In this document: positions 1-64,000 of the stretch, piece after piece
Numbering within the stretch: position 1 is the stretch's first letter
How the letters are laid out: each line of letters opens with the position of its first letter
Source: a virus
Taxonomy: Duplodnaviria > Caudoviricetes
DNA length: 64,000 nucleotides
Direction: 5' to 3' (one strand)
IMG/VR virus record: IMGVR_UViG_3300050343_000089
Span: 1,679 to 65,678 of that record
The notes under the pieces: model-generated
Seen by the model: the letters and a program-made list of their open reading frames with translations, nothing else
Told to the model about the DNA's origin: nothing
Databases searched by the model: none
Program-made: the position numbers and the translations under genes

Positions 1-1183
1 CAGCTCATTGAAAATGCCTGGAAGGAATGGGGTAAGGTTGGTAACTGTACAACAAATGGAAGATTGTCATTCTTAGACTGTCAAAAAATATTTATTGAAT
101 CTCTTTGTAGGGATGGAGAAGTATTGATTAGAAAAATCAAAAAGAAGGATTCGCCTTTTGGTTTTGAACTACAATTTTTAGAATCAGATCATTTAGATGA
201 AAATAAAAATGATATTTATAAAGCTACTGGCAATCGTATTAAGATGGGTGTGGAAGTAGATAAGTATGACAAACCAGTTGCTTATCACTTATTTAAAGAC
301 CATCCTTTTGATAGGGTTTATTTAGCTCAAGCACAACACATTAGAGTCCCTGCTGATGAGATTATCCATGCTTACCTACCTACTAGAGCAGAACAAACTA
401 GAGGTGTTTCTTTGGTTGCTACAGCAATGGCTAATGTGAAGATGTTAAATGGTTATTTAGAAGCAGAAATAGTTGCAGCTAGAGTTGGTGCATCTAAAAT
501 GGGTTTCTTTACTTCACCTGATGGTGATGGTTATGTTGGTGATGGAGAGTATGAGGATACCTTCAACCCAACAATGAACGCACAAGCTGGGGTCTTTGAG
601 CAGCTTCCACAAGGTATGGATTTCAAAGCCTTTGACCCTACACATCCAACATCTGCTTTTGATTCTTTTACAACTAGTGTTTTAAGAAGTATTGCATCAG
701 GTTTAAATATTTCTTATCACTCTTTATCAAATGACCTTACATCAGTTAATTACAGTTCAATAAGACAGGGTGCTTTAGAAGATAGAAGTATGTATCAGAT
801 ATATCAACAATTTGTTATAGATCATTTTGTAGACCCCTATCTTTAAATCTTGGTTGGAGATGTCTATTTCAAATGGATATATTAACCTTCCTATGAGCAA
901 GGTGGATAAGTTTACAAAATCAGTGAACTACATACCAAGAAGTTTTGCTTGGATTGACCCTCTAAAAGAAATGCAGGCAAATGTAATTGGTTTGCAAAAT
1001 GGAACATTAAGTTATGCAGATATTGCTGGTGCATACGGAAGAGATACTGAAGAGCTTTTTGAGCAACATCAAAAAGAAATTGAACTAGCCAAACAATATG
1101 GTATTGAATTAGCATATCAACCATTTGGTCAAAAAAACCCTGTAGATGCAAAGATACAAGGCGGAGATGACGAAGATGAGTAA
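1..1183 (+). CDS. Lambda-type portal protein, 5'-truncated by the window, split by a frameshift near 836 (probably sequencing error)
   Basis: ORFs 64-846 and 854-1183 match the intact 497-aa portal at 33189-34682; extra C in agacccctat. Confidence 0.9.
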
Positions 1184-3737
1184 ACCCACTCAAGGTATGA
1201 AATCAGAGGCTAGAAAAGGCTTAGATTGGCGTAAAGAGCATGGCAGGGGTGGAACTAGAGTTGGTGCTGAAAGAGCAAATCAAATCTTAAACAATGAAAA
1301 CCTATCTGATGAAACTATCAAAAGGATGTATAGTTTTTTTAGTAGGCATGAAGTAGATAAGAAAGCTCAAGGATTTAGACCAGGAGAAGATGGATATCCA
1401 TCAAACGGAAGAATAGCATGGGCACTATGGGGTGGAGATGCAGGATTCAGTTGGTCAAAAAAATTAGTCAATCAAATGAAAGATGATAGAAGTATTGAGC
1501 AAAGAGGAACAGAAGATACTCTAAGAGAAAAAGCTACAGAACACAATAAAGATGTTGGCGATAATCCAGCAAAAAGAACTAGCTATTCTACATTACAAAA
1601 AGTTTACAATAGAGGTATTGGTGCATATAACACTAATCCTTCAAGTGTTAGACCTAATGTTTCTTCAAAAGAACAATGGGCAATGGCACGCGTTAATAAT
1701 TTTTTACGAGTCTTAAGGACTGGTAAATACAAGTCAGGGAAGCATGATACTGATCTGTTACCTGAAGGACATCCTTTATCAACTAAAAACAAGGAGAAAT
1801 CTATGAATAAAGAAGATAGACATATCCTGAATGTGAGTGAAACTGATGATAAAGTTATCGTTGAATTTGCGAAGCATGAGGATGTAGAACATGAAGGTGA
1901 AGAATTAGAGACAACTGATGAAGTTTCTATGTCTGAAGAAAGTGAAGAGAGAAAAGTAATAGATATGCCTATGAAATATAGGACTATTGATTTATCTAAA
2001 CACTCTTATCTTGATGAAGACAAAAGAATGGTTCGTGTAGGGGTTTCTAGTGAAGAGCCTGTAGAAAGAAGTTTTGGTATGGAAGTGCTAGGACATTCGG
2101 CTGATGATATAAACATGGAGTTTATAAATTCAGGACGTGCCCCACTTTTGTTAGACCATAATATGGAAAAACAAATTGGTGTAATTGAAGAATTCAAATT
2201 AGATGAGACAGCAAAAAGGACAACTGCTGTAGTTAGATTTGGAAAATCTGCTTTAGCTCGCGAAGTATTTGAAGATGTAAAAGATGGGATACGGATGAAC
2301 ATATCGGTAGGGTATCGCATTGATAAACTGGAACGATATCAAGACAATGATGAGACTTATTACAAGGCAAAATGGACACCTATGGAAGTATCTTCTGTAA
2401 GCGTTCCTGCCGATCAAAGTCGACTTGTTGGAGTGGGTCGTTCTAAAGAAAAACAAATAAACAACACAAAGGTGAGAATAATGGATAACGATAAAAAACA
2501 AGATATTAATCTTGATGAAGTTAGAACTCAGACTATTGATGAAGCTAAAGCTGAATTTAAAAGAAACTCAAAAGAGATCATAGATTTAGCAGCTAGACAC
2601 AATAAAAGAGATTTAGCTGACAAAGCAATCGCTGATGGCGTATCTGTAGAAGAATTCAGAGGTGTATTATTAGAAAATATTTCTAACGACACTCCTTTAG
2701 AAACTCCTTCAGAAATTGGCATGAGCAAAGAAGAAGTCAGAGACTTTAGCTTAATCAAAGCTATAAGAGCAATGGCTAATCCTTCAGACAGAAGAGCACA
2801 GGAAGAAGCAGCATTTGAATTTGAATGTTCTGCTGAAGCTGCAAGACAGTATGGCAAAGATGCACAGGGCATTATGCTTCCTGCTGAAGTGCTAAGAAGC
2901 TGGGGTAAAAGAGACTTAAACACATCTGATGATTCAACTCTAGTAGCTGAAGATTACAGAGGAAATTCTTTTATTGACATACTTAGGAATGAGTCTTCAG
3001 TAATGCAAGCTGGTGCAACTATGCTTCGTGGATTACAAGGAAATGTTGTAATACCTAAGAAAACTGCTGGTGCATCTGCTGGATGGATTGCAACAGAAGG
3101 CGGAGATTCTGCTGAAAGTGAATTCACTTCAGGTTCAGTAACTATGTCTCCTAAAGTAATTGGTGCACATACTGATGTAACAAGACTTTTATTACAACAA
3201 TCTTCTTTAGATGTTGAGAACTTAATCAGAGATGACTTAACAAAATCAATCGCTACTGCAATTGACTTAGGTGCTTTAGCTGGTTCAGGTTCAAGTGGTC
3301 AACCAACAGGTATTGCTAATACTACAGGTATTAACACTACAACTTTCGCTGCTGCTAACCCAACATGGGCAGAAATCGTAGCTATGGAAAGTGCTGTTGC
3401 TAATGACAACGCATTAACTGGTTCTTTAGGTTACATATGTAGACCTGCTGACTTTGGTACTTTAAAAACAACTGAAAAGGCTACTGGTACTGCTCAGTTT
3501 GTTGTTTCTCCTGACAATAGCATGAATGGCTATAATGTTGTCAGAAGTAATCAAGTAACAAGTGGTGACTTCTACTTTGGTAACTTTGCAGACCTATTAA
3601 TTGGTATGTATGGTGGACTAGATATTACTGTAGATGCTTTCAGCCTCAGCAAATCAGGTGGAGTAAGAATTGTTGCTCTACAAACTGTTGATGTAGCTGT
3701 AAGACACGCAGTATCATTCTGTAAATCAAGCGACTAA
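1176..3737 (+). CDS. Fused head polyprotein: two N-terminal accessory domains, HK97-type prohead protease, scaffold and major capsid protein
   Basis: LLDHN...IG and SVGYRI...EVSSVSVPAD protease motifs; C-terminal HK97-fold capsid motifs (GSGSSGQPTGI, FGNFADLLIG); start placed at ATG 1176 after GGAG. Confidence 0.9.
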   Translation: MSKPTQGMKSEARKGLDWRKEHGRGGTRVGAERANQILNNENLSDETIKRMYSFFSRHEVDKKAQGFRPGEDGYPSNGRIAWALWGGDAGFSWSKKLVNQMKDDRSIEQRGTEDTLREKATEHNKDVGDNPAKRTSYSTLQKVYNRGIGAYNTNPSSVRPNVSSKEQWAMARVNNFLRVLRTGKYKSGKHDTDLLPEGHPLSTKNKEKSMNKEDRHILNVSETDDKVIVEFAKHEDVEHEGEELETTDEVSMSEESEERKVIDMPMKYRTIDLSKHSYLDEDKRMVRVGVSSEEPVERSFGMEVLGHSADDINMEFINSGRAPLLLDHNMEKQIGVIEEFKLDETAKRTTAVVRFGKSALAREVFEDVKDGIRMNISVGYRIDKLERYQDNDETYYKAKWTPMEVSSVSVPADQSRLVGVGRSKEKQINNTKVRIMDNDKKQDINLDEVRTQTIDEAKAEFKRNSKEIIDLAARHNKRDLADKAIADGVSVEEFRGVLLENISNDTPLETPSEIGMSKEEVRDFSLIKAIRAMANPSDRRAQEEAAFEFECSAEAARQYGKDAQGIMLPAEVLRSWGKRDLNTSDDSTLVAEDYRGNSFIDILRNESSVMQAGATMLRGLQGNVVIPKKTAGASAGWIATEGGDSAESEFTSGSVTMSPKVIGAHTDVTRLLLQQSSLDVENLIRDDLTKSIATAIDLGALAGSGSSGQPTGIANTTGINTTTFAAANPTWAEIVAMESAVANDNALTGSLGYICRPADFGTLKTTEKATGTAQFVVSPDNSMNGYNVVRSNQVTSGDFYFGNFADLLIGMYGGLDITVDAFSLSKSGGVRIVALQTVDVAVRHAVSFCKSSD

Positions 3738-3758
3738 TTAACTGATGCTTAAATGGAA

Positions 3759-3778
3759 TGGGGGTAGCAATACCCCCA
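3759..3778 (+). other. GNRA-tetraloop RNA hairpin after the capsid gene
   Basis: tgggggta-GCAA-taccccca; copy B has tgggggtg-GAAA-cgccccca at 37258-37277, with pairing retained. Confidence 0.7.
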
Positions 3779-3787
3779 ACTTAAATA

Positions 3788-4002
3788 TGAAAAAATATAA
3801 AATCTTAACAGATACAATGGCTGGCGGTTCTAAAGTACACGCTGGTGATATAGTTGAACTTACTGAAAGCGAAGGTCATTCATTATGTGGTTATGGCAAA
3901 GCAGAGGTTCATGTTGACAAACCTAAAGCTGAAAAACAAGATAGAAGCGTAGGCTTGGAAACATCAAAAGTAAAAGCTCCTAAAACTAGAGCTAAGAAAT
4001 AA
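3788..4002 (+). CDS. Small capsid-adjacent protein (packaging chaperone/gpFI-like position)
   Basis: MKKYKILTD... conserved in copy B; function inferred from synteny only. Confidence 0.6.
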
Positions 4003-4004
4003 TT

Positions 4005-4352
4005 ATGCCAATGGAATTTGATAGAGATTTCAATGGCTATTTAGATGCCACCTATGGGCATGGTATTCAAATTACCTACACACCTACAGGTGGTTCATCT
4101 TCTTCTATCAATGTAATCCTAAACCAAGAATATGTAGATATTGACAGTGGTGGATTACCAGTTCAAGGGTATCAACCAGTAGCACAGGTTAAGACTACTG
4201 ACATACCAAGTATTGCATTTGGTGATACTATAGCTGCTCCAGCTATTAAAAATTTAGATGGAACTCAAATTAAAGCAGCAACTAATTATAAAGTTATAAA
4301 TTTTGAGCATGACAATTTAGGCATGACCTCTTTGCTTCTTGAGGTTCAATAA
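4005..4352 (+). CDS. Head-tail joining/head closure protein (gpFII-like)
   Basis: Size, position and C-terminal DNLGMTSLLLE motif. Confidence 0.65.
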   Translation: MPMEFDRDFNGYLDATYGHGIQITYTPTGGSSSSINVILNQEYVDIDSGGLPVQGYQPVAQVKTTDIPSIAFGDTIAAPAIKNLDGTQIKAATNYKVINFEHDNLGMTSLLLEVQ

Positions 4353-4795
4353 TGGCACACGTCAGACAGCAGATCAGAGAATACTTTGGAACTACATTAA
4401 CAGGCCTAACAACTACAGGTTCTAATGTATATGAATCCAGGGTATACACATTACAAGAATCAACACTACCTTCTTTAGTAATTTATACCAAAGCAGAAAG
4501 CTCTGAGCCAATTGTTATTGGAACTGATAGAGTTATGAGCAGAGATCTGTCTGTTGTGGTTGAAGGATATTGTAAGGCTGTTAGCAATTTTGATGATACT
4601 ATTGATACAATAAGCAAAGAAGTAGAAGAAGCTATTTCTGCTGATAGAACTTTAGGTGGTCTAGCAAAAGACACATATATTGAATCAACAGATATAGAAT
4701 ATACAGGTGATGGAGAACAACCAGTTGGTTATGTTACTCTAACTTTTTTAACGAACTACTATGTCCAGGAAACCAATCCTGATGTGGCGGTATAA
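4352..4795 (+). CDS. Tail terminator protein
   Basis: HVRQQIRE...VYESRVY...LPSLVIY...DRTLGGLA pattern; lies before the tail tube gene. Confidence 0.75.
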   Translation: MAHVRQQIREYFGTTLTGLTTTGSNVYESRVYTLQESTLPSLVIYTKAESSEPIVIGTDRVMSRDLSVVVEGYCKAVSNFDDTIDTISKEVEEAISADRTLGGLAKDTYIESTDIEYTGDGEQPVGYVTLTFLTNYYVQETNPDVAV

Positions 4796-4807
4796 CAGGA
4801 GATAATT

Positions 4808-4978
4808 ATGAAAATGATTAGTCCAAATGGCAAAGTTTCAATAGAAGTTCCACAATCAAATGTGGAAACTATGTTGGATATGGGTTGGAAGGAAGAAGCA
4901 GTCCAGTCGCAAGACAAAATTAAATCTTCTTCTAAGAAAAAGCCGAAAGGCGAGGTAAAAGAAAATGTCAACATTTAA
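4808..4978 (+). CDS. Small hypothetical protein (56 aa, MKMISPNGKVSI...)
   Basis: AGGAG RBS; conserved in copy B at 38709-38879; missing from the ORF track. Confidence 0.7.
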   Translation: MKMISPNGKVSIEVPQSNVETMLDMGWKEEAVQSQDKIKSSSKKKPKGEVKENVNI

Positions 4979-5360
4979 AGGAAATGATGGTATTGTTAAG
5001 CTAGGTACTAGTGGCGGAACAAATATCGTTGGTGAAGTTAAATCATATTCTTTAGAACATACAAGTGATACTGTAGAAGATACAGCTATGGGTGATGGAA
5101 GCAGAACTCATGTAGCAACTTTAAAATCTTTTTCAGGTTCTTTAGATGTTTTTTGGGATGATAGCGACACTAATGGTCAAGGTGCTTTTGTAGTTGGAAA
5201 TACTATAGAATTAAACCTATATCCAGCAGGTGCTTCAGATACTTATTACAGTGGTTCAGCTATTGTTACTGGTGTTTCAAGAACTGGCTCATTTGATGGT
5301 ATGGTTGAAGCGTCATTAACTGTTCAAGGTACTGGCGACTTAAGTACAACAACAGTATAA
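4965..5360 (+). CDS. Major tail tube protein
   Basis: GEVKSYSLE...EDTAMGD...FSGSLDVFWD...GTGDL tail-tube pattern. Confidence 0.85.
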   Translation: MSTFKGNDGIVKLGTSGGTNIVGEVKSYSLEHTSDTVEDTAMGDGSRTHVATLKSFSGSLDVFWDDSDTNGQGAFVVGNTIELNLYPAGASDTYYSGSAIVTGVSRTGSFDGMVEASLTVQGTGDLSTTTV

Positions 5361-5364
5361 GAAA

Positions 5365-5703
5365 ATGTCAGTTATAGATAACGCAAAGAAACATTTTGAT
5401 AGCATAGAAACTAAAATTATAGAAGTCCCTGAATGGGGTGATGATGAAAATAATGCTTTAAAGATTTATTGTAGACCAATAACTCTTTCAGAGACTTCTA
5501 AATTTATGAAACTAGCTCAAGATGACGAGGTACAGCTTTTAGTTTATGTTTTAATTTATAAAGCATTAGACGAGGCTGGAGAAAAGTTATTTACAATCGC
5601 TGATAAGAAAACCTTATTGGAGAAGGTAGACAGAGATGTATTAATTAGAGTTTCTAGTGAGATGATGAATAATGTCTCGCAGGAAGAAGTTAAAAAAAAG
5701 TAA
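5365..5703 (+). CDS. Tail assembly chaperone (gpG-like)
   Basis: Between tail tube and tape measure genes; ends in slippery AAAAAAAAG-TAA. Confidence 0.85.
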   Translation: MSVIDNAKKHFDSIETKIIEVPEWGDDENNALKIYCRPITLSETSKFMKLAQDDEVQLLVYVLIYKALDEAGEKLFTIADKKTLLEKVDRDVLIRVSSEMMNNVSQEEVKKK

Positions 5704-5852
5704 TTGAAGATGAGCAGCTATACATAAAATATGCACTAGCCGAAAAACTAAATAAAACCTTAACTGAAATTGAAGAAATGACAGTTGAGGAGTTTCAGGG
5801 TTGGTTAGCTTATCTTGAAATAAAGGAAGAAAGAAATGCGAGCAGCAGGTAA
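5692..5852 (+). CDS. -1 frameshift extension of the tail chaperone (gpGT-like)
   Basis: -1 frame reads VIEDEQLYIKYALAEKLNKTLTEIEEMTVEEFQGWLAYLEIKEE; conserved in copy B to 39746. Confidence 0.8.
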
Positions 5853-6691
5853 AACAGATTTATTTCTTAGAATATTTGGGTCAGATCAATCCAAAAGGGC
5901 GTTTGATAGTTTTAATAAAAATGCAAAATCTGCAGAAAATTCTGTAAAAAGAATTGCGACTGTTTTAGTTGGTGCATTTAGTGTTAAAGAAATAGCTGAA
6001 GCTGCCAATGTCATGATTGGTGTTAGAAATAGAATGAACGCCTTAACTGGTAGTGCCGATAAGACTACATCAGCTATGAATCAGATGAGAAGAGTAGCAT
6101 CTGATTCAAGATCAGACTTTGATGCAGTTGCTATGCTATATACCAGGCTTGCTTTAGCCACAGAACATTTGGGTGCTACTCAAAGAGATGTTGCTGATGC
6201 TACTCAAACTGTAGCAAATACCTTTATTATTGCTGGCTCTCATGCTCAAGAGGCAAATAACTCGGCTAGACAGTTAGCTCAGGGTTTAGCTTCAGGAGCT
6301 TTAAGAGGAGATGAGCTTAGGTCAGTAATGGAAAACAATACCATTCTGACAAAAATGTTAGCTGATGGTTTAAATATGACCATTGGTGAACTTAGAGAAT
6401 TTGGTCATGCTGGTAAGCTAACAGCAGAAACAGTTATGCCAATTCTTATTGCTGGAACAAAAGAGACTAATGAGCAAATAACAAAAATGCCCATGACCCT
6501 TGGCCAGGCTGCTGTTGCATTGCGTAATAATTTTCAGTTTATGGTTGGTGATATAGAAGACTACAGTAAACTTCAATATATCAACAGTAGATGCTGCTGG
6601 ATTTGACCAGTTACTAGCATCAAGAAAAGGATTGATAACATCAATCATAAACAATGCCATGAACAATCAAGGTAAAATGGGAATAGTGTAA
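5836..6691 (+). pseudogene. Tape measure protein, apparently lacking about 1.07 kb of its middle (out-of-frame join near 6560)
   Basis: Tape-measure N-terminal motif QLAQGLASGALRGDELRSVME; jumps from the equivalent of about 40455 to about 41531 of copy B. Confidence 0.7.
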
Positions 6692-7296
6692 TGTCAGGAC
6701 AATTTCCAACAAACCCAAATTTTAAAAGTCTTAATTTTAAAGACAATAGACCAACACTTGTTAATCAAACACTATCAGGTAAAAAACAAGTCAGACAAAT
6801 AGGTGCTCAATATTTTTCTTTTACAGTTTCAATGCCACCATTACAACAAGAAAAAGCTCAGGAAGTATTTGCATTTTTACAAAAACAAAAAGGCTCTTCA
6901 GGAGACTTTACAATAGTTGCACCATTAGATAACTTAGGTGCAGGCAAGTCAGAAACAGATATACAAGTAGTTGGAGCACATGTATCAGGAGATGCTACTA
7001 TAGCCTTAGATGGCTTTACAGCTAACCAGGTAGATGCTTTAAAGGCTGGAGATTTAGTTAAGTTTTCAGGTCATAGTAAGGTGTATATGGTGCAGAACAA
7101 TATTCAAGCAAATTCTAGTGGAGCACTGACATTACAAATATCCCCAAATCTAGTAACTTCTTTAGCAAATAATGAGGCTGTTACTGTAAATAAACCAAGT
7201 TTTACTGTATATTTAGAAAACAACGAAATTATGTATTCAACAGATGCCAGTGGTTTTTATAGTATTTCATTTGATGTTAGAGAGGTTATAATTTAA
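6691..7296 (+). CDS. Distal tail (Dit-like) protein
   Basis: Directly follows tape measure; conserved in copy B. Confidence 0.65.
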   Translation: MSGQFPTNPNFKSLNFKDNRPTLVNQTLSGKKQVRQIGAQYFSFTVSMPPLQQEKAQEVFAFLQKQKGSSGDFTIVAPLDNLGAGKSETDIQVVGAHVSGDATIALDGFTANQVDALKAGDLVKFSGHSKVYMVQNNIQANSSGALTLQISPNLVTSLANNEAVTVNKPSFTVYLENNEIMYSTDASGFYSISFDVREVII

Positions 7297-7844
7297 TGCC
7301 AAGAAGTTTATCTACTGACTTACAAACTCAAGTATCATCAACATCAACCAAGACAGCTTTTTTGGTTGAACTTAACCTATCATCTACCATTAGATTAACT
7401 GATTGGTATTCTGATGTTACCTATGACTCTAATTCTTATGAGGCTGGTGGTTCTTTTCTATCAGTTGATTCAATTATGGAAACAGGCCAATTAGAAGTTA
7501 ATGAAATCACAATTGGATTTTCTAATATTACAGATCAAGTAAGGTCTTTAGTTCAAGATGGTTCTTTTACAGATAAAACAGTGGATATCCACCTAGCCTA
7601 CTTTAATTCAGACGAAACAATTGTTGGTGCTATAAATTATTTTACAGGGCAAATTAGAAGCGTATCTATAGATGAAAGCATAAATGGCTCAACACTATCT
7701 TTAATAGTGGCTTCACATTGGGCAAATTGGAACTTAACTAAAGGCAGGCATTATTCTGATGAATCTCAACAAGGCTTTAGCACAGGTGACAAGGGTTTTG
7801 AATTTGCTACTCAAGTTAAATCAGATGTAAGGTGGGGAATGTAA
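7296..7844 (+). CDS. Tail tip/hub protein
   Basis: Synteny; GDKGFEF...WG C-terminus typical of siphovirus tail tip proteins. Confidence 0.6.
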   Translation: MPRSLSTDLQTQVSSTSTKTAFLVELNLSSTIRLTDWYSDVTYDSNSYEAGGSFLSVDSIMETGQLEVNEITIGFSNITDQVRSLVQDGSFTDKTVDIHLAYFNSDETIVGAINYFTGQIRSVSIDESINGSTLSLIVASHWANWNLTKGRHYSDESQQGFSTGDKGFEFATQVKSDVRWGM

Positions 7845-10180
7845 TGTCTTTTTGGAGTGCTGTTGGTAAATTCTTTTTAGATGTTGGTGCTGCTGTAATT
7901 GAATATGCAAAAAACAATCCTGTAAGTTTTGGATTACAGTCTGCTACATTAATTGTAGGTGTTAAAGGCTTCATGCAAGCCAAACAGATGATGGCTAAAG
8001 GACAAGATATATTAGCTAATAAAACTTCTGCTGGAGGCAAGCTACCTGTTATATATGGAACTAGGGTGTCGGTGCTCAAATAGTCTATATGGATGTGTCT
8101 GCTAATGACTCAAGAGATTTATATGTAGTCTATGCCTTATCAGTTGGTGAGTGTGATGAAATTATTGGAAGAACTATTGAGCTAGATGGCAATCCTTTAA
8201 CTGATTCAGCAAGATTTAGAGATGGTGGTTATATTGGTTCAGATAAGATATCTTCAGGCTCAGGCTCATTAAATACAGTTTCACAAAATGGCACTGGTAT
8301 AGATGCTGGTGCTGGTCAATTTGGTACAAGTCCTACACAAAAATATAGATATGTTATGAATCTACATCATGGAGCTGCAACACAAACAGCAGACCCTATG
8401 CTTGTTGCTTCTATGCCTAACTGGACTACAGCACATAAACTAAATGGTGTTGCTTATATAGCAGCTCACTATGGTTATGATAAAGAAGGTATATGGTCAG
8501 GAGTACCTCAACTAACAGTTCAAGTTAGAGGTAAAAAAGTATTTGACCCAAGAGACACAAATCAAACATTTGGAACTGTATCTACTTATAATATTCAGAT
8601 AATCCAGCTTTAACCTTTTTAGATTACATAACCAATAATGAGTATGGTAAAGGATTAACACAATCACAAATAAACATGAGTACATTTACTTCTGCTGCTA
8701 ATGTTTGTGATACAGAAGTTGATCAACCTTATTTTAATGGCTCAGCACAATCTCTTACTTGGTCAGGTAACGCTGGAGATGACTTCATAACTATTGGTGG
8801 AACTGTGCTACTACTACTTGGTGGCAAAATAAGTTGGAGAACTAATAGATATTATGACACAAATGGTGATCTCATTATAGATGGTAAAGAGATTACAGAG
8901 ATAAGACAGAGATAATGGATTTTATGATCAAAATGAAGAACTTATTGTTTATATAAATGACACATTAGGCTCAACATATTCTTCACAAACAGGCTCATCT
9001 TTAGTTAAAGTAAAAAGATTTCATTGTAATGGTTATTTAGATGCTAATAAGAATGTCATGGATAATGCAAAAGAACTTCTTGCAAACATGCGAGGTATTT
9101 TTCTTTATATAGATGGTAAGTATGAGTTATCTATAGAAGATACAGGAACATCTACATTTAATATTACTGACGATCATATTATTTCCGATACTGGCATATC
9201 AGTTGACTATGGCAAAAAAGACAAAAAGGCCAATAAGGTTATTGTTGAATTTTATAATGCTAATAAAAAATACGAATTAGATACAGCTACAGTTTTACAT
9301 GATGCAAGTCCTGAATATTATTCAGATGATGGTGATGAGGTGCTTGAAGTTAAAGCTGAGTTCCCTTATATAAGCGACCCTTACATAGCCTACAACATGG
9401 GTAAGGCAATCTTAACTAGAAGTAGAAATCAGACCACTATGCAGTTCTTAGGAACTCCTGAAATGTATAAATTGAATGTTGGCGATATTGTTTCTCTTAC
9501 TTATGCAGGTCTTGGATTTTCAGGAAAAACATGCAGAGTAGAGGCATTAGAATTAGAGCCTAATGGCCTGGTTGCAGTTAGCCTAATAGAATACTTTGAT
9601 GTCTATACATGGGAAGTACCACCTCAAGAACCAGTAGAAGAATTAGCTAATTTACCTTCTGCTTATGCAGTTAAAGCTCCAACAGGATTATCATTTACTG
9701 ATACTGATTCTAGTTCAACAGGTAGACCATTCTTATCTTGGAATGAACCAACAGATTTTCCTAACTATCAATATAGGGTTAATGTTGTAGATAGTTCAGG
9801 CAATCAAGTAATAAATAGAATAGTAGATGTAGAGAATTGTGATTTAAACTTTGTGCCTGTTGACAGGCTCTTATGTTGCTAGTGTTACTTCTTTAAATAC
9901 ATTAGGTACAGAATCTTCTCCAGCTAGATTTCCAACAACAGGCACTTTTACTATTGGTGATGCTCCCACACGAACTCCTGATATTAAGGATGATGCTATT
10001 ACTACTCCTAAAATATTAAATAATAATGTTACTGATGCAAAAATAAATTCCTTAACAGCAAACAAACTTACAGCAGGAACTATAGATGCTTCAGTTATTA
10101 CAGTTACTAATTTAGATGCAGATAATATAACTTCAGGAACTATTGGTGATATGACAAAATTGTTTAGCCATTGGTGCTGA
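7844..10180 (+). CDS. Central tail tip/host-specificity (gpJ-like) protein, broken into five ORFs by indels
   Basis: LPVIYGTR, LNGVAYIA, VRGKKVFDPR, DNPAL motifs; colinear with 42812-45230; may continue into 10215-12230. Confidence 0.75.
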
Positions 10181-10214
10181 TGTAAAAAATCAGCTAAAAG
10201 TTGATGGCATATCA

Positions 10215-12230
10215 ATGCAATATATAGCTTATGACCAAACGCAATCAGATGGCGATTTGGCTTTTAAAATGGATGAAGATAGTGCTACTTTTTATCCTCA
10301 GGTAGGAGGACGAGTAACTTGGAGTCCTACTTTTATTACTGGGGGAGTGAGTACAAACAATAATGATAATGGTGGTATAACAACCCCAAATCTTACTGTT
10401 GGTTATACTTCTTTAAATCAAACTTATAATTTGGCTGTAGCAGGTACTGCTTTTTTTAATGCACCCTTGCTTTTAGATACTGTTTCAACACCAAGCACAA
10501 CAACTAACAAACTTTACAACGTAGGTGGCTCTTTATATTTTAATGGCTCTGCTGTTGGTGGTGGTGGAACTAGTACTACTATTAATAACAACGCTGATAA
10601 TAGAATCATTACAGGTAGTGGAACTGCTAATACTTTAAATGCAGAATCAGGCTTAACCTATAATGGTAGTGCTTTATCTGTATCAGGAACTATTATAGTA
10701 ACAGGAACTGTTGATGGTAGAGACATTGCTACAGATGGCTCAAAATTAGATGGCATAGAAAGTGGTGCTACAGCAGATCAAACGCAAGCACAAATAAATG
10801 CATTAGGTATAACTGCAATAGGTTTATCAGGTAGTCCAAATATTACAACAGGAACTATATCTTCAGGTGCTATTACAGCAAATGGTGGTAGCGTTCAGCA
10901 TGAATTTATATCTAGCTCTGATGCACCATTAATAACAAGGTCAACAGATGCAAGTTCAGGAATAGCTTTTACAGATAACAGTGGCACTAACTATATATTT
11001 TATAGAGGAAGTCTAAATCATTTCTATACTAATAGTGGCACTTTGGGAGTTGGTGCAGCATCAGTTGGGAGTGGACAGGCTCTAAATGTTGCAGGTGGTA
11101 TTGGTATATCAGGAACAACAGTAATAAGTTCAGGCCGTGCTGTAACAGCAGTTTCTTATGGTTCTCCAGCTAATACTCAAACACTTTACAATGGCTTTAA
11201 TGGTGTCCCAATGGTACAAGGTGTGAATGGAGCAGCTTATTACCATGGCTCAGACAATGGTGGGTATGGTATTGTTATACAAGGAGGACACCCTATATGT
11301 AAATCAGTCAAAATAGGTTCGGTTAATGCAGGAACAACAGTAATAGATTCCTCAAGAAACCTAACTAATATAGGAACAGCAACAGCAACACAATTCTTAG
11401 CTTCAGGTGGAGACAGTACACCTTCAGGAACTACTTTTAATAATGTATTTAAAGGTGTTAGTTCATATAGAACTGCTTATTTTGATGGTAATGGAAGTAA
11501 TTGCAGTGTTTGGTGGGGTGTAGGCAATAACCCTCATGCAGCACTTGATACTACTGATGGTAATTTAGCAACTTGGGCAAATGATTCTGTAGGAACTTGG
11601 CGTAAGATTACAGAGCATAGTGCTAGTGGTTTAAATGTTACAACTGGTAGTTTGTTAATAAATGGAACAACAGTAATAGATTCCTCAAGAAACCTAACTA
11701 ATATTGCTGATGCAACTGTAACTAGAATTAAAGTAGGTGGGAATTTTGGCAACTATCCAATTTCTGTTAGTAGCAATCAAAAATATGCTATTGGCTTTAG
11801 GAATACAGGTGCTACAAATGGTTCAACAAATTATCCATGGTTAGCACATGAGTCTGATAAATTTATAATACATTGGAACGGTATTGGAGATAAATGGAGT
11901 TTAGACCAAAGTGGTAATAGTGTTAATTCAGGCAACGTAACAGCCTTTTCAGACAAAAGACTAAAAACCAACATACAAACACTAGACAGTAAAAAAGCAT
12001 TACAAATGCGTGGTGTTAGCTTTATTAAAGATGGTGTTGAGGGTAGTGGTGTTATTGCTCAAGAAATAGAAGAAATAGCACCTGAATTAGTAATAACAGC
12101 AGATGATGAAATGGGTACTAAGTCAGTAGCTTATGGCAACTTAGTTGGATATCTTATTGAAACTGTTAAAGACCAACAAAAGCAAATAGATGAATTAAAG
12201 CAGAGGTTAGATAATGACCCTAGCAACTAG
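10215..12230 (+). CDS. Tail fibre/spike with C-terminal peptidase S74 intramolecular chaperone (copy A specific)
   Basis: G/S/T-rich; GTTVIDSSRNLTNI repeats; FSDKRLKTNI...GVIAQEIEEIAPELV...VAYGNLVGYLIE S74 motif. Confidence 0.85.
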   Translation: MQYIAYDQTQSDGDLAFKMDEDSATFYPQVGGRVTWSPTFITGGVSTNNNDNGGITTPNLTVGYTSLNQTYNLAVAGTAFFNAPLLLDTVSTPSTTTNKLYNVGGSLYFNGSAVGGGGTSTTINNNADNRIITGSGTANTLNAESGLTYNGSALSVSGTIIVTGTVDGRDIATDGSKLDGIESGATADQTQAQINALGITAIGLSGSPNITTGTISSGAITANGGSVQHEFISSSDAPLITRSTDASSGIAFTDNSGTNYIFYRGSLNHFYTNSGTLGVGAASVGSGQALNVAGGIGISGTTVISSGRAVTAVSYGSPANTQTLYNGFNGVPMVQGVNGAAYYHGSDNGGYGIVIQGGHPICKSVKIGSVNAGTTVIDSSRNLTNIGTATATQFLASGGDSTPSGTTFNNVFKGVSSYRTAYFDGNGSNCSVWWGVGNNPHAALDTTDGNLATWANDSVGTWRKITEHSASGLNVTTGSLLINGTTVIDSSRNLTNIADATVTRIKVGGNFGNYPISVSSNQKYAIGFRNTGATNGSTNYPWLAHESDKFIIHWNGIGDKWSLDQSGNSVNSGNVTAFSDKRLKTNIQTLDSKKALQMRGVSFIKDGVEGSGVIAQEIEEIAPELVITADDEMGTKSVAYGNLVGYLIETVKDQQKQIDELKQRLDNDPSN

Positions 12231-12792
12231 CGGAACTATGGCTATTGGTGGTAGCACCCAAGATAGATCAATTAACTTAGAGCTAAAAAGAGCAGCTACA
12301 GCTACATCTAATATGAATGAAACTAGTCTAAGGGATTTAGCAGATGTATCTTCAGGTTCAATATCTATGTCTAACTTTTATGGTAAAAGTATATATAAGT
12401 TTCAAGCAGTTAATACATTACAGCAAAGCGTTTTTTTTGGTCAAACCTTTACAGGATATGCACCAAACATAGCAGGCAATACTTTAGGTTCTACAACAGA
12501 TTCTACTTGCGATTTATATAGTAATACTCCTACTTGGGGTCTTTACCATGTAAATACTAATAATACCTTTTTCTATATATATGATACTGTTGGAACTCCA
12601 ACAGGTAATGCAGGTTGGACTACCTTACATATATATAATGGACAACAAAATACACATGGTTTAAATACTTACAACACTTTTACAAGATCAAGTCTAAGTT
12701 ACACATCTCAAGGAGGAGCAAGGTTTTGGGATTTAGGAGTTACTGCATTTTCTATATCTGATGTTTGGGTAACAGTAGGATTTATAGAATGA
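12214..12792 (+). CDS. Tail-associated protein
   Basis: MTLATSG...SINLEL...ISMSNFYGKS N-terminus typical of proteins following S74 fibres. Confidence 0.6.
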   Translation: MTLATSGTMAIGGSTQDRSINLELKRAATATSNMNETSLRDLADVSSGSISMSNFYGKSIYKFQAVNTLQQSVFFGQTFTGYAPNIAGNTLGSTTDSTCDLYSNTPTWGLYHVNTNNTFFYIYDTVGTPTGNAGWTTLHIYNGQQNTHGLNTYNTFTRSSLSYTSQGGARFWDLGVTAFSISDVWVTVGFIE

Positions 12793-12977
12793 ATTATGAA
12801 ATTATAGAAATAGAAGGAATAAGGTTTTATATGGCTACAAGAACATCAGATGGAGCTATATTTGAAGTGCCTTGCGTTTTAGATGCAGATGGCAATATTA
12901 ATACTGATGCTACAAAAACAAAGATGGAGCAACATATAAAAGAGTCTGATGAATTAATAACTTATATAGGAGAATAG
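12789..12977 (+). CDS. Small hypothetical protein
   Basis: MNYEIIEIEG..., ATG overlaps the upstream stop. Confidence 0.5.
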   Translation: MNYEIIEIEGIRFYMATRTSDGAIFEVPCVLDADGNINTDATKTKMEQHIKESDELITYIGE

Positions 12978-12978
12978 A

Positions 12979-13230
12979 ATGGCAATAACATTAACAAGAA
13001 CAGTACAAAGAATAGAAACATATCCAGCAATGGAAGCACCTGAAGGCGAGGCAACTTACCCAACACTTATGGTTGTTTACAATGACTTATTTGATGATGC
13101 TGATGATGAACAATTACCAGTAACAGCAACTAAGGTTTTACACTTTAATAAAGGTGATGATGTATGCAAATGTAGGTATAAAATTAGTAGAAATAGGAAT
13201 TTATTATGGCACAACACGATTACAACATAG
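12979..13230 (+). CDS. Hypothetical tail-region protein, 3' end garbled
   Basis: AGGAG RBS; sequence after about 13160 is chimeric with the start of the next fibre gene. Confidence 0.5.
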   Translation: MAITLTRTVQRIETYPAMEAPEGEATYPTLMVVYNDLFDDADDEQLPVTATKVLHFNKGDDVCKCRYKISRNRNLLWHNTITT

Positions 13231-15767
13231 CTCAGGTAGAAGATAGCTATTGCTAGTACAAACAATAGCTGATGACTGCTATTTGGGCAGTTTATGTTTC
13301 AGGGATATCAGGCAACACCGCTACAGTAAGCAAGGCTAAAGCTGATGATGCTTCTAAAATGCCTGCATTTGGTCTAGCAATAGAAGATGCTAATGCTAAT
13401 AACAATTTACAAATAGTTACACTTGGTAACTTAACAAATATAGATACGTCTAATTTTTCAGAAGGGCAAATTTTATATGTATCTACAACCGCAGGTGAAT
13501 ATACAACCACAATTCCAAGTGGAGAGTCATCACAAATACAAAACATAGGTAAGGTATTAAGAAGTCATGCTGTTAATGGCTCAATCAGAGTAGGTGGTGC
13601 TGGTAGAAGTAACGCTACTCCTAACCTAGATAATGGTAAAATATTTATAGGTAATGGTTCTAATCAATCAACTACTGCAACTTTAGATACTTCTATTGTT
13701 GTTGAGAATACTAACCTTTACTATACCCAATCAAGATTTGATTCTGCTTTTACAGCCAAATCAACATCAGACCTTTTAGAAGGCACAAATTTATACTATA
13801 CAACAGCAAGAGCAAATACAGATTTTGATACAAGACTTGCAACCAAAGATACTGGAAATCTAGCAGAAGGTTCTAATCTTTACTATACAGATGCTAGGTC
13901 TTATACAGCTTTTGACACTAGATTAGCCACAAAAGATACAGATGACCTTTCAGAAGGTACTAATCTTTATTACACTCAAACAAGATTTGATTCTGCTTTT
14001 AGTAATAAGACAACTGCTGATTTAACTGAAAACACAAATTTATACTATACAGATACAAGGGCAAATTCAGCTATAGATGCTAGAGTAACTAAAGCATTTG
14101 TTGATGCTCTTAATGTTCAAGCAGCAAGCGTAGATGCCAATTCAGTAACACTTGGAACAGACACTGTTGGTAATTACATACAAACTATTACAGGAACTGC
14201 TAACAAGATCACTGTATCAGGAAGTGGTAGTGAATCAGCAGACGTAACATTATCATTACCTGATGATGTACAAATAGCTGATAGCTTAACAGTAGCAGGT
14301 AATTTGACTGTTAATGGTACTCTAACCTCATTAGACACAACGAATTTAGATATAGAAGATAACCTATTCCAGCTTAATGCTGGCCTTACAGGAAGTCCTG
14401 TTAATGACTCAGGTATGCTTATTAATCGTGGCAATCAAGACAATGGCATCATTATGTGGGATGAGTCAGTTGATAAATTTACAATGGGTCTTACTACAGC
14501 AGATGGCAGTGCTACAGGAAACATAACACTTAACTCACTAGGAACTTTAGTGGTTAATGTTGAGGGTAACTTAACAGGTAATGTTACTGGAACTGTCTCT
14601 AGCCTATCTAATCATGATACTGATGATTTATCAGAAGGCAGTAACCTTTATTATACTCAAGCAAGATTTGATTCAGCCTTTACTGCTAAGTCTACAAGTG
14701 ATTTATCAGAGGGTACTAATCTTTATTATACTGATGCTAGATTTGATACAAGACTTGCAACAAAAGATACTGGCGATTTATCTGAAGGCTCTAACCTTTA
14801 TTACACTGATGCTAGAGTGGATGCTCGTATAGCAGCTTCTAATTTATCCTCTTATACAACAGATATATTTACAGCTACTTCAGGGCAAACTGCATTTACA
14901 CTTTCTGCAAGTATTAGCAATGAAAATAATTTAATGGTATTTGTTGATGGTGTTTTTCAAGCACAAAATACTTATTCAACTTCAGGAACAACACTAACTT
15001 TTGCAACTGGCATAGTTTTAAATAGAGTTGTTACTGTATATCACATAGAAGATGTATCAATAGGAACACCATCAGACAATACTGTAACTACAGCTAAGAT
15101 AGTTGATGATGCTGTTACCTCAGCTAAGTTAGATACTAATTTAGCTGTTGCAGGTACATTAGATGTAGCAGGTGCGGTTGATGTTGGGAACTTAACAGTA
15201 AATAGTACACAGGGTACAGATGGACAAGTTTTAACTTCCACTGGTAGTGGTGTAGCTTGGGAAGATGCTTCAGGCGGCGGCGGCGGCGGTGGCGGTAGTG
15301 GTGTTCTATCAGGTGGTACTTCTATTTATTTACATAATAATTGGAGTAATCAAAACATTGGTAGAAACTCAGTAGTAAAACTAAATTATGACACAGTAGT
15401 TTTTGGAAATTCAGGAACACCTTTCAGCACAACCAATAATAACTACACAGCTCCATCAGCAGGTAAATATTTATTTTTAGGTCAAGTTAATAGTGCTAAT
15501 TTTGTTACAGGTGCTAATGCTCAACAAGTTTTATATGTGTACATTTATAAAAATGGTTCATCATTACAATATGACGAAGTGTATGAGAAATCTGTATCAG
15601 CAGACACAATTAGATATAAATCAATGTTTAACTATGTAGTTGATTTGGCTCAAAATGATGTAATTGACTTTAGGGCAAGGCTTAGTAATTTTGGCAGTTC
15701 AACAACTTTAGATATTGCCAGAGGTGAACAAAAAACATTCATGTACATAGTAAAAATAGAATCATAA
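13206..15767 (+). CDS. Long tail fibre with DLSEGTNLYYT repeats and C-terminal C1q-like domain; 5' part garbled or missing
   Basis: Start MAQHDYNIA at 13206 matches 46876; ORF 13272-15767; YTAPSAGKYLF...IYKNGS...LAQNDVIDF C1q-like pattern. Confidence 0.75.
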
Positions 15768-15780
15768 CAATAGGAAAAAA

Positions 15781-16110
15781 ATGGATATAGCAACAGCAAT
15801 ACATAACTTAAAACCTGAATACGAATTTGGAATAGAATATGTCGTAGAAGATATTGATGGAACACCAACTTTAAAATGGTTACAAGATATAGAAGACAAA
15901 CCAACAGATGAAGAAATAGATGCAGAAATTATAAAGTTGCAAGCTGATTGGGATAATCAAGAATACGTTAGAGAAAGAATAGAAAACTATCCCAGTATAG
16001 AAGACCAACTAGATATGCAGTATTGGGATTCTGTAAACGGAACAACAACTTGGGCAGATAAAATAGCAGAAATTAAATCTGCACATCCTAAGACATTGGC
16101 AAAAAATTAA
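15781..16110 (+). CDS. Tail fibre assembly chaperone-like protein (XkdW-like)
   Basis: KPTDEEI...YVRERIENYPSIEDQLDMQYWD pattern directly after a fibre gene. Confidence 0.6.
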   Translation: MDIATAIHNLKPEYEFGIEYVVEDIDGTPTLKWLQDIEDKPTDEEIDAEIIKLQADWDNQEYVRERIENYPSIEDQLDMQYWDSVNGTTTWADKIAEIKSAHPKTLAKN

Positions 16111-16125
16111 ACGAGGAATAAAATA

Positions 16126-18462
16126 ATGGCAAATACAAAAATCCCAATAGAATTATCAAGCACACCAAGTATTGTAGATAATGGAAATGCTACAGCTATA
16201 ACTATTGATAGTAGTGAGAACATATTGGTGGGTAAGAGTGTTGCTAATACAAGCACAGTTGGAATTGAGGCAAGAGAAAATGGTCTTTTAGTTGCAACAA
16301 GAGATGGTGGTCAACCTCTTTTAATTGACAGACTAACAAATGATGGTGATTTAGTTTTATTCAGAAAAGACAGCTCAACAGTTGGAAGTATTAGCAATTC
16401 AGGCACTAACTTAATTGTTGGTGGTAGTGGTACAAATAAATCAGGTTTTTATTTTGGAGATAGTGCTTTATTTCCTGTAAAAAATGGTAATTTATCTGCT
16501 TCAACTATTAGTTTCGGTAGTCCAAATTATAGATTTAAAGACCTCTACTTGAATGGAAAAGCTGATATAGATATTTCAACTGATGCTAGATTAACAATTA
16601 ATTCCGATATTGGAGAAGTTGGTGATGGTAATGTAGCTTTACAAGCAACAAATTCTGCTGGTTCAGCTTTGAAGCCAATGGGTTTTAGAGCAGAAGATAT
16701 AAGATTCGCTACAGGCTCAGCAGAACGCCTTAGAATAGACTCATCAGGTGATCTAAATATAGTCAATACTGGGCAAGCAAGTCTTAATTATACTACTGAT
16801 GGCTCTCTTGATTATGCAAGAATTACAGGTGGAAAATCAGGTTCAGGTGTAGGAGATTTAAGATTCTTTACATACTCAGGTGGTATGGCAGAACGCATGA
16901 GAATAGACTCATCAGGCAACTTGTTTGTGGGAACTACTGTAACTAATCCAGCAGGTAATAACTCTGTAGGTGTTGCTATTTCTTCTGGTTCGTATGGTGG
17001 ATTCATTGGTGTGACAAGAGATGGAAATACTCCTGTTGAAATTAATCGTAAGACTTCAGACGGAACTCTTATTACTTTCCGTAAAGACAGCTCATCAGTT
17101 GGAAGTATCTCATCTAATGGTGGTAGTGCTTCTTATAATAGTAATAATGGAGTTATTTATCTAGGTCACAACCAAACTAATCATTTTAAATTTTTAACAT
17201 CACAGGCTACTGGACAACCTCGTTTTGAACCAAGTGGTGATAATGCAATTGATGTGGGAAGAGCTGCATTAAGATTCAAAGACCTCTATCTTTCAGGTAA
17301 TGCTTATGTTGGTAACGCAGTAACATCAAGCACTGATGGCTCTTCTGATTTAAAACTAGAAGGTAATCAGCATATATTTAGAAAAGGCGTTGCTGGAAGT
17401 TATACAGAACGCATGAGAATAGACTCATCAGGCAATGTTGGAATTGGAACTAGTAGCGTAACGCAAGGTAAAGTAGATATATTAGCTGGTGGAGACTATG
17501 ATGCTCATACTGGACATGGTTTAACCATAAACTCAAGTGCAAATAACGCCTTTACATCTATGTATATGGGTGCTGATGATTCTGTTGATGCTGCTTATAT
17601 ACAATCAGCAGGAAGAAATACATCTTTTACTTCTAAGAAATTACTATTAAATCCTAATGGTGGCAATGTTGGAATTGGAACTGATAGTCCTTATAAATCA
17701 TTAACAGTCGGTGATTCAGATGCTTCTGCTTGGATAACATCAGGTGGTGCTAACACACACTTAACACTTTCGGCTAATGGTGTTTCAGGTGCAGTTATTT
17801 TTAGAACAGGTGGTACTAATGGTGACCCTTCTGCTACAACAGAACGCATGAGAATTGCTTCTGATGGAACTTTGCAAACTCGTTCATCTGATGGACTTGC
17901 TCCAACAGTAGGCAGTGGTTGTGTTTCTATATGGGGAAGAAGTGGCTCATCATCAACTGGTGTTTTAAGAGTTTATAAAACTGGAGATGATGGGCAAATT
18001 GTAGATTTTTATAGAACTGGTAATACATTAGTTGGTAATATTTCTGTAACATCATCAGCTACATCTTACAACACATCTTCAGACTACAGATTAAAAGAAA
18101 ATGTAGATTATGACTTTACTGCCCTTGATAGAGTTGCACAATTAAAACCAGCTAGGTTTAATTTTATAGCTGATGCAGATACAACAGTAGATGGTTTCTT
18201 AGCACACGAAGTACAAGATATAATACCTGAAGCTGTAACTGGCGAAAAAGATGCAGTTAAAGAAGAAGAATACGAAGTAACTCCAGCAGTATTAGATGAT
18301 GATGGTAATGTCATTACTGAAGCTGAAATGGGAACAAGAGAAGTACCTGATTATCAAGGCATAGACCAAAGCAAACTTGTACCTCTTTTAACTAAAGCTA
18401 TACAAGAACAACAAGAACTTATAAATAATTTAACTTCAAGAATAGAAGAGCTAGAAAATTAG
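16126..18462 (+). CDS. Tail fibre with ERMRIDSSGNVGIGT repeats and peptidase S74 chaperone
   Basis: YNTSSDYRLKEN...GFLAHEVQ...IDQSKLVPLLTKAIQE S74 motif. Confidence 0.85.
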   Translation: MANTKIPIELSSTPSIVDNGNATAITIDSSENILVGKSVANTSTVGIEARENGLLVATRDGGQPLLIDRLTNDGDLVLFRKDSSTVGSISNSGTNLIVGGSGTNKSGFYFGDSALFPVKNGNLSASTISFGSPNYRFKDLYLNGKADIDISTDARLTINSDIGEVGDGNVALQATNSAGSALKPMGFRAEDIRFATGSAERLRIDSSGDLNIVNTGQASLNYTTDGSLDYARITGGKSGSGVGDLRFFTYSGGMAERMRIDSSGNLFVGTTVTNPAGNNSVGVAISSGSYGGFIGVTRDGNTPVEINRKTSDGTLITFRKDSSSVGSISSNGGSASYNSNNGVIYLGHNQTNHFKFLTSQATGQPRFEPSGDNAIDVGRAALRFKDLYLSGNAYVGNAVTSSTDGSSDLKLEGNQHIFRKGVAGSYTERMRIDSSGNVGIGTSSVTQGKVDILAGGDYDAHTGHGLTINSSANNAFTSMYMGADDSVDAAYIQSAGRNTSFTSKKLLLNPNGGNVGIGTDSPYKSLTVGDSDASAWITSGGANTHLTLSANGVSGAVIFRTGGTNGDPSATTERMRIASDGTLQTRSSDGLAPTVGSGCVSIWGRSGSSSTGVLRVYKTGDDGQIVDFYRTGNTLVGNISVTSSATSYNTSSDYRLKENVDYDFTALDRVAQLKPARFNFIADADTTVDGFLAHEVQDIIPEAVTGEKDAVKEEEYEVTPAVLDDDGNVITEAEMGTREVPDYQGIDQSKLVPLLTKAIQEQQELINNLTSRIEELEN

Positions 18463-18500
18463 TATATAATTTAATTTTAATAAACTTATAGGAGAGACTA

Positions 18501-18761
18501 ATGAGTAACGAAGAAAATAAGATGGAAAACCAAGAACCAGTAATCATTACATTTAATGATGTTGAATACAGAGCTGCTGATCTAAATGAAGATCAAATGG
18601 CTATAGCTGCAAAGCTAAATGTAGCTGGTAAGAAATTAGCTAGACTTCAAGAAGCCTATGATGACTATGTAATCACAAATGAATATAAAAACATTTGTAT
18701 TGAGTCATTTGATAGAGCTGTTAATGTTGAAGATGTAGCTGAGGTAGTAGAGGAAGAATAA
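18501..18761 (+). CDS. Hypothetical acidic protein
   Basis: AGGAGAG RBS; conserved at 52351-52617. Confidence 0.7.
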   Translation: MSNEENKMENQEPVIITFNDVEYRAADLNEDQMAIAAKLNVAGKKLARLQEAYDDYVITNEYKNICIESFDRAVNVEDVAEVVEEE

Positions 18762-18997
18762 TGCCTAGAGTCACCGCACAAGATATCGGAGTTGAATTAG
18801 AAAAACACGAAATCCAATGCGGTGAAAGATGGACTCAAAATTGGAATAGACTGAAAAAAATAGAAGAACAAGTTAAAGATTTAGATGGTAAAACTGAAGC
18901 TAAACTTAACAAAATTGACTGGTCTATTAAAGTTTGGTTTGGGTGCAGTGATATTAATACTATTAAGTGGCATTTTACCTTGATTATTAAATTATGA
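18761..18997 (+). CDS. Coiled-coil plus transmembrane lysis-module protein
   Basis: HEIQCGERW coiled coil; copy B (52617-52853) shows the hydrophobic tail GLGAVILILLSGILTLII. Confidence 0.6.
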   Translation: MPRVTAQDIGVELEKHEIQCGERWTQNWNRLKKIEEQVKDLDGKTEAKLNKIDWSIKVWFGCSDINTIKWHFTLIIKL

Positions 18998-19365
18998 TAG
19001 ATAAACTAATCCAACCAGTCAGTGACATTTTAGATAAATTTGTTGCTGACAAAGATTTAAAAACAAAACTATCTCATGAACTTGAGAAGGAAATAATTTC
19101 GCTTAATAAAGCACAATTGGAAGTAAACAAAGTTGAAGCAGCACACAATAATGTATTTGTCTCAGGGTGGAGGCCTTTTATTGGCTGGGCATGTGGTGTT
19201 TCACTCGCTTATCATTTTATTATAGAACCCATTATTCAATACACTCTTATAGTCAACAACATTGACTACAATACACCTGAGTTTGATTTCAGCCAACTAT
19301 CAACAATCGTTATGGCAATGCTTGGGATGAGCGGCTTGCGAACTTACGAAAAAATTAAAAAGTAA
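18994..19365 (+). CDS. Holin (GTA 3TM holin family)
   Basis: NKVEAAH...FVSGWRPFIGWACG...MLGMSGLRTYEK. Confidence 0.85.
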   Translation: MIDKLIQPVSDILDKFVADKDLKTKLSHELEKEIISLNKAQLEVNKVEAAHNNVFVSGWRPFIGWACGVSLAYHFIIEPIIQYTLIVNNIDYNTPEFDFSQLSTIVMAMLGMSGLRTYEKIKK

Positions 19366-19366
19366 C

Positions 19367-19810
19367 ATGACAGATAAAATAAGAGAAATGTTAGTTAAGC
19401 ATGAAGGCTTACGAACTTTTCCCTATAAATGCTCTGAAGATAAATTAACAATTGGCATAGGTAGAAACTTAGAGGCAAATGGCATATCAGAAGATGAAGC
19501 TATGTATCTACTTGATAATGATATTAAAAGAGTCATAGAGAGCTTAGACAAGCACTGGCATGTTTGGAGAAGTTTCCCTGAACTTGCACAAATGGTTTGT
19601 GTTGATTGCACCTTTCAAATGGGCATAACAGGATGGATGGCTTTTAGACATACAAGAGCACTTATGGAAATGGAGTGCTGGATAGAAGCATCAGAAGAAA
19701 TACTTAGAAGTAAGTATGCAACACAAACACCTAATAGAGCAGCTTATAATTCAAGACAGTTAGCCTTATGTCAAAATGCCAAGAAAAACATCAGATCAAC
19801 ATCAGGCTAA
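19367..19810 (+). CDS. Endolysin, GH24 phage lysozyme
   Basis: HEGLRTFPYKC...LTIGIGRNL...SKYATQTPNRA. Confidence 0.85.
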   Translation: MTDKIREMLVKHEGLRTFPYKCSEDKLTIGIGRNLEANGISEDEAMYLLDNDIKRVIESLDKHWHVWRSFPELAQMVCVDCTFQMGITGWMAFRHTRALMEMECWIEASEEILRSKYATQTPNRAAYNSRQLALCQNAKKNIRSTSG

Positions 19811-20222
19811 TTCAAGACTAGGTGCTTTGGGTGAATCCTTAGTACAAACATTCCTTTTGGAATATGCAGACTTCTGCTTTCCAACCCAAGAAAAACATCC
19901 AGCAGATTTAATCGTAGAGTTTGGCAACGCTATATATACAGTTCAAGTTAAAAGTAGAAGAGCTACTAAAGAAAAGAAGTTTGTCTTTGCTGCTGAGAAC
20001 TCAAGATCAATGTCTGATACTTACAAGAACTATACTTGCGATATTCTAGCCTTTGTATTCTTCTTTGATGGTCAAAAGAGAATCATGTTTAAATCTAATA
20101 CATCCTCACAAAACTACTTTACCTTTGATAAAAAGATTATCACTGACACTATGGAATTAGATTCACTTCAAGAATCTCTCGATACCCTTAGCTCCGTACC
20201 TGTTCTTAACCCTATAATATAA
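19776..20222 (+). CDS. Free-standing PD-(D/E)XK endonuclease (I-Ssp6803I-like homing endonuclease family)
   Basis: GALGE...HPADLIV...VQVKS motif; identical protein at 53657-54103. Confidence 0.7.
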   Translation: MPRKTSDQHQANSRLGALGESLVQTFLLEYADFCFPTQEKHPADLIVEFGNAIYTVQVKSRRATKEKKFVFAAENSRSMSDTYKNYTCDILAFVFFFDGQKRIMFKSNTSSQNYFTFDKKIITDTMELDSLQESLDTLSSVPVLNPII

Positions 20223-20225
20223 TCC

Positions 20226-20262
20226 TTGCTTATTATATAAATATGATTTAATATATTTATAT
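20226..20262 (+). promoter_or_regulatory. Probable rightward early promoter with operator half-sites
   Basis: TTGCTT followed by AT-rich ATATAAATAT and ATATTTATAT half-sites, upstream of a GAGGAG RBS. Confidence 0.5.
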
Positions 20263-20281
20263 TAATTAGAGAGGAGTTAAT

Positions 20282-20371
20282 ATGACACATGAACTTATGA
20301 TGAGACTAGCACTACTAGGAATGATAGTGTGCTTATGGTTAATTTACTTATTACAAAAAGGGGGTATGTAA
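20282..20371 (+). CDS. 29-aa membrane peptide MTHELMMRLALLGMIVCLWLIYLLQKGGM
   Basis: GAGGAG RBS, TAATG coupling to the next gene, identical at 54163-54252. Confidence 0.6.
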   Translation: MTHELMMRLALLGMIVCLWLIYLLQKGGM

Positions 20372-20550
20372 TGGATATACATTTACACGAAGTTGGCAAG
20401 GTCAGACCATTGATCTTAACTAAAAGGCAAATAAGGGGTTACTACAAAGACTACCTTACTGGCGAGAACAAAGTGCAAACAGCAAATGAAGAATATGTTG
20501 TTAGAGACTCTTTGACAGAAATTGCATATTTAATGGGTGAGCAAAGATGA
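20371..20550 (+). CDS. Hypothetical protein (MDIHLHEVGK...)
   Basis: Translationally coupled; identical in copy B (54252-54431). Confidence 0.65.
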   Translation: MDIHLHEVGKVRPLILTKRQIRGYYKDYLTGENKVQTANEEYVVRDSLTEIAYLMGEQR

Positions 20551-21380
20551 AGATAGAATCACTAAAGAACTTTACAGCAGAAAGGAAGGGACAAGCACTT
20601 ATCTATAAAGACATACCTAATGAGGATTATCATGCAGGTGTAGGTATAAGCAGTAGTTATATTAGAAGATTTGGTCAGTCACAATTACATGCTGTAGAGC
20701 ATAAACAAGAAAGCACACCAGCACTAAAGTTTGGGACAGCAGCACATTCTTTGATTGTAGAAGGCAGAGAGGCTTTTGATAAAGAAGTAAAGGTTGTTAG
20801 TGGCTCTCCATATACAAAAGCCTACAAAGAAGAGAAGGCTGATTATGAAGATCAAGGCTATATAGTATTAAAAGAAGCAGAATTAGAACTGCTAGAAAGC
20901 ATGAAGGCAAATATGATTTACGAAGGTAATGCCTACTTAAATGCTAAAGGCAAAGTTGCAGAAGCAAGTATCTACTGGTATGAAGATGACATTCTTTGTA
21001 AGTGTAGACCTGATTTATTGTGCCCACCTTTAAGTGAACCTAATTCAGACAGCAAGATAATTATAGTAGATTACAAGACCACTATATCTTGCGAACCTTA
21101 TGCCTTTAATAAATCAGTTAGAAAGTATGGATATGATATGCAGGCGGCATGGTATAGAAGAGGTTTAGAGTCAGCAGGATATAGCGTAGATGGTTTTGTA
21201 TTTATAGCTCAGGAGAAAGTTCATCCTTATGCTTCTAAGGTATTTAGAATAACTAAAGAGCAAATTGATTATGGGTGGACAATAATGGAGAGATATTTAG
21301 AAGAGTACAAGGAGTATCAACAAGGTAAGCCTCTAAGTATCTATAACAGTCCTAATATTGTTGATTTGGTTTTTGAGTAA
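20547..21380 (+). CDS. RecE/exonuclease VIII-like PD-(D/E)XK nuclease (DUF3799-like)
   Basis: NEDYHA..ISSS, FGTAAH, CKCRPD, IVDYKTT, YDMQAAWY. Confidence 0.85.
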   Translation: MKIESLKNFTAERKGQALIYKDIPNEDYHAGVGISSSYIRRFGQSQLHAVEHKQESTPALKFGTAAHSLIVEGREAFDKEVKVVSGSPYTKAYKEEKADYEDQGYIVLKEAELELLESMKANMIYEGNAYLNAKGKVAEASIYWYEDDILCKCRPDLLCPPLSEPNSDSKIIIVDYKTTISCEPYAFNKSVRKYGYDMQAAWYRRGLESAGYSVDGFVFIAQEKVHPYASKVFRITKEQIDYGWTIMERYLEEYKEYQQGKPLSIYNSPNIVDLVFE

Positions 21381-21524
21381 GGGCAAATAGATAATGAGAG
21401 TATTTAGATTTATGGAGAGTTTATCAATTGCCCTTAACAAGATTATAGGACATGAAACGGATATAAACACAAAAGAAGTGGTAAAAATCTTAAATTAATA
21501 TTAATATAAAAAAGGAGAGTTTGA

Positions 21525-21683
21525 ATGGATGAGAAGACAAAAAAAGCACTATGGATATCTGAGGACTTGCATAAAGAGATCAAGATATTCGCAATACAAA
21601 ATAACATGACTATTGAGTCTGCTTCGCAGATGGTTTTAAAACTAGGCATGTGCTCATATAAGGATAGCAATGGGTCAAAATAG
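21525..21683 (+). CDS. Ribbon-helix-helix-like small DNA-binding protein (52 aa)
   Basis: MDEKTKKALWISEDLHKEIKIFAIQNNMTIESASQMVLKLG; AAGGAG RBS; conserved at 55406-55564. Confidence 0.6.
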   Translation: MDEKTKKALWISEDLHKEIKIFAIQNNMTIESASQMVLKLGMCSYKDSNGSK

Positions 21684-21834
21684 CAAAGCAGTAGCTAAGA
21701 GAAGAGAAGAGTTAAAGACTGAAAAGTTAGATAAGCAAATTGCTTATTACTATTTCCAAAAGGGAGCTGGTAGTCATTACAGAGAAATACAATACCAAAG
21801 TGGAAGGGTTGTAAGGACTGATTTCAATGCTTGA
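21670..21834 (+). CDS. Small hypothetical protein (MGQNSKAVAKRRE...)
   Basis: Overlapping coupling; conserved in copy B. Confidence 0.55.
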   Translation: MGQNSKAVAKRREELKTEKLDKQIAYYYFQKGAGSHYREIQYQSGRVVRTDFNA

Positions 21835-21934
21835 CTGGATTCTATATATAGTTGGTGGTTTTGTTGGCTTGTTAGCAATAGCTACAATAATAAGCGTAGT
21901 AGCTGCAATTTACATACTTAATAAGCTAGATTAA
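21827..21934 (+). CDS. 35-aa membrane peptide (MLDWILYIVGGFVGLLAIATIISVVAAIYILNKLD)
   Basis: Hydrophobic ORF with TAATG coupling; mostly synonymous changes in copy B. Confidence 0.65.
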   Translation: MLDWILYIVGGFVGLLAIATIISVVAAIYILNKLD

Positions 21935-22356
21935 TGGTAAACAGTAGAAACAAAGGAGCAGCATTTGAGAGAGTTATATGTAACAAACTTAATACTGTCC
22001 TTGAATCTAAAGGTATTGATACTAGGGTTAAAAGAAACCTTGACCAGTATCAAACAAAAGGCATGGCTGATATATATTTTGATAAGTTCGCTATCGAATG
22101 TAAAAGATATAAAGCTAGTGCTAAGAAATCAATGTATAAGAATGAATGGTGGAAACAAGCAGTTGAGAGTGCTGGTGATAACCTAATTCCTATACTAATT
22201 TATAAATATGACAGGAAGCAAATAATGTGTGTGATTCCTTTGTTTTTGGTTACGTCAGTTGATACGCCAAACTGGGAATGTACTTACCTCTGCCCACTGT
22301 CAGAAATATGTGAAAATTTAGATGAAATCTTACAAAAAGCAAATGGACTTAAATAG
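21934..22356 (+). CDS. Holliday junction resolvase (Hjc-like PD-(D/E)XK)
   Basis: NSRNKGAAFER...AD...IECKR...WWKQA. Confidence 0.8.
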   Translation: MVNSRNKGAAFERVICNKLNTVLESKGIDTRVKRNLDQYQTKGMADIYFDKFAIECKRYKASAKKSMYKNEWWKQAVESAGDNLIPILIYKYDRKQIMCVIPLFLVTSVDTPNWECTYLCPLSEICENLDEILQKANGLK

Positions 22357-22531
22357 CTATTTGCTTCAAGAAGATTTTGAAGAGTTTTGTAGGAAGGCCT
22401 ATGAAAGAATCCAAGTTGCGTGTGATGTCTTTGGTATCACAAATGATGAGGATTATTATAGTTTTAAGGAAAGGAATTACACTAGACTTGAAGCTGATTA
22501 TTTAAACAGTATTGAAAGAACAATACATTAA
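22343..22531 (+). CDS. Hypothetical protein (MDLNSYLLQEDFEEF...)
   Basis: Conserved in copy B with synonymous changes. Confidence 0.6.
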   Translation: MDLNSYLLQEDFEEFCRKAYERIQVACDVFGITNDEDYYSFKERNYTRLEADYLNSIERTIH

Positions 22532-22546
22532 CTCTAGGAGAGTATT

Positions 22547-23161
22547 ATGGATATATTAGGAGGAATGAGCAATTCCACTGAAGGACAGCAAGTTTATCTT
22601 GCTTTTAAAACTGCTGATCAACAATTTTTTGTTAATGGCAAAACACCAATTGATTTTAAATACTTGCAGTTAGACCCTGCAACATTTAGAAGTGGTTGGG
22701 GTAGATATAATGGAGAGTACCAATATGTATGGGATGATAAGTTTGGTAATGCAAACGACAAACCAGCAGATGATTGGAAGAGGGCGTTTAGCTGTTGCGT
22801 TATGCCACATGGACATGACCATGCATTAATATGGAGTAGATACACTTTTGCTGAATCTAGTGCTTTCAATAAGATACTAAGTAGCTTTTGGAATCAAATG
22901 GATGCAAATAGTGATTCACTACCTGTTGTTGAGTATAAAGGCTCAAAAGAAATACAGGTTGGAGTAGGTAGATCGTCAGAGCTAACTTTTGAGTTCTCTA
23001 AGTTTGCACCTAGATTTGCTAACTTTGAAATACCTGCTCACTATGGCAAAGAAGACGAGGAAGTAGAAGATACTTTTAAGAGTCCTAATGATGGTCTTGC
23101 AGAAAAAGTGCAAGAGATGGTCGATAAGAATGAATTATCAGATGACGATATTCCTTTTTAG
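22547..23161 (+). CDS. ssDNA-binding protein-like
   Basis: Acidic DDDIPF SSB-type C-terminal tail; directly upstream of primase-helicase. Confidence 0.65.
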   Translation: MDILGGMSNSTEGQQVYLAFKTADQQFFVNGKTPIDFKYLQLDPATFRSGWGRYNGEYQYVWDDKFGNANDKPADDWKRAFSCCVMPHGHDHALIWSRYTFAESSAFNKILSSFWNQMDANSDSLPVVEYKGSKEIQVGVGRSSELTFEFSKFAPRFANFEIPAHYGKEDEEVEDTFKSPNDGLAEKVQEMVDKNELSDDDIPF

Positions 23162-25138
23162 ATGGAACATATTGATTGGCAAAGAATAGCTCCTGATGTT
23201 GCAAAGCAACTACTAGGAGAACCTACTAGCACCTCATCTAAGGAATTTAGATGGGGTCGCAAGGGGAGTATGTGTCTTAACCTTACAGATGGTACATTTT
23301 ATGATCACGAAGCAGGAGTCGGTGGGGGAGTAATAGATTTAATAAAACATCTAAATCAAGATGTGAATACAGTTTTAAAACAGTTTGGTCATGACTTAGC
23401 ATTACATTCAAATGACTCCTTAATCAGTGGCTTCAGTGATTCCCCTGTCACTAAGCCTAAAGGTAATGCTAGGTCATTCTCTAGGGAGCAAATGGTTGAC
23501 TTGTATAGACAAGCAATTGTTAAGTTAAAGTATGCTGATAATTTTATGGTTCTCAGGTTTCCTGAAGGTCATGCAATTAAACAGAAGTATGCTCCCTTTA
23601 CTCTAGGTATTGATGGTACATGGTCTTTAAAACGCCCTGACAGTCCGCTTATGCCTATTTATCATACAAATGATTGTCCTGATAAGCCTATTGTCATTAA
23701 TGAAGGAGAGAAAGCCTGTAAGGGTTGTGAGAGCATTGTTAAAGGCAAATTAGATTCATGTACTTGGCATGGTGGTGTTAATAGCTGGAAGAAGGCTGAC
23801 TGGACACCTATATTGCATAGAGAAGTGTGGATATTTCCTGACAATGATAAGGCTGGTAAAGATTGTGCTGATGAGATAGCAGAGCATTTAAGAAAAGAGG
23901 GATGCAGAAGAGTTAAGATAATACAACCACCAAAAGATTTTAAAGAGAAGGATGATTTATTTGATGCACACGAATCAGGTTATTTCGCATCATGTGATGA
24001 TTTTATTAGCTTTGTTAATAATCAAAAGGAGAAGCTACCTAAAGGTGCTTTGAGGTTTGAGAGAGCTGACTTTGTATTATCCCAAGTATCTAATCCTGAC
24101 TGGCTTATAACTGATGTCTTTGAACGCAATAGACTAATAACAGTCTTTGGAGAACCAAAATCAGGCAAATCGTTTATATCTATTGCTATGGCATGTGCTG
24201 TAGCGAGAGGTGATGAGTTCTATGGACATGCTGCTAAAAAAGCACCTGTAGTCTATCTTGCAGGGGAGGGAGTTGCAGGAATTCGTAGGAGGTTGGCCGC
24301 ATATAACCAAAGTGAGTATGGTGGTAGTTTAGTCGGAGCACCTTTATTTCTATCTAATAGAGGCTCAAGAATTAATGAACCTGAAGAATACCAAAAGCTA
24401 GAAGATGAGATTAATTTGCTCAAACAAGACTTAGGGCAAATCGGTTTAATTATCTTTGATACCTTTCAGCGTAACTTCTCAGGAGATGAAAATTCTGCTC
24501 AAGAGGTCAATAAATTTGTTAAAGCCGCAGATCAGTTGATACATGACTTTGATTGTACTGTATTGCTTGTACATCATACTGGAAGAGGTAATAAAGGAAG
24601 AGCTAGGGGTAGTTCTGTTCTTGATGCTTCTATTGATGGAGAGTTCTTGGTAGAGAGAAAAGGTACTAAGCCTGATGATGATAACTCTATGCTAGTTACT
24701 ATGAAGCAGACTAAGAACAAAGATGGTATGGGTATGGCAGAGAAGAAGTTTGAATTCCATGAAGAGACTTTGATTGGCGAAGGTCTTGATGTTACTTCAG
24801 GACTGCTTATTGAGACAGATGTTGATATTAAAACTAACAAGGATATAGAAAAAGATGTTGATATTAAGATAGCAGATAAAATGTATTCACTATCTATGGC
24901 AATAGCTAAAAGTGATAACTGTAAACCTGAAGATGTATGGTTCACATACACAACATTTAATAGTGATTTAAAGGGAGTACATCATCTAAAAAATGCAAAA
25001 GATGAGCCTTATGCAAAATACACAGTCGATAATTCACTAAGAAGAATGGAAAAGCTAGGAGTAGTAGAAAAAAATCCAAAAGGAAATGGCTATAGGCTGG
25101 TAGATGCTGATTTTACAAGGTTTAACAAGGGTGTGTAA
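23162..25138 (+). CDS. Primase-helicase (TOPRIM plus AAA_25/RepA-type SF4 helicase)
   Basis: EGEKA...FPDNDKAG TOPRIM; GEPKSGKS Walker A; LIIFDT; VHHTG...RARGSS. Confidence 0.9.
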   Translation: MEHIDWQRIAPDVAKQLLGEPTSTSSKEFRWGRKGSMCLNLTDGTFYDHEAGVGGGVIDLIKHLNQDVNTVLKQFGHDLALHSNDSLISGFSDSPVTKPKGNARSFSREQMVDLYRQAIVKLKYADNFMVLRFPEGHAIKQKYAPFTLGIDGTWSLKRPDSPLMPIYHTNDCPDKPIVINEGEKACKGCESIVKGKLDSCTWHGGVNSWKKADWTPILHREVWIFPDNDKAGKDCADEIAEHLRKEGCRRVKIIQPPKDFKEKDDLFDAHESGYFASCDDFISFVNNQKEKLPKGALRFERADFVLSQVSNPDWLITDVFERNRLITVFGEPKSGKSFISIAMACAVARGDEFYGHAAKKAPVVYLAGEGVAGIRRRLAAYNQSEYGGSLVGAPLFLSNRGSRINEPEEYQKLEDEINLLKQDLGQIGLIIFDTFQRNFSGDENSAQEVNKFVKAADQLIHDFDCTVLLVHHTGRGNKGRARGSSVLDASIDGEFLVERKGTKPDDDNSMLVTMKQTKNKDGMGMAEKKFEFHEETLIGEGLDVTSGLLIETDVDIKTNKDIEKDVDIKIADKMYSLSMAIAKSDNCKPEDVWFTYTTFNSDLKGVHHLKNAKDEPYAKYTVDNSLRRMEKLGVVEKNPKGNGYRLVDADFTRFNKGV

Positions 25139-25230
25139 ATAAAGTGTGTAAACTGTGTAACTGTGTAAGATACATTATATTAGTGTGTAGAGTGTGTAGT
25201 AGTCCATAGGACTACACACTTACACATTAT
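25131..25230. repeat. TGTGTA short repeats plus inverted repeat, candidate replication origin
   Basis: Six TGTGTA direct copies, then gtagtcc-ata-ggactac hairpin and TACACA inverted copies; conserved at 59013-59112. Confidence 0.5.
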
Positions 25231-25255
25231 TATGTATAGCACAAAGGAATAGTAT

Positions 25256-25750
25256 ATGAGTAATTATTATGATGAGGCTTTAAAAGATAAACTTAAACAA
25301 TTAAGAATCTGTGAAGCAGAGGCTAATGTTAAATGGGGTAACTGGAAGCGTATCTATAAAATGGTAGGCGTAGACTTTGAGATTAAGTTTTTAAAAGCAG
25401 AGCAGATATTAAAAACATCTTTGCAGAAAGATACGATCAAAAAGCAAATCAGTATGGTTGATATGATGATTAGAGCCTATGAACAACTAAACATCAAATG
25501 TGAGCAAAGTGGTTACATTATGATTCAACCAAGTGCTAAGTGTTTTACCTTCGATCAGAAAACTGCATTGATATGTGATACTGATGATGAAAAGCCAGTA
25601 TTAGAACTTATACACAAAGATGAGAAGGATATTATGATATTTAGCATAGAAGAATTGCTTAGGTGTATACCGCAAGATTTTATGAGAGCAAAAGAGATAC
25701 TAAGCAAATTAGATAAATCTGTAAATTTTCAGAGAATAGATTATGTCTAG
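25256..25750 (+). CDS. Hypothetical protein
   Basis: AAGGA RBS; identical protein at 59138-59632. Confidence 0.75.
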   Translation: MSNYYDEALKDKLKQLRICEAEANVKWGNWKRIYKMVGVDFEIKFLKAEQILKTSLQKDTIKKQISMVDMMIRAYEQLNIKCEQSGYIMIQPSAKCFTFDQKTALICDTDDEKPVLELIHKDEKDIMIFSIEELLRCIPQDFMRAKEILSKLDKSVNFQRIDYV

Positions 25751-26000
25751 TTGGCATGGTGGAAAAGGCTCTTCGCGTAGAAAAGAAGATAAAAAGAAAA
25801 TAGATGCAAATTGGGATTTGATATTTAACAAAAAGGAGAAAACTATGAATTGTTGGTATTGTGGAACTGGACTTGTATGGGGTGGAGATCACGACATAGC
25901 AGATGAGAATGAAGAATATGATATGGTTACGAACCTATCTTGTCCTGACTGTAAGGCTTATGTTGAGGTTTATATGCCTAAAGGAGATGCAAATGACTGA
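25743..26000 (+). CDS. Small protein with GKGS..RR/NWD.IF peptide and C-terminal CxxC...CxxC zinc ribbon (internal start at 25845)
   Basis: CWYC...CPDC; internal AAGGAG RBS before MNCWYC. Confidence 0.6.
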   Translation: MSSWHGGKGSSRRKEDKKKIDANWDLIFNKKEKTMNCWYCGTGLVWGGDHDIADENEEYDMVTNLSCPDCKAYVEVYMPKGDAND

Positions 26001-26211
26001 TTTAGTAAATAAACCCCCTCATTACAATAAAGGCAAATTTGAATGTATAGACTACATAAAGCAACAGTTAGGTGCAAATTTCCCTGCATATCTTGAAGGT
26101 AACGCTATAAAGTATCTACATAGGCACAAATATAAAGACTCTAACATTCAAGACTTAGAGAAAAGTATTTGGTATATTAATAAATTAAAAGAACATTATG
26201 AGAACCTATAA
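25993..26211 (+). CDS. DUF3310 family protein
   Basis: VNKPPHY...ECID...GNAIKY..R...QDLEKSIWYI. Confidence 0.85.
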   Translation: MTDLVNKPPHYNKGKFECIDYIKQQLGANFPAYLEGNAIKYLHRHKYKDSNIQDLEKSIWYINKLKEHYENL

Positions 26212-26381
26212 TGAGCAATAAACCGCAAATTGATGTTTCGCAATTAAAAAGGCAAATCGATAAAGGCAAATCACTAAACGAGGTGGTCATGTCTCTTGGT
26301 AAAAGCAAATCGACTATTTTAAAAGTTGCTAACGAGAATGGTTTAAAGTTTGATAAAAAGTCTCATTGGGCAAATTTATGA
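26211..26381 (+). CDS. Small helix-turn-helix-like protein (56 aa)
   Basis: KGKSLNEVVMSLGKSKSTILKVA; conserved at 60108-60278. Confidence 0.6.
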   Translation: MSNKPQIDVSQLKRQIDKGKSLNEVVMSLGKSKSTILKVANENGLKFDKKSHWANL

Positions 26382-26692
26382 ATATATCTTTAGATTATGA
26401 TGATACATATTCTTTAGACCCTAAAACTTGGGATAAAATAATTGATATACTACAAAAGGCAAATCACAATGTTTTTTGTGTAACAAAGAGATATGAATCT
26501 ATAGCAGATGATATAAAAGAATCTTTAGACATACCTATAGTTTTTGTACCTAAAGGCAAATCTAAGTCTGCTGAAGTAAGGGACAGAGGTTTAAAGATAG
26601 ATGTTTGGATTGATGACAAGCCTTTATCAATAACTGGTAGAAATGTAAGTCAAGGCAAATTTCATAGAAAACATTTTTTTGGGCAAATTTAA
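26378..26692 (+). CDS. Small HAD-superfamily phosphatase-like protein (copy A only)
   Basis: LDYDDT motif I, VTKR, VWIDD motif IV. Confidence 0.75.
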   Translation: MNISLDYDDTYSLDPKTWDKIIDILQKANHNVFCVTKRYESIADDIKESLDIPIVFVPKGKSKSAEVRDRGLKIDVWIDDKPLSITGRNVSQGKFHRKHFFGQI

Positions 26693-26722
26693 CATTGAGG
26701 CAAATTTAGGTTTAAGGCAAAT

Positions 26723-27379
26723 ATGGATATACAAGTAAAAACTGATCTCAAACAACTGCAAAAAAAGCTAGATATTCTTCGTGACAAAACATTCAACAAA
26801 GTTATGAGCGAAGGAATAAACTTTACAGCAGAGAGAGTTGTCAATGCACAAAGGCAAATGTTGGTAAAAAAACTACATAGACCAAAACCATTTTCAGTTA
26901 AATCTATAATAATGTCACAATTTGCTAAGCCTAGTAAAACACGATTAAAAGCAACTGTAAGGGTTAAAGATAAGTCCGCGTCTTATTTGTATTACATTTA
27001 TACAGGAGATATTGAACCTGCTAGAAGAGAGGCTTATGCTTCACCAACAAACGAAGGCAGAACAAAAGCAAACCAATATGGAAATATTGTTACCAAAAAA
27101 GGACTTATAAAAAAAATAGATGCAACAGACAAAAGCAACAGAAAAGGCTCACGTTTTGTTGGTGTACCTAAAGGTAAAGGCTCTAAAGTTTATGGTGTAT
27201 GGGAGAGACAGGGTAAGAAGGGTAGAGAAGGCTTAAACCTTCTTGTTGCCTATACTCCCTTTATTAGGCATAGAAAGTTTATTGATTGGTTTAAGTTGAG
27301 TCATAAGGTAGTGAAGAATAATCTTTATAAAGAGATCAATAAGCAAATGATTAAAAGGGTTAAGAGGGTAATGAGATAA
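26723..27379 (+). CDS. Basic tail-completion-like protein (gpZ/HK97 gp10-like), displaced from the tail module
   Basis: Very basic; INFTAERV, HRPKPF, GVWER pattern; divergent homologue at 60337-61023. Confidence 0.5.
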   Translation: MDIQVKTDLKQLQKKLDILRDKTFNKVMSEGINFTAERVVNAQRQMLVKKLHRPKPFSVKSIIMSQFAKPSKTRLKATVRVKDKSASYLYYIYTGDIEPARREAYASPTNEGRTKANQYGNIVTKKGLIKKIDATDKSNRKGSRFVGVPKGKGSKVYGVWERQGKKGREGLNLLVAYTPFIRHRKFIDWFKLSHKVVKNNLYKEINKQMIKRVKRVMR

Positions 27380-27425
27380 AGGCAAATTTACCTTAGAGGC
27401 AAATTTACCTTTACTGCAAATTTAA

Positions 27426-27653
27426 TTAATTACTATACAACAAACAAGATTGTATAAATAATGAATCCGCCTCATCATAGTTTTTAAAATATGCAATATC
27501 AGAATAAATACCGCTTTTTCTTTTCGGCTCATATTTATCACCTTCATATTTAAGGATATCAACATAATATTTTTTGCCTTTTTGTTTTAAAAGAACATAA
27601 GGTTTTTTAGTTTTAAAATGTGTTACCCTGCTTTGCAATAATACTTTTTTCAT
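27426..27653 (-). CDS. Early mini-gene (MKKVLLQSRV...), last cassette, copy A only
   Basis: Starts at an AAGGAGCAAGACTAATG junction. Confidence 0.65.
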   Translation of the reverse strand: MKKVLLQSRVTHFKTKKPYVLLKQKGKKYYVDILKYEGDKYEPKRKSGIYSDIAYFKNYDEADSLFIQSCLLYSN

Positions 27654-27871
27654 TAGTCTTGCTCCTTGCAATCAATACAAATAAATTCTTCACAATCTGA
27701 ATTCCAAACATACTGTAAACAACTATCACAACAAGTATGCTCAGGTTGACTTGCATTAAATTCTTGTTCAAATTCTTCATCATTCAAAGAATTATCTATA
27801 TTTATAAATGGGTGATTATTATTAGAATGTAATGTTCTTATTTGTTTAAATGTAAATTTTTCTATATTCAT
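27653..27871 (-). CDS. Early mini-gene, Cys-rich, ends KEQD
   Basis: Bounded on both sides by the junction motif. Confidence 0.7.
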   Translation of the reverse strand: MNIEKFTFKQIRTLHSNNNHPFINIDNSLNDEEFEQEFNASQPEHTCCDSCLQYVWNSDCEEFICIDCKEQD

Positions 27872-28059
27872 TAGTCTTGCTCCTTCTTATATGCACACAC
27901 AACAAAGTTATAACCCTCTGCCTCTGTATCTAAATCTAACAAATCAGTAAGCGTATCCAATACATTTACTTTATGTGATTCAGCATAATCAACACCAAAC
28001 CACACACCGTCAGGAACTATAGTCCACCCATTCTTTTTAAGTTCTTGTTTAGTTATCAT
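27871..28059 (-). CDS. Early mini-gene MITKQELKKNGW..., ends KEQD
   Basis: AAGGAG RBS; same protein at 61556-61744. Confidence 0.75.
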   Translation of the reverse strand: MITKQELKKNGWTIVPDGVWFGVDYAESHKVNVLDTLTDLLDLDTEAEGYNFVVCAYKKEQD

Positions 28060-28095
28060 GTTATTTAACTCCTTAATTTTATTTAACATACACCT

Positions 28096-28124
28096 ATGAT
28101 ATATAAATATATATTTATATGCAA
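28096..28124 (-). promoter_or_regulatory. Leftward sigma70-type promoter TTGCAT-N17-TATCAT with the 20-bp palindrome ATATAAATATATATTTATAT
   Basis: Read directly; palindrome at 28101-28120. Confidence 0.7.
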
Positions 28125-28131
28125 TAGTTAA

Positions 28132-28330
28132 ATGCAAATTTATATTTAAGGCAAATTTAAGATCAAGGCAAATACTGTTTTGATGCAAATTTAGTATCAA
28201 GGCAAATACTGTTTTGATGCAAATTTAGTATCAAGGCAAATTTAGTATCAAGGCAAATTTAGTATCAAGGCAAATTTATTTTTCATAAAAGGCAAATTTA
28301 TTTTTCATAAAAAAAGGCAAATTTATTTTT
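28132..28330 (+). repeat. Tandem array of (AG)GCAAAT units (11 cores; first nine at 17-bp period)
   Basis: AAGGCAAATTTAGTATC units followed by longer A/T-tract units. Confidence 0.95.
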
Positions 28331-28517
28331 GACAAAAAACATCAAAATTTTTTTTGGACAAAAAAAACAAAGACCAACAACAAAAACACCACAAGACATT
28401 CTAAGCCTCTACATTACAATATAAATATATATAGGTAGTAATGCATTACTTTAATATAAAAACACCGCATAAAGGCTTAGAGGCTCTCTTATATAAAGAT
28501 TTATTTATTAAGGGCAT

Positions 28518-28547
28518 AAAAAAAGGCGGTAATAATACCGCCCTTTA
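28518..28547 (-). terminator. Intrinsic terminator of the distal leftward operon
   Basis: ggcggta-ataa-taccgcc stem with A7 on its left (U7 in the leftward transcript); same at 62391-62420. Confidence 0.8.
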
Positions 28548-28564
28548 TTGGTTAGGTTTAGTTA

Positions 28565-28799
28565 TTAGTCTTCTTCTTTATGCTCCCAATATGTCCAATA
28601 ATAGGCTTCAGAATGTCCATTCATGCTTATAATCTTCTTTAGCTTCTCTTTAATCCATCTTTTCCTAATATTTGCTCTACACATTTAACAGAGCAAACAG
28701 ATTCAGAATCGCCAACAATAAACACGCCTGTTTGTTGGTTAGCTTGTCAATTGTTTTATTACAAGATTCACAAGCTACATTCCATGTTTCAAAACTCAT
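28565..28799 (-). CDS. Early mini-gene MSFETWNVACESC..., frameshifted in copy A
   Basis: Homologous to the intact ORF 62438-62671. Confidence 0.6.
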
Positions 28800-28962
28800 T
28801 CTTGTACCTCTCTCATGTTGTCGTAGTCTCTCACTATCTCTATATCAACATGAAACAAAGCACAACACTCTTGATTATCACAGCCCCATGTTTCAACTTC
28901 ACAGCCTATATAATCAAAACATATTCAAGAACACCCTTTTTGCATTTTTTACATCTTTGCAT
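28796..28962 (-). CDS. Early zinc-finger mini-gene MQRCKKCKKG... (one frameshift), copy A only
   Basis: AGGGGTAAATAATG junction; CxxC...CxxxxC after a one-base correction. Confidence 0.5.
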
Positions 28963-29209
28963 TATTTACCCCTATAAATTGTTTAGCTAAATCAGACTCA
29001 CAACCCACATAAAAGGGTATAGATTGGATTCTTACCTTTGTATAACCTTTTGATTCACATAATAAAGCTATTCTCTCTGCAACTGCTTTGCTTTTAATAG
29101 TTTCGCCTAAGTGGTGAGTCTGTAACAGGCTCTCTTGTAAATATTTGGGTTAATGCCCTATCTTCTAGGCTGTTACGCCCCAATTTATATATTCAGTATA
29201 TATCATTCA

Positions 29210-29350
29210 TTATTTACCCCTTATTAATTTTAATTTATGCCCTTGATTAGTTAGGCGGTTAAATTTGTCTTGCATGGTTACAAGACATGAACCCCTAAAG
29301 GCTACAAAGCCTTTAAGTGATCCTTTGTTTATTATGATTTTATATTTCAT
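29210..29350 (-). CDS. Early mini-gene MKYKIIINKGSLKGF...IRGK
   Basis: Homologue at 62671-62811; TAATG coupling. Confidence 0.65.
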   Translation of the reverse strand: MKYKIIINKGSLKGFVAFRGSCLVTMQDKFNRLTNQGHKLKLIRGK

Positions 29351-29685
29351 TACGCCACCTCTTGCTCTTGCATATAATCAAAAACGATTTCTTCGCCTAT
29401 GATATATGTATACATGTTGACTATCTTTTCGGGGTCGCTAAAGTCTGTGTAGACTTCGCCAAAGTTGTCTATTTCATATTCTTTTATGAAGTTGATAATA
29501 TTAAAGGCTTCATCTCCTAGCCATTGTTTAGCTTGATAAGTTCCTATGATGTAATAATCATTGTTAAAAGCGTCATGATGCACCTCTTGATTATCATTGT
29601 TTATTAAATAATCTTTATCATACTCTAAACAATCTTTTAAAAAGTCCTCTAAATGTTCTCTTATTTCTTGTTTTTTGTAGTCCAT
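29350..29685 (-). CDS. Highly acidic early protein, Ocr-like DNA-mimic candidate (copy A only)
   Basis: 111 aa, 27 D/E versus 8 K/R by my count; helical-looking; position near the genome end. Confidence 0.5.
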   Translation of the reverse strand: MDYKKQEIREHLEDFLKDCLEYDKDYLINNDNQEVHHDAFNNDYYIIGTYQAKQWLGDEAFNIINFIKEYEIDNFGEVYTDFSDPEKIVNMYTYIIGEEIVFDYMQEQEVA

Positions 29686-29687
29686 TG

Positions 29688-29837
29688 TTACGCCCCTATT
29701 AATATATTAACTAATGACTTGATGACCACTAGACCAACAAGCAACACACAACCAAAAGCTAAAGAATAATTAATTGCTTTAGTTCTTGCATTATCTACCG
29801 CGTTAATTCTAAACCTAATATTATTTTTATTATTCAT
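29688..29837 (-). CDS. 49-aa membrane peptide, first gene of the distal early operon in copy A
   Basis: AAGGAG RBS; LAFGCVLLVGLVVIKSLVNILIGA hydrophobic C-terminus. Confidence 0.6.
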   Translation of the reverse strand: MNNKNNIRFRINAVDNARTKAINYSLAFGCVLLVGLVVIKSLVNILIGA

Positions 29838-29871
29838 GTTTATATTCTCCTTATAATGTTAAACATAACCT

Positions 29872-29901
29872 ATTATATATAAATATATATTTATATGTCA
29901 A
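29872..29901 (-). promoter_or_regulatory. Consensus sigma70 promoter TTGACA-N18-TATAAT with the 20-bp palindrome
   Basis: Read directly on the minus strand; palindrome at 29877-29896. Confidence 0.8.
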
Positions 29902-30054
29902 TAATTAATTTAATAAATATTTATTTCTTTTTTAATACCTTTATAAGTTTCATGAATAATACATTTAGTATTATTTTCTTGTCATTCCCTTGATTTTTTC
30001 GCGTTGTTTCTTCTTGTCCTCTGAATCCCTTTGTTTATAGGCTTCTGAAACGCT

Positions 30055-30096
30055 AGGTTCTTCTGACCCAGTGGGTACGCAGGTTGCGTGATCGCA
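30055..30096 (+). other. Putative cos site (cosQ/cosN-like)
   Basis: AGGTTCT...GTACG-CAGGTTGCGTGAT-CGCA resembles lambda GGGTCCT...TTACG-GGGCGGCGACCT-CGCG; GC-rich patch upstream of the Nu1-like gene; recurs at 63964-63996. Confidence 0.55.
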
Positions 30097-30216
30097 TTAT
30101 TTTTGTAGAGACAGAGCTGTAACATCAGCCGTATTTATAATATAAAAGTCTTTTTGTAATTGAGCTTTGAATGAAGTATATTTATACTTATGAGTATTAA
30201 GAAACTACTATAAAAC

Positions 30217-30741
30217 TTGGCCACTAGAAAAGAACTAGCAGAGCATCTTGACCTGTCTCCTCAATCTATTAGCGATCTAATTGGAAAGGGTATATTTACT
30301 ATCAGCTCAGGAAGATCGCCTGTTAATATAGATGTGTGCAGGGTTCAATACATAAACTATTTAAGAAAAGCTGCTAGATATACTAAAAAAGATGGTACAG
30401 GTGACATAGCAGAAGAGAAAACCAAACTTACTGCTGCTCAGGCTAGAAAGGCTGAACTTGAAGTAGAAATTATGGAAGGAAAGTTAGTGCCTATACAAGA
30501 AGTTGAGGAGTTTTTGGTTGAAAGGTTTTCAAACGCTAGAGCCAAATGGCTTGGCGTTCCCTCAAAGATTGCACATAAAGTAATTACAGTTGATACTTTT
30601 GCTGAAGCGGAACAAGAAATAAAAGAAGGAATATACGAAGGATTAAACGAACTGGCTAATGATGGAATACCTGAAAAATATAGAACGAGTGGTAGAGAGT
30701 ACGAATCAAGTTTGGACTCCCCCACCCAATCTAAAGATTAG
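30217..30741 (+). CDS. Terminase small subunit (Nu1-like)
   Basis: N-terminal wHTH (TRKELAEHLDLSPQSISDL), coiled coil AQARKAELE...GKLV. Confidence 0.85.
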   Translation: MATRKELAEHLDLSPQSISDLIGKGIFTISSGRSPVNIDVCRVQYINYLRKAARYTKKDGTGDIAEEKTKLTAAQARKAELEVEIMEGKLVPIQEVEEFLVERFSNARAKWLGVPSKIAHKVITVDTFAEAEQEIKEGIYEGLNELANDGIPEKYRTSGREYESSLDSPTQSKD

Positions 30742-32482
30742 CGACTGGGCAGATAACTACAGAAGACTATCTCCTGAATCATCTGCTGAGTCAGGTGTTT
30801 GGAGAACTGACAGAGCACCCTACCAAAGAGAAATCATGGACTCATTTAATGACCATGATATACAGCGTATAGTTTGGATGAAATCTTCTCAGGTTGGTGC
30901 TACAGAGATATTGTTAAATGTTATTGGTTATTACATAGATCAAGACCCTGCACCTATGTTGATTATGCAGCCTACACTAGCTATGGCTCAGGCGTTTAGT
31001 AAAGATAGGCTTGCTACCATGATAAGGGATTCTGAGAAGATAAGAGATTGTGTTAAAGACCCTAGAAGTAGAGATAGTGGTAATACAGTGCTATCTAAAA
31101 AGTTTGTTGGCGGAAACCTTACAATGGTTGGGTCTAATAGTGCTGCTGGACTCGCTTCAAGAGCTATAAGAATTTTGCTTGCTGATGAAACTGACAGGTA
31201 TGAGGCATCAGCAGGAGCAGAGGGAGACCCAATATCACTTGCAACCAAGAGGACAACTACTTTTTGGAATAGAAAAATATACTTATGCTCCACTCCTACA
31301 ATAAAAGGACTTTCAAGAATAGAAACAGCTTTTGAAGAGTCTGATAAGCGTTACTACTATGTGCCATGCCCTGAATGTAATGAAAAACAAGTTTTAAAGT
31401 GGAAGAACGTAATTTGGGAAGAAAATAAGCCTGAGACAGCAGCTTATGCTTGCGAACATTGTGGTTCTATAATAAATGAGTCTAAAAAACAATGGATGTT
31501 AAAGCATGGAGAGTGGATAGCTACAGAAAAGAAAACAGGAACAGCAGGATTTCATATATCAGAGCTATATTCTGTTTGGTCTACTTGGTCAGAAATGGCT
31601 ATTAACTTTCTTGAAGCAAAAAAGAATCCTGAAATGTTAAAAACTTGGATAAATACATCTCTTGGAGAATCTTGGGAAGAACAAGGAGAAGCAGTTGAAT
31701 ATGAGACACTTCTTGGTAGAAGGTTAAATTATGACTACACAACCATTCCTGAAGATGTTTTAGTTCTTACTGCTGGAGTGGACACGCAGAAGGATAGGTT
31801 GGAACTGCAATTGGTCGGATGGGGTAAAAATTATGAGGCTTGGGTGTGTGACTATAAGATATTTTGGGGAGACCCAAATGCTATGAATGTTTGGTCAGAC
31901 CTAGACTCCTATCTTAAGAAAAGATTTAAAACTGAATCTGAGAGATTAATACCCATATCATGTTGTACTATTGACTCAGGTGGACATCATACGAACATGG
32001 TTTATCAATTCACAAAACCTAGACAGGCTAGAAGAATATTTGCTGTAAAAGGATTATCAACAGCAGGTAAGCCAATAGCAAATAGGCCAACATTTGTAGG
32101 TAAAAATAAGGCTGTTTTATACGGAGTAGGGTCAGATTCTGCAAAAGAAGCCATTTTTTCTCGTTTAGCTGCTGATAATGAGTCAACTACTTTACATTTT
32201 TGCTCTGATCTTGATGAAGAGTACTTTAAACAGCTAACAGCAGAAAAAAGAGTAACAAAGTTTATTAGAGGAAGAAAAAGTCTTGTTTGGAAACAAATAA
32301 GACCAAGAAATGAGGCTCTTGACACACTTGTATATAATTTTGCTGCTATATACATACTAAACCCTAATTATGACTCTATTGAGCAAAAAATACTAACAAA
32401 ACAAGCAGCACCAAAAGAAAACAACCAAAATAAGCCACAAAAAGGCATAAATAGAGGTAATTTTGCTACTTCTTGGAAGTAA
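30659..32482 (+). CDS. Terminase large subunit (lambda gpA family)
   Basis: PYQREIMD, KSSQVGATE, LLADETDRY, STPT, CPEC/CEHC, AGVDTQ, RNEALD. Confidence 0.95.
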   Translation: MMEYLKNIERVVESTNQVWTPPPNLKISDWADNYRRLSPESSAESGVWRTDRAPYQREIMDSFNDHDIQRIVWMKSSQVGATEILLNVIGYYIDQDPAPMLIMQPTLAMAQAFSKDRLATMIRDSEKIRDCVKDPRSRDSGNTVLSKKFVGGNLTMVGSNSAAGLASRAIRILLADETDRYEASAGAEGDPISLATKRTTTFWNRKIYLCSTPTIKGLSRIETAFEESDKRYYYVPCPECNEKQVLKWKNVIWEENKPETAAYACEHCGSIINESKKQWMLKHGEWIATEKKTGTAGFHISELYSVWSTWSEMAINFLEAKKNPEMLKTWINTSLGESWEEQGEAVEYETLLGRRLNYDYTTIPEDVLVLTAGVDTQKDRLELQLVGWGKNYEAWVCDYKIFWGDPNAMNVWSDLDSYLKKRFKTESERLIPISCCTIDSGGHHTNMVYQFTKPRQARRIFAVKGLSTAGKPIANRPTFVGKNKAVLYGVGSDSAKEAIFSRLAADNESTTLHFCSDLDEEYFKQLTAEKRVTKFIRGRKSLVWKQIRPRNEALDTLVYNFAAIYILNPNYDSIEQKILTKQAAPKENNQNKPQKGINRGNFATSWK

Positions 32483-32571
32483 TTTGACTTTTCTTGCTAG
32501 GCATGTTGACTTTTTTACAGAAAACCATAGTGTAATATTAGATATATCTAAAACATTTATGAGGTTTTTGC

Positions 32572-33189
32572 TTGAGCAACAAATTTGATTCAACAAATTA
32601 TCCACCCCAAGTGCCTACTGAGCTTCAGTTGGGAGACTTTTGGGCATGGAAAAGAGAAGATCTATCAAGCGACTATCCAGTAGCTTCTTATTCACTATCC
32701 TATGAGTTCAATTTAGTTGATGGTGCTACAGTTTCCAACTTTACAATAACAGCTACTGAGTCAAACGATACATATATCATTGAGGCCAGTAATACATCCT
32801 CATACGCAAAAGGCAATTACAACTGGGTTTCTTACATGACTAGAAGTTCTGACTCTGCAAGAGTTAAACTGGAAGAAGGTTTTGTAGAAGTTCAGGATAA
32901 TTATGCAACTACATCTGCTTCAGTCAGAAGTCATGCAAAGATTGTTTTAGATAGCATTGAGGCTGTCATAGAAAATAGAGCAAATATTGATCAAGCATCT
33001 ATGAGTATTGCTGGTAGATCATTATCAAGAATGTCCATAGACGAATTATTAACCTTTAGAGATAGATACAAGGCTGAATATCTAAAAGAGGTTAAACAAC
33101 TAAGAATAAAAAATAATAGAGGGTCAGGTAATACCATAAAGGTTAATTTTGGTAGAACTACTGGCTCAACACCTAAGAGTTACACATAA
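32572..33189 (+). CDS. Head completion/adaptor protein (gpW-like C-terminus with N-terminal extension)
   Basis: SIAGRSLSRMSIDELL motif; lies between terminase and portal. Confidence 0.7.
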   Translation: MSNKFDSTNYPPQVPTELQLGDFWAWKREDLSSDYPVASYSLSYEFNLVDGATVSNFTITATESNDTYIIEASNTSSYAKGNYNWVSYMTRSSDSARVKLEEGFVEVQDNYATTSASVRSHAKIVLDSIEAVIENRANIDQASMSIAGRSLSRMSIDELLTFRDRYKAEYLKEVKQLRIKNNRGSGNTIKVNFGRTTGSTPKSYT

Positions 33190-34682
33190 TGGCGTGGTAC
33201 AACAGAATATTGGGCGTTAATGAGCCTAAGAAGAAAAAAAGACAAGCATATAGAAGAAGCTATACTGGTGCGAACACTGGTAGACTTTTTGCTGATTTTG
33301 TTACTACATCAACCAGTGCTGATGCTGAGATAAAAGACAACATAAGAATATTAAGAGATAGAGCAAGGGAGTTAGCAAGAAACGATAGCTATATTGCAAG
33401 ATACCTTAACCTGATGGTGTCCAATGTTATCGGTAAGCATGGCATAAGAGTTTCTAGCAAAGGTCGTGATGACAATGGTTCATTAGACATTGCTGGAAAC
33501 CAGCTCATTGAAGATGCTTGGAAGGAATGGGGTAAGGTTGGTAATTGCACAACTAATGGAAGATTATCATTCTTAGACTGTCAAAAAATATTTATTGAAT
33601 CTCTTTGTAGAGATGGAGAAGTATTAGTTAGAAAAATCAAAAAGAAGGATTCGCCTTTTGGTTTTGAATTACAGTTTTTAGAATCAGATCATTTGGATGA
33701 AAATAAAAATGATATTTACAAAGCTACTGGCAATCGTATTAAGATGGGTGTAGAGGTAGATAAGTATGACAAACCAGTTGCTTATCACTTATTTAAAGAC
33801 CATCCTTTTGATAGAGTTTACTTAGCTCAAGCACAACACATTAGAGTACCTGCTGATGAGATTATCCATGCTTACCTACCTTCTAGGGCAGAACAAACTA
33901 GAGGTGTTTCTTTGGTTGCTACAGCAATGGCTAATGTGAAAATGTTAAATGGTTATTTAGAAGCGGAAATAGTTGCAGCTAGAGTTGGTGCATCTAAAAT
34001 GGGTTTCTTTACTTCACCTGATGGTGATGGTTATGTTGGTGATGGAGAGTATGAGGATACCTTCAACCCAACAATGAACGCACAAGCTGGGGTCTTTGAG
34101 CAGCTTCCACAAGGTATGGATTTCAAAGCCTTTGACCCTACACATCCAACATCTGCTTTTGATTCTTTTACAACTAGCGTGCTGAGAAGCATTGCTTCAG
34201 GTTTAAATATTTCTTACCACTCATTAAGTAATGACCTTACATCAGTAAATTACAGCTCAATAAGGCAAGGTGCTCTTGAGGATAGAAGTATGTATCAGAT
34301 ATATCAGCAATTTGTTATAGATCATTTTGTAGACCCTATCTTTAAATCATGGTTAGAAATGTCTATATCAAATGGTTATATAAACCTACCTATGAGCAAG
34401 GTGGATAAATTTTCAAAATCAATAAATTACATACCAAGAAGTTTTGCTTGGATTGACCCATTAAAAGAAATGCAGGCAAATGTTATAGGTTTGCAGAATG
34501 GAACTCTTACTTACGCAGATATATCCAGTAGTTATGGTAGAGATACAGAAGAATTATTTGAACAACATCAAAAAGAAATAGAACTAGCCAAACAATATGA
34601 TATTGAACTAGCATATCAACCATTTGGTCAAAAGAACCCAGTAGATGCAAAGATACAGGGCGGAGATGACGAAGATGAGTAA
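33189..34682 (+). CDS. Lambda-type portal protein
   Basis: LRDRARELARND, QTRGVS, VNYSSIR, WIDPLKE. Confidence 0.95.
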   Translation: MAWYNRILGVNEPKKKKRQAYRRSYTGANTGRLFADFVTTSTSADAEIKDNIRILRDRARELARNDSYIARYLNLMVSNVIGKHGIRVSSKGRDDNGSLDIAGNQLIEDAWKEWGKVGNCTTNGRLSFLDCQKIFIESLCRDGEVLVRKIKKKDSPFGFELQFLESDHLDENKNDIYKATGNRIKMGVEVDKYDKPVAYHLFKDHPFDRVYLAQAQHIRVPADEIIHAYLPSRAEQTRGVSLVATAMANVKMLNGYLEAEIVAARVGASKMGFFTSPDGDGYVGDGEYEDTFNPTMNAQAGVFEQLPQGMDFKAFDPTHPTSAFDSFTTSVLRSIASGLNISYHSLSNDLTSVNYSSIRQGALEDRSMYQIYQQFVIDHFVDPIFKSWLEMSISNGYINLPMSKVDKFSKSINYIPRSFAWIDPLKEMQANVIGLQNGTLTYADISSSYGRDTEELFEQHQKEIELAKQYDIELAYQPFGQKNPVDAKIQGGDDEDE

Positions 34683-37236
34683 ACCAACTCAAAGCATGAA
34701 GTCAGAGGCTAGAAAAGGCTTAGATTGGCGTAAGGAGCATGGTAGAGGTGGAACTAGAATTGGTGCTGAAAGGGCAAATCAAATTCTAAATGGTGAAAAC
34801 CTGTCTGATGAAACTATCAAGAGGATGTATAGTTTTTTTAGCAGGCATGAGGTAGACAAGAAGGCTCAAGGATTTAGACAAGGAGAAAAAGGCTACCCAT
34901 CTAACGGAAGAATAGCATGGGCATTATGGGGTGGAGATGCTGGATTTAGCTGGTCAAGAAAGTTAGTTAATCAAATGAAAGACGATAGAAGTATTGAGCA
35001 AAGAGGAACAGAAGATACTCTAAGAGAAAAAGCCAGCGAACATAATAAAGATGTTGGTGATAATCCAGCAAAAAGAACTAGCTATTCTACATTACAAAAA
35101 GTTTACAACAGAGGTATTGGTGCATATAACACTAATCCTTCAAGTGTTAGACCTAATGTTTCTTCAAAAGAACAATGGGCAATGGCACGCGTTAATAATT
35201 TTTTACGAGTCTTAAGGACTGGTAAATACAAGTCAGGGAAGCATGATACTGATCTGTTACCTGAAGGACATCCTTTATCAACTAAAAACAAGGAGAAATC
35301 TATGAATAAAGAAGATAGACATATCCTGAATGTGAGTGAAACTGATGATAAAGTTATCGTTGAATTTGCGAAGCATGAGGATGTAGAACATGAAGGTGAA
35401 GAATTAGAGACAACTGATGAAGTGTCTATGACTGAATCAAGCGAAGAGGAAAGGAAAGTAATTGATATGCCTATGAAATATAGAACTATTGATCTGTCCA
35501 AACATTCTTACCTTGATGAGGAAAATAGAGTGGTTCGTGTAGGCGTTTCTAGTGAAGAGCCTGTTGAAAGAAGTTTTGGTATGGAAGTGCTGGGACATTC
35601 TGCTGATGATATAAACATGGAGTTTATAAATTCAGGCCGTGCACCTCTTATTGCTTGGATCATGATATGACCTAAGCAAATTGGTGTAATTGAAGAATTC
35701 AAACTAGATGAGACTGCTAAAAGGTCTTTAGCAGTAGTCAGATTTGGAAAATCTGCTTTAGCTCAAGAAGTGTTTGAAGATGTAAAAGATGGGATACGGA
35801 TGAACATATCGGTAGGGTATCGCATTGATAAATTGGAACGATATGAAAGCAACAACGAGACTTATTACAAGGCAAAATGGACTCCAATGGAGGTTTCCTC
35901 TGTAAGTGTTCCTGCTGACCAGTCAAGACTAGTTGGTGTTGGTCGTTCTGAAGATAAAAATAATATTAACTTTAAGGAGATTATAATGTCAGAAAATAAA
36001 GACATAAATATAGAAGAAGTTAGAACTCAAACTATTGACGAAGCTAAAGCTGAATTTAAAAGAAACTCAAAAGAGATCATAGATTTAGCAGCTAGACACA
36101 ATAAAAGAGATTTAGCTGACAAAGCCATTTCAAATGGTATCTCTGTTGAAGAATTTAGAGGCGTATTATTAGAAAATATTTCTAATGACACTCCTTTAGA
36201 AACTCCATCAGAAATTGGAATGAGCAAAGAAGAAGTTAGAGATTTTAGCCTAGTAAAAGCAATCAGAGCTATGGCTAATCCTTCTGACAGAAAAGCACAA
36301 CAAGATGCAGCATTTGAATTTGAATGTTCTGCTGAAGCTGCAAGACAGTATGGTAAAGATGCTCAAGGTATCATGTTGCCTGCTGATGTCCTAAGAACTT
36401 GGGGCAAAAGAGACTTAAACACATCTGATGACTCAACTCTAATCGCTGAAGATTACAGAGGAGATTCATTCATTGATGTATTAAGAAACGAATCTTCAGT
36501 AATGCAAGCTGGAGCAACAATGCTTAGAGGATTACAAGGAAATGTTGTAATACCTAAGAAAACTGCTGCTTCATCTGCTGGTTGGATTGCTACAGAAGGC
36601 AACCCTGCTGCTGAAAGTGAATTTACTGCTGGTTCAGTAACAATGTCACCAAAAGTAATCGGTGCTTTCACTGATGCAACAAGACTATTGTTACAACAAT
36701 CATCATTAGATGTTGAGAACTTAATCAGAGATGACCTAACAAAATCAATCGCTACTGCAATTGACTTAGGTGCTTTAACTGGTTCAGGTTCAAGTGGCCA
36801 GCCAACAGGTATTGCTAATACTACAGGTATTAACACTACAACTTTTGCTGCTGCTAACCCAACATGGGCAGAAATCGTAGCAATGGAATCTGCAATCGCT
36901 AATGACAACGCATTAAGTGGTTCTTTAGGTTACATTTGTAGACCTGCTGACTTTGGTACTTTAAAAACAACTGAAAAAGCTACTAATACAGCTCAGTTTG
37001 TTGTTAATCCTGATAACACTATGAACGGATATAATGTTATTAGAAGTAACCAAGTAACAAGTGGAGATTTCTACTTTGGTAACTTTGCAGACTTATTAAT
37101 TGGTATGTATGGTGGACTAGATATTACTGTTGACCCTTACGCATTATCAACTTCAGGTGGAGTAAGAATTGTTGCTCTACAAACTGTTGATGTAGCTGTA
37201 AGACACGCAGTATCATTCTGTAAATCAAGCGACTAA
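34675..37236 (+). CDS. Fused accessory domains-protease-scaffold-major capsid, split by indels near 35650
   Basis: ORFs 34645-35670 and 35770-37236 colinear with 1176-3737. Confidence 0.85.
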
Positions 37237-37286
37237 TTAACTAATGCTTAAATGGAATGGGGGTGGAAACGCCCCCAACTTAAATA

Positions 37287-37501
37287 TGAAAAAATATAAA
37301 ATCTTAACAGATACAATGGCTGGCGGTTCTAAAGTACACGCTGGTGATATAGTTGAACTTACTGAAAGCGAAGGACATTCCTTATGTGGTTATGGAAAAG
37401 CAGAAGTTCATGTTGGCAAACCTAAAGCTCAAAAAGAAGATAGAAGTGTTGGTTTGGAAACATCAAAAGTAAAAGCTCCTAAAACAAGAGCTAAAAAATA
37501 A
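37287..37501 (+). CDS. Small capsid-adjacent protein
   Basis: Homologue of 3788-4002. Confidence 0.6.
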
Positions 37502-37504
37502 ATT

Positions 37505-37908
37505 ATGCCATTAGAGAGTGCAGCAGATTTTAACGCTTATGTTGACACAACAACAGGTCATGGAGTTACTGCTACATTCTTTGAGGTTCAACAATCTTTA
37601 TGGGATGATTTTCCATTAATAGATACTCTTTTTGATATTGATTCAGGTTTTTCTAAAAATATTAATATTATTATAGATCAAGAATATTTTAATATAGAGG
37701 GCAGGAACAGTACCTGTTGCTGGCTATCAGCCAAGAGCAATTGTTAAGGCATCTGATGTTCCTTATATATCTCAAGAAGATAAGCTATTAGGGTTAATGC
37801 AATAACAACAAATCATGGCAATGTATTAAAACCAAACAACATTTGTTAGTAAAAACAGTTGAGCCTGATAATACAGGACTGGTTTCATTAGTTTTAGAGG
37901 AAGAATAA
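37505..37908 (+). CDS. Head closure-like protein, paralogue 1 (frameshifted)
   Basis: MPLESAADFNAY...GHG...QEY...PDNTGLVSLVLEEE after frame correction. Confidence 0.6.
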
Positions 37909-38259
37909 TGTCCCAATTTAGACTAGAAACTGAAGAAGATATGTTGGGTTATTTAGATATTAACTTATGGTCATGGTGTAAGTGCTGTATATATAATACA
38001 GTGGCACATCATCAACAATTAATATAATTTTAAACAATGAATATATAGAGCAAACTGAAGGTATTGGTGTAGAAGCATTAAGCCAATAGCTTATTGTAGA
38101 AGTATTGATGTTCCCAATGTTGCATTTGGAGATGCATTAAACGTTCAGTGCAATAAAAGATACAAATGGTAATATAATAAAAGCAGCACAAAACTATACA
38201 GTTGTTAATATACAAGCAGATAGAACAGGTTTTAGTGCATTAAATTAGAGGAAGTATAA
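37908..38259 (+). CDS. Head closure-like protein, paralogue 2 (frameshifted)
   Basis: MSQFRLETEEDMLGYLD..GHG...NIILNNEY...VAFGD...IKAAQNYTV after frame correction. Confidence 0.55.
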
Positions 38260-38699
38260 TGGCAAATCATATAAGACAACAAATAAGAGAAAAACTTAAA
38301 ACAACATTAACAATTTAAATACAACAGGCTAGGGTTTATGAGTCAAGAGTTTATCCTTTAGAAACAGTACCAGCATTAGTTATATACACAAAAGCAGAAT
38401 CATCAGAGCCTATAGTAATAGGTACTGATCGTGTAATGAGTAGAGAACTTTCAGTTGTAGTAGAAGGATATGCAAAAGCAACTAGTAACTTTGATGATAC
38501 AATTGATACAATAAGTAAAGAAGTTGAAGAGGCAATAGCAGCAGATAGAACTTTAGATGGTTTAGCAAAGACTGCTATTTAGAATCAACAGAAATAGAGT
38601 TTAACGGTGAAGGTGAGAAAAGCCTTTGGGATATGTCTCTCTTAACATTTTTAACTAATTATTATGTTCAAGGAAACAAATCCTGACGTAGCAGTATAG
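38259..38699 (+). CDS. Tail terminator protein (frameshifted)
   Basis: Colinear with 4352-4795. Confidence 0.65.
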
Positions 38700-38865
38700 G
38701 AGACAATTATGAAAATGATTAGTCCAAATGGCAAAGTTTCTATAAATGCTCACCCTTCAAAGGTTGAGTCTTTATTGAATATGGGTTGGAAAGAAGAAGC
38801 AGTCCATTCGCAAGATAAAATTAAACCTTCTTCAAAGAAAAAGTCGAAAGACGAGGTAAAAGAAA

Positions 38866-39254
38866 ATGGCAACACATAAAGGAAGTGAAGGAACTGTTAA
38901 AGTCGGTTCTAATGCTGTAGCTGAAATTAAGTCTTACTCAATCGAAGAATCTGCTGATACTTTAGAAGATACTTCAATGGGTGATTCTGCTAGAACTTAT
39001 AAGCCATCATTGAAACTTTCTCAGGAAGTTTAGATGTATTTTGGGATGAAACTGATACTAACGGACAAGGTGCTTTAAGCATTGGTTCAGAAGTAACTCT
39101 TAATGTATATCCTGAAGGAGATACAACTGGTGATACTTATTATACTGGTTCAGCTATTGTTACTGGAGTTTCAAGAAGTGCATCATTTGATGGATTAGTT
39201 GAAGCTAGTATTTCAGTACAAGGCAATGGTGCTTTAACATCATCAACAGTATAA
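38866..39254 (+). CDS. Major tail tube protein (frameshift near 39015), divergent allele
   Basis: MATHKGSEGTVKVG...FSGSLDVFWD. Confidence 0.75.
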
Positions 39255-39258
39255 GAAA

Positions 39259-39597
39259 ATGTCAGCAATAGATAACGCAAAGAAACATTTTGACAGCTTA
39301 GAAACTAGAATTATAGAAGTCCCTGAATGGGGTGATGATGAAGATAATCCTTTAAAGATTTATTGTAAACCAATAACCCTTTCAGAGACTTCTAAATTTA
39401 TGAAACTAGCTCAAGATGATGATGTTCAGTTATTGGTCTATGTTTTAATATATAAAGCATTAGACGAGGCTGGAGAAAAGTTATTTACAATCGCTGATAA
39501 GAAAACCTTATTGGAGAGGGTTGATAGAGATGTATTAATTAGAGTTTCTAGTGAGATGATGAACAATGTCTCGCAGGAAGAAGTTAAAAAAAAGTAA
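39259..39597 (+). CDS. Tail assembly chaperone with -1 frameshift extension to 39746
   Basis: Homologue of 5365-5703, same slippery site. Confidence 0.85.
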   Translation: MSAIDNAKKHFDSLETRIIEVPEWGDDEDNPLKIYCKPITLSETSKFMKLAQDDDVQLLVYVLIYKALDEAGEKLFTIADKKTLLERVDRDVLIRVSSEMMNNVSQEEVKKK

Positions 39598-39729
39598 TTG
39601 AAGATAAGCAGCTATACATAAGATATGCACTAGCTGACAAACTAAACAAAACCTTAGCTGAAATTGAAGAGATTACAGTAGAGGAGTTTCAAGGATGGTT
39701 GGCTTATCTTGAAATAAAGGAAGAAAGAA

Positions 39730-41661
39730 ATGGGAGCACTAACTAAATCAGATATTCATTTTTCTATTATAGGAAATGATCAGTCTGCTAAAGCTATAAA
39801 CAATTTTAAGAAAAATGTTAAAGGCACTGGTGCTGCATTATCAGGTCTAAGAAACGCCATCATGGCTGCTTTTAGTACAAGAGAAATTATTGAAGCGGCT
39901 AACGTAATGATAGGCGTTGAAAATAGGATGAACGCCTTGACTGGCAGTGCTGAAAAGACAGCTATAGCTATGAATCACATGAGAACAATAGCTTCTGATT
40001 CAAGATCAGATTTTGATGCTGTTGCAATGTTATATACAAGACTTTCTTTAGCTACAGAACATTTGGGTGCTACTCAAAGAGATGTTGCTGATGCTACTCA
40101 AACTGTAGCAAATACCTTTATTATTGCTGGCTCTCATGCTCAAGAGGCAAATAACTCTGCTAGACAGTTAGCACAGGGTTTAGCTTCAGGAGCTTTAAGA
40201 GGAGATGAGCTTAGATCAGTAATGGAAAACAACACCATTCTGACAAAAATGTTAGCTGATGGTTTAAACATGACTATTGGTGAGCTTAGAGAATTTGGTC
40301 ATGCTGGTAAACTAACAGCAGAAACAGTTATGCCAATTCTTATCAAAGGCACTAAAGAGACTAATGAGCAAATAGCAAAAATGCCTATGACTCTTGGACA
40401 GGCTGGCGTAGCTTTGCGTAATAATTTTCAATTTATGGTTGGAGATATACAAGAAGCAACTCAAGGTTTTTCAAAAATAGCAGGTGCAATTAATTTTGTT
40501 GCTGTTAATTTAGATGCTTTATTTATACCAGCACTTATTGCTGCTGGGTTTGCTGTAAAGGCATTGACTGTTGCAATCATGGCCAATCCTTTTGGTCTTA
40601 TTTTAACAGGTGTAACAACTGCTGTTATGGCAATATATGTTTTTAGAAACGAAATAAAAGACACTTTTAATGAGGTAATTCAAAGAGATATACCAAGACT
40701 TGTATTGCAATTTAAGGTTTTTGGTACGCAAGTAAAATTAGCGTTTGAACAAAAATTAATAATGCCAGTTAAAACTGCATTTACTGGTTTTATGAACTTT
40801 CTTTTTGACAGCATAAATAGTGGATTAGAGAGAATAGATGGTGTTCTTGATAAATTACCAAACATGGTAAAAGATAAACTAGGTATACAAGATTTACCTA
40901 AAATTAATTTATTACCAAGTCCTGAAGATGGTTCATTAGAAATAGAAGAACAAATATCTGCATATCTTGCAGAGATAGAAAAAATAACAGGAAAGGTTAT
41001 TGAAAAGTCAGACATCCCAAGTATTACTGAAATGTTATTTGGTAAAAGAAATGAAGATGAGGGAGATGGCGTTACAGGGTTTAAACCTTTAACTGCATTT
41101 GAAACTTTTATGAAAGATGCGGAAAGAGGTTATAAAAAATTCTATAGTGGTATAAAAAGCATGGAAGATGAAATGCAGGGTGTGTTCAAAAAGTCTTATG
41201 ATGGCATAACAAACCTAACAATGGATTTCTTAGAAAATGGTAAAGCATCCTTTAAAGACTATGCTACAACTATAGTAAAAGAGCTAATAAGAATAGCTTT
41301 ACAAAAATTAGTTATTGATAAGATGTTTGCATCTTTTGGCGGTTTGTTTAAAAAGCCAACAATAGACACATCATCACTATCACTACCCACAACCATTCCT
41401 GATTTTGATGGTGGTGGTTATACAGGTGGAGGTGCTAGAGCTGGTGGATTAGATGGAAAAGGTGGTAGTCTTGCTATGGTTCATCCTAATGAAACTGTAA
41501 TAGATCATACTAAAGGACAAGGTATGGGTGCTACAGTAAACTTCAACATATCAACAGTAGATGCTGCTGGATTTGATCAGTTACTAGCATCAAGAAAAGG
41601 ATTGATAACATCAATCATAAACAATGCCATGAATAATCAAGGCAAAATGGGAATAGTATAA
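39730..41661 (+). CDS. Tape measure protein (643 aa)
   Basis: Tape-measure N-terminal motif; C-terminal FDGGGYTG...MVHPNETVIDHTKGQ. Confidence 0.9.
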   Translation: MGALTKSDIHFSIIGNDQSAKAINNFKKNVKGTGAALSGLRNAIMAAFSTREIIEAANVMIGVENRMNALTGSAEKTAIAMNHMRTIASDSRSDFDAVAMLYTRLSLATEHLGATQRDVADATQTVANTFIIAGSHAQEANNSARQLAQGLASGALRGDELRSVMENNTILTKMLADGLNMTIGELREFGHAGKLTAETVMPILIKGTKETNEQIAKMPMTLGQAGVALRNNFQFMVGDIQEATQGFSKIAGAINFVAVNLDALFIPALIAAGFAVKALTVAIMANPFGLILTGVTTAVMAIYVFRNEIKDTFNEVIQRDIPRLVLQFKVFGTQVKLAFEQKLIMPVKTAFTGFMNFLFDSINSGLERIDGVLDKLPNMVKDKLGIQDLPKINLLPSPEDGSLEIEEQISAYLAEIEKITGKVIEKSDIPSITEMLFGKRNEDEGDGVTGFKPLTAFETFMKDAERGYKKFYSGIKSMEDEMQGVFKKSYDGITNLTMDFLENGKASFKDYATTIVKELIRIALQKLVIDKMFASFGGLFKKPTIDTSSLSLPTTIPDFDGGGYTGGGARAGGLDGKGGSLAMVHPNETVIDHTKGQGMGATVNFNISTVDAAGFDQLLASRKGLITSIINNAMNNQGKMGIV

Positions 41662-42266
41662 TGTCAGGACAATTTCCAACAGACCCAAATTTTAGAAGTC
41701 TTAACTTTAAAGACAATAGACCTACTCTATTGAATCAAACACTATCAGGTAAAAAACAAGTCAGACAAATAGGTGCTCAGTATTTTTCTTTTACAGTTGC
41801 AATGCCACCATTACAACAAGAAAAAGCTCAGGAAATATTTGCATTTTTACAAAAACAAAAAGGTTCTTTTGAGGACTTTACAATAGTTGCACCACTAGAT
41901 AACTTAGGTGCAGGCAAGTCAGAAACAGATATACAAGTGGTTGGAGCACATACATCAGGAGATGCTTCTATAGCCTTAGATGGCTTTACAGCCAACCAAA
42001 CAGGTGCTTTAAAGGCTGGAGATTTAATTAAGTTTGCAAATCATAGCAAGGTATACATGGTTCAATCAGATATTGATTCTAATGGTAGTGGGGCATTGAC
42101 TGTTCTTATATCGCCTAATTTAGTAACAGCTTTAACTGACAATGTTGCAGTTACTGTAAACAAACCAAGTTTTACTGTATATTTAGAAAACAACGAAATT
42201 GTTTATTCAACAGATGCTAATGGTTTTTACAGTATTTCATTTGATGTTAGAGAGGTTATAACCTAA
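41661..42266 (+). CDS. Distal tail (Dit-like) protein
   Basis: Homologue of 6691-7296. Confidence 0.65.
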   Translation: MSGQFPTDPNFRSLNFKDNRPTLLNQTLSGKKQVRQIGAQYFSFTVAMPPLQQEKAQEIFAFLQKQKGSFEDFTIVAPLDNLGAGKSETDIQVVGAHTSGDASIALDGFTANQTGALKAGDLIKFANHSKVYMVQSDIDSNGSGALTVLISPNLVTALTDNVAVTVNKPSFTVYLENNEIVYSTDANGFYSISFDVREVIT

Positions 42267-42819
42267 TGCCAAGAAGTTTATCTACTGATCTACAAACTCA
42301 AGTATCATCAACAGCAACTAAGACAGCTTTTTTAGTTGAGCTTAATTTATCATCTACTATTAGATTAACTGATTGGTATTCTAATGTTACTTATAACTCT
42401 AATAGCTATGAAGCTGGAGGTTCTTTTTTAACTGTTGATTCAACAACTGAAACAGGCAATTACAAGTTGATGAAATTAATTTGGGATTTTCAAATATTAC
42501 AGATCAGGTAAGGTCTTTAGTTCAAGATGGTTCTTTTACAGATAAAACAGTAGAAATTTATATGGCTTATTTTAATGAAGATGAGACTATTGTAGGTGCA
42601 ATAAACTTTTTTACAGGGCAAATAAGAAATGTATCTATACAAGAAAATATTAAAGATTCAACATTAAATATGACTGTAGCTTCACATTGGGCAAATTGGA
42701 ACTTAACTAAAGGAAGACATTATTCTGATGAATCACAACAAGGCTTTAGCACAGGAGATAAAGGTTTTGAGTTTGCTACTCAAGTTAAATCAGATGTAAG
42801 GTGGGGTGTAAATGGCTAA
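42266..42819 (+). CDS. Tail tip/hub protein (frameshift near 42460)
   Basis: Homologue of 7296-7844. Confidence 0.6.
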
Positions 42820-45800
42820 TCCTTTTGTAACATTTTTTAATGGGCAGGGTTACGCTAGTAGAAGCTTGGAAGACTTTTGCTGATACCTTAGGGAAAATAA
42901 ATATGGTGCTTACAGCAGCAACTTGGCTGTTGGTGTTAAAGGCTTTATGCAAGCTAGACAGATGATGGCTAAAGGCCAAGATATCTTAGCTAACAAAACC
43001 TCTGCTGGTGGAAAATTGCCTGTTATATATGGAACTCGTAGGGTTGGTGCTCAGATTATATATATGGATGTATCTGCTAATGATTCAAGAGATTTATATG
43101 TTGTCTATGCTTTATCAGTTGGTGAATGTGATGAAATACTAGGTAGGACTATTGAGCTTGATGGCAATCCTTTAACTGACTCTGCAAGATTTAGAGATGG
43201 GGGTTATATAGGTTCAGATAAGATATCTTCAGGCTCAGGCTCATTAAATACAGTTTCACAAAATGGCACTGGTATTGATGCTGGTGCTGGTCAATTTGGT
43301 ACAAGTCCTACACAAAAATATAGATATGTTATGAATCTACATCATGGAGCTGCAACACAAACAGCAGACCCTATGCTTGTAGCTTCTATGCCTAATTGGA
43401 CTTCAGCACACAAACTAAATGGTGTTTGTTATATAGCAGCTCATTATGGCTATGATAAAGAAGGTATTTGGAAAGGAGTTCCACAACTAACAGTTCAAGT
43501 TAGAGGTAAAAAAGTATTTGACCCAAGAGACACAAATCAAACATTTGGAACTGTATCTACTTATGAATATTCAGATAATCCAGCTTTAACCTTCTTAGAT
43601 TACATAACCAATAATGAATATGGTAAAGGTTTAACACAATCACAAATAAACATGAGCACATTTACTGCTGCTGCTAATGTTTGTGACACAGAAGTTGACC
43701 AACCTTATTTTAATGGTTCAGCACAATCTCTTACTTGGTCAGGTAACGCTGGAGATGACTTTATAACTATTGGTGGAACTGACCCCAACACTAACTGGTG
43801 GCAAAACAAAGTTGGAGAAATAGTAGATATTAATGATGCTAATGGGAATCTTATTGTAGATGGCAAAGAAATTAAAGACGTTCAGAGAAATGGGTTCTAT
43901 GATCAAAATGATGAATATATTGTTTATATAAATGACACACTAGGCTCAACATATTCTTCACAAACAGGCTCTTCTTTAGTTAAAGTAAAAAGATTTCATT
44001 GTAATGGCTATTTAGATGCTAATAAGAATGTCATGGATAATGCAAAAGAGCTTCTTGCAAATATGCGTGGTATCTTTCTTTATATAGATGGTAAGTATGA
44101 ATTATCAATAGAAGACACAGGAACATCAACATTTAGTATCAACGATAATCATATAATTGCTGATGCTGGTATATCAGTTGATTATGGCAATAAAGACAAA
44201 AAAGCAAATAAAGTTATAGTTGAATTTTTTAATGCCAATAAAAGATATGAATTAGATACAGCTACAGTTTTACATGATGCAAGTCCTGAATATTATTCAG
44301 ATGATGGTGATGAGATATTGAAATTAAAGCTGAGTTCCCTTATATAAGCGACCCTTACATAGCCTACAACATGGGTAAGGCAATCTTAACTAGAAGTAGA
44401 AATCAGACCACTATGCAGTTCTTAGGAACTCCTGAGATGTATAAATTAAATGTAGGGAGACATAGTAGATTTAACTTATGCAGGTTTAGGATTTTCAGGA
44501 AAAGTTTGTAGAGTTGAAGCATTAGAATTGCAATCTAATGGTTTGGTTGCAGTTAGTTTAATAGAATACTTTGATGTCTATACATGGGAAGTACCACCTC
44601 AAGAACCAGTAGAAGAGTTAGCTAACCTACCTTCTGCTTATGCAGTTAAAGCTCCAACAGGATTATCATTTACTGATACTGATTCTAGTTCTACAGGTAG
44701 ACCATTCTTATCTTGGAATGAACCAACAGATTTTCCTAACTATCAATATAGAATCAATGTTGTAGATAGTTCTAGCAATCAAGTTATAAACAAAATAGTA
44801 GATGTAGAGAATTGTGATCTTAACTTTTTGCCTGTTGATACTAATTATGTTGCTAGTGTTAGCTCACTTAATACATTAGGCTCAGAATCATCTCCAGCGA
44901 CTTTAACCTTTACTATTGGTGATGCTCCTACAGCAACTCCTGATATTAAAGATAGTGCAATTGTTACAGATAAAATTAATAATTTAGCTATAACTACAGG
45001 AAAAATTGCAGACTTAGCCATAACTAATGCAAAGATAGCTAATGCAATTATTGATACAGCAAAAATAGCTGATGCTAGTATCACAACTGCAAAGATAGAA
45101 AATTTAGCTGTCACTGATGCAAAAATTAATTCATTAACAGCAAACAAACTCACAGCAGGAAGTATAGATGCTAGTCAGATTACAGTTACTAATTTAGATG
45201 CTGATAATATAAGTGCTGGCACTTTAAATGCAAATAGAATACAAATAGATGATGTGACTTTAGATACTGATGGAAGTGGTAATCTAATTATTAAATCAGG
45301 TGGTGTAGATACAGAGCAAATAGCAAATGGTGCTATTACAACAGTTTTAATAAATGATGATGCTATTAGTACAGCTAAGATTATTGATAATGCAGTTACT
45401 AATGCTCTTATAGCTACTGATGCTGTCAATCAAGACAGTATTGCTGCTAATGCTGTTACTGCAACTGAAATTATTGCTGGTGCTATAACCTCATCTAAAT
45501 TGTCAGCAAGTGCTGTTGTAGCAGGTAAGATTGCTGCTAATGCGATTGAAGCAGGAACAATTGCTGCTAATGCTGTCACTGCAAACACAATTGATGTAAG
45601 TAATCTATCAGCTATATCTGCTGACATGGGTTCTATTACTGCTGGTAGTTTAAATATTGGATCAGGCAATTTTACTGTTTCCACAGCAGGGGTAATGACT
45701 GCAACAGGTGCAACAATATCAGGAGCTATAACAGCTACAAGTGGTACATTTACAGGTGATATAGTTGCTAATAATTTAAACATTTCTAGTGCAACTGTTA

Positions 45801-46468
45801 CAGGCACACTTAATGCTAACAATATTCAAATAGATGATGTGACTTTAGATACTGATGGAAGTGGTAATCTAATTATTAAATCAGGTGGAGTAGATACAAC
45901 TCAGATAGCTAGTAACGCTGTTACTAATGATAAAGTACAAAGCATATCAGCTACCAAGATAACAACAGATCAATTAGATGCAGCTAGAATTAATGTTGAT
46001 ACTTTAAATGTAAAACATTTTGCAGATGTATCTGCTGATATTATTTCTCATACAGGTTCAGCAGTTCCTTTATCAACTTTTGCTAGTGCTTTTCAAAGAG
46101 GTTCAACAAACTTTACAACCATAACATCAACAACAGGAACTTATTTAAGTTCATGTGTAGTAGATGATGTTAGAGATGGTGCTTCATATCAAGCAATTTG
46201 GACTGGTGTTTATGGTGACTGTACAAATGGTGTTTTAGAATACAGTGTAAATGGTGGCTCTACATATACTCAAGCAGCAGGTGGTATACAAAATGTTACT
46301 ATGGCAGCAGGAACATTTAGAACCTATCTTTTTGCTTATAATGGAACTATCTCAGGACTGCCAACCTCAGGAACAAATGCTAATAAAGTATATTGGAGAG
46401 TAAGATGGATAACAAAATTAAGAAGTACATACCAATCACTTTATGTATTTATAGATAACACTCAATAA
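42812..46468 (+). CDS. Central tail tip/host-specificity (gpJ-like) protein with AITTAKI-repeat fibre extension, split by indels
   Basis: ORFs 42923-44347 and 44528-46468; C-terminal part differs from copy A. Confidence 0.75.
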
Positions 46469-46469
46469 A

Positions 46470-46847
46470 ATGAAAACAATAATAGAATACACAACATATA
46501 ACACTGCAACAGGAGAAGTCTTAGAGAGTGGTGCAACAAATGTGGCATTATCTGAAATACCTTTACAAGAAGGTCAATCAATAATAGAGGGTGTTTATGC
46601 AGTTGAAGAATATAAAATTATTGATGGTGAAGCAGTAGAACAAACTATAGATTTTTGGCAAACAATTAGAATACAAAGAAACGAATTATTAAAAGAATCA
46701 GACTGGACTCAAGTAAATGACTGCCCTTTATCTGATTCCAAAAAACAAGAATGGGCAACATATAGGCAGGAATTAAGGGATTTACCATCTTCACAACAAG
46801 CAAGTGATAATATTGCTGATGTGATATTTCCAACCATCCCTGAATGA
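46470..46847 (+). CDS. Tail fibre assembly chaperone
   Basis: IRIQRNELLKESDWTQ..D.P....WATYRQELRDLP. Confidence 0.8.
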   Translation: MKTIIEYTTYNTATGEVLESGATNVALSEIPLQEGQSIIEGVYAVEEYKIIDGEAVEQTIDFWQTIRIQRNELLKESDWTQVNDCPLSDSKKQEWATYRQELRDLPSSQQASDNIADVIFPTIPE

Positions 46848-46875
46848 TTTAAGATATATAAAATAGGATTTTATT

Positions 46876-49800
46876 ATGGCACAACACGATTACAACATAG
46901 CAAACCAATCAGGTGCAGACTTTAGGGCAGATTTAAACAATGCTCTTTTAGCTATTGCAACTGTTAATAGCGGTTCAACAGAACCATCAACTACATTTGC
47001 TCATCAATTATGGGTAGATACATCTAGCAGTGTATTAAAGATCAGAAATGCTGCTGATAATGCTTGGATTACTACAGGTGTTAGTATTACTGCATCTAAT
47101 ACATTTACAGGCGATTTAACAGGTAATGTTACTGGTAACTTAACAGGTAATGTTACAGGTAATGTTACTGGAGACTTAACAGGTAATGCAGATTCTGCTG
47201 ATATATTAACTACAGCTAGAACCATATCTTTATCAGGTGATGTAGTAGGTTCAGTATCTTTTGATGGTAGTACTAATGTTGATATAGATACAGTAGTGCA
47301 AATCAATTCAATAACATTAGGAACTGATACAACTGGTGATTATGTTGAATCTATGTCAGGTGGTACTGGCGTAACAGTAACAGGTGGAACTGGAGAAGGT
47401 TCTACTCCTAGTATTGCTATAGGACAAGCTGTAGCTACAACTGATGATGTTACATTTAATACTGTTACTGCAACTGATGAATTTATTGGAGACATTGATG
47501 GGTCTGTTAGATTTACAGCAAAAGCAGATGAAGCACTTTCTAAGGGAGATATTATTTATGTATCAGGAGTATCAGGAAACACTCCAACAGTAGGCAAAGC
47601 AAAAGCTGATGATGCTTCTAAAATGCCTGCATTTGGTATAGCTGCTGAAGATGCTAATGCTAATACTAATTTGCAAATAGTTACACTGGGTAACTTAATT
47701 AATGTTGATACTTCAAATGAATCAGTTGGTGAAATACTTTATGTATCTACAACAGCAGGTGAATATTCCACAACAGCTCCAACTGGAGAATCATCACAAA
47801 TACAAAACATAGGTAAGGTGTTAAGAAGTCATGCTGTTAATGGTTCTATTAAAGTAGGTGGTGCTGGAAGAAGTAACGCTACTCCTAACTTAGATAATGG
47901 CAAGATATTTATAGGTAATGGTTCTAATCAATCAACTACTGCAACTTTAGATACTTCTATTGTTGTTGAAAATACTAACCTTTACTATACAACTGCTAGA
48001 GCAAATACAGATTTTGATTCAAGACTAGCTACTAAAGATACTGGAGACTTAACTGAAGGTAGCAATTTATATTACACAACAGCTAGGGTTAATACAGATT
48101 TTGATACTAGGTTAGCTACTAAAGATACAGGTGACTTATCTGAAGGCTCTAATCTTTACTATACAGATGCAAGAGTAAATTCTGCATTTGATACTAGACT
48201 AGCCACTAAAGATACAGATGATGTATCAGAAGGAACTACTAACCTTTATTATACAACATCAAGAACAAATACAGATTTTGATACTAGACTTGGAACTAAA
48301 TCTACAAGTGATTTAGCAGAAGGTACTAATTTATATTACACATCAGCTAGATTTGATTCTGCTTTTACATCTAAAGATACAGATGATTTAAGTGAAGGAA
48401 CTACTAATCTATATTACACAACTACTAGATTTGATTCTGCTTTTGGTAATAAGACAACTGCTGATTTAACTGAAAACACAAATTTATACTATACAGATAC
48501 AAGAGCAAATTCAGCTATAGATGCAAGAGTAACTAAAGCATTTGTTGATGCTCTTAGGAATACAAGCAACAAGTGTTGCTGCCAATTCAGTAACACTTGG
48601 AATGACACTACAGGTAATTATATTCAAACTATTACAGGAACTGCTAATAAGATCACTGTATCAGGAAGTGGTAGTGAATCAGCAGACGTAACATTATCAT
48701 TACCTGATGATGTGCAAATTGCTGATAGCTTAACAGTAGCAGGTAATTTAACTGTTAATGGCACTCTAACGTCTTTAGACACAACCAATTTAGATATAGA
48801 AGATAACCTATTCCAACTTAATGCAGGTCTTACAGGAAGTCCTGTTAATGACTCAGGTATGCTTATTAATAGAGGTACTTCTGATAATAGTATCTTTATG
48901 TGGGATGAATCAGTTGATAAATTTACAATGGGTCTTACTACAGCAGATGGCAGTGCTACAGGAAACATAACACTTAACTCACTAGGAACTTTAGTGGTTA
49001 ATGTTGAGGGTAACTTAACAGGTAATGTTACTGGAACTGTCTCTAGCCTATCCAACCATGATACTGATGATCTAACTGAAGGCAGTAACCTTTACTATAC
49101 TCAAGCAAGATTTGATTCAGCCTTTACTGCTAAGTCTACAAGTGATTTATCAGAGGGTACTAATCTTTATTATACTGATGCTAGATTTGATACAAGACTA
49201 GCAAGTAAAGATACTGATGATGTATCTGAAGGCACTAGCAATCTTTACTATACTTCTACAAGATTTGATTCTGCATTTGGTGGCAAGTCTACAAGTGATC
49301 TATCAGAAGGTACTAATTTATATTATACAAGTGCAAGAGCTAACACTGATTTTGATACAAGACTTGCAACAAAAGACACTGGCAATTTATCAGAAGGACC
49401 TTTATTACACTGATTCTAGAAGATGCTAGAATCTACAAACAGGAGCTAACTTAGACTTATTACACTGATGCTTTATTACAGAGCTAGAGTACAAGCTGTT
49501 TCTATTAACAATGTTGTAGAAGATACAACTCCACAATTAGGTGGGAATTTAGATTTAAATTCAAGCGATATAACAGGTACTGGTGATATTAATATTACAG
49601 GTACTATTACTTCTTCAGGAAACATCACAGGTACATTAGCTACAGCAGCTCAACCTAATATTACAAGTCTTGGAACTCTGACAGCTCTTACTGGTGGTAC
49701 AGGAGATTTAAACTGGGATAGTGGAACTTTATTTGTAGATTCTTCTGCAAATGTTGTTGGCATAGGAGAAACTTCGCCTCAAGCTGGTTTAGAGTTAGCT

Positions 49801-52310
49801 TCTACTGCAAAAGGTATTTTTACATCAGGTGATGTTTATCCATATCCAACTGGTAATGCTTATATAAAAGTCAAAGGAACTAATGCAGAGCATAATTGGA
49901 TTGGTATAACTGGTGGCTATGAACAATCATCAGGTTCGGCTAATTTAATGCTACAACCAAATTTTAGACTTACAAATGAACAAGCAGGAAATTATATAGG
50001 CTCTGAAGCACAATCAATTACTACTGCTGATATAACTTTTGGTAAATTAGTAGGTGGTTCATCTACTTCAACCAATGCTACAAAATCTGAGTTTATGAGA
50101 ATAGACTCTAATGGTAATTTATTAGTTGGTACTACTTCTACAAATGGAGCAGTTTCAGGTGGTCGTATATTTAGTAATGGTCGTTTAGTTACTACAGTCA
50201 GTGGTCAAGCTCATTATTTTAATCGCTTATCATCAGATGGCGATATAGTTAGTTTTTACAAAGACAGCTCAGCAGTTGGAAGTATTGGTGTTGATGCATC
50301 AAATAATATGTATTTTGAATCTACTGCTTCTTCGCATACAGGATTAACCTTCCCTGATAATGCAATAGTTCCGAGAAAAGATGGAAGTAACAGCGATGCA
50401 GGTGTAGATTTAGGTGCTTCAGGTGTAAGATTTAAAGATCTCTACCTTTCAGGTACAGTACATGCTGTAAAAGCTGATATAGATATTTCAACTGATGCTA
50501 GATTAACAATTAATGATATTATTAGTGAAGTAGGTGATGGTAATGTAGCTTTACAAGCACAAAATTCTGCTGGTTCAGCTTTGAAGCCAATGGGTTTTAG
50601 AGCAGAAGATATAAGATTTGCTACAGGCTCATCAGAACGCCTTAGAATAGACTCATCAGGAGATTTAAATATAGTCAATACTGGGCAAGCAAGTCTTAAT
50701 TATACTACTGATGGCTCTCTTGATTATGCAAGAATTACAGGTGGAAAATCAGGTTCAGGTGTAGGAGATTTAAGATTCTTTACATACTCAGGTGGTATGG
50801 CAGAACGCCTTAGAATAGACTCATCAGGCAATGTTGGAATTGGAACTGCTAGTCCTGCACGATTACTTGAGGTTAGTGGTAATGGTGGAAAGTCAAGATT
50901 TACAAGAAGTGGTAGTGCTGGAACTACTATGGAGTTTTATGCAGGTGGTTCACAATCGGGTGGTATACAAGTTCAATCTACAGGTCTTGGTATAGGTGGT
51001 GGTGCAGGTGAAAATCATGTTTTCATAGACACTTCAGGAAATGTTGGAATTGGAGAAACCTCTCCTGATGGAGAACTTCATGTTAAAGGAACAGGTGGTG
51101 GAAATGGTGATATCTATGTTGAAAGAACATCAGGTGCAAAAATACACTTACAAGCACAGTCGGCTACAGGCATAATTGGCACAAAATCAAACCACGACTT
51201 AGCGTTTAAAACTAACGATACACAACGCATGAAAATAGACACATCAGGCAACTTGTTGGTGGGTACTACTGTAGCTAATCCAGCAGGTGCTAACTCTGTG
51301 GGTGTTGCTATTTCTTCTGGTTCATATGGTGGATTCATTGGTGTGACAAGAGATGGAAATACTCCTGTTGAAATTAATCGTAAGACTTCAGACGGAACTC
51401 TTATTACTTTCCGTAAAGACAGCTCAGCAGTTGGAAGTATTGGTACTGATGGCGGCTCTCTTGTAATTGGTGGTGGAGATGTTGGGATTGGGTTCTATCA
51501 AGGTTCTGATGCCCTTGTTCCAATAAATGGAGGAACAAGAGCTGTTAGAGATTCAGCAATTGACTTAGGTATGAGCGATGCGAAGTACAAAAACCTCTAC
51601 CTTTCAAATACTATAGGTAATGGTGCAGGAGAAGAAATAACCTTTAATAATGCACAAGATTATTTACGTTTTGACACAAGTGGTTCAGAAGCCATGAGAA
51701 TAGATGCTTCAGGCAACTTGTTGGTGGGTACTACTTCTGCTTATGGTTCATCAGGAGTTACACTAGATAATGATGGTGTTGTGTACTCAAAAAGAAGTGG
51801 GGGAATTGGACTCTACGTTGACAGAGAAACCAGTGATGGTGCGTTAGCAGAGTTTAGAAAAGATGGCTCATCAGTTGGAAATATTAATGTTGAAGGAGGA
51901 GAATTAGCTATTGGTCGCACTACTGCAGGATTACAGTTTTTAGGTAGTGAAGCAAGAATTAGACCATTTAACATATCTACTAATGCCGCAACAGACAATA
52001 CTATAGATTTAGGTCGTTCTAATACAAGATTTAATGATATCTACGCTACCAACGGAACTATACAAACTTCAGACAGAAACGAAAAACAAGACATAGAAGC
52101 TCTTAACAGATGCAGAGCAACTAGAGTTGCTGTTGCATGCTAAAGGACTGATTAAGAAGAGTTCAGATGGAAGTCTGCTGTTGAAGAAAAAGGCGATGAT
52201 GCTAGATTACCCACTTTGGTGTCATAGCTCAAGACTTACAAGATGCGTTTACTGCTGAAGGCCTTAGATGCAGGTGATTATGCTATGTTTATTAGCGACA
52301 CTTGGTGGGA
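46876..52310 (+). CDS. Very long tail fibre (probably one gene): GNVTG and DLSEGTNLYYT repeats, RIDSSGN repeats, S74 chaperone; garbled near 49400 and 52100-52310
   Basis: ORFs 46876-49413 and 49468-52143; TIQTSDRNEKQDI S74 start. Confidence 0.75.
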
Positions 52311-52350
52311 AGCATATAATTTAATTTTACTAAACTTATAGGAGAGAATA

Positions 52351-52617
52351 ATGAGTAATGAAGAAAATAATATGGAAAACCAAGACCCAGTAATAATCAC
52401 ATTTAATGATGTTGAATATAGACAGGCAGATTTAAACGAAGAGCAAATGACTCTTGCTGCTAAATTAAATGTTGCTGGTAAAAAATTAGCTAGACTACAA
52501 GAGGATTATGATGATTATGTCATAACGAATGAATACAAGAATATTTGTATTGAATCGTTTGATAGAGCTATCAACCCTAAAGATGTAGAAGAAGCTGAGG
52601 TTGTAGAGGAAGAATAA
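52351..52617 (+). CDS. Hypothetical acidic protein
   Basis: Homologue of 18501-18761. Confidence 0.7.
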   Translation: MSNEENNMENQDPVIITFNDVEYRQADLNEEQMTLAAKLNVAGKKLARLQEDYDDYVITNEYKNICIESFDRAINPKDVEEAEVVEEE

Positions 52618-52853
52618 TGCCTAGAGTCACCGCACAAGATATCGGAGTTGAATTAGAAAAACACGAAATCCAATGCGGTGAAAGATGGACTCAAAATTGG
52701 AATAGACTTAAAAAAATAGAAGAGCAAGTTAAAGATTTAGATGGTAAAACCGAAGCTAAACTCAACAAAATTGACTGGTCTATTAAAGGTGGTTTGGGTG
52801 CAGTGATATTAATACTATTAAGTGGCATTCTTACCTTGATTATTAAATTATGA
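52617..52853 (+). CDS. Coiled-coil plus transmembrane lysis-module protein
   Basis: Hydrophobic C-terminus; precedes the holin. Confidence 0.65.
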   Translation: MPRVTAQDIGVELEKHEIQCGERWTQNWNRLKKIEEQVKDLDGKTEAKLNKIDWSIKGGLGAVILILLSGILTLIIKL

Positions 52854-53241
52854 TAGATAAACTAATCCAACCAGTCAGTGACATTTTAGATAAATTTGTT
52901 GTTGATAAAGATTTAAAAACAAAACTATCTCATGAACTACAAAAAGAACTTATATCTTTGGATAAAGCACAAATTGCTAAACAAATTCTGAAGAAGCCAA
53001 AAACAGGAACTGGTTTGTATCAGGAGCAAGGCCATCAATTTTATGGATTTGCTCATTTAGTTTGGCTGTACATTATTGTGTATTGCCTATCGCAACTTGG
53101 ATAGCTGTTGCCAATGGAGTTGATTTAAAACTTGAAGCTCTTGAGTTTGATTTTTCACAACTTACTACAATCCTTCTGTCCCTTCTTGGGATGTCATCAC
53201 TTAGAACCTTTGAGAAAACAAAAGGCGTACACACAAAATAA
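52850..53241 (+). CDS. 3TM holin, divergent allele (frameshifted)
   Basis: N-terminus shared with 18994; FVSGARPSILWIC...LLGMSSLRTFEK in the shifted frame. Confidence 0.7.
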
Positions 53242-53242
53242 T

Positions 53243-53691
53243 ATGGATAAAATAAAAGAAATGTTGGTCAAGCATGAAGGCTTATCGGTTTGTCATGTTT
53301 ATGAAATGTCTTGCAAATCCGTATAAAAACAATAGGCGTAGGGCGTTGCTTAGACAAGAATGGCATATCAGAAGATGAAGCTATGTATCTACTTGATAAT
53401 GATATTAAAAGAGTCATAGAAAGCCTGGACAAGCACTGGCATGTTTGGAGAAGTTTCCCTGAACTTGCACAAATGGTTTGTGTTGATTGCACCTTTCAAA
53501 TGGGCATAACAGGATGGATGGCTTTTAGACATACAAGAGCACTTATGGAAATGGAGTGTTGGATAGAAGCATCAGAGGAAATACTTAGAAGCAAATATGC
53601 AAATCAGACCCCCAATAGAGCAGCTTATAATTCAAGACAGTTAGCCTTATGTCAAAATGCCAAGAAAAACATCAGATCAACATCAGGCTAA
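53243..53691 (+). CDS. GH24 lysozyme (5' part garbled)
   Basis: MDKIKEMLVKHEG start; 3' two-thirds near identical to 19367-19810. Confidence 0.75.
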
Positions 53692-54103
53692 TTCAAGACT
53701 AGGTGCTTTGGGTGAATCCTTAGTACAAACATTCCTTTTGGAATATGCAGACTTCTGCTTTCCAACCCAAGAAAAACATCCAGCAGATTTAATCGTAGAG
53801 TTTGGCAACGCTATATATACAGTTCAAGTTAAAAGTAGAAGAGCTACTAAAGAAAAGAAGTTTGTCTTTGCTGCTGAGAACTCAAGATCAATGTCTGATA
53901 CTTACAAGAACTATACTTGCGATATTCTAGCCTTTGTATTCTTCTTTGATGGTCAAAAGAGAATCATGTTTAAATCTAATACATCCTCACAAAACTACTT
54001 TACCTTTGATAAAAAGATTATCACTGACACTATGGAATTAGATTCACTTCAAGAATCTCTTGATACCCTAAGCTCAGTTCCTGTTCTTAACCCTATAATA
54101 TAA
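53657..54103 (+). CDS. PD-(D/E)XK endonuclease
   Basis: Identical protein to 19776-20222. Confidence 0.7.
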   Translation: MPRKTSDQHQANSRLGALGESLVQTFLLEYADFCFPTQEKHPADLIVEFGNAIYTVQVKSRRATKEKKFVFAAENSRSMSDTYKNYTCDILAFVFFFDGQKRIMFKSNTSSQNYFTFDKKIITDTMELDSLQESLDTLSSVPVLNPII

Positions 54104-54427
54104 TCCTTGCTTATTATATAAATATGATTTAATATATTTATATTAATTAGAGAGGAGTTAATATGACACATGAACTTATGATGAGACTAGCACTACTAGG
54201 AATGATAGTGTGCTTATGGTTAATTTACTTATTACAAAAAGGGGGTATGTAATGGATATACATTTACACGAAGTTGGCAAGGTCAGACCATTGATCTTAA
54301 CTAAAAGGCAAATAAGGGGTTACTACAAAGACTACCTTACTGGCGAGAACAAAGTGCAAACAGCAAATGAAGAATATGTTGTTAGAGACTCTTTGACAGA
54401 AATTGCATATTTAATGGGTGAGCAAAG

Positions 54428-55261
54428 ATGAAAATAGAATCACTAAAGAACTTTGTATCAGAGCAAAAAGGTCAAGCACTTATCTATAAAGACATACCTA
54501 ATGAGGATTATCATGCAGGTGTAGGTATAAGCAGTAGTTATATTAGAAGATTTGGTCAGTCACAATTACATGCTGTAGAGCATAAACAAGAAAGCACACC
54601 AGCACTAAAGTTTGGAACAGCAGCACACTCTTTGATTGTAGAAGGCAGAGAGGCTTTTGATAAAGAAGTAAAGGTTGTTAGTGGCTCTCCATATACAAAA
54701 GCCTACAAAGAAGAGAAGGCTGATTATGAAGATCAAGGCTATATAGTATTAAAAGAAGCAGAATTAGAACTACTAGAAAGCATGAAGGCAAATATGATTT
54801 ACGAAGGTAATGCCTACTTAAATGCTAAAGGCAAAGTTGCAGAAGCAAGTATCTACTGGTATGAAGATGACATTCTTTGTAAGTGTAGACCTGATTTATT
54901 GTGCCCACCTTTAAGTGAACCTAATTCAGACAGCAAGATAATTATAGTAGATTACAAGACTACTATATCTTGCGAACCTTATGCCTTTAATAAATCAGTC
55001 AGCAAGTATGGGTATGACATGCAGGCCGCATGGTATAGAAGAGGTTTAGAGTCAGCAGGATATAGCGTAGATGGTTTTGTATTTATAGCTCAGGAGAAAG
55101 TTCATCCTTATGCTTCTAAGGTGTTTAGAATAACTAAAGAGCAAATGGATTATGCCTGGAAAATAATGGATAGATATTTAGAAGAGTACAAAGAGTATCA
55201 ACAAGGTAAGCCTCTAAGTATCTATAACAGTCCTAATATTGTTGATTTGGTTTTTGAGTAA
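54428..55261 (+). CDS. RecE-like exonuclease
   Basis: Homologue of 20547-21380. Confidence 0.85.
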   Translation: MKIESLKNFVSEQKGQALIYKDIPNEDYHAGVGISSSYIRRFGQSQLHAVEHKQESTPALKFGTAAHSLIVEGREAFDKEVKVVSGSPYTKAYKEEKADYEDQGYIVLKEAELELLESMKANMIYEGNAYLNAKGKVAEASIYWYEDDILCKCRPDLLCPPLSEPNSDSKIIIVDYKTTISCEPYAFNKSVSKYGYDMQAAWYRRGLESAGYSVDGFVFIAQEKVHPYASKVFRITKEQMDYAWKIMDRYLEEYKEYQQGKPLSIYNSPNIVDLVFE

Positions 55262-55405
55262 GGGCAAATAGATAATGAGAGTATTTAGATTTATGGAGAG
55301 TTTATCAATTGCCCTTAACAAGATTATAGGACATGAAACGGATATAAACACAAAAGAAGTGGTAAAAATCTTAAATTAATATTAATATAAAAAAGGAGAG
55401 TTTGA

Positions 55406-55564
55406 ATGGATGAGAAGACAAAAAAAGCACTATGGATATCTGAGGACTTGCATAAAGAGATCAAGATATTCGCAATACAAAACAACATGACTATTGAGTC
55501 TGCTTCGCAGATGGTTTTAAAACTAGGAATGTGCTCATATAAGGATAGCAATGGGTCAAAATAG
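55406..55564 (+). CDS. RHH-like small DNA-binding protein
   Basis: Homologue of 21525-21683. Confidence 0.6.
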   Translation: MDEKTKKALWISEDLHKEIKIFAIQNNMTIESASQMVLKLGMCSYKDSNGSK

Positions 55565-55814
55565 CAAAGCAGTAGCTAAGAGAAGAGAAGAGTTAAAGAC
55601 TGAAAAGTTAGATAAGCAGATTGCTTATTACTATTTCCAAAAGGGAGCTGGTAGTCATTACAGAGAAATACAATACCAAAGTGGAAGGGTTGTAAGGACT
55701 GATTTCAATGCTTGACTGGATAATATATATAGTTGGTGGCTTTGTTGGGTTATTAGCAATAGCAACAATAATAAGCGTAGTAGCTGCAATTTATATACTT
55801 AACAAGCTAGATTA

Positions 55815-56237
55815 ATGGTAAACAGTAGAAACAAAGGAGCAGCATTTGAGAGAGTTATATGTAACAAACTTAACACTGTCCTTGAATCTAAAGGTATTGA
55901 TACTAGGGTCAAAAGAAACCTTGACCAGTATCAAACAAAAGGCATGGCTGATATATATTTTGATAAGTTCGCAATCGAATGTAAAAGATATAAAGCTAGT
56001 GCTAAGAAATCAATGTATAAGAATGAATGGTGGAAACAAGCAGTTGAGAGTGCTGGTGATAACCTAATTCCTATACTAATTTATAAATATGATAGGAAGC
56101 AGATAATGTGCGTGATTCCCCTGTTCTTGGTTACATCAGTTGATACGCCAAACTGGGAATGTACTTACCTCTGCCCACTGTCAGAAATATGTGAAAATTT
56201 AGATGAAATCTTACAAAAAGCAAATGGACTTAAATAG
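55815..56237 (+). CDS. Holliday junction resolvase
   Basis: Identical protein to 21934-22356. Confidence 0.8.
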   Translation: MVNSRNKGAAFERVICNKLNTVLESKGIDTRVKRNLDQYQTKGMADIYFDKFAIECKRYKASAKKSMYKNEWWKQAVESAGDNLIPILIYKYDRKQIMCVIPLFLVTSVDTPNWECTYLCPLSEICENLDEILQKANGLK

Positions 56238-56428
56238 CTATTTGCTTCAGGAAGACTTTGAAGAGTTTTGTAGGAAAGCCTATGAAAGAATCCAAGTTGC
56301 ATGTGATGTCTTTGGTATCACAAATGATGAGGATTATTATAGTTTCAAGGAAAGGAATTACACTAGACTTGAAGCTGATTACTTAAATAGTATTGAAAGA
56401 ACAATACACTAAACCATAGGAGAGTATT

Positions 56429-57043
56429 ATGGATATATTAGGAGGAATGAGCAATTCCACTGAAGGACAGCAAGTTTATCTTGCTTTTAAAACTGCCGAT
56501 CAACAATTTTTTGTTAATGGCAAAACACCAATTGATTTTAAATACTTGCAGTTAGACCCTGCAACATTTAGAAGTGGTTGGGGTAGATATAATGGAGAGT
56601 ACCAATATGTATGGGATGAGAAGTTTGGTAATGCAAACGACAAACCAGGAGATGATTGGAAGAGGGCGTTTAGCTGTTGCGTTATGCCACATGGACATGA
56701 CCATGCATTAATATGGAGTAGATACACTTTTGCTGAATCTAGTGCTTTTAATAAGATACTAAGTAGCTTTTGGAATCAAATGGATGCAAATAGTGATTCA
56801 CTACCTGTTGTTGAGTATAAAGGCTCAAAAGAAATACAGGTTGGAGTAGGTAGATCGTCAGAGCTAACTTTTGAGTTTTCTAAGTTTGCACCTAGATTTG
56901 CTAACTTTGAAATACCTGCTCACTATGGCAAAGAAGATGAGGAAGTAGAAGATACTTTCAAGAGTCCTAATGATGGTCTTGCAGAAAAAGTGCAAGAGAT
57001 GGTCGATAAGAATGAATTATCAGATGACGATATTCCTTTTTAA
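56429..57043 (+). CDS. SSB-like protein
   Basis: Homologue of 22547-23161. Confidence 0.65.
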   Translation: MDILGGMSNSTEGQQVYLAFKTADQQFFVNGKTPIDFKYLQLDPATFRSGWGRYNGEYQYVWDEKFGNANDKPGDDWKRAFSCCVMPHGHDHALIWSRYTFAESSAFNKILSSFWNQMDANSDSLPVVEYKGSKEIQVGVGRSSELTFEFSKFAPRFANFEIPAHYGKEDEEVEDTFKSPNDGLAEKVQEMVDKNELSDDDIPF

Positions 57044-59020
57044 ATGGAACATATTGATTGGCAAAGAATAGCTCCTGATGTTGCAAAGCAACTACTAGGA
57101 GAACCTACTAGCACCTCATCTAAGGAATTTAGATGGGGTCGCAAGGGGAGTATGTGTCTTAACCTTACAGATGGTACATTTTACGATCACGAAGCAGGAG
57201 TCGGTGGGGGAGTAATAGATTTAATAAAACATCTAAATCAAGATGTGAATACAGTTTTAAAACAGTTTGGTCATGACTTAGCATTACATTCAAATGACTC
57301 CTTAATCAGTGGCTTCAGTGATTCCCCTGTCACTAAGCCTAAAGGTAATGCTAGGTCATTCTCTAGGGAGCAAATGGTTGACTTGTATAGACAAGCAATT
57401 GTTAAGTTAAAGTATGCTGATAATTTTATGGTTCTCAGGTTTCCTGAAGGTCATGCAATTAAACAGAAGTATGCTCCCTTTACCCTAGGTATTGATGGTA
57501 CATGGTCTTTAAAACGCCCTGACAGTCCGCTTATGCCTATTTATCATACAAATGATTGTCCTGATAAGCCTATTGTCATTAATGAAGGAGAGAAAGCCTG
57601 TAAGGGTTGTGAGAGCATTGTTAAAGGCAAATTAGATTCATGTACTTGGCATGGTGGTGTTAATAGCTGGAAGAAGGCTGACTGGACACCTATATTGCAT
57701 AGAGAGGTGTGGATATTTCCTGACAATGATAAGGCTGGTAAAGATTGTGCTGACGAGATAGCAGAGCATTTAAGAAAGGAAGGATGCAGAAGAGTTAAGA
57801 TAATACAACCACCAAAAGATTTTAAAGAGAAGGATGATTTATTTGATGCACACGAATCAGGTTATTTCGCATCATCTGATGATTTTATTAGCTTTGTTAA
57901 TAATCAAAAGGAGAAGCTACCTAAAGGTGCTTTAAGGTTTGAGAGAGCTGACTTTGTATTATCCCAGGTATCTAATCCTGACTGGCTTATAACTGATGTC
58001 TTTGAACGCAATAGACTAATAACAGTCTTTGGAGAACCAAAATCAGGCAAATCGTTTATATCTATTGCTATGGCATGTGCTGTAGCGAGAGGTGATGAGT
58101 TCTATGGACATGCTGCTAAAAAAGCACCTGTAGTCTATCTTGCAGGGGAGGGAGTTGCAGGAATTCGTAGGAGGTTGGCCGCATATAACCAAAGTGAGTA
58201 TGGTGGTAGTTTAGTCGGAGCACCATTGTTTCTATCTAATAGAGGCTCAAGAATTAATGAACCTGAAGAATACCAAAAGCTAGAAGATGAGATTAATTTA
58301 CTTAAACAAGACTTGGGGCAAATCGGTTTAATTATCTTTGATACCTTTCAGCGTAACTTCTCAGGAGATGAAAATTCTGCTCAAGAGGTTAATAAATTTG
58401 TTAAAGCCGCAGATCAGTTGATACATGACTTTGATTGTACTGTATTGCTTGTACATCATACTGGAAGAGGTAATAAAGGAAGAGCTAGAGGTAGTTCTGT
58501 TCTTGATGCTTCTATTGATGGAGAGTTCTTAGTAGAGAGAAAAGGCACTAAGCCTGATGATGATAACTCCATGCTAGTTACTATGAAGCAGACTAAAAAC
58601 AAAGATGGTATGGGCATGGCAGAGAAGAAGTTTGAATTCCATGAAGAGACTTTGATTGGCGAAGGTCTTGATGTTACTTCAGGATTGCTTATTGAGACAG
58701 ATGTTGATATTAAAACTAATAAAGAAATAGAACATGATGTTGATATTAAGGTAGCAGACAAAATGTATTCACTAGCTATGGCAATTGCAAAAAGTGATAA
58801 CTGTAAACCTGAAGATGTGTATTTTACATATAAAACTTTTAATAATGATTTAAAGGGTGTACATCATCTAAAAAATGCAAAAGATGTGCCATATAAGAAA
58901 TACACAGTAGATAATTCGCTAAGAAGAATGGAAAAGCTAAAAATAGTAGAAAAAAATCCAAAAGGAAATGGCTATAGGCTGGTAGATGCTGATTTTACAA
59001 GGTTTAACAAAGGTGTGTAA
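57044..59020 (+). CDS. Primase-helicase
   Basis: Homologue of 23162-25138. Confidence 0.9.
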   Translation: MEHIDWQRIAPDVAKQLLGEPTSTSSKEFRWGRKGSMCLNLTDGTFYDHEAGVGGGVIDLIKHLNQDVNTVLKQFGHDLALHSNDSLISGFSDSPVTKPKGNARSFSREQMVDLYRQAIVKLKYADNFMVLRFPEGHAIKQKYAPFTLGIDGTWSLKRPDSPLMPIYHTNDCPDKPIVINEGEKACKGCESIVKGKLDSCTWHGGVNSWKKADWTPILHREVWIFPDNDKAGKDCADEIAEHLRKEGCRRVKIIQPPKDFKEKDDLFDAHESGYFASSDDFISFVNNQKEKLPKGALRFERADFVLSQVSNPDWLITDVFERNRLITVFGEPKSGKSFISIAMACAVARGDEFYGHAAKKAPVVYLAGEGVAGIRRRLAAYNQSEYGGSLVGAPLFLSNRGSRINEPEEYQKLEDEINLLKQDLGQIGLIIFDTFQRNFSGDENSAQEVNKFVKAADQLIHDFDCTVLLVHHTGRGNKGRARGSSVLDASIDGEFLVERKGTKPDDDNSMLVTMKQTKNKDGMGMAEKKFEFHEETLIGEGLDVTSGLLIETDVDIKTNKEIEHDVDIKVADKMYSLAMAIAKSDNCKPEDVYFTYKTFNNDLKGVHHLKNAKDVPYKKYTVDNSLRRMEKLKIVEKNPKGNGYRLVDADFTRFNKGV

Positions 59021-59137
59021 ATAAAGTGTGTAAAGTGTGTAACTGTGTAAGATACATTATATTAGTGTGTAGAGTGTGTAGTAGTCCATAGGACTACACA
59101 CTTACACATTATTATGTATAGCACAAAGGAATAGTAT

Positions 59138-59632
59138 ATGAGTAATTATTATGATGAGGCTTTAAAAGATAAACTTAAACAATTAAGAATCTGTGAAGCA
59201 GAGGCTAATGTTAAATGGGGTAACTGGAAGCGTATCTATAAAATGGTAGGCGTAGACTTTGAGATTAAGTTTTTAAAAGCAGAGCAGATATTAAAAACAT
59301 CTTTGCAGAAAGATACGATCAAAAAGCAAATCAGTATGGTTGATATGATGATTAGAGCCTATGAACAACTAAACATCAAATGTGAACAAAGTGGTTACAT
59401 TATGATTCAACCAAGTGCTAAGTGTTTTACCTTCGATCAGAAAACTGCATTGATATGTGATACTGATGATGAAAAGCCAGTATTAGAACTTATACACAAA
59501 GATGAGAAGGATATTATGATATTTAGCATTGAAGAATTGCTTAGGTGTATACCCCAGGATTTTATGAGAGCAAAAGAGATACTAAGCAAATTAGATAAGT
59601 CTGTAAATTTTCAGAGAATAGATTATGTCTAG
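59138..59632 (+). CDS. Hypothetical protein
   Basis: Identical protein to 25256-25750. Confidence 0.75.
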   Translation: MSNYYDEALKDKLKQLRICEAEANVKWGNWKRIYKMVGVDFEIKFLKAEQILKTSLQKDTIKKQISMVDMMIRAYEQLNIKCEQSGYIMIQPSAKCFTFDQKTALICDTDDEKPVLELIHKDEKDIMIFSIEELLRCIPQDFMRAKEILSKLDKSVNFQRIDYV

Positions 59633-59882
59633 TTGGCATGGTGGAAAAGGCTCTTCGCGTAGAAAAGAGGATAAAAAGAAAATAGATGCAAATTGGGATT
59701 TAATATTTAACAAAAAGGAGAAAACTATGAATTGTTGGTATTGTGGAACTGGACTTGTATGGGGTGGAGATCACGACATAGGAGATGAGAATGAAGAGTA
59801 TGATATGGTCACGAACCTATCTTGCCCTGATTGTAAGGCTTATGTTGAGGTTTATATGCCAAAGGGAGAGGCAAATGAGTAA
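59625..59882 (+). CDS. Small zinc-ribbon protein
   Basis: Homologue of 25743-26000. Confidence 0.6.
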   Translation: MSSWHGGKGSSRRKEDKKKIDANWDLIFNKKEKTMNCWYCGTGLVWGGDHDIGDENEEYDMVTNLSCPDCKAYVEVYMPKGEANE

Positions 59883-60108
59883 AGAGAAAATAGATTATGT
59901 AAATGCACCTCCCCATTATCGCAAAGGGTCTATAGAATGTATTGACGCAATAAAATCAGCATTAACCCAAGATGAATATAAGGGATATTTAAAGGGTGCT
60001 GCCTTAAAATATATTTGGAGAGAATCTTATAAAGACTCTAACATTCAAGACTTAGAGAAAAGTATTTGGTATATTAATAAATTAAAAGAACATTATGAGA
60101 ACCTATAA
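59875..60108 (+). CDS. DUF3310 family protein, different N-terminal allele
   Basis: VNAPPHY...ECIDAI...KYIWR; last third identical to copy A. Confidence 0.85.
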   Translation: MSKEKIDYVNAPPHYRKGSIECIDAIKSALTQDEYKGYLKGAALKYIWRESYKDSNIQDLEKSIWYINKLKEHYENL

Positions 60109-60336
60109 TGAGCAATAAACCGCAAATTGATGTTTCGCAATTAAAAAGGCAAATCGATAAAGGCAAATCACTAAACGAGGTAGTTATGTCTCTTGGTAAA
60201 AGCAAATCGACTATTTTAAAAGTTGCTAACGAGAATGGTTTAAAGTTTGATAAAAAGTCTCCTTGGGCAAATTTGTAATTAAGGCAAATTTAGTACAGGC
60301 AAATTTAGGTTTAAGGCAAATTTATTACAGGCAAAT

Positions 60337-61023
60337 ATGGAAATAGTATTAAAGACAAATATAAAAGAATTGCAAAAGAAAATGCAAATAGTTCAAAAGA
60401 AAGTATTTATGAAAAGTTTATCTGAAGGCATAAACAAAACTGCTGAAATGGTAGCAAAGGCAAATAACGATAAATTAAAACAAAAACTAAACAAACCCAT
60501 GAAAACAAGTGTTACTGCTGTTGCTGTCACCCATTATGCCAAACCAAATAAATACCAACTATCAGCACAAATAATGGTCAAGGATTATGCCTCGAAATTC
60601 CTGTATTACATTTATACAGGAGAAGATGAACATGCTCGAAGAGAGAAGTATCCCTCTCCAACTAGGGACGGAAAACATTTAGCTGGGGTTACTGGTAATA
60701 TTCAAAAACTAAAAAGTAGTGAAAAGGCTACTGGCACAGGAACAGGTTTATTAGCTAGGATAGATAAAACAGAAAGCAATGATAGGGCAAAATCACGTTT
60801 TATGGGCAAACCTAAAGGCAAAGGCTCAGGGGTTTATGGTATATGGCAAAGAACAGGTAGAAAGGGTAGAGGTGGACTTAAATTGCTTGTAGCCTTTACT
60901 CCATTTATTAAACATAAAAAATTGATCGACTTTTTCAAACTATCTACCAAAGTTGTAAAGAATAATTTGTATAAAGAAGTAAACAAACAAGCCATCAAAA
61001 GAATTAACAAGGCAATGAGATAA
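60337..61023 (+). CDS. Basic tail-completion-like protein, divergent allele
   Basis: Shares LYYIYTG, PKGKGS.VYG.W, LLVA.TPFI.H with 26723-27379. Confidence 0.5.
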   Translation: MEIVLKTNIKELQKKMQIVQKKVFMKSLSEGINKTAEMVAKANNDKLKQKLNKPMKTSVTAVAVTHYAKPNKYQLSAQIMVKDYASKFLYYIYTGEDEHARREKYPSPTRDGKHLAGVTGNIQKLKSSEKATGTGTGLLARIDKTESNDRAKSRFMGKPKGKGSGVYGIWQRTGRKGRGGLKLLVAFTPFIKHKKLIDFFKLSTKVVKNNLYKEVNKQAIKRINKAMR

Positions 61024-61083
61024 AGGCAAATTTACCATTAGAGGCAAATTTACCTTTACTGCAAATTTATAATACTTTTTCCA

Positions 61084-61257
61084 TTAGTCTTGCTCCTTAT
61101 AGTTTTTATAATAAATTTTAATTTCGTTAGGTCTTGAATCAGAACATTCATCCTCTTCTGAATTACAAACCTCACATTTTAGGGTTATAGATTTTTTATG
61201 AATGTAATTATTATCACAATCACAATCCCAATATCTAGGGTCGGTTTTAACTATCAT
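61084..61257 (-). CDS. Early Cys-rich mini-gene MIVKTDPRYWDCDC..., ends KEQD (copy B only)
   Basis: Bounded by junction motifs. Confidence 0.7.
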   Translation of the reverse strand: MIVKTDPRYWDCDCDNNYIHKKSITLKCEVCNSEEDECSDSRPNEIKIYYKNYKEQD

Positions 61258-61402
61258 TGTCTTGCTCCTTGTTAGTCCACCACAAGGAAACAGTATAGTT
61301 TTCTTGTTTACAGTTGTTGCAATAGCAGTCCATTTCATTACTCTTGTCCTTGATAATCTCTATATCATCAGACGTACATTCATCACATACATAATTATCC
61401 AT
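61247..61402 (-). CDS. Early zinc-finger mini-gene MDNYVCDEC...CNNC...KEQDNDS (copy B only)
   Basis: GAGGAGG RBS; missing from the ORF track. Confidence 0.65.
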   Translation of the reverse strand: MDNYVCDECTSDDIEIIKDKSNEMDCYCNNCKQENYTVSLWWTNKEQDNDS

Positions 61403-61556
61403 TAGATACCTCCTCAGTTTCTTCTAAATGATGTATTAAGGCATATAGTCCTGCCTTGATACCTGTATGTTCTGATTGAGTATGACTATCGTTTACCCAT
61501 TCATCATCTGCAATAATATCTTCTGCAATATTTTTAATTCGATCTATTGTTATCAT
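61395..61556 (-). CDS. Early acidic mini-gene MITIDRIKNIAED... (copy B only)
   Basis: Starts at the junction motif. Confidence 0.65.
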   Translation of the reverse strand: MITIDRIKNIAEDIIADDEWVNDSHTQSEHTGIKAGLYALIHHLEETEEVSNG

Positions 61557-61744
61557 TAGTCTTGCTCCTTCTTGTATGCACACACAACAAAGTTATAACC
61601 CTCTGCCTCTGTATCTAAATCTAACAAATCAGTAAGCGTATCCAATACATTTACTTTATGTGATTCAGCATAATCAACACCAAACCACACACCGTCAGGA
61701 ACTATAGTCCACCCATTCTTTTTAAGTTCTTGTTTAGTTATCAT
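61556..61744 (-). CDS. Early mini-gene MITKQELKKNGW...KEQD
   Basis: Same protein as 27871-28059. Confidence 0.75.
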   Translation of the reverse strand: MITKQELKKNGWTIVPDGVWFGVDYAESHKVNVLDTLTDLLDLDTEAEGYNFVVCAYKKEQD

Positions 61745-61780
61745 GTTATTTAACTCCTTAATTTTATTTAACATACACCT

Positions 61781-61809
61781 ATGATATATAAATATATATT
61801 TATATGCAA
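61781..61809 (-). promoter_or_regulatory. Leftward promoter with the 20-bp palindrome
   Basis: Identical to 28096-28124; palindrome at 61786-61805. Confidence 0.7.
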
Positions 61810-61829
61810 TAGTTAAATGCAAAATATTT

Positions 61830-62204
61830 AAGGCAAATAGTATTAAGGCAAATTTCAAGTATCAAGGCAAATTTAGTATCAAGGCAAATTTAAGATCAAG
61901 GCAAATTTAGTATCAAGGCAAATTTAGTATCAAGGCAAATTTAGTATCAAGGCAAATTTAGTATCAAGGCAAATTTATTTTTTATAAAAAAAGGCAAATT
62001 TATTTTTCATAAAAAAAGGCAAATTTATTTTTTATTTAGGCAAATTTATTTTTCATAAAAAAAGGCAAATTTCATTTTTTATAAAAAAAGGCAAATTTAT
62101 TTTTCATAAAAAAAGGCAAATTTATTTTTCATAAAAAAAGGCAAATTTATTTTTTATAAAAAAAGGCAAATTTATTTTTCATAAAAAAAGGCAAATTTAT
62201 TTTT
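61830..62204 (+). repeat. Expanded AGGCAAAT tandem array (18 cores; 17-bp then about 25-bp units)
   Basis: AAGGCAAATTTAGTATC repeated, then AAAAAAAGGCAAATTTATTTTTCAT repeated. Confidence 0.95.
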
Positions 62205-62390
62205 GACAAAAAACATCAAAATTTTTTTTGTCCAAAAAAAACAAAGACCAACAACAAAAAGCCATAAGACATTCTAAGCCTCTACATTACAATATAAATA
62301 TATATAGGTAGTAATGCATTACTTTAATATAAAAACACCTCATAAAGGCTTAGAGGCTCTCTTATATAAAGATTTATTTATTAAGGGCAT

Positions 62391-62420
62391 AAAAAAAGGC
62401 GGTAATAATACCGCCCTTTA
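62391..62420 (-). terminator. Intrinsic terminator
   Basis: Same as 28518-28547. Confidence 0.8.
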
Positions 62421-62437
62421 TTGGTTAGGTTTAGTTG

Positions 62438-62671
62438 TTAATCTTCTTCTTTACGCTCCGAATATGTCCAATAATAGGCTTCAGAATGTCCATCATGCTT
62501 ATAATCTTCTTCAGCTTCATTGAATCCCTCTTTTCCTAAAACCTGTTTTACACATTTAATTGAACAAACAGATTCAGCACCACCAACAATAAACACGCCT
62601 GTTTGTTGGTTCAGCTTGTCAATTGTTTTATTACAAGACTCACAAGCTACATTCCATGTTTCAAAACTCAT
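62438..62671 (-). CDS. Early zinc-binding mini-gene MSFETWNVACESC...CSIKC
   Basis: Intact ORF; AGGGGTAAATAATG junction. Confidence 0.7.
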   Translation of the reverse strand: MSFETWNVACESCNKTIDKLNQQTGVFIVGGAESVCSIKCVKQVLGKEGFNEAEEDYKHDGHSEAYYWTYSERKEED

Positions 62672-62811
62672 TATTTACCCCTTATTAATTTTAATTTATG
62701 CCCTTGATTAGTTAGGCGGTTAAATTTGTCTTGCATGGTTGCAAGGCATGAACCCCTAAAGGCTATAAAGCCTTTAAGTGTTCCATTGTTTATTATTAGT
62801 TTATATTTCAT
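62671..62811 (-). CDS. Early mini-gene MKYKLIINNG...IRGK
   Basis: Homologue of 29210-29350. Confidence 0.65.
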   Translation of the reverse strand: MKYKLIINNGTLKGFIAFRGSCLATMQDKFNRLTNQGHKLKLIRGK

Positions 62812-63344
62812 TACTTCACCCCCTCTATATATTCTTTTGCCTTGTCTGTATTTACATAATCGCAAATATCTAAACGCCTTTTTTGAGTTGCTGTATCTAA
62901 GCTCTCCCAATCACTAGGAAAAGAAATGCCGTTAATAGTCTCATAAAATCTTTTTCTCTGATTGTTGCTCTTTCTAATAGATTCTTCTGTATCACTCTCA
63001 GACATTAAAGCAAAGATTCTTGATATGTTGCTAACAGTTTTCAAAGGATCAGAACTTTTCAAGGGATCATCACAAGAAATTAAATCATCATCTTTTAATA
63101 ACTTTCTTGCTTGTTCTTCAAAATCATCAACTCTTATTTCTTTATTTGGATTAATCCAATATAAATGTCTACCTGTTGTAACGCTCCAATCATTGACGCT
63201 AATTAAATCATCAATAGCTACTAACGTCTGATAAGAAAAAAACAACTCACGACCATTAACTATATGGCTATATAGGTTTTTAGTTGTTCTTAAATATCTA
63301 GGCTTAGAGCCTTGTAAATCTATTTCACTTTTTAAAATACTCAT
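62811..63344 (-). CDS. Early hypothetical protein, apparently two domains (FSYQTLVA...SVTTGRH; FPSDWESL...KRRLD), copy B only
   Basis: AAGGAG RBS; 177-aa ORF. Confidence 0.7.
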   Translation of the reverse strand: MSILKSEIDLQGSKPRYLRTTKNLYSHIVNGRELFFSYQTLVAIDDLISVNDWSVTTGRHLYWINPNKEIRVDDFEEQARKLLKDDDLISCDDPLKSSDPLKTVSNISRIFALMSESDTEESIRKSNNQRKRFYETINGISFPSDWESLDTATQKRRLDICDYVNTDKAKEYIEGVK

Positions 63345-63371
63345 GTTTATATTCTCCTTATTAAATAATTA

Positions 63372-63698
63372 TTAAAATGTTGTATCGCCTATAACTGACT
63401 CTGTATGCCATTCTCCCAAATTCCAAAACATACCTGTAGTTGTTTCTATCCTTTCTTTTAAAGCATTACATCTGATTAAGTCAAAGGCTGTATAAATTAA
63501 TCTAGGCTCAATCTTTAACAGTAAAGAAAAATTAGAGTTATCGCAGTTACAGATTGCGGTTGTTACTCTGTCCCAATCTCCCTCTCTTAATGCTTCAGAT
63601 ATTTTCAATGCTCTTGTACTTGCTAGGCCTCTGTCTATTAAAGATAAGGCCATGTAGTCTGTGTATATATCTGTCTGTGGTCTGTATTCTATTTTCAT
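63372..63698 (-). CDS. Early hypothetical protein, first gene of the distal operon in copy B
   Basis: AAGGAG RBS; 108-aa ORF. Confidence 0.65.
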   Translation of the reverse strand: MKIEYRPQTDIYTDYMALSLIDRGLASTRALKISEALREGDWDRVTTAICNCDNSNFSLLLKIEPRLIYTAFDLIRCNALKERIETTTGMFWNLGEWHTESVIGDTTF

Positions 63699-63720
63699 AT
63701 TTATATTCTCCTTTTTTATA

Positions 63721-63740
63721 TACTGTATATTTATACAGTA
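63721..63740. promoter_or_regulatory. LexA/SOS box (Gamma/Betaproteobacteria type)
   Basis: TACTGTATATTTATACAGTA is CTGT-N8-ACAG, one mismatch from the E. coli consensus TACTGTATATATATACAGTA. Confidence 0.65.
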
Positions 63741-63769
63741 TGTTTAGTTCTTAATTGAACTTAATGCTA

Positions 63770-63798
63770 ATGATATATAAATATATATTTATATACAA
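63770..63798 (-). promoter_or_regulatory. Leftward promoter TTGTAT-N17-TATCAT with the 20-bp palindrome
   Basis: Palindrome at 63775-63794. Confidence 0.7.
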
Positions 63799-64000
63799 TA
63801 GATAATAGCAAATTATTTTTAATAAATATTTATTTCTTTTTTAATACCTTTATAAGCTGTACTTATAATACAAACACTATCATTTTCTTGTCATTCCCTT
63901 GATTTTTTCGCGTTGTTTCTTCTTGTCCTCTGAATCCCTTTGTTTATAGGCTTCTGACAGCTTAGGTTCTTCTGACCCAATGGGTACGCAGGTTGCAGCA

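What the first reader, a model, noticed from the sequence alone, without database searches (positions are those of the whole stretch)
26030..28330. Strand-polarised GGCAAAT motif amplified into arrays near the right genome end: candidate Chi-like end-protection/recombination system
Seen: GGCAAAT occurs on the + strand at about 15 scattered sites in the first 25 kb (e.g. near 976, 6252, 7648, 7721, 13465, 14060, 16128, 17993, 19474, 20426, 20906, 21382, 23744, 24164, 24435). About 12 more fall in 26.0-27.4 kb, inside and between genes, followed by a tandem array about 1.8 kb from the cos-like end (11 cores in A, 18 in B at 61830-62204). Spacing varies (about 13-25 bp) while core and orientation stay fixed, and by eye I found no ATTTGCC on the + strand. 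Established: in lambda, terminase stays on the left end, so RecBCD enters from the right end and only top-strand Chi sites work; Chi rescues red-gam- phage. Inference: this lambda-packaging phage, with no recognisable Gam or RecT, may stack an undescribed host Chi-type sequence at its exposed end. Alternatives are origin iterons, primase/helicase loading sites, KOPS-like sites or protein decoys.
Basis: partly seen in the sequence, partly recalled or inferred. Interest (0 to 1): 0.85.

Follow-up and report, generated by a model that had tools for sequence, protein, structure and literature searches.

The report
Polar heptamer arrays in marine phages
A clade of uncultured marine phages writes the 7-letter word GGCAAAT on one DNA strand only, ever more densely towards one genome end and finally in tandem arrays, which looks most like a host recombination (Chi-type) signal but has not been proven to be one.

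Summary
GGCAAAT occurs 78 times on the + strand and never on the - strand. The window is two related ~34-kb lambda-type cos phages joined head to tail.

- Scattered copies are selected. There are 15 in unit A's genes against 4.1 or 2.2 expected under codon-aware nulls. In 39 array-bearing relatives the density is 0.85 per kb; in 19 array-less relatives it is 0.064 per kb.
- Density rises towards the right end and peaks in 5-18-unit arrays about 1.8 kb from it.
- Segments recently shared with array-less relatives lack sites.
- The arrays are not the primase-linked origin. A separate iteron-palindrome element after the primase-helicase gene tracks the primase clade.
- No phage protein found here qualifies as a universal reader. 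The neighbouring 56-aa HTH is missing in three array-bearing loci.

The pattern matches a published class: lambdoid phages with top-strand, right-end-clustered host Chi sites (PMC12315714). My best reading is a Chi-like signal for a host end-entering nuclease, at about 0.4. The decisive host-genome test could not be run.

Other notes of this scan on this same window were consulted. No look-alike was found elsewhere in the scan.

The parts
976..24441 (+). 16 scattered GGCAAAT copies of unit A. Fifteen lie inside + strand genes, in all three frames, and one is intergenic (21382).
20547..21380 (+). RecE-family PD-(D/E)XK exonuclease (phrog_412, DUF3799). This type is correlated with array presence, but not strictly.
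23162..25138 (+). Toprim / AAA_25 primase-helicase. It has no column that separates array-bearing from array-less relatives.
25139..25250 (.). Origin-like element: GTGTGTAA-type direct repeats, an A+T spacer, a central palindrome and inverted copies. It is not part of the GGCAAAT system.
26032..26722 (+). Dense zone of unit A with 10 exact sites, including 2 inside the HTH gene (26251, 26265), 1 at its 3' end (26369) and 4 just before the tail-completion gene (26654-26716).
26211..26381 (+). 56-aa three-helix HTH protein (HTH56). It is a candidate reader, but its gene is absent in three array-bearing relatives.
26723..27379 (+). Tail-completion-like protein (218 aa). Its allele co-varies with array presence.
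27381..27421 (+). Small array of 2 exact cores plus 1 TGCAAAT at 17-nt period, between the convergent gene ends.
28096..28124 (-). Sigma-70-like leftward early promoter (TTGCAT ... TATCAT), read by eye against its 12/12 twin at 29901-29872. It lies 8 nt from the first array unit.
28133..28322 (+). Main array of unit A with 11 units (8 GGCAAAT, 3 TGCAAAT) at periods of 17, 22 and 25 nt.
28323..28400 (+). A/C-rich, strand-asymmetric tract that follows the array. It is conserved in relatives.
28525..28542 (.). Bidirectional terminator-like hairpin at the end of the right-hand leftward operon.
29213..29350 (-). c0, a 46-aa early protein. It is the only widely conserved protein of the leftward module (15 of 17 complete modules).
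29872..29901 (-). Consensus sigma-70 leftward early promoter (12 of 12 matches) next to the right end.
30050..30110 (.). Boundary between units A and B, the inferred cos region. The contig end of unit B falls at the equivalent place.
30659..32482 (+). Large terminase of the lambda gpA family (GpA_ATPase plus GpA_nuclease). It fixes the lambda-type left-to-right orientation.
34475..58323 (+). 12 scattered copies of unit B, with none between 42696 and 54307.
59870..60465 (+). Dense zone of unit B with 9 exact sites, 5 of them in a run directly before the tail-completion gene.
61025..61049 (+). Small array of unit B after the tail-completion gene.
61832..62196 (+). Main array of unit B with 18 exact cores.

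Best explanation
The motif is GGCAAAT, more fully 5'-A-R-GGCAAAT-3'. It is a strand-polar signal that works by density and is kept by selection on the top strand of one clade of low-G+C, lambda-type cos-packaging marine phages (CRP-822-type).

It most likely works like Chi.
- A host helicase-nuclease that enters a free duplex end (RecBCD- or AddAB-type) gets in at the right genome end, the end that terminase does not cover.
- It runs leftwards through the early operon, which is expendable late in infection, and meets the tandem array about 1.8 kb in.
- Eleven to eighteen consecutive copies make recognition almost certain. The enzyme stops degrading and starts recombination, which protects the genome and helps to build concatemers.
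- The sparser copies further left are back-ups, and their selective value falls with distance from the entry end.

Shown: the polarity, the over-representation, the gradient, the synonymous conversions, the loss of sites in imported segments, the lambda-type terminase, and the absence of a universal phage reader among the proteins tested.

For: 1. Polarity and enrichment are tied to the system.
- 39 array-bearing loci hold 167 GGCAAAT and 1 ATTTGCC in 197,226 nt upstream of the dense zone.
- 19 array-less relatives hold 8 and 2 in 125,099 nt.
- 22 ambiguous loci were left out of both groups.

2. Codon-aware nulls in the window give 15 observed against 4.1 or 2.2 expected.

3. There is a gradient. 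To the left of the main array the density is about 4 per kb at 1-3 kb, 0.9-1.0 per kb at 3-10 kb and 0.2-0.4 per kb at 10-30 kb. To the right it is 0.1-0.4 per kb. A Kolmogorov-Smirnov test for right-end clustering gives p = 3e-14 for unit B and 2.6e-7 for unit A over all sites.

4. Selection acts on the exact word. GGCAAAT is 12.5-fold enriched over array-less relatives. Most one-letter variants are about 1-fold. GGTAAAT is depleted to 0.2-fold, which is a synonymous Gly-codon switch.

5. Sites turn over. There are 220 distinct isolated sites, with information only at positions -2 and -1 and in the core.

6. Imported DNA lacks sites. Tiles at least 88% identical to array-less relatives have 0.15 sites per kb. 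The values are 0.39 at 82-88% identity, 0.89 at 75-82% and 1.07 below 75%.

7. Polarity follows the genome, not the gene. In leftward genes the genome-plus orientation occurs 11 times (about 5 outside array overlaps) against 1.04 expected. The gene-sense orientation occurs 7 times against 4.2 expected.

8. No universal phage reader was found.
- The primase-helicase, TerS, TerL and five other shared proteins have 0 discriminating columns.
- HTH56 is absent in array-bearing L099, L110 and L137.
- c0 is absent in L107, L109 and L137.

9. The large terminase is gpA-type and the portal is lambda-type.

10. There is a published precedent (PMC12315714, sections 6 and 16 read). Phage LLS has 20 of 23 Chi sites on the top strand, clustered at the right end. 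Phage MD8 has 32 to 0. Imported modules lack Chi.
Against: - The host is unknown and no host genome could be examined, so the defining property of a Chi site is untested.
- Tandem arrays with a fixed 17-nt period (396 of 463 spacings) are not needed for Chi. Nor are the conserved spacer positions: T at +14 in 96% of 51 distinct spacers, and TT at +8 and +9. Both fit cooperative protein binding better.
- In PMC12315714 the word 'tandem' occurs 0 times.
- Arrays occur only in phages that carry the ~3-kb leftward early module. The Chi reading does not explain this.
- The 33 HTH56 alleles found next to arrays share a distinct turn and recognition-helix signature.
- The right-most 1.8 kb is left unprotected.
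- Array-bearing phages carry a RecE-family exonuclease and a RusA-like resolvase. The published Chi-rich class lacks Rec modules.
- The Chi sequences I recall are G-rich, and this word is not.
- The pooled loci are related to each other, so pooled counts are not independent events.
Confidence: 0.4

Rival explanations
1. The sites are binding sites for a phage-encoded sequence-specific DNA-binding protein, with the 56-aa HTH as the most likely candidate. It would bind head to tail on the arrays and act as an architectural or regulatory element at the borders of the leftward early module.
For: - HTH56 folds as a three-helix HTH (pLDDT 82). Its best, weak matches are DNA-binding domains of resolvase, Hin and KorB.
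- 33 distinct alleles carrying [KR]SK[SF]TIL have 5-26 sites nearby. 9 alleles carrying [SH]PSTV[RK] have 0-1.
- Four sites lie in or at its own gene.
- The period is fixed at 17 nt across 51 distinct spacers.
- The main array begins 8 nt from the -35 hexamer of a leftward promoter.
- Arrays exist only together with the leftward module.
Against: - L099, L110 and L137 have arrays but no HTH gene.
- The discriminating residues K-S-K-S are themselves encoded by an AGCAAAT variant site, so the co-variation is confounded.
- Simple binding does not explain 167-to-1 polarity at sites about 1 kb apart, nor the gradient.
- A roadblock against leftward transcription is contradicted, because plus-oriented sites are enriched, not avoided, inside leftward genes.
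Confidence: 0.22
2. The motif is a polar signal for DNA packaging or ejection. It could slow or stop the terminase before the terminal cos, or act as an injection-stop or end-processing array like the repeat blocks near the ends of T7 and at the first-step-transfer border of T5 (both recalled, not checked here).
For: The orientation agrees with the left-to-right packaging implied by the gpA terminase. Density rises towards the last-packaged end. The early sigma-70 promoters point inwards from that end.
Against: - TerS and TerL alleles do not co-vary with the motif. Identity between array-bearing and array-less phages reaches 0.96 and 0.95, with 0 discriminating columns.
- Array-less relatives with the same terminase type package without the motif.
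- The arrays lie 1.8 kb from the end, not at it.
Confidence: 0.1
3. The array and its A-rich tract form a second, iteron-type replication origin or helicase/primase loading zone.
For: There are direct repeats at a 17-25-nt period followed by an A-rich tract in a non-coding gap. The dense zone begins about 0.8 kb to the right of the primase-linked origin-like element.
Against: - A separate iteron-palindrome element follows the primase-helicase gene in all 20 relatives inspected. Its repeat type tracks the primase clade, independently of GGCAAAT status.
- The primase-helicase has no column or 50-residue window that follows motif status.
- Iterons are not expected as polar, genome-wide copies inside genes.
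Confidence: 0.06
4. The motif acts at the RNA or transcription level, for example as a site for an RNA-binding protein or an elongation factor on rightward transcripts.
For: Nearly all copies lie on the sense strand of rightward genes.
Against: - In leftward genes the gene-sense orientation is not enriched (7 against 4.2 expected), while the antisense, genome-plus orientation is.
- The main array lies between a terminator and a promoter of leftward units.
- By my reading of the ORF list, scattered sites show no relation to gene starts.
Confidence: 0.04

Closest known systems
Lambdoid phages with abundant, right-end-clustered host Chi sites (LLS class; P. aeruginosa phage MD8). Genome Res 2025, PMC12315714; sections 6 and 16 and search passages read.
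   Same: - Lambda-type terminase and orientation.
- A short asymmetric word almost only on the top strand.
- Concentration towards the right end.
- Related phages with and without the word.
- Imported segments lack it.
   Different: - There the word is the experimentally known Chi of the host. Here the host and its Chi are unknown.
- There the sites are dispersed. Here they also form 5-18-unit tandem arrays at a 17-nt period.
- That class lacks Rec modules. These phages carry a RecE-family exonuclease.
- That paper's Supplemental Table S3 could not be seen.
Chi sites of bacterial chromosomes read by RecBCD or AddAB (recalled; Chi evolution preprint 10.1101/2020.08.13.249359, abstract seen)
   Same: A polar word of 5-8 nt that works by density and with high sequence specificity.
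   Different: Chi is defined in the host chromosome and by its effect on the enzyme. Neither could be tested. The known examples I recall are G-rich.
Iteron origins (lambda ori/O, phage P4 alpha protein with its iterons; recalled)
   Same: Tandem direct repeats next to an A+T-rich tract.
   Different: The repeat type does not track any replication protein. The family has a separate origin-like element that does. Iterons are not spread genome-wide in one orientation.
KOPS/FtsK and SRS/SpoIIIE polar guide words (recalled)
   Same: A genome-wide polar word whose density rises towards a focal point.
   Different: Those guide a chromosome translocase towards dif. No such translocase or target is evident in the phage.
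Direct-repeat arrays bound by small DNA-binding proteins (P2 Cox, lambda Xis and R388 StbA recalled; R388 ArdK bound to a direct repeat, PDB 7bca, listed)
   Same: Phased direct repeats beside promoters, with a small HTH gene next to them.
   Different: Those sites are confined to control regions and need their protein. Here three array-bearing loci lack the HTH gene, and copies are polar across the whole genome.

Membership tests
Phage-borne Chi sites (LLS class, PMC12315714) | A short asymmetric word, over-represented and almost exclusively on the top strand relative to the terminase-left orientation | tested here: met
   The window has 78 on + and 0 on -. Codon-aware nulls give 15 observed against 4.1 or 2.2 expected. 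Relatives give 167 to 1. TerL is gpA-type.
Phage-borne Chi sites (LLS class, PMC12315714) | Sites concentrated towards the right genome end | tested here: met
   Gradient over 51 non-redundant loci. Kolmogorov-Smirnov p = 3e-14 (unit B) and 2.6e-7 (unit A) for all sites. Isolated sites alone in a single genome are not significant (p about 0.16-0.17).
Phage-borne Chi sites (LLS class, PMC12315714) | The word is the host's Chi: over-represented and co-oriented with replication in the host chromosome | not testable with these tools
   Host unknown. 
Phage-borne Chi sites (LLS class, PMC12315714) | Recognition by RecBCD or AddAB switches the enzyme from degradation to recombination | not testable with these tools
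   Needs biochemistry or genetics.
Phage-borne Chi sites (LLS class, PMC12315714) | Chi-rich phages lack their own Rec module and anti-RecBCD function | tested here: inconclusive
   Array-bearing phages carry a phrog_412 PD-(D/E)XK exonuclease and a RusA-like resolvase. No annealase or Gam was recognised. Exonuclease type against motif status: (+,412) 35; (-,434) 12; (+,434) 3; (?,434) 2; (?,412) 1; (-,none) 1.
Phage-borne Chi sites (LLS class, PMC12315714) | Segments recently imported from word-free relatives lack the word | tested here: met
   0.15 sites per kb in tiles at least 88% identical to array-less relatives, against 1.07 per kb below 75% identity.
Iteron-type replication origin | Tandem direct repeats next to an A+T-rich unwinding tract | tested here: met
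   Array at 28133-28322 followed by an A-rich tract at 28323-28400.
Iteron-type replication origin | Repeat sequence co-varies with the initiator or replicative protein | tested here: not met
   0 discriminating columns in the primase-helicase (41 array-bearing against 23 array-less sequences) and in p204 and p164. A different repeat element after the primase gene does track the primase clade.
Arrays for a dedicated small DNA-binding protein (Cox/Xis/StbA/ParR type) | The cognate protein is encoded wherever the arrays occur | tested here: not met
   HTH56 is absent from array-bearing L099, L110 and L137. c0 is absent from L107, L109 and L137. These loci are partial, so a copy elsewhere in those genomes is not excluded.
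Arrays for a dedicated small DNA-binding protein (Cox/Xis/StbA/ParR type) | Fixed phasing of the repeats irrespective of spacer sequence | tested here: met
   17-nt period in 396 of 463 spacings. 51 distinct spacers.

The most novel reading that the evidence does not exclude
GGCAAAT is not the host's own Chi but a private 'self' mark of this phage clade. It would be read by a phage-encoded or phage-modified end-entering nuclease or translocase, for example an early protein of the hypervariable leftward module that retargets a host enzyme. Marked phage DNA would then be spared and recombined while unmarked host or competitor DNA is destroyed. This would explain why the word occurs only together with the leftward early module.
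Probability: 0.12. Interest if true: 0.9.

Novelty: new variant of a known kind. Interest (0 to 1): 0.62.

Why it matters
If the Chi-like reading holds, three things follow.
- The phages hand us the first candidate Chi sequence of an abundant, largely uncultivated marine host. The family paper predicts SAR86 or SAR11. My two searches found no paper that names Chi or RecBCD together with these groups.
- The 'Chi-rich lambda-like phage' strategy would extend from enterobacteria and Pseudomonas to ocean viruses.
- These would be natural tandem Chi arrays; I know of none described, and the closest paper does not use the word 'tandem'.

If the reading fails, what remains is a strongly selected, genome-wide polar word with no known reader. 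That would be more unusual still.

Either way, the motif is a ready marker for this clade. The motif-free relatives provide a natural control.

Tried and rejected
**Origin iterons.** This was my first guess. I rejected it as the main reading after finding the primase-linked iteron-palindrome element and no co-variation with replication proteins.

**Primase recognition sites.** Rejected for the same lack of co-variation.

**Late or middle promoter.** By my reading of the ORF list and site positions, scattered sites show no relation to downstream gene starts. Fifteen of the 16 in unit A lie inside genes.

**HTH56 as obligatory reader.** Weakened by the HTH-less array-bearing loci and by the coding confound.

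**The tail-completion-like protein as reader.** Its fold points to a neck protein (VIA-align Z 10.3, rmsd 3.3, 107 residues aligned to 9mu2_P; next best Z 5.6). Foldseek against the PDB gave nothing at E <= 0.001.

**Exonuclease as obligatory partner.** Three array-bearing loci have the other exonuclease type, and L055 has the 412 type with few sites.

**Equivalent polar words elsewhere.**
- In array-less relatives I found only low-count candidates (GCGCAA, TGTCAGC, TGACTGA), and I did not take them as analogous.
- Roseophage CRP-821 shows none.

**Same arrays outside the family.**
- The fixed-period scan gave 75 loci. All belonged to the family except L083, L089 and L135.
No convincing second family emerged.

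**Database and literature look-ups that gave nothing decisive.**
- Near-identity search in named phages: no match.
- Literature search for the word itself: only primer-like chance hits in the listing.
- Sequencing runs: 4 small-share holders, all kept as contigs, so no strand or end information.
- Protein atlas for c0 and p204: only unnamed clusters.
- PHROGs for c0 and the 62-aa early protein: nothing.
- Scan notes by word and by relatives: nothing relevant.
- Supplements of PMC12629253 (Table S5, host predictions) and of PMC12315714 (Table S3) could not be seen and may bear on the host and on array-like Chi clusters.


Full report
**What the window is.** The record is one 65,678-bp contig, and the window is its bases 1679-65678. 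A self-comparison shows two related phage units joined head to tail, aligned at 80-95% identity over most of their length. Unit A runs from window 1 to about 30,100 and lacks its left-most part. Unit B runs from about 30,100 to 64,000. Nearly all genes lie on the + strand, apart from roughly 2.5 kb of leftward genes at the right end of each unit.

The large terminase has the lambda gpA ATPase and nuclease domains, and the portal is of the lambda family. The closest named phages are Roseobacter phages CRP-8xx, at 49% TerL identity. They define the 'CRP-822-type' family (PMC12629253; abstract and sections 20 and 21 read). The low-G+C subgroups of that family are predicted to infect SAR86 or SAR11. 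That paper has no hit for 'repeat', 'origin of replication' or 'primase'.

**The observation.** GGCAAAT occurs 78 times on the + strand and never on the - strand. Shuffles give 11.09 +/- 3.09 for both strands together.
- Unit A has 16 scattered copies up to 24,441. It has 13 more in 26,032-27,404. Its main array holds 11 units (8 exact, 3 TGCAAAT) at 28,133-28,322.
- Unit B's main array has 18 exact cores at 61,832-62,196.
- The arrays end 1773 and 1804 nt from the unit boundary or contig end.

**Is it more than codon usage?**
- In A's 34 rightward genes I count 15 copies. A synonymous shuffle that keeps the proteins gives 4.10 +/- 1.87. Codon permutation gives 2.17 +/- 1.46. No shuffle of 400 reached 15.
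- Unit B gives 10 against 3.54 and 2.50.
- Copies sit in all three frames.
- Zero ATTTGCC in one genome is not significant by itself, since 0.6-0.9 are expected.

**Relatives give a natural control.** A protein-guided scan of IMG/VR returned 80 loci. I counted sites in the stretch up to the end of the primase gene, outside the dense zone.
- 39 array-bearing loci hold 167 GGCAAAT and 1 ATTTGCC in 197,226 nt (0.85 per kb).
- 19 array-less relatives hold 8 and 2 in 125,099 nt (0.064 per kb).
- 22 loci of unclear status were left out of both groups.

The exact word is what is selected. It is 12.5-fold enriched and most one-letter variants are near 1-fold. AGCAAAT is 2.3-fold and GGCAGAT is 3.2-fold. 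GGTAAAT is depleted to 0.2-fold, the signature of synonymous GGT-to-GGC changes. Isolated sites (220 distinct ones) carry information only at A(-2), R(-1) and the core.

**Anatomy.**
- Array-bearing phages have 3.0-3.4 kb between the tail-completion-like gene and terS. Array-less ones have 120-606 nt.
- The extra DNA is a hypervariable module of leftward early genes. I found 127 protein clusters in 33 kb of unique coding DNA.
- The module has sigma-70-like promoters, one with 12 of 12 matches at 29,901-29,872, and a bidirectional terminator-like hairpin.
- The layout is conserved: tail-completion gene, small array, variable genes, main array of 5-18 units, A/C-rich tract, terminator, variable genes including the 46-aa protein c0, then cos. 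Some of the 17 'complete modules' are duplicate views of one contig.
- The 17-nt period dominates, at 396 of 463 spacings, across 51 distinct spacers.

**Not the primase-linked origin.** Directly after the primase-helicase gene, every one of 20 inspected relatives has 4-5 direct repeats, an A+T spacer, a palindrome and inverted copies (window 25,139-25,250). The repeat type follows the primase clade: GTGTGTAA, TTGGGTG, TTGGTTT or TAGTTACAT. It ignores GGCAAAT status. The primase-helicase has no column or 50-residue window that separates 41 array-bearing from 23 array-less sequences. The same holds for TerS, TerL and five other shared proteins.

**Who reads the word?** Only two shared proteins differ consistently between the two groups.
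- The 218-aa protein has 25 discriminating columns. It is a tail-completion-like neck protein. PHROG 1924 matches at 2e-21. VIA-align gives Z 10.3 to 9mu2_P, with the next best at 5.6.
- The 56-aa HTH has 7 discriminating columns. It folds as a three-helix HTH. It weakly resembles resolvase and Hin DNA-binding domains. Its 33 alleles found next to arrays share [KR]SK[SF]TIL, whereas 9 array-less alleles have [SH]PSTV[RK].

Two findings undercut the HTH as reader. The K-S-K-S residues are themselves encoded by an AGCAAAT copy. And L099, L110 and L137 have arrays but no HTH gene at all. Protein c0 is missing from L107, L109 and L137. The exonuclease type is correlated with the arrays but not strictly. 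So I found no phage protein that is always present where the arrays are.

**Which kind of polar process?**
- In leftward genes the genome-plus orientation is still enriched. I count 11 copies, about 5 once ORFs overlapping arrays are set aside, against 1.04 expected.
- The gene-sense orientation is not enriched: 7 against 4.2 expected.
- This argues against an RNA-level role and against a roadblock to leftward transcription. It points to a process that reads the DNA molecule from one end.

Density falls with distance to the left of the main array. It is about 4 per kb at 1-3 kb, 0.9-1.0 per kb at 3-10 kb and 0.2-0.4 per kb at 10-30 kb. To the right it stays low.

Array-bearing and array-less phages share segments of up to 94-96% nucleotide identity, so they recombine and must share hosts at least in part. 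In array-bearing genomes, 500-nt tiles at least 88% identical to an array-less relative hold 0.15 sites per kb. Tiles below 75% identity hold 1.07 per kb. Sites are therefore gained by mutation and kept by selection in this genomic background.

**Comparison with what is known.** A 2025 paper (PMC12315714; sections 6 and 16 and search passages read) describes the same logic. Lambdoid phage LLS has 23 Chi sites, 20 of them on the top strand and most near the right end. P. aeruginosa phage MD8 has 32 to 0. Sixty-two of 68 lambdoid phages without a Rec module have at least 8 active-orientation Chi sites, and imported modules lack Chi. The present case shares the terminase type, the polarity, the right-end clustering, the mixed clade and the pattern in imported segments.

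It differs in several ways.
- The word is not a known Chi, and the host is unknown.
- Tandem arrays with a fixed period are new. 'Tandem' occurs 0 times in that paper.
- These phages carry a RecE-family exonuclease.
- The arrays are tied to a leftward early module.

Searches for 'SAR86' with 'RecBCD' and for 'Pelagibacter' with 'Chi sites' found no paper.

**Verdict.** Its defining test needs the host genome or enzyme, which I could not reach. A phage-encoded binding protein (0.22), a packaging or ejection signal (0.10), a second origin (0.06) and an RNA-level role (0.04) remain as rivals. The rest is unassigned. I rate it a new variant of a known kind, with interest about 0.6.

Noticed in passing
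window 25139-25250; the same position in L004-L076: An origin-like element directly after the primase-helicase gene: direct repeats, an A+T spacer, a palindrome and inverted copies. The repeat word changes with the primase clade (GTGTGTAA, TTGGGTG, TTGGTTT, TAGTTACAT). This is a clean case of iteron and replication-protein co-variation.
   Followed up: partly
window 1-64000: The record is a head-to-tail heterodimer of two distinct, mosaic phage genomes at 80-95% identity. Whether this is a real concatemer or an assembly join was not examined.
   Followed up: partly
window 27426-28059 and 28550-29840; leftward modules of relatives: The leftward early operons are hypervariable cassette arrays, with 127 protein clusters in 33 kb of unique coding DNA. 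Only one small protein is widely conserved: c0, 46 aa, at 29213-29350 on the minus strand. Gene junctions repeat a fixed ribosome-site block (family D9).
   Followed up: partly
L099 8697-8731, L110 3807-3870, L137: Array-bearing variants in which the HTH gene and the left-hand leftward operon are both missing. The DUF3310 gene is followed by 2-4 heptamer units and then the tail-completion gene, which is itself followed at once by the main array.
   Followed up: yes
window 34645-39259 (unit B): Where unit A has one 863-aa ORF (1146-3737), unit B has two ORFs (341 and 488 aa), and 37747-39259 has few long ORFs. These could be frameshifts or assembly errors in B. Not examined.
   Followed up: no
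window 42696-54307 (unit B): 11.6 kb without a single GGCAAAT, although unit A has six copies in its corresponding tail-fibre region. Part of B here is 88% identical to the array-less locus L069. This fits recent import from a motif-free lineage.
   Followed up: partly
L081 (PAHA01000004.1, 32,108 bp): A whole array-less phage genome of this family is filed as a contig of a Flavobacteriaceae MAG. The window phage has strong Shine-Dalgarno sites and a consensus sigma-70 promoter. From recalled knowledge of Bacteroidota promoters, I suspect a binning artefact rather than a true host.
   Followed up: no
L083 4630-4755; L089 10-67 (minus strand): Two unrelated viral contigs, one of 44% G+C and one giant-virus MAG, also carry tandem 17-nt units containing GGCAAAT with other spacers. 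Probably coincidence of the search pattern.
   Followed up: no
window 26369-26381: The last residues of the HTH protein (W-A-N-L) and its stop codon are encoded by a heptamer copy. Array-less alleles align only as far as the W.
   Followed up: no

Follow-up and report, generated by a model that had tools for sequence, protein, structure and literature searches.

A recurrent 17-nt Shine-Dalgarno/stop/start connector at cassette boundaries and exchange points in the small-ORF arrays of uncultured phages

How phages gain, lose and reorder small ORFans is a long-standing question, and few concrete elements have been tied to this plasticity besides the PeSLs of T4-type phages, on which there is reportedly also a further paper by Comeau et al. 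from 2014. In integrons, promoterless ORFs of one orientation are arranged behind a single promoter, and the system comprises the IntI integrase, an attI site and attC hairpin sites. The modular theory of lambdoid phages proposed that short shared 'linker' sequences at module borders act as crossover points and so give rise to viable mosaics, and De Paepe et al. are said to have described relaxed homologous recombination by phage recombinases in 2014. PeSLs combine a sigma-70 promoter with a terminator stem-loop and are conserved over ~100 bp (Arbiol et al. 2010, PMC2839356). The exchange model set out for them rests on cases in which one phage has a gene between two copies and a close relative has a single copy in its place (PMC2839356). 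The SAS of Cluster K mycobacteriophages is a 13-bp sequence, GGGATAGGAGCCC, with 11–19 copies scattered across half a genome (Pope et al. 2011, PMC3203893). Approximately half of the copies are accompanied by 17-bp inverted repeats (ESAS); a role in translation initiation has been proposed by the authors, and the passages on SAS report no cassette exchange at these sites (PMC3203893).

The array described here lies in a 65,678-bp viral contig, of which a 64-kb window (the whole stretch of DNA that was analysed) was studied. Self-comparison of the window revealed two tandem variant copies, offset by 33,500 nt and 80–95% identical; the window consists of two ~33.5-kb variant genomes of one siphovirus. 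Such a double-length contig with two diverged copies is most simply explained if the assembly passed from one co-occurring strain into another. Arrays A and B, which the first-pass annotation had taken for two arrays of one genome, are consequently orthologous, a single locus in two variants, and the window offers a natural comparison of them. For the same reason their shared junctions form the orthologous pairs J1(A)/J1(B) and J2(A)/J2(B) rather than four independent occurrences.

Each unit encodes TerS, TerL, a portal, a major capsid protein, a tape measure protein, tail fibres and a primase-helicase, as assigned with PHROG, Pfam and NCBIfam. Each also encodes a RecE-like PD-(D/E)XK exonuclease (DUF3799/exonuclease VIII C-terminal domain) and a PDDEXK_15 protein that is RusA-like by PHROG. 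No integrase, tyrosine or serine recombinase, transposase or HNH family was detected among the scanned ORFs (35 against PHROGs, 31 against Pfam and 7 against NCBIfam). Profile scans of the window ORFs identified no annealing partner for the RecE-like exonuclease, and a 204-aa ORF at 56429-57043, a candidate annealing/ssDNA-binding protein, found no match in Pfam, NCBIfam or PDB sequences. Searches for Rfam families and tRNAs returned none of either, and blastn of 26000-30500 against cultured phages gave no match. The major capsid proteins of this phage and of Roseobacter phage CRP-811 share 61.7% identity, and each unit has a GC content of ~35%, a size of ~33.5 kb and a similar gene order. CRP-811 has been assigned to the recently described CRP-822-type group (PMC12629253). 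According to parts of that description, an integrase is absent in almost all members, genome sizes are ~28–40 kb, as taken from two subgroups with stated ranges, and the predicted host of the low-GC subgroup (~35%) is SAR86 (PMC12629253). Judged by sequence, the genome carrying the array is probably that of a lytic marine siphovirus of the CRP-822-type group.

The locus is a leftward, hypervariable operon of small accessory ORFs, convergent with a gene of 218/228 aa (Table 1). Array A has the order gene 1, J1, A2, J2, A3, and array B the order gene 1, J1, B2, GAGGAGGTATCTAATG, B3, a T-deleted J, B4, J2 and an 18-nt stump of A3.

Table 1. Features of arrays A and B and their surroundings (positions in the window).
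Feature	Position	Strand	Description
Upstream region and leader of array A	28057..28140	-	Conserved; ends in leader RBS/start AAGGAGTTAAATAACATG (28057-28074)
Gene 1 of A	27871..28059	-	62 aa, acidic, tail KEQD
J1(A)	27869..27885	-	Exact J; A/B homology ends here; bridged by Logan contigs in X2 and X6
Cassette A2	27653..27871	-	72 aa, 6 Cys; J at both ends; absent from B
J2(A)	27651..27667	-	Exact J; homology with B and L096 begins at base 1; bridged in X3
Cassette A3	27426..27653	-	75 aa, basic; last gene of array A
Two AAATTTGCC repeats	27381..27406	-	Just downstream of array A
AAATTTGCC iteron field upstream of A	28150..28324	-	6 exact copies, periods 17 and 25 nt
Gene 1 of B	61556..61744	-	Protein identical to gene 1 of A
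J1(B)	61554..61570	-	Exact J; orthologous to J1(A)
Cassette B2	61395..61556	-	53 aa, acidic; relatives behind different junctions in 8 or more other contigs
B2/B3 junction J3	61400..61415	-	GAGGAGGTATCTAATG, second recurrent connector type
Cassette B3	61247..61402	-	51 aa, 5 Cys; reads through T-deleted J, tail KEQDNDS
Jv	61255..61270	-	J minus T of TAATG; Jv + B4 unit behind a different upstream ORF in L187
Cassette B4	61084..61257	-	57 aa, 5 Cys, tail KEQD
J2(B)	61082..61098	-	Exact J; orthologous to J2(A)
A3 remnant in B	61067..61084	-	5 codons and stop; rest lost by deletion beginning 13 nt past J2
AAATTTGCC iteron field upstream of B	61847..62198	-	17 exact copies

The connector J is the 17-mer AAGGAGCAAGACTAATG, present in four exact copies in the window against an expected 0.02; none of 100 shuffles (0/100) reached four copies. 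All four copies reported by the first-pass annotation were recovered on the minus strand at the positions in Table 1, as was its one-base variant AAGGAGCAAGACAATG, which is J without the T of TAATG. J is laid out as a Shine-Dalgarno (SD) sequence AAGGAG, an 8-nt spacer and a TAATG stop/start overlap. The codons AAG GAG CAA GAC TAA close the upstream ORF and the overlapping ATG opens the next, which agrees with the earlier description of a combined RBS, stop and start with a shared KEQD tail. With its SD inside the end of the upstream ORF and the TAATG overlap, J reads as a putative translational-coupling junction. No other GGAG-N6-TAATG site occurs in the 64 kb. J is non-palindromic and no copy lies inside any inverted-repeat arm; the sole inverted-repeat pair around a J, I5 at J2 of B, is AT-rich and without counterpart in A. 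The idea of one fixed joint holds at J1 and J2 but not between B2 and B3, where a different recurrent connector, J3, takes its place.

The beginnings of these arrays are conserved among relatives, with the first 84–116 nt being 84–100% identical irrespective of the first gene. A candidate promoter, TTGCAT-17-TATCAT, was picked by eye in the leader region of A. As this site was not listed by a promoter scan, the promoter is an interpretation of the conserved leader. The putative promoter, leader and first gene are the same in A and B (99.6% identity over 271 nt) and the downstream cassettes differ, both as previously annotated, with A2 and A3 in A and B2, B3, B4 and the A3 remnant in B. Homology between the variants breaks off at the last base of J1 (within one base) and returns at the first base of J2. 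Between these two points lie one cassette in A and three in B, of unrelated content. Past J2, A 27667-27638 aligns with B 61098-61069, after which A 27424 aligns with B 61069. The two variants are therefore separated by one replacement bounded by J on both sides and by one deletion, the loss of A3 in B, which begins 13 nt past J and so not at J.

Close relatives draw different sets and orders of cassettes from a common pool of small ORFs, and no fixed gene content was found. The search of viral contigs for J that the first-pass annotation had suggested, with cassette content and order catalogued, likewise gave variable content, with cassettes recurring beside different neighbours. For example, one cassette is the first gene in contig L096 and the third in L075, and A3, third in the window array, is second in L096, which is 96.8% identical to A over 280 nt from J through A3 and the downstream flank. 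WA, WB and L048 each carry a different cassette behind gene 1 and J1.

The exchange points coincide with J in the A/B comparison (J1 and J2), in a set of clean J-to-J indels and in one nested series. The indels, in which two J in one contig correspond to a single J between the same flanks in another, number eight relations, ~6 of them independent. The nested series is seen in alignment A1, where 0 (L037, L063), 2 (L069) or 5 (L389) cassettes stand between one and the same pair of flanking genes. Apart from one inside L389, its junctions are all J or J-like, and the 0-cassette state is a single J. Across nine arrays, about half of the internal breakpoints of homology lie at a J or J-like site and the remainder at other gene boundaries, including the leader ATG. 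Replacement of the first gene falls not at a J but at the leader ATG.

The wider set of relatives places limits on the role of J. Retrieval by the helicase, which is independent of J, gave 80 loci; 73 were taken in, and for 53 of these the downstream sequence extended 1.8 kb or more. Only 12 of the 53 carry a J-like site on the array strand, and 6 carry two or more. Relatives without J still have variable arrays built from the same cassette pool, and in L327 J has decayed while the array is kept. CRP-811, the closest cultured relative (GC 51–54%), has no J, its best site showing 3 mismatches. Since arrays lacking J continue to vary, J is not required for shuffling; it is one route of exchange, not the only one. 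The original proposal, that junction microhomology allows insertion, loss and reordering without an integrase, is partly upheld, in that the exchange points coincide with J and no integrase was found in the scanned ORFs. Different neighbours were found in 32–49% of J pairs compared with 56–60% of non-J pairs, in a crude family-level count in which the pairs are not independent. By this crude measure breakage is no more frequent at J than at other junctions, and J has no statistical advantage.

Beyond the immediate relatives, a scan of viral contigs for J gave at least 119 loci. A scan with a J one base longer gave 59 loci, 43 of them among the 119, and the total is estimated at ~160. Permuting the middle hexamer provided two controls, with 41 and 21 loci in viral contigs; the enrichment of J over these controls is modest, at only ~4–8 fold, and the first control is not fully independent of J because it is only 2 mismatches away. 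Among the J loci listed, 111 of 132 J instances are preceded by an in-frame ORF of 40 aa or more and followed by one of 30 aa or more, and the ORFs bounded by J form 87 distinct family pairs, with 12 families seen both upstream and downstream of J. J-like sites number two or more within 2 kb in 46 of the 119 J loci listed compared with 6/41 and 1/21 control loci. At least one protein is shared with the window in 59/119 of the J loci listed versus 13/41 and 2/21 control loci, leaving 60 of these 119 with no detected protein in common with the window phage.

No conservation beyond the 17 nt was seen across 101 unique contexts. Within the 17 nt, the CAAGAC hexamer occupies 13 of 47 non-seed AAGGAG-N6-TAATG sites of J loci, and its presence at these sites is not chance. 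Within-family differences by codon position 1/2/3 number 1268/857/2832, with position 3 leading in 29 of 31 families, and the ORFs thus behave as coding genes. In 596 Gb of cellular genomes J gave 107 single matches in unrelated taxa, with ~70 estimated under uniform composition. A second J-like site accompanied only 2 of the 107, and a relationship to the cassettes was found for only a single short binned contig (L249). These cellular matches are near chance and give no clue to a host or prophage.

Branching at the same junctions can be followed in natural populations. The stretch is present partly or wholly in 20 runs from 14 studies (seawater, marine and viral metagenomes), one of them possibly the source sample, and assembled contigs from 4 seawater runs of 4 studies were aligned to 26300-28700. 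They end or diverge at 28055-28059 (the leader ATG), 27885-27890 (J1) and 27638-27667 (J2). Loose ends from X1, X3 and X6 place another cassette immediately after the leader ATG, while in X2 they show the end of B4 joined to J2. The A arrangement itself is bridged across J1 by contigs of X2 and X6 and across J2 by a contig of X3. The natural population therefore branches at the leader ATG, J1 and J2.

J is not the only connector in use in this phage supergroup. Other repeated junctions are GAGGAGGTGAATGATGAGTAA, with EVNDE tails and a next gene starting MMS, AGAGGAGGTATCTAATG, with EVSN tails, and AAAGGAGTCCGACAATG, with ESDN tails. J3-type sites number ~5 in L069 (4 within 2 mismatches of the consensus) and 3 in L037, and some arrays carry blocks of two connector types. 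Homologues of gene 1 have other connector tails, EEVSDV in L069 and EESDNG in L089, and one protein family ends in EQD, EEVSDV or ESDNG depending on the connector type, with similarity stopping at the GGAG core. Since the same families change their tail with the connector, the tail belongs to the connector and not to the protein core. The search for clean indels at the other connector types yielded 0 relations, from only 16–26 sites each. Similarity between junctions of one array is also seen apart from J, as 4.5% of non-J junction pairs lie within 2 mismatches within arrays versus 0.28% between arrays. Chains in unrelated control phages gave similar junctions in 1.0% (5/509) and 3.8% (3/79) of pairs, and such a 'house style' alone is therefore not special, although its rate is lower in the controls.

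The cassettes were previously described as mostly acidic or Cys-rich, and this agrees with 5 of the 6 distinct proteins being acidic (pI 4.05–4.84) and 3 having 5–6 Cys, while A3 is basic. Comparison of the window cassettes with Pfam and PHROG gave no family, save one weak PHROG match of unknown function for B4. Among representatives of the cassette-chain families, 61 of 66 have no Pfam match (E <=0.001). The remaining five match a C-5 DNA methylase, an exonuclease VII small-subunit-like protein, DUF4241 and, weakly and below the curated cut-off, a zinc ribbon and a SWIRM domain. Atlas look-ups with gene 1 and A3 gave no usable lead. The suggestion that the array swaps anti-defence or host-takeover genes gains no support from these searches, as the window cassettes have no informative family match, and such a role is a guess.

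Among the described systems, the PeSLs bear a close resemblance in their arrangement. In both cases short conserved sequences flank small ORFans in hyperplastic regions, no site-specific recombinase is involved and each inserted gene brings its own expression signal. The arrangement of an ORFan between two repeats compared with a single repeat in a close relative is found for J in all eight indel relations. However, J is 17 nt long with neither conserved flanks nor a stem-loop, and the promoter and terminator of a PeSL are absent from it. PeSLs are intergenic and transcriptional, whereas J lies partly inside the upstream ORF and would couple translation within one operon. PeSL mini-circles have been shown physically, whereas J is known here from assembled contigs. 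The phage lineage is also unrelated, J being found in a ~33-kb siphovirus.

The resemblance to SAS, which had been pointed out before, extends to an SD-containing asymmetric motif that stands in one orientation a few bases before the ATG of unrelated non-structural genes, sometimes includes the upstream stop and is lineage-specific. It does not extend to the sequence, as the 13-bp SAS is absent and only the AGGAG core is shared, nor to the distribution, as J is confined to one contiguous array. Similarly, the term integron-like is appropriate insofar as promoterless cassettes of one orientation vary in number and order between conserved flanks, with the same cassette in different positions and a putative promoter ahead of them. 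It is an analogy only, because there is no IntI among the scanned ORFs and neither attI nor attC hairpins, J being without inverted repeats. J is instead a non-palindromic translational 17-mer at which exchange presumably proceeds by general or short-homology recombination. Lambdoid linkers are heterogeneous intergenic stretches between functional modules, whereas J is a fixed SD/stop/start unit at successive small genes. Expression signals that double as exchange joints of ORFans (PeSL) and an SD-containing start motif (SAS) are thus already known. The literature searched for such connectors yielded these two and did not describe an SD/stop/start connector as an exchange joint, nor a fixed connector of this kind at sites of cassette exchange, a nested series or parallel connector types.

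J recurs at ORF boundaries, exchange points fall at J, cassette number forms a nested series and the tail is separable from the protein. The reading favoured here, with a probability of roughly 0.6, is that J is an SD and stop/start-overlap connector that doubles as a short-homology joint for cassette exchange in the manner of a PeSL. The last four codons and stop of each ORF would supply the SD and spacer for the next, whose ATG overlaps the stop, resulting in translational coupling. Because of this coupling, every ORF behind J could be expressed from a single upstream promoter, possibly early in infection. Identical stretches of 15–17 nt at many gene boundaries in co-occurring related phages would at the same time constitute short direct repeats. 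Crossover or template switching between copies of J would delete, insert or replace whole ORFs, and after each exchange one intact J would remain, with its neighbours in frame. The mechanism would be short-homology recombination of a general kind or replication slippage, without a site-specific recombinase, and the RecE-like exonuclease may provide the recombination pathway. Counting against exchange at J is its length, as 17 nt is short for efficient homologous recombination.

It is also conceivable, if rather unlikely, that J is kept for translation or its control only, as an extended RBS, a re-initiation signal or the operator of a phage or host RNA-binding factor, like SAS, and that only recombinants at gene boundaries survive. 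The position of AAGGAG 8 nt ahead of a stop-overlapping ATG fits such a role, as does the invariance of GGA and ATG among J-like variants, which vary at positions 0, 1, 6, 9 and 11. A precedent is SAS, described in the passages concerned as an SD-containing asymmetric motif before unrelated non-structural genes (PMC3203893). The shuffling of J-less relatives and the unexceptional breakage of J junctions point in the same direction. Yet chance or convergence fails to explain identical non-SD bases between unrelated genes (the 13 of 47 sites), and a single J-specific binding factor is unlikely given that the same cassette families sit behind quite different connectors and that some arrays use two types. 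Furthermore, the clean 0/2/5 series leaves exactly one J, and the decay of J in some close relatives such as L327 did not entail loss of the array. The KEQD C-terminus could instead be the selected feature, as a peptide tag for stability or targeting with the DNA identity being secondary, and many unrelated small proteins do end in K/R/E-E-Q-D. The synonymous positions are nevertheless fixed (AAG, GAG, CAA, GAC), one family carries EQD, EEVSDV, ESDNG or no such tail, and the T-deleted variant gives KEQDNDS in two contigs, making a tag most improbable.

Two further explanations concern how the rearrangements arose. One of the unannotated ORFs may encode a dedicated, unrecognised enzyme that targets J, for example a site-specific recombinase, a nuclease of the homing type or an activity that switches templates. 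The absence of recombinase, transposase and HNH families among the scanned ORFs argues against this, as do the lack of palindromy and flanking inverted repeats in J and the 60 of 119 listed loci that have no detected protein in common with this phage. Even with a sharply bounded conserved unit, precise products and several replication and early-region ORFs without family match in its favour, such an enzyme is improbable. Still less credible is an assembly artefact joining strains at the shared 17-mer, as usual assembly word sizes exceed 17 nt and identical arrangements occur in different metagenomes (L048/L101/L018, L075/L011 and L037/L063). The record does resemble two strain variants head to tail, being 65.7 kb long compared with 28–40 kb in the group, as given in part of its description (PMC12629253). 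Independent Logan contigs nonetheless bridge J1 and J2 in the A arrangement, and these together with the branch points in independent contigs argue against an artefact.

The reading of J as connector and exchange joint can be widened, though only tentatively, to the whole supergroup. Its marine phages may share a pool of promoterless small ORFs traded via connector 'dialects' of 15–21 nt, each composed of an SD, a short tail and a stop/start overlap, that would act as compatibility groups, namely J (KEQD tails) and the EVNDE, EVSN and ESDN connectors. This would be an integrase-free counterpart of the integron, possibly operating via excised circles carrying one connector, and the cassettes would constitute a fast-changing repertoire for host takeover or counter-defence. 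Circular intermediates and any function of the cassettes are conjectural in this proposal.

The significance of J is that a single short, easily searched element coincides with the precise points of exchange in natural populations of a marine phage group that is both abundant and uncultured. It provides a simple handle with which the accessory gene pool of these phages can be catalogued. If the connector serves translation only, it would represent a second, independent case of the unexplained SAS phenomenon.

Self-comparison resolves the window into diverged tandem copies of one ~33.5-kb genome, unit A (1-33500) and unit B (33501-64000), with 80–95% identity. The viral record is probably an assembly that runs through two co-occurring strains. 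On that reading, the 100% completeness estimate for its 65.7 kb would be misleading. Repeats of 75–87 nt within the large tail-fibre-like genes differ between the units in sequence and copy number, and both units carry a 9-nt tandem repeat of ~3.3 copies directly after the helicase gene.

The arrays of small ORF cassettes are bordered by a gene encoding a 218/228-aa protein, which shares only 65–75% identity between units A and B. Yet the units are 94% identical over the 8 kb upstream and 99.6% identical in gene 1 of the array. These differences point to a local mosaic, with recent swapping of adjoining segments. A related contig, represented by both L187 and L307, may be a further natural recombinant. 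Its helicase is 100% identical to that of unit B in the best segment, its 218-aa protein is 99% identical to that of unit A, and its array differs again from both.

Features of the array and its surroundings in the two units
Feature	Unit A	Unit B	Remarks
108-aa gene	26378-26698		AAATTTGCC repeats in the flanking gaps
218/228-aa gene	26723-27379	60337-61023	adjoins array; PHROG 'minor tail protein'
AAATTTGCC repeat fields	26032-28324	60266-62198	minus strand
Other connector types		61400-61415	also L069, L037, L089, L194-L199
9-nt tandem repeat	25140-25168	59022-59050	consensus TAAACTGTG (A), TAAAGTGTG (B)
75–87-nt repeats	13700-14830	47970-49420	tail-fibre-like genes

Beyond the 17-nt connector that joins cassettes in arrays A and B, related viral arrays hold several further recurrent connectors that combine an SD with a stop/start overlap, giving the protein tails EVSN, ESDN, and EVNDE. 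Some related arrays contain two connector types arranged in blocks, and connector tails vary among members of the same protein families.

A different repeat marks the surroundings of the array. AAATTTGCC occurs 37 times in the whole window, against 1.1 copies expected, and always on the minus strand. Apart from a single copy at 13465, they form clusters with periods of 15–25 nt in the intergenic stretches that border the array and the genes for the 108-aa and 218/228-aa proteins. Upstream of the array there are 6 copies in unit A versus 17 in unit B. The 108-aa gene is present or absent among the contigs assembled from seawater runs of four studies, with variation in all four runs, and the limits of this presence or absence are the AAATTTGCC repeats. 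These repeats could be origin iterons, binding sites of a regulator, or a second set of joints at which larger modules are swapped, resembling the promoter-early stem-loops (PeSLs) through which T4-type phages exchange small ORFan genes.
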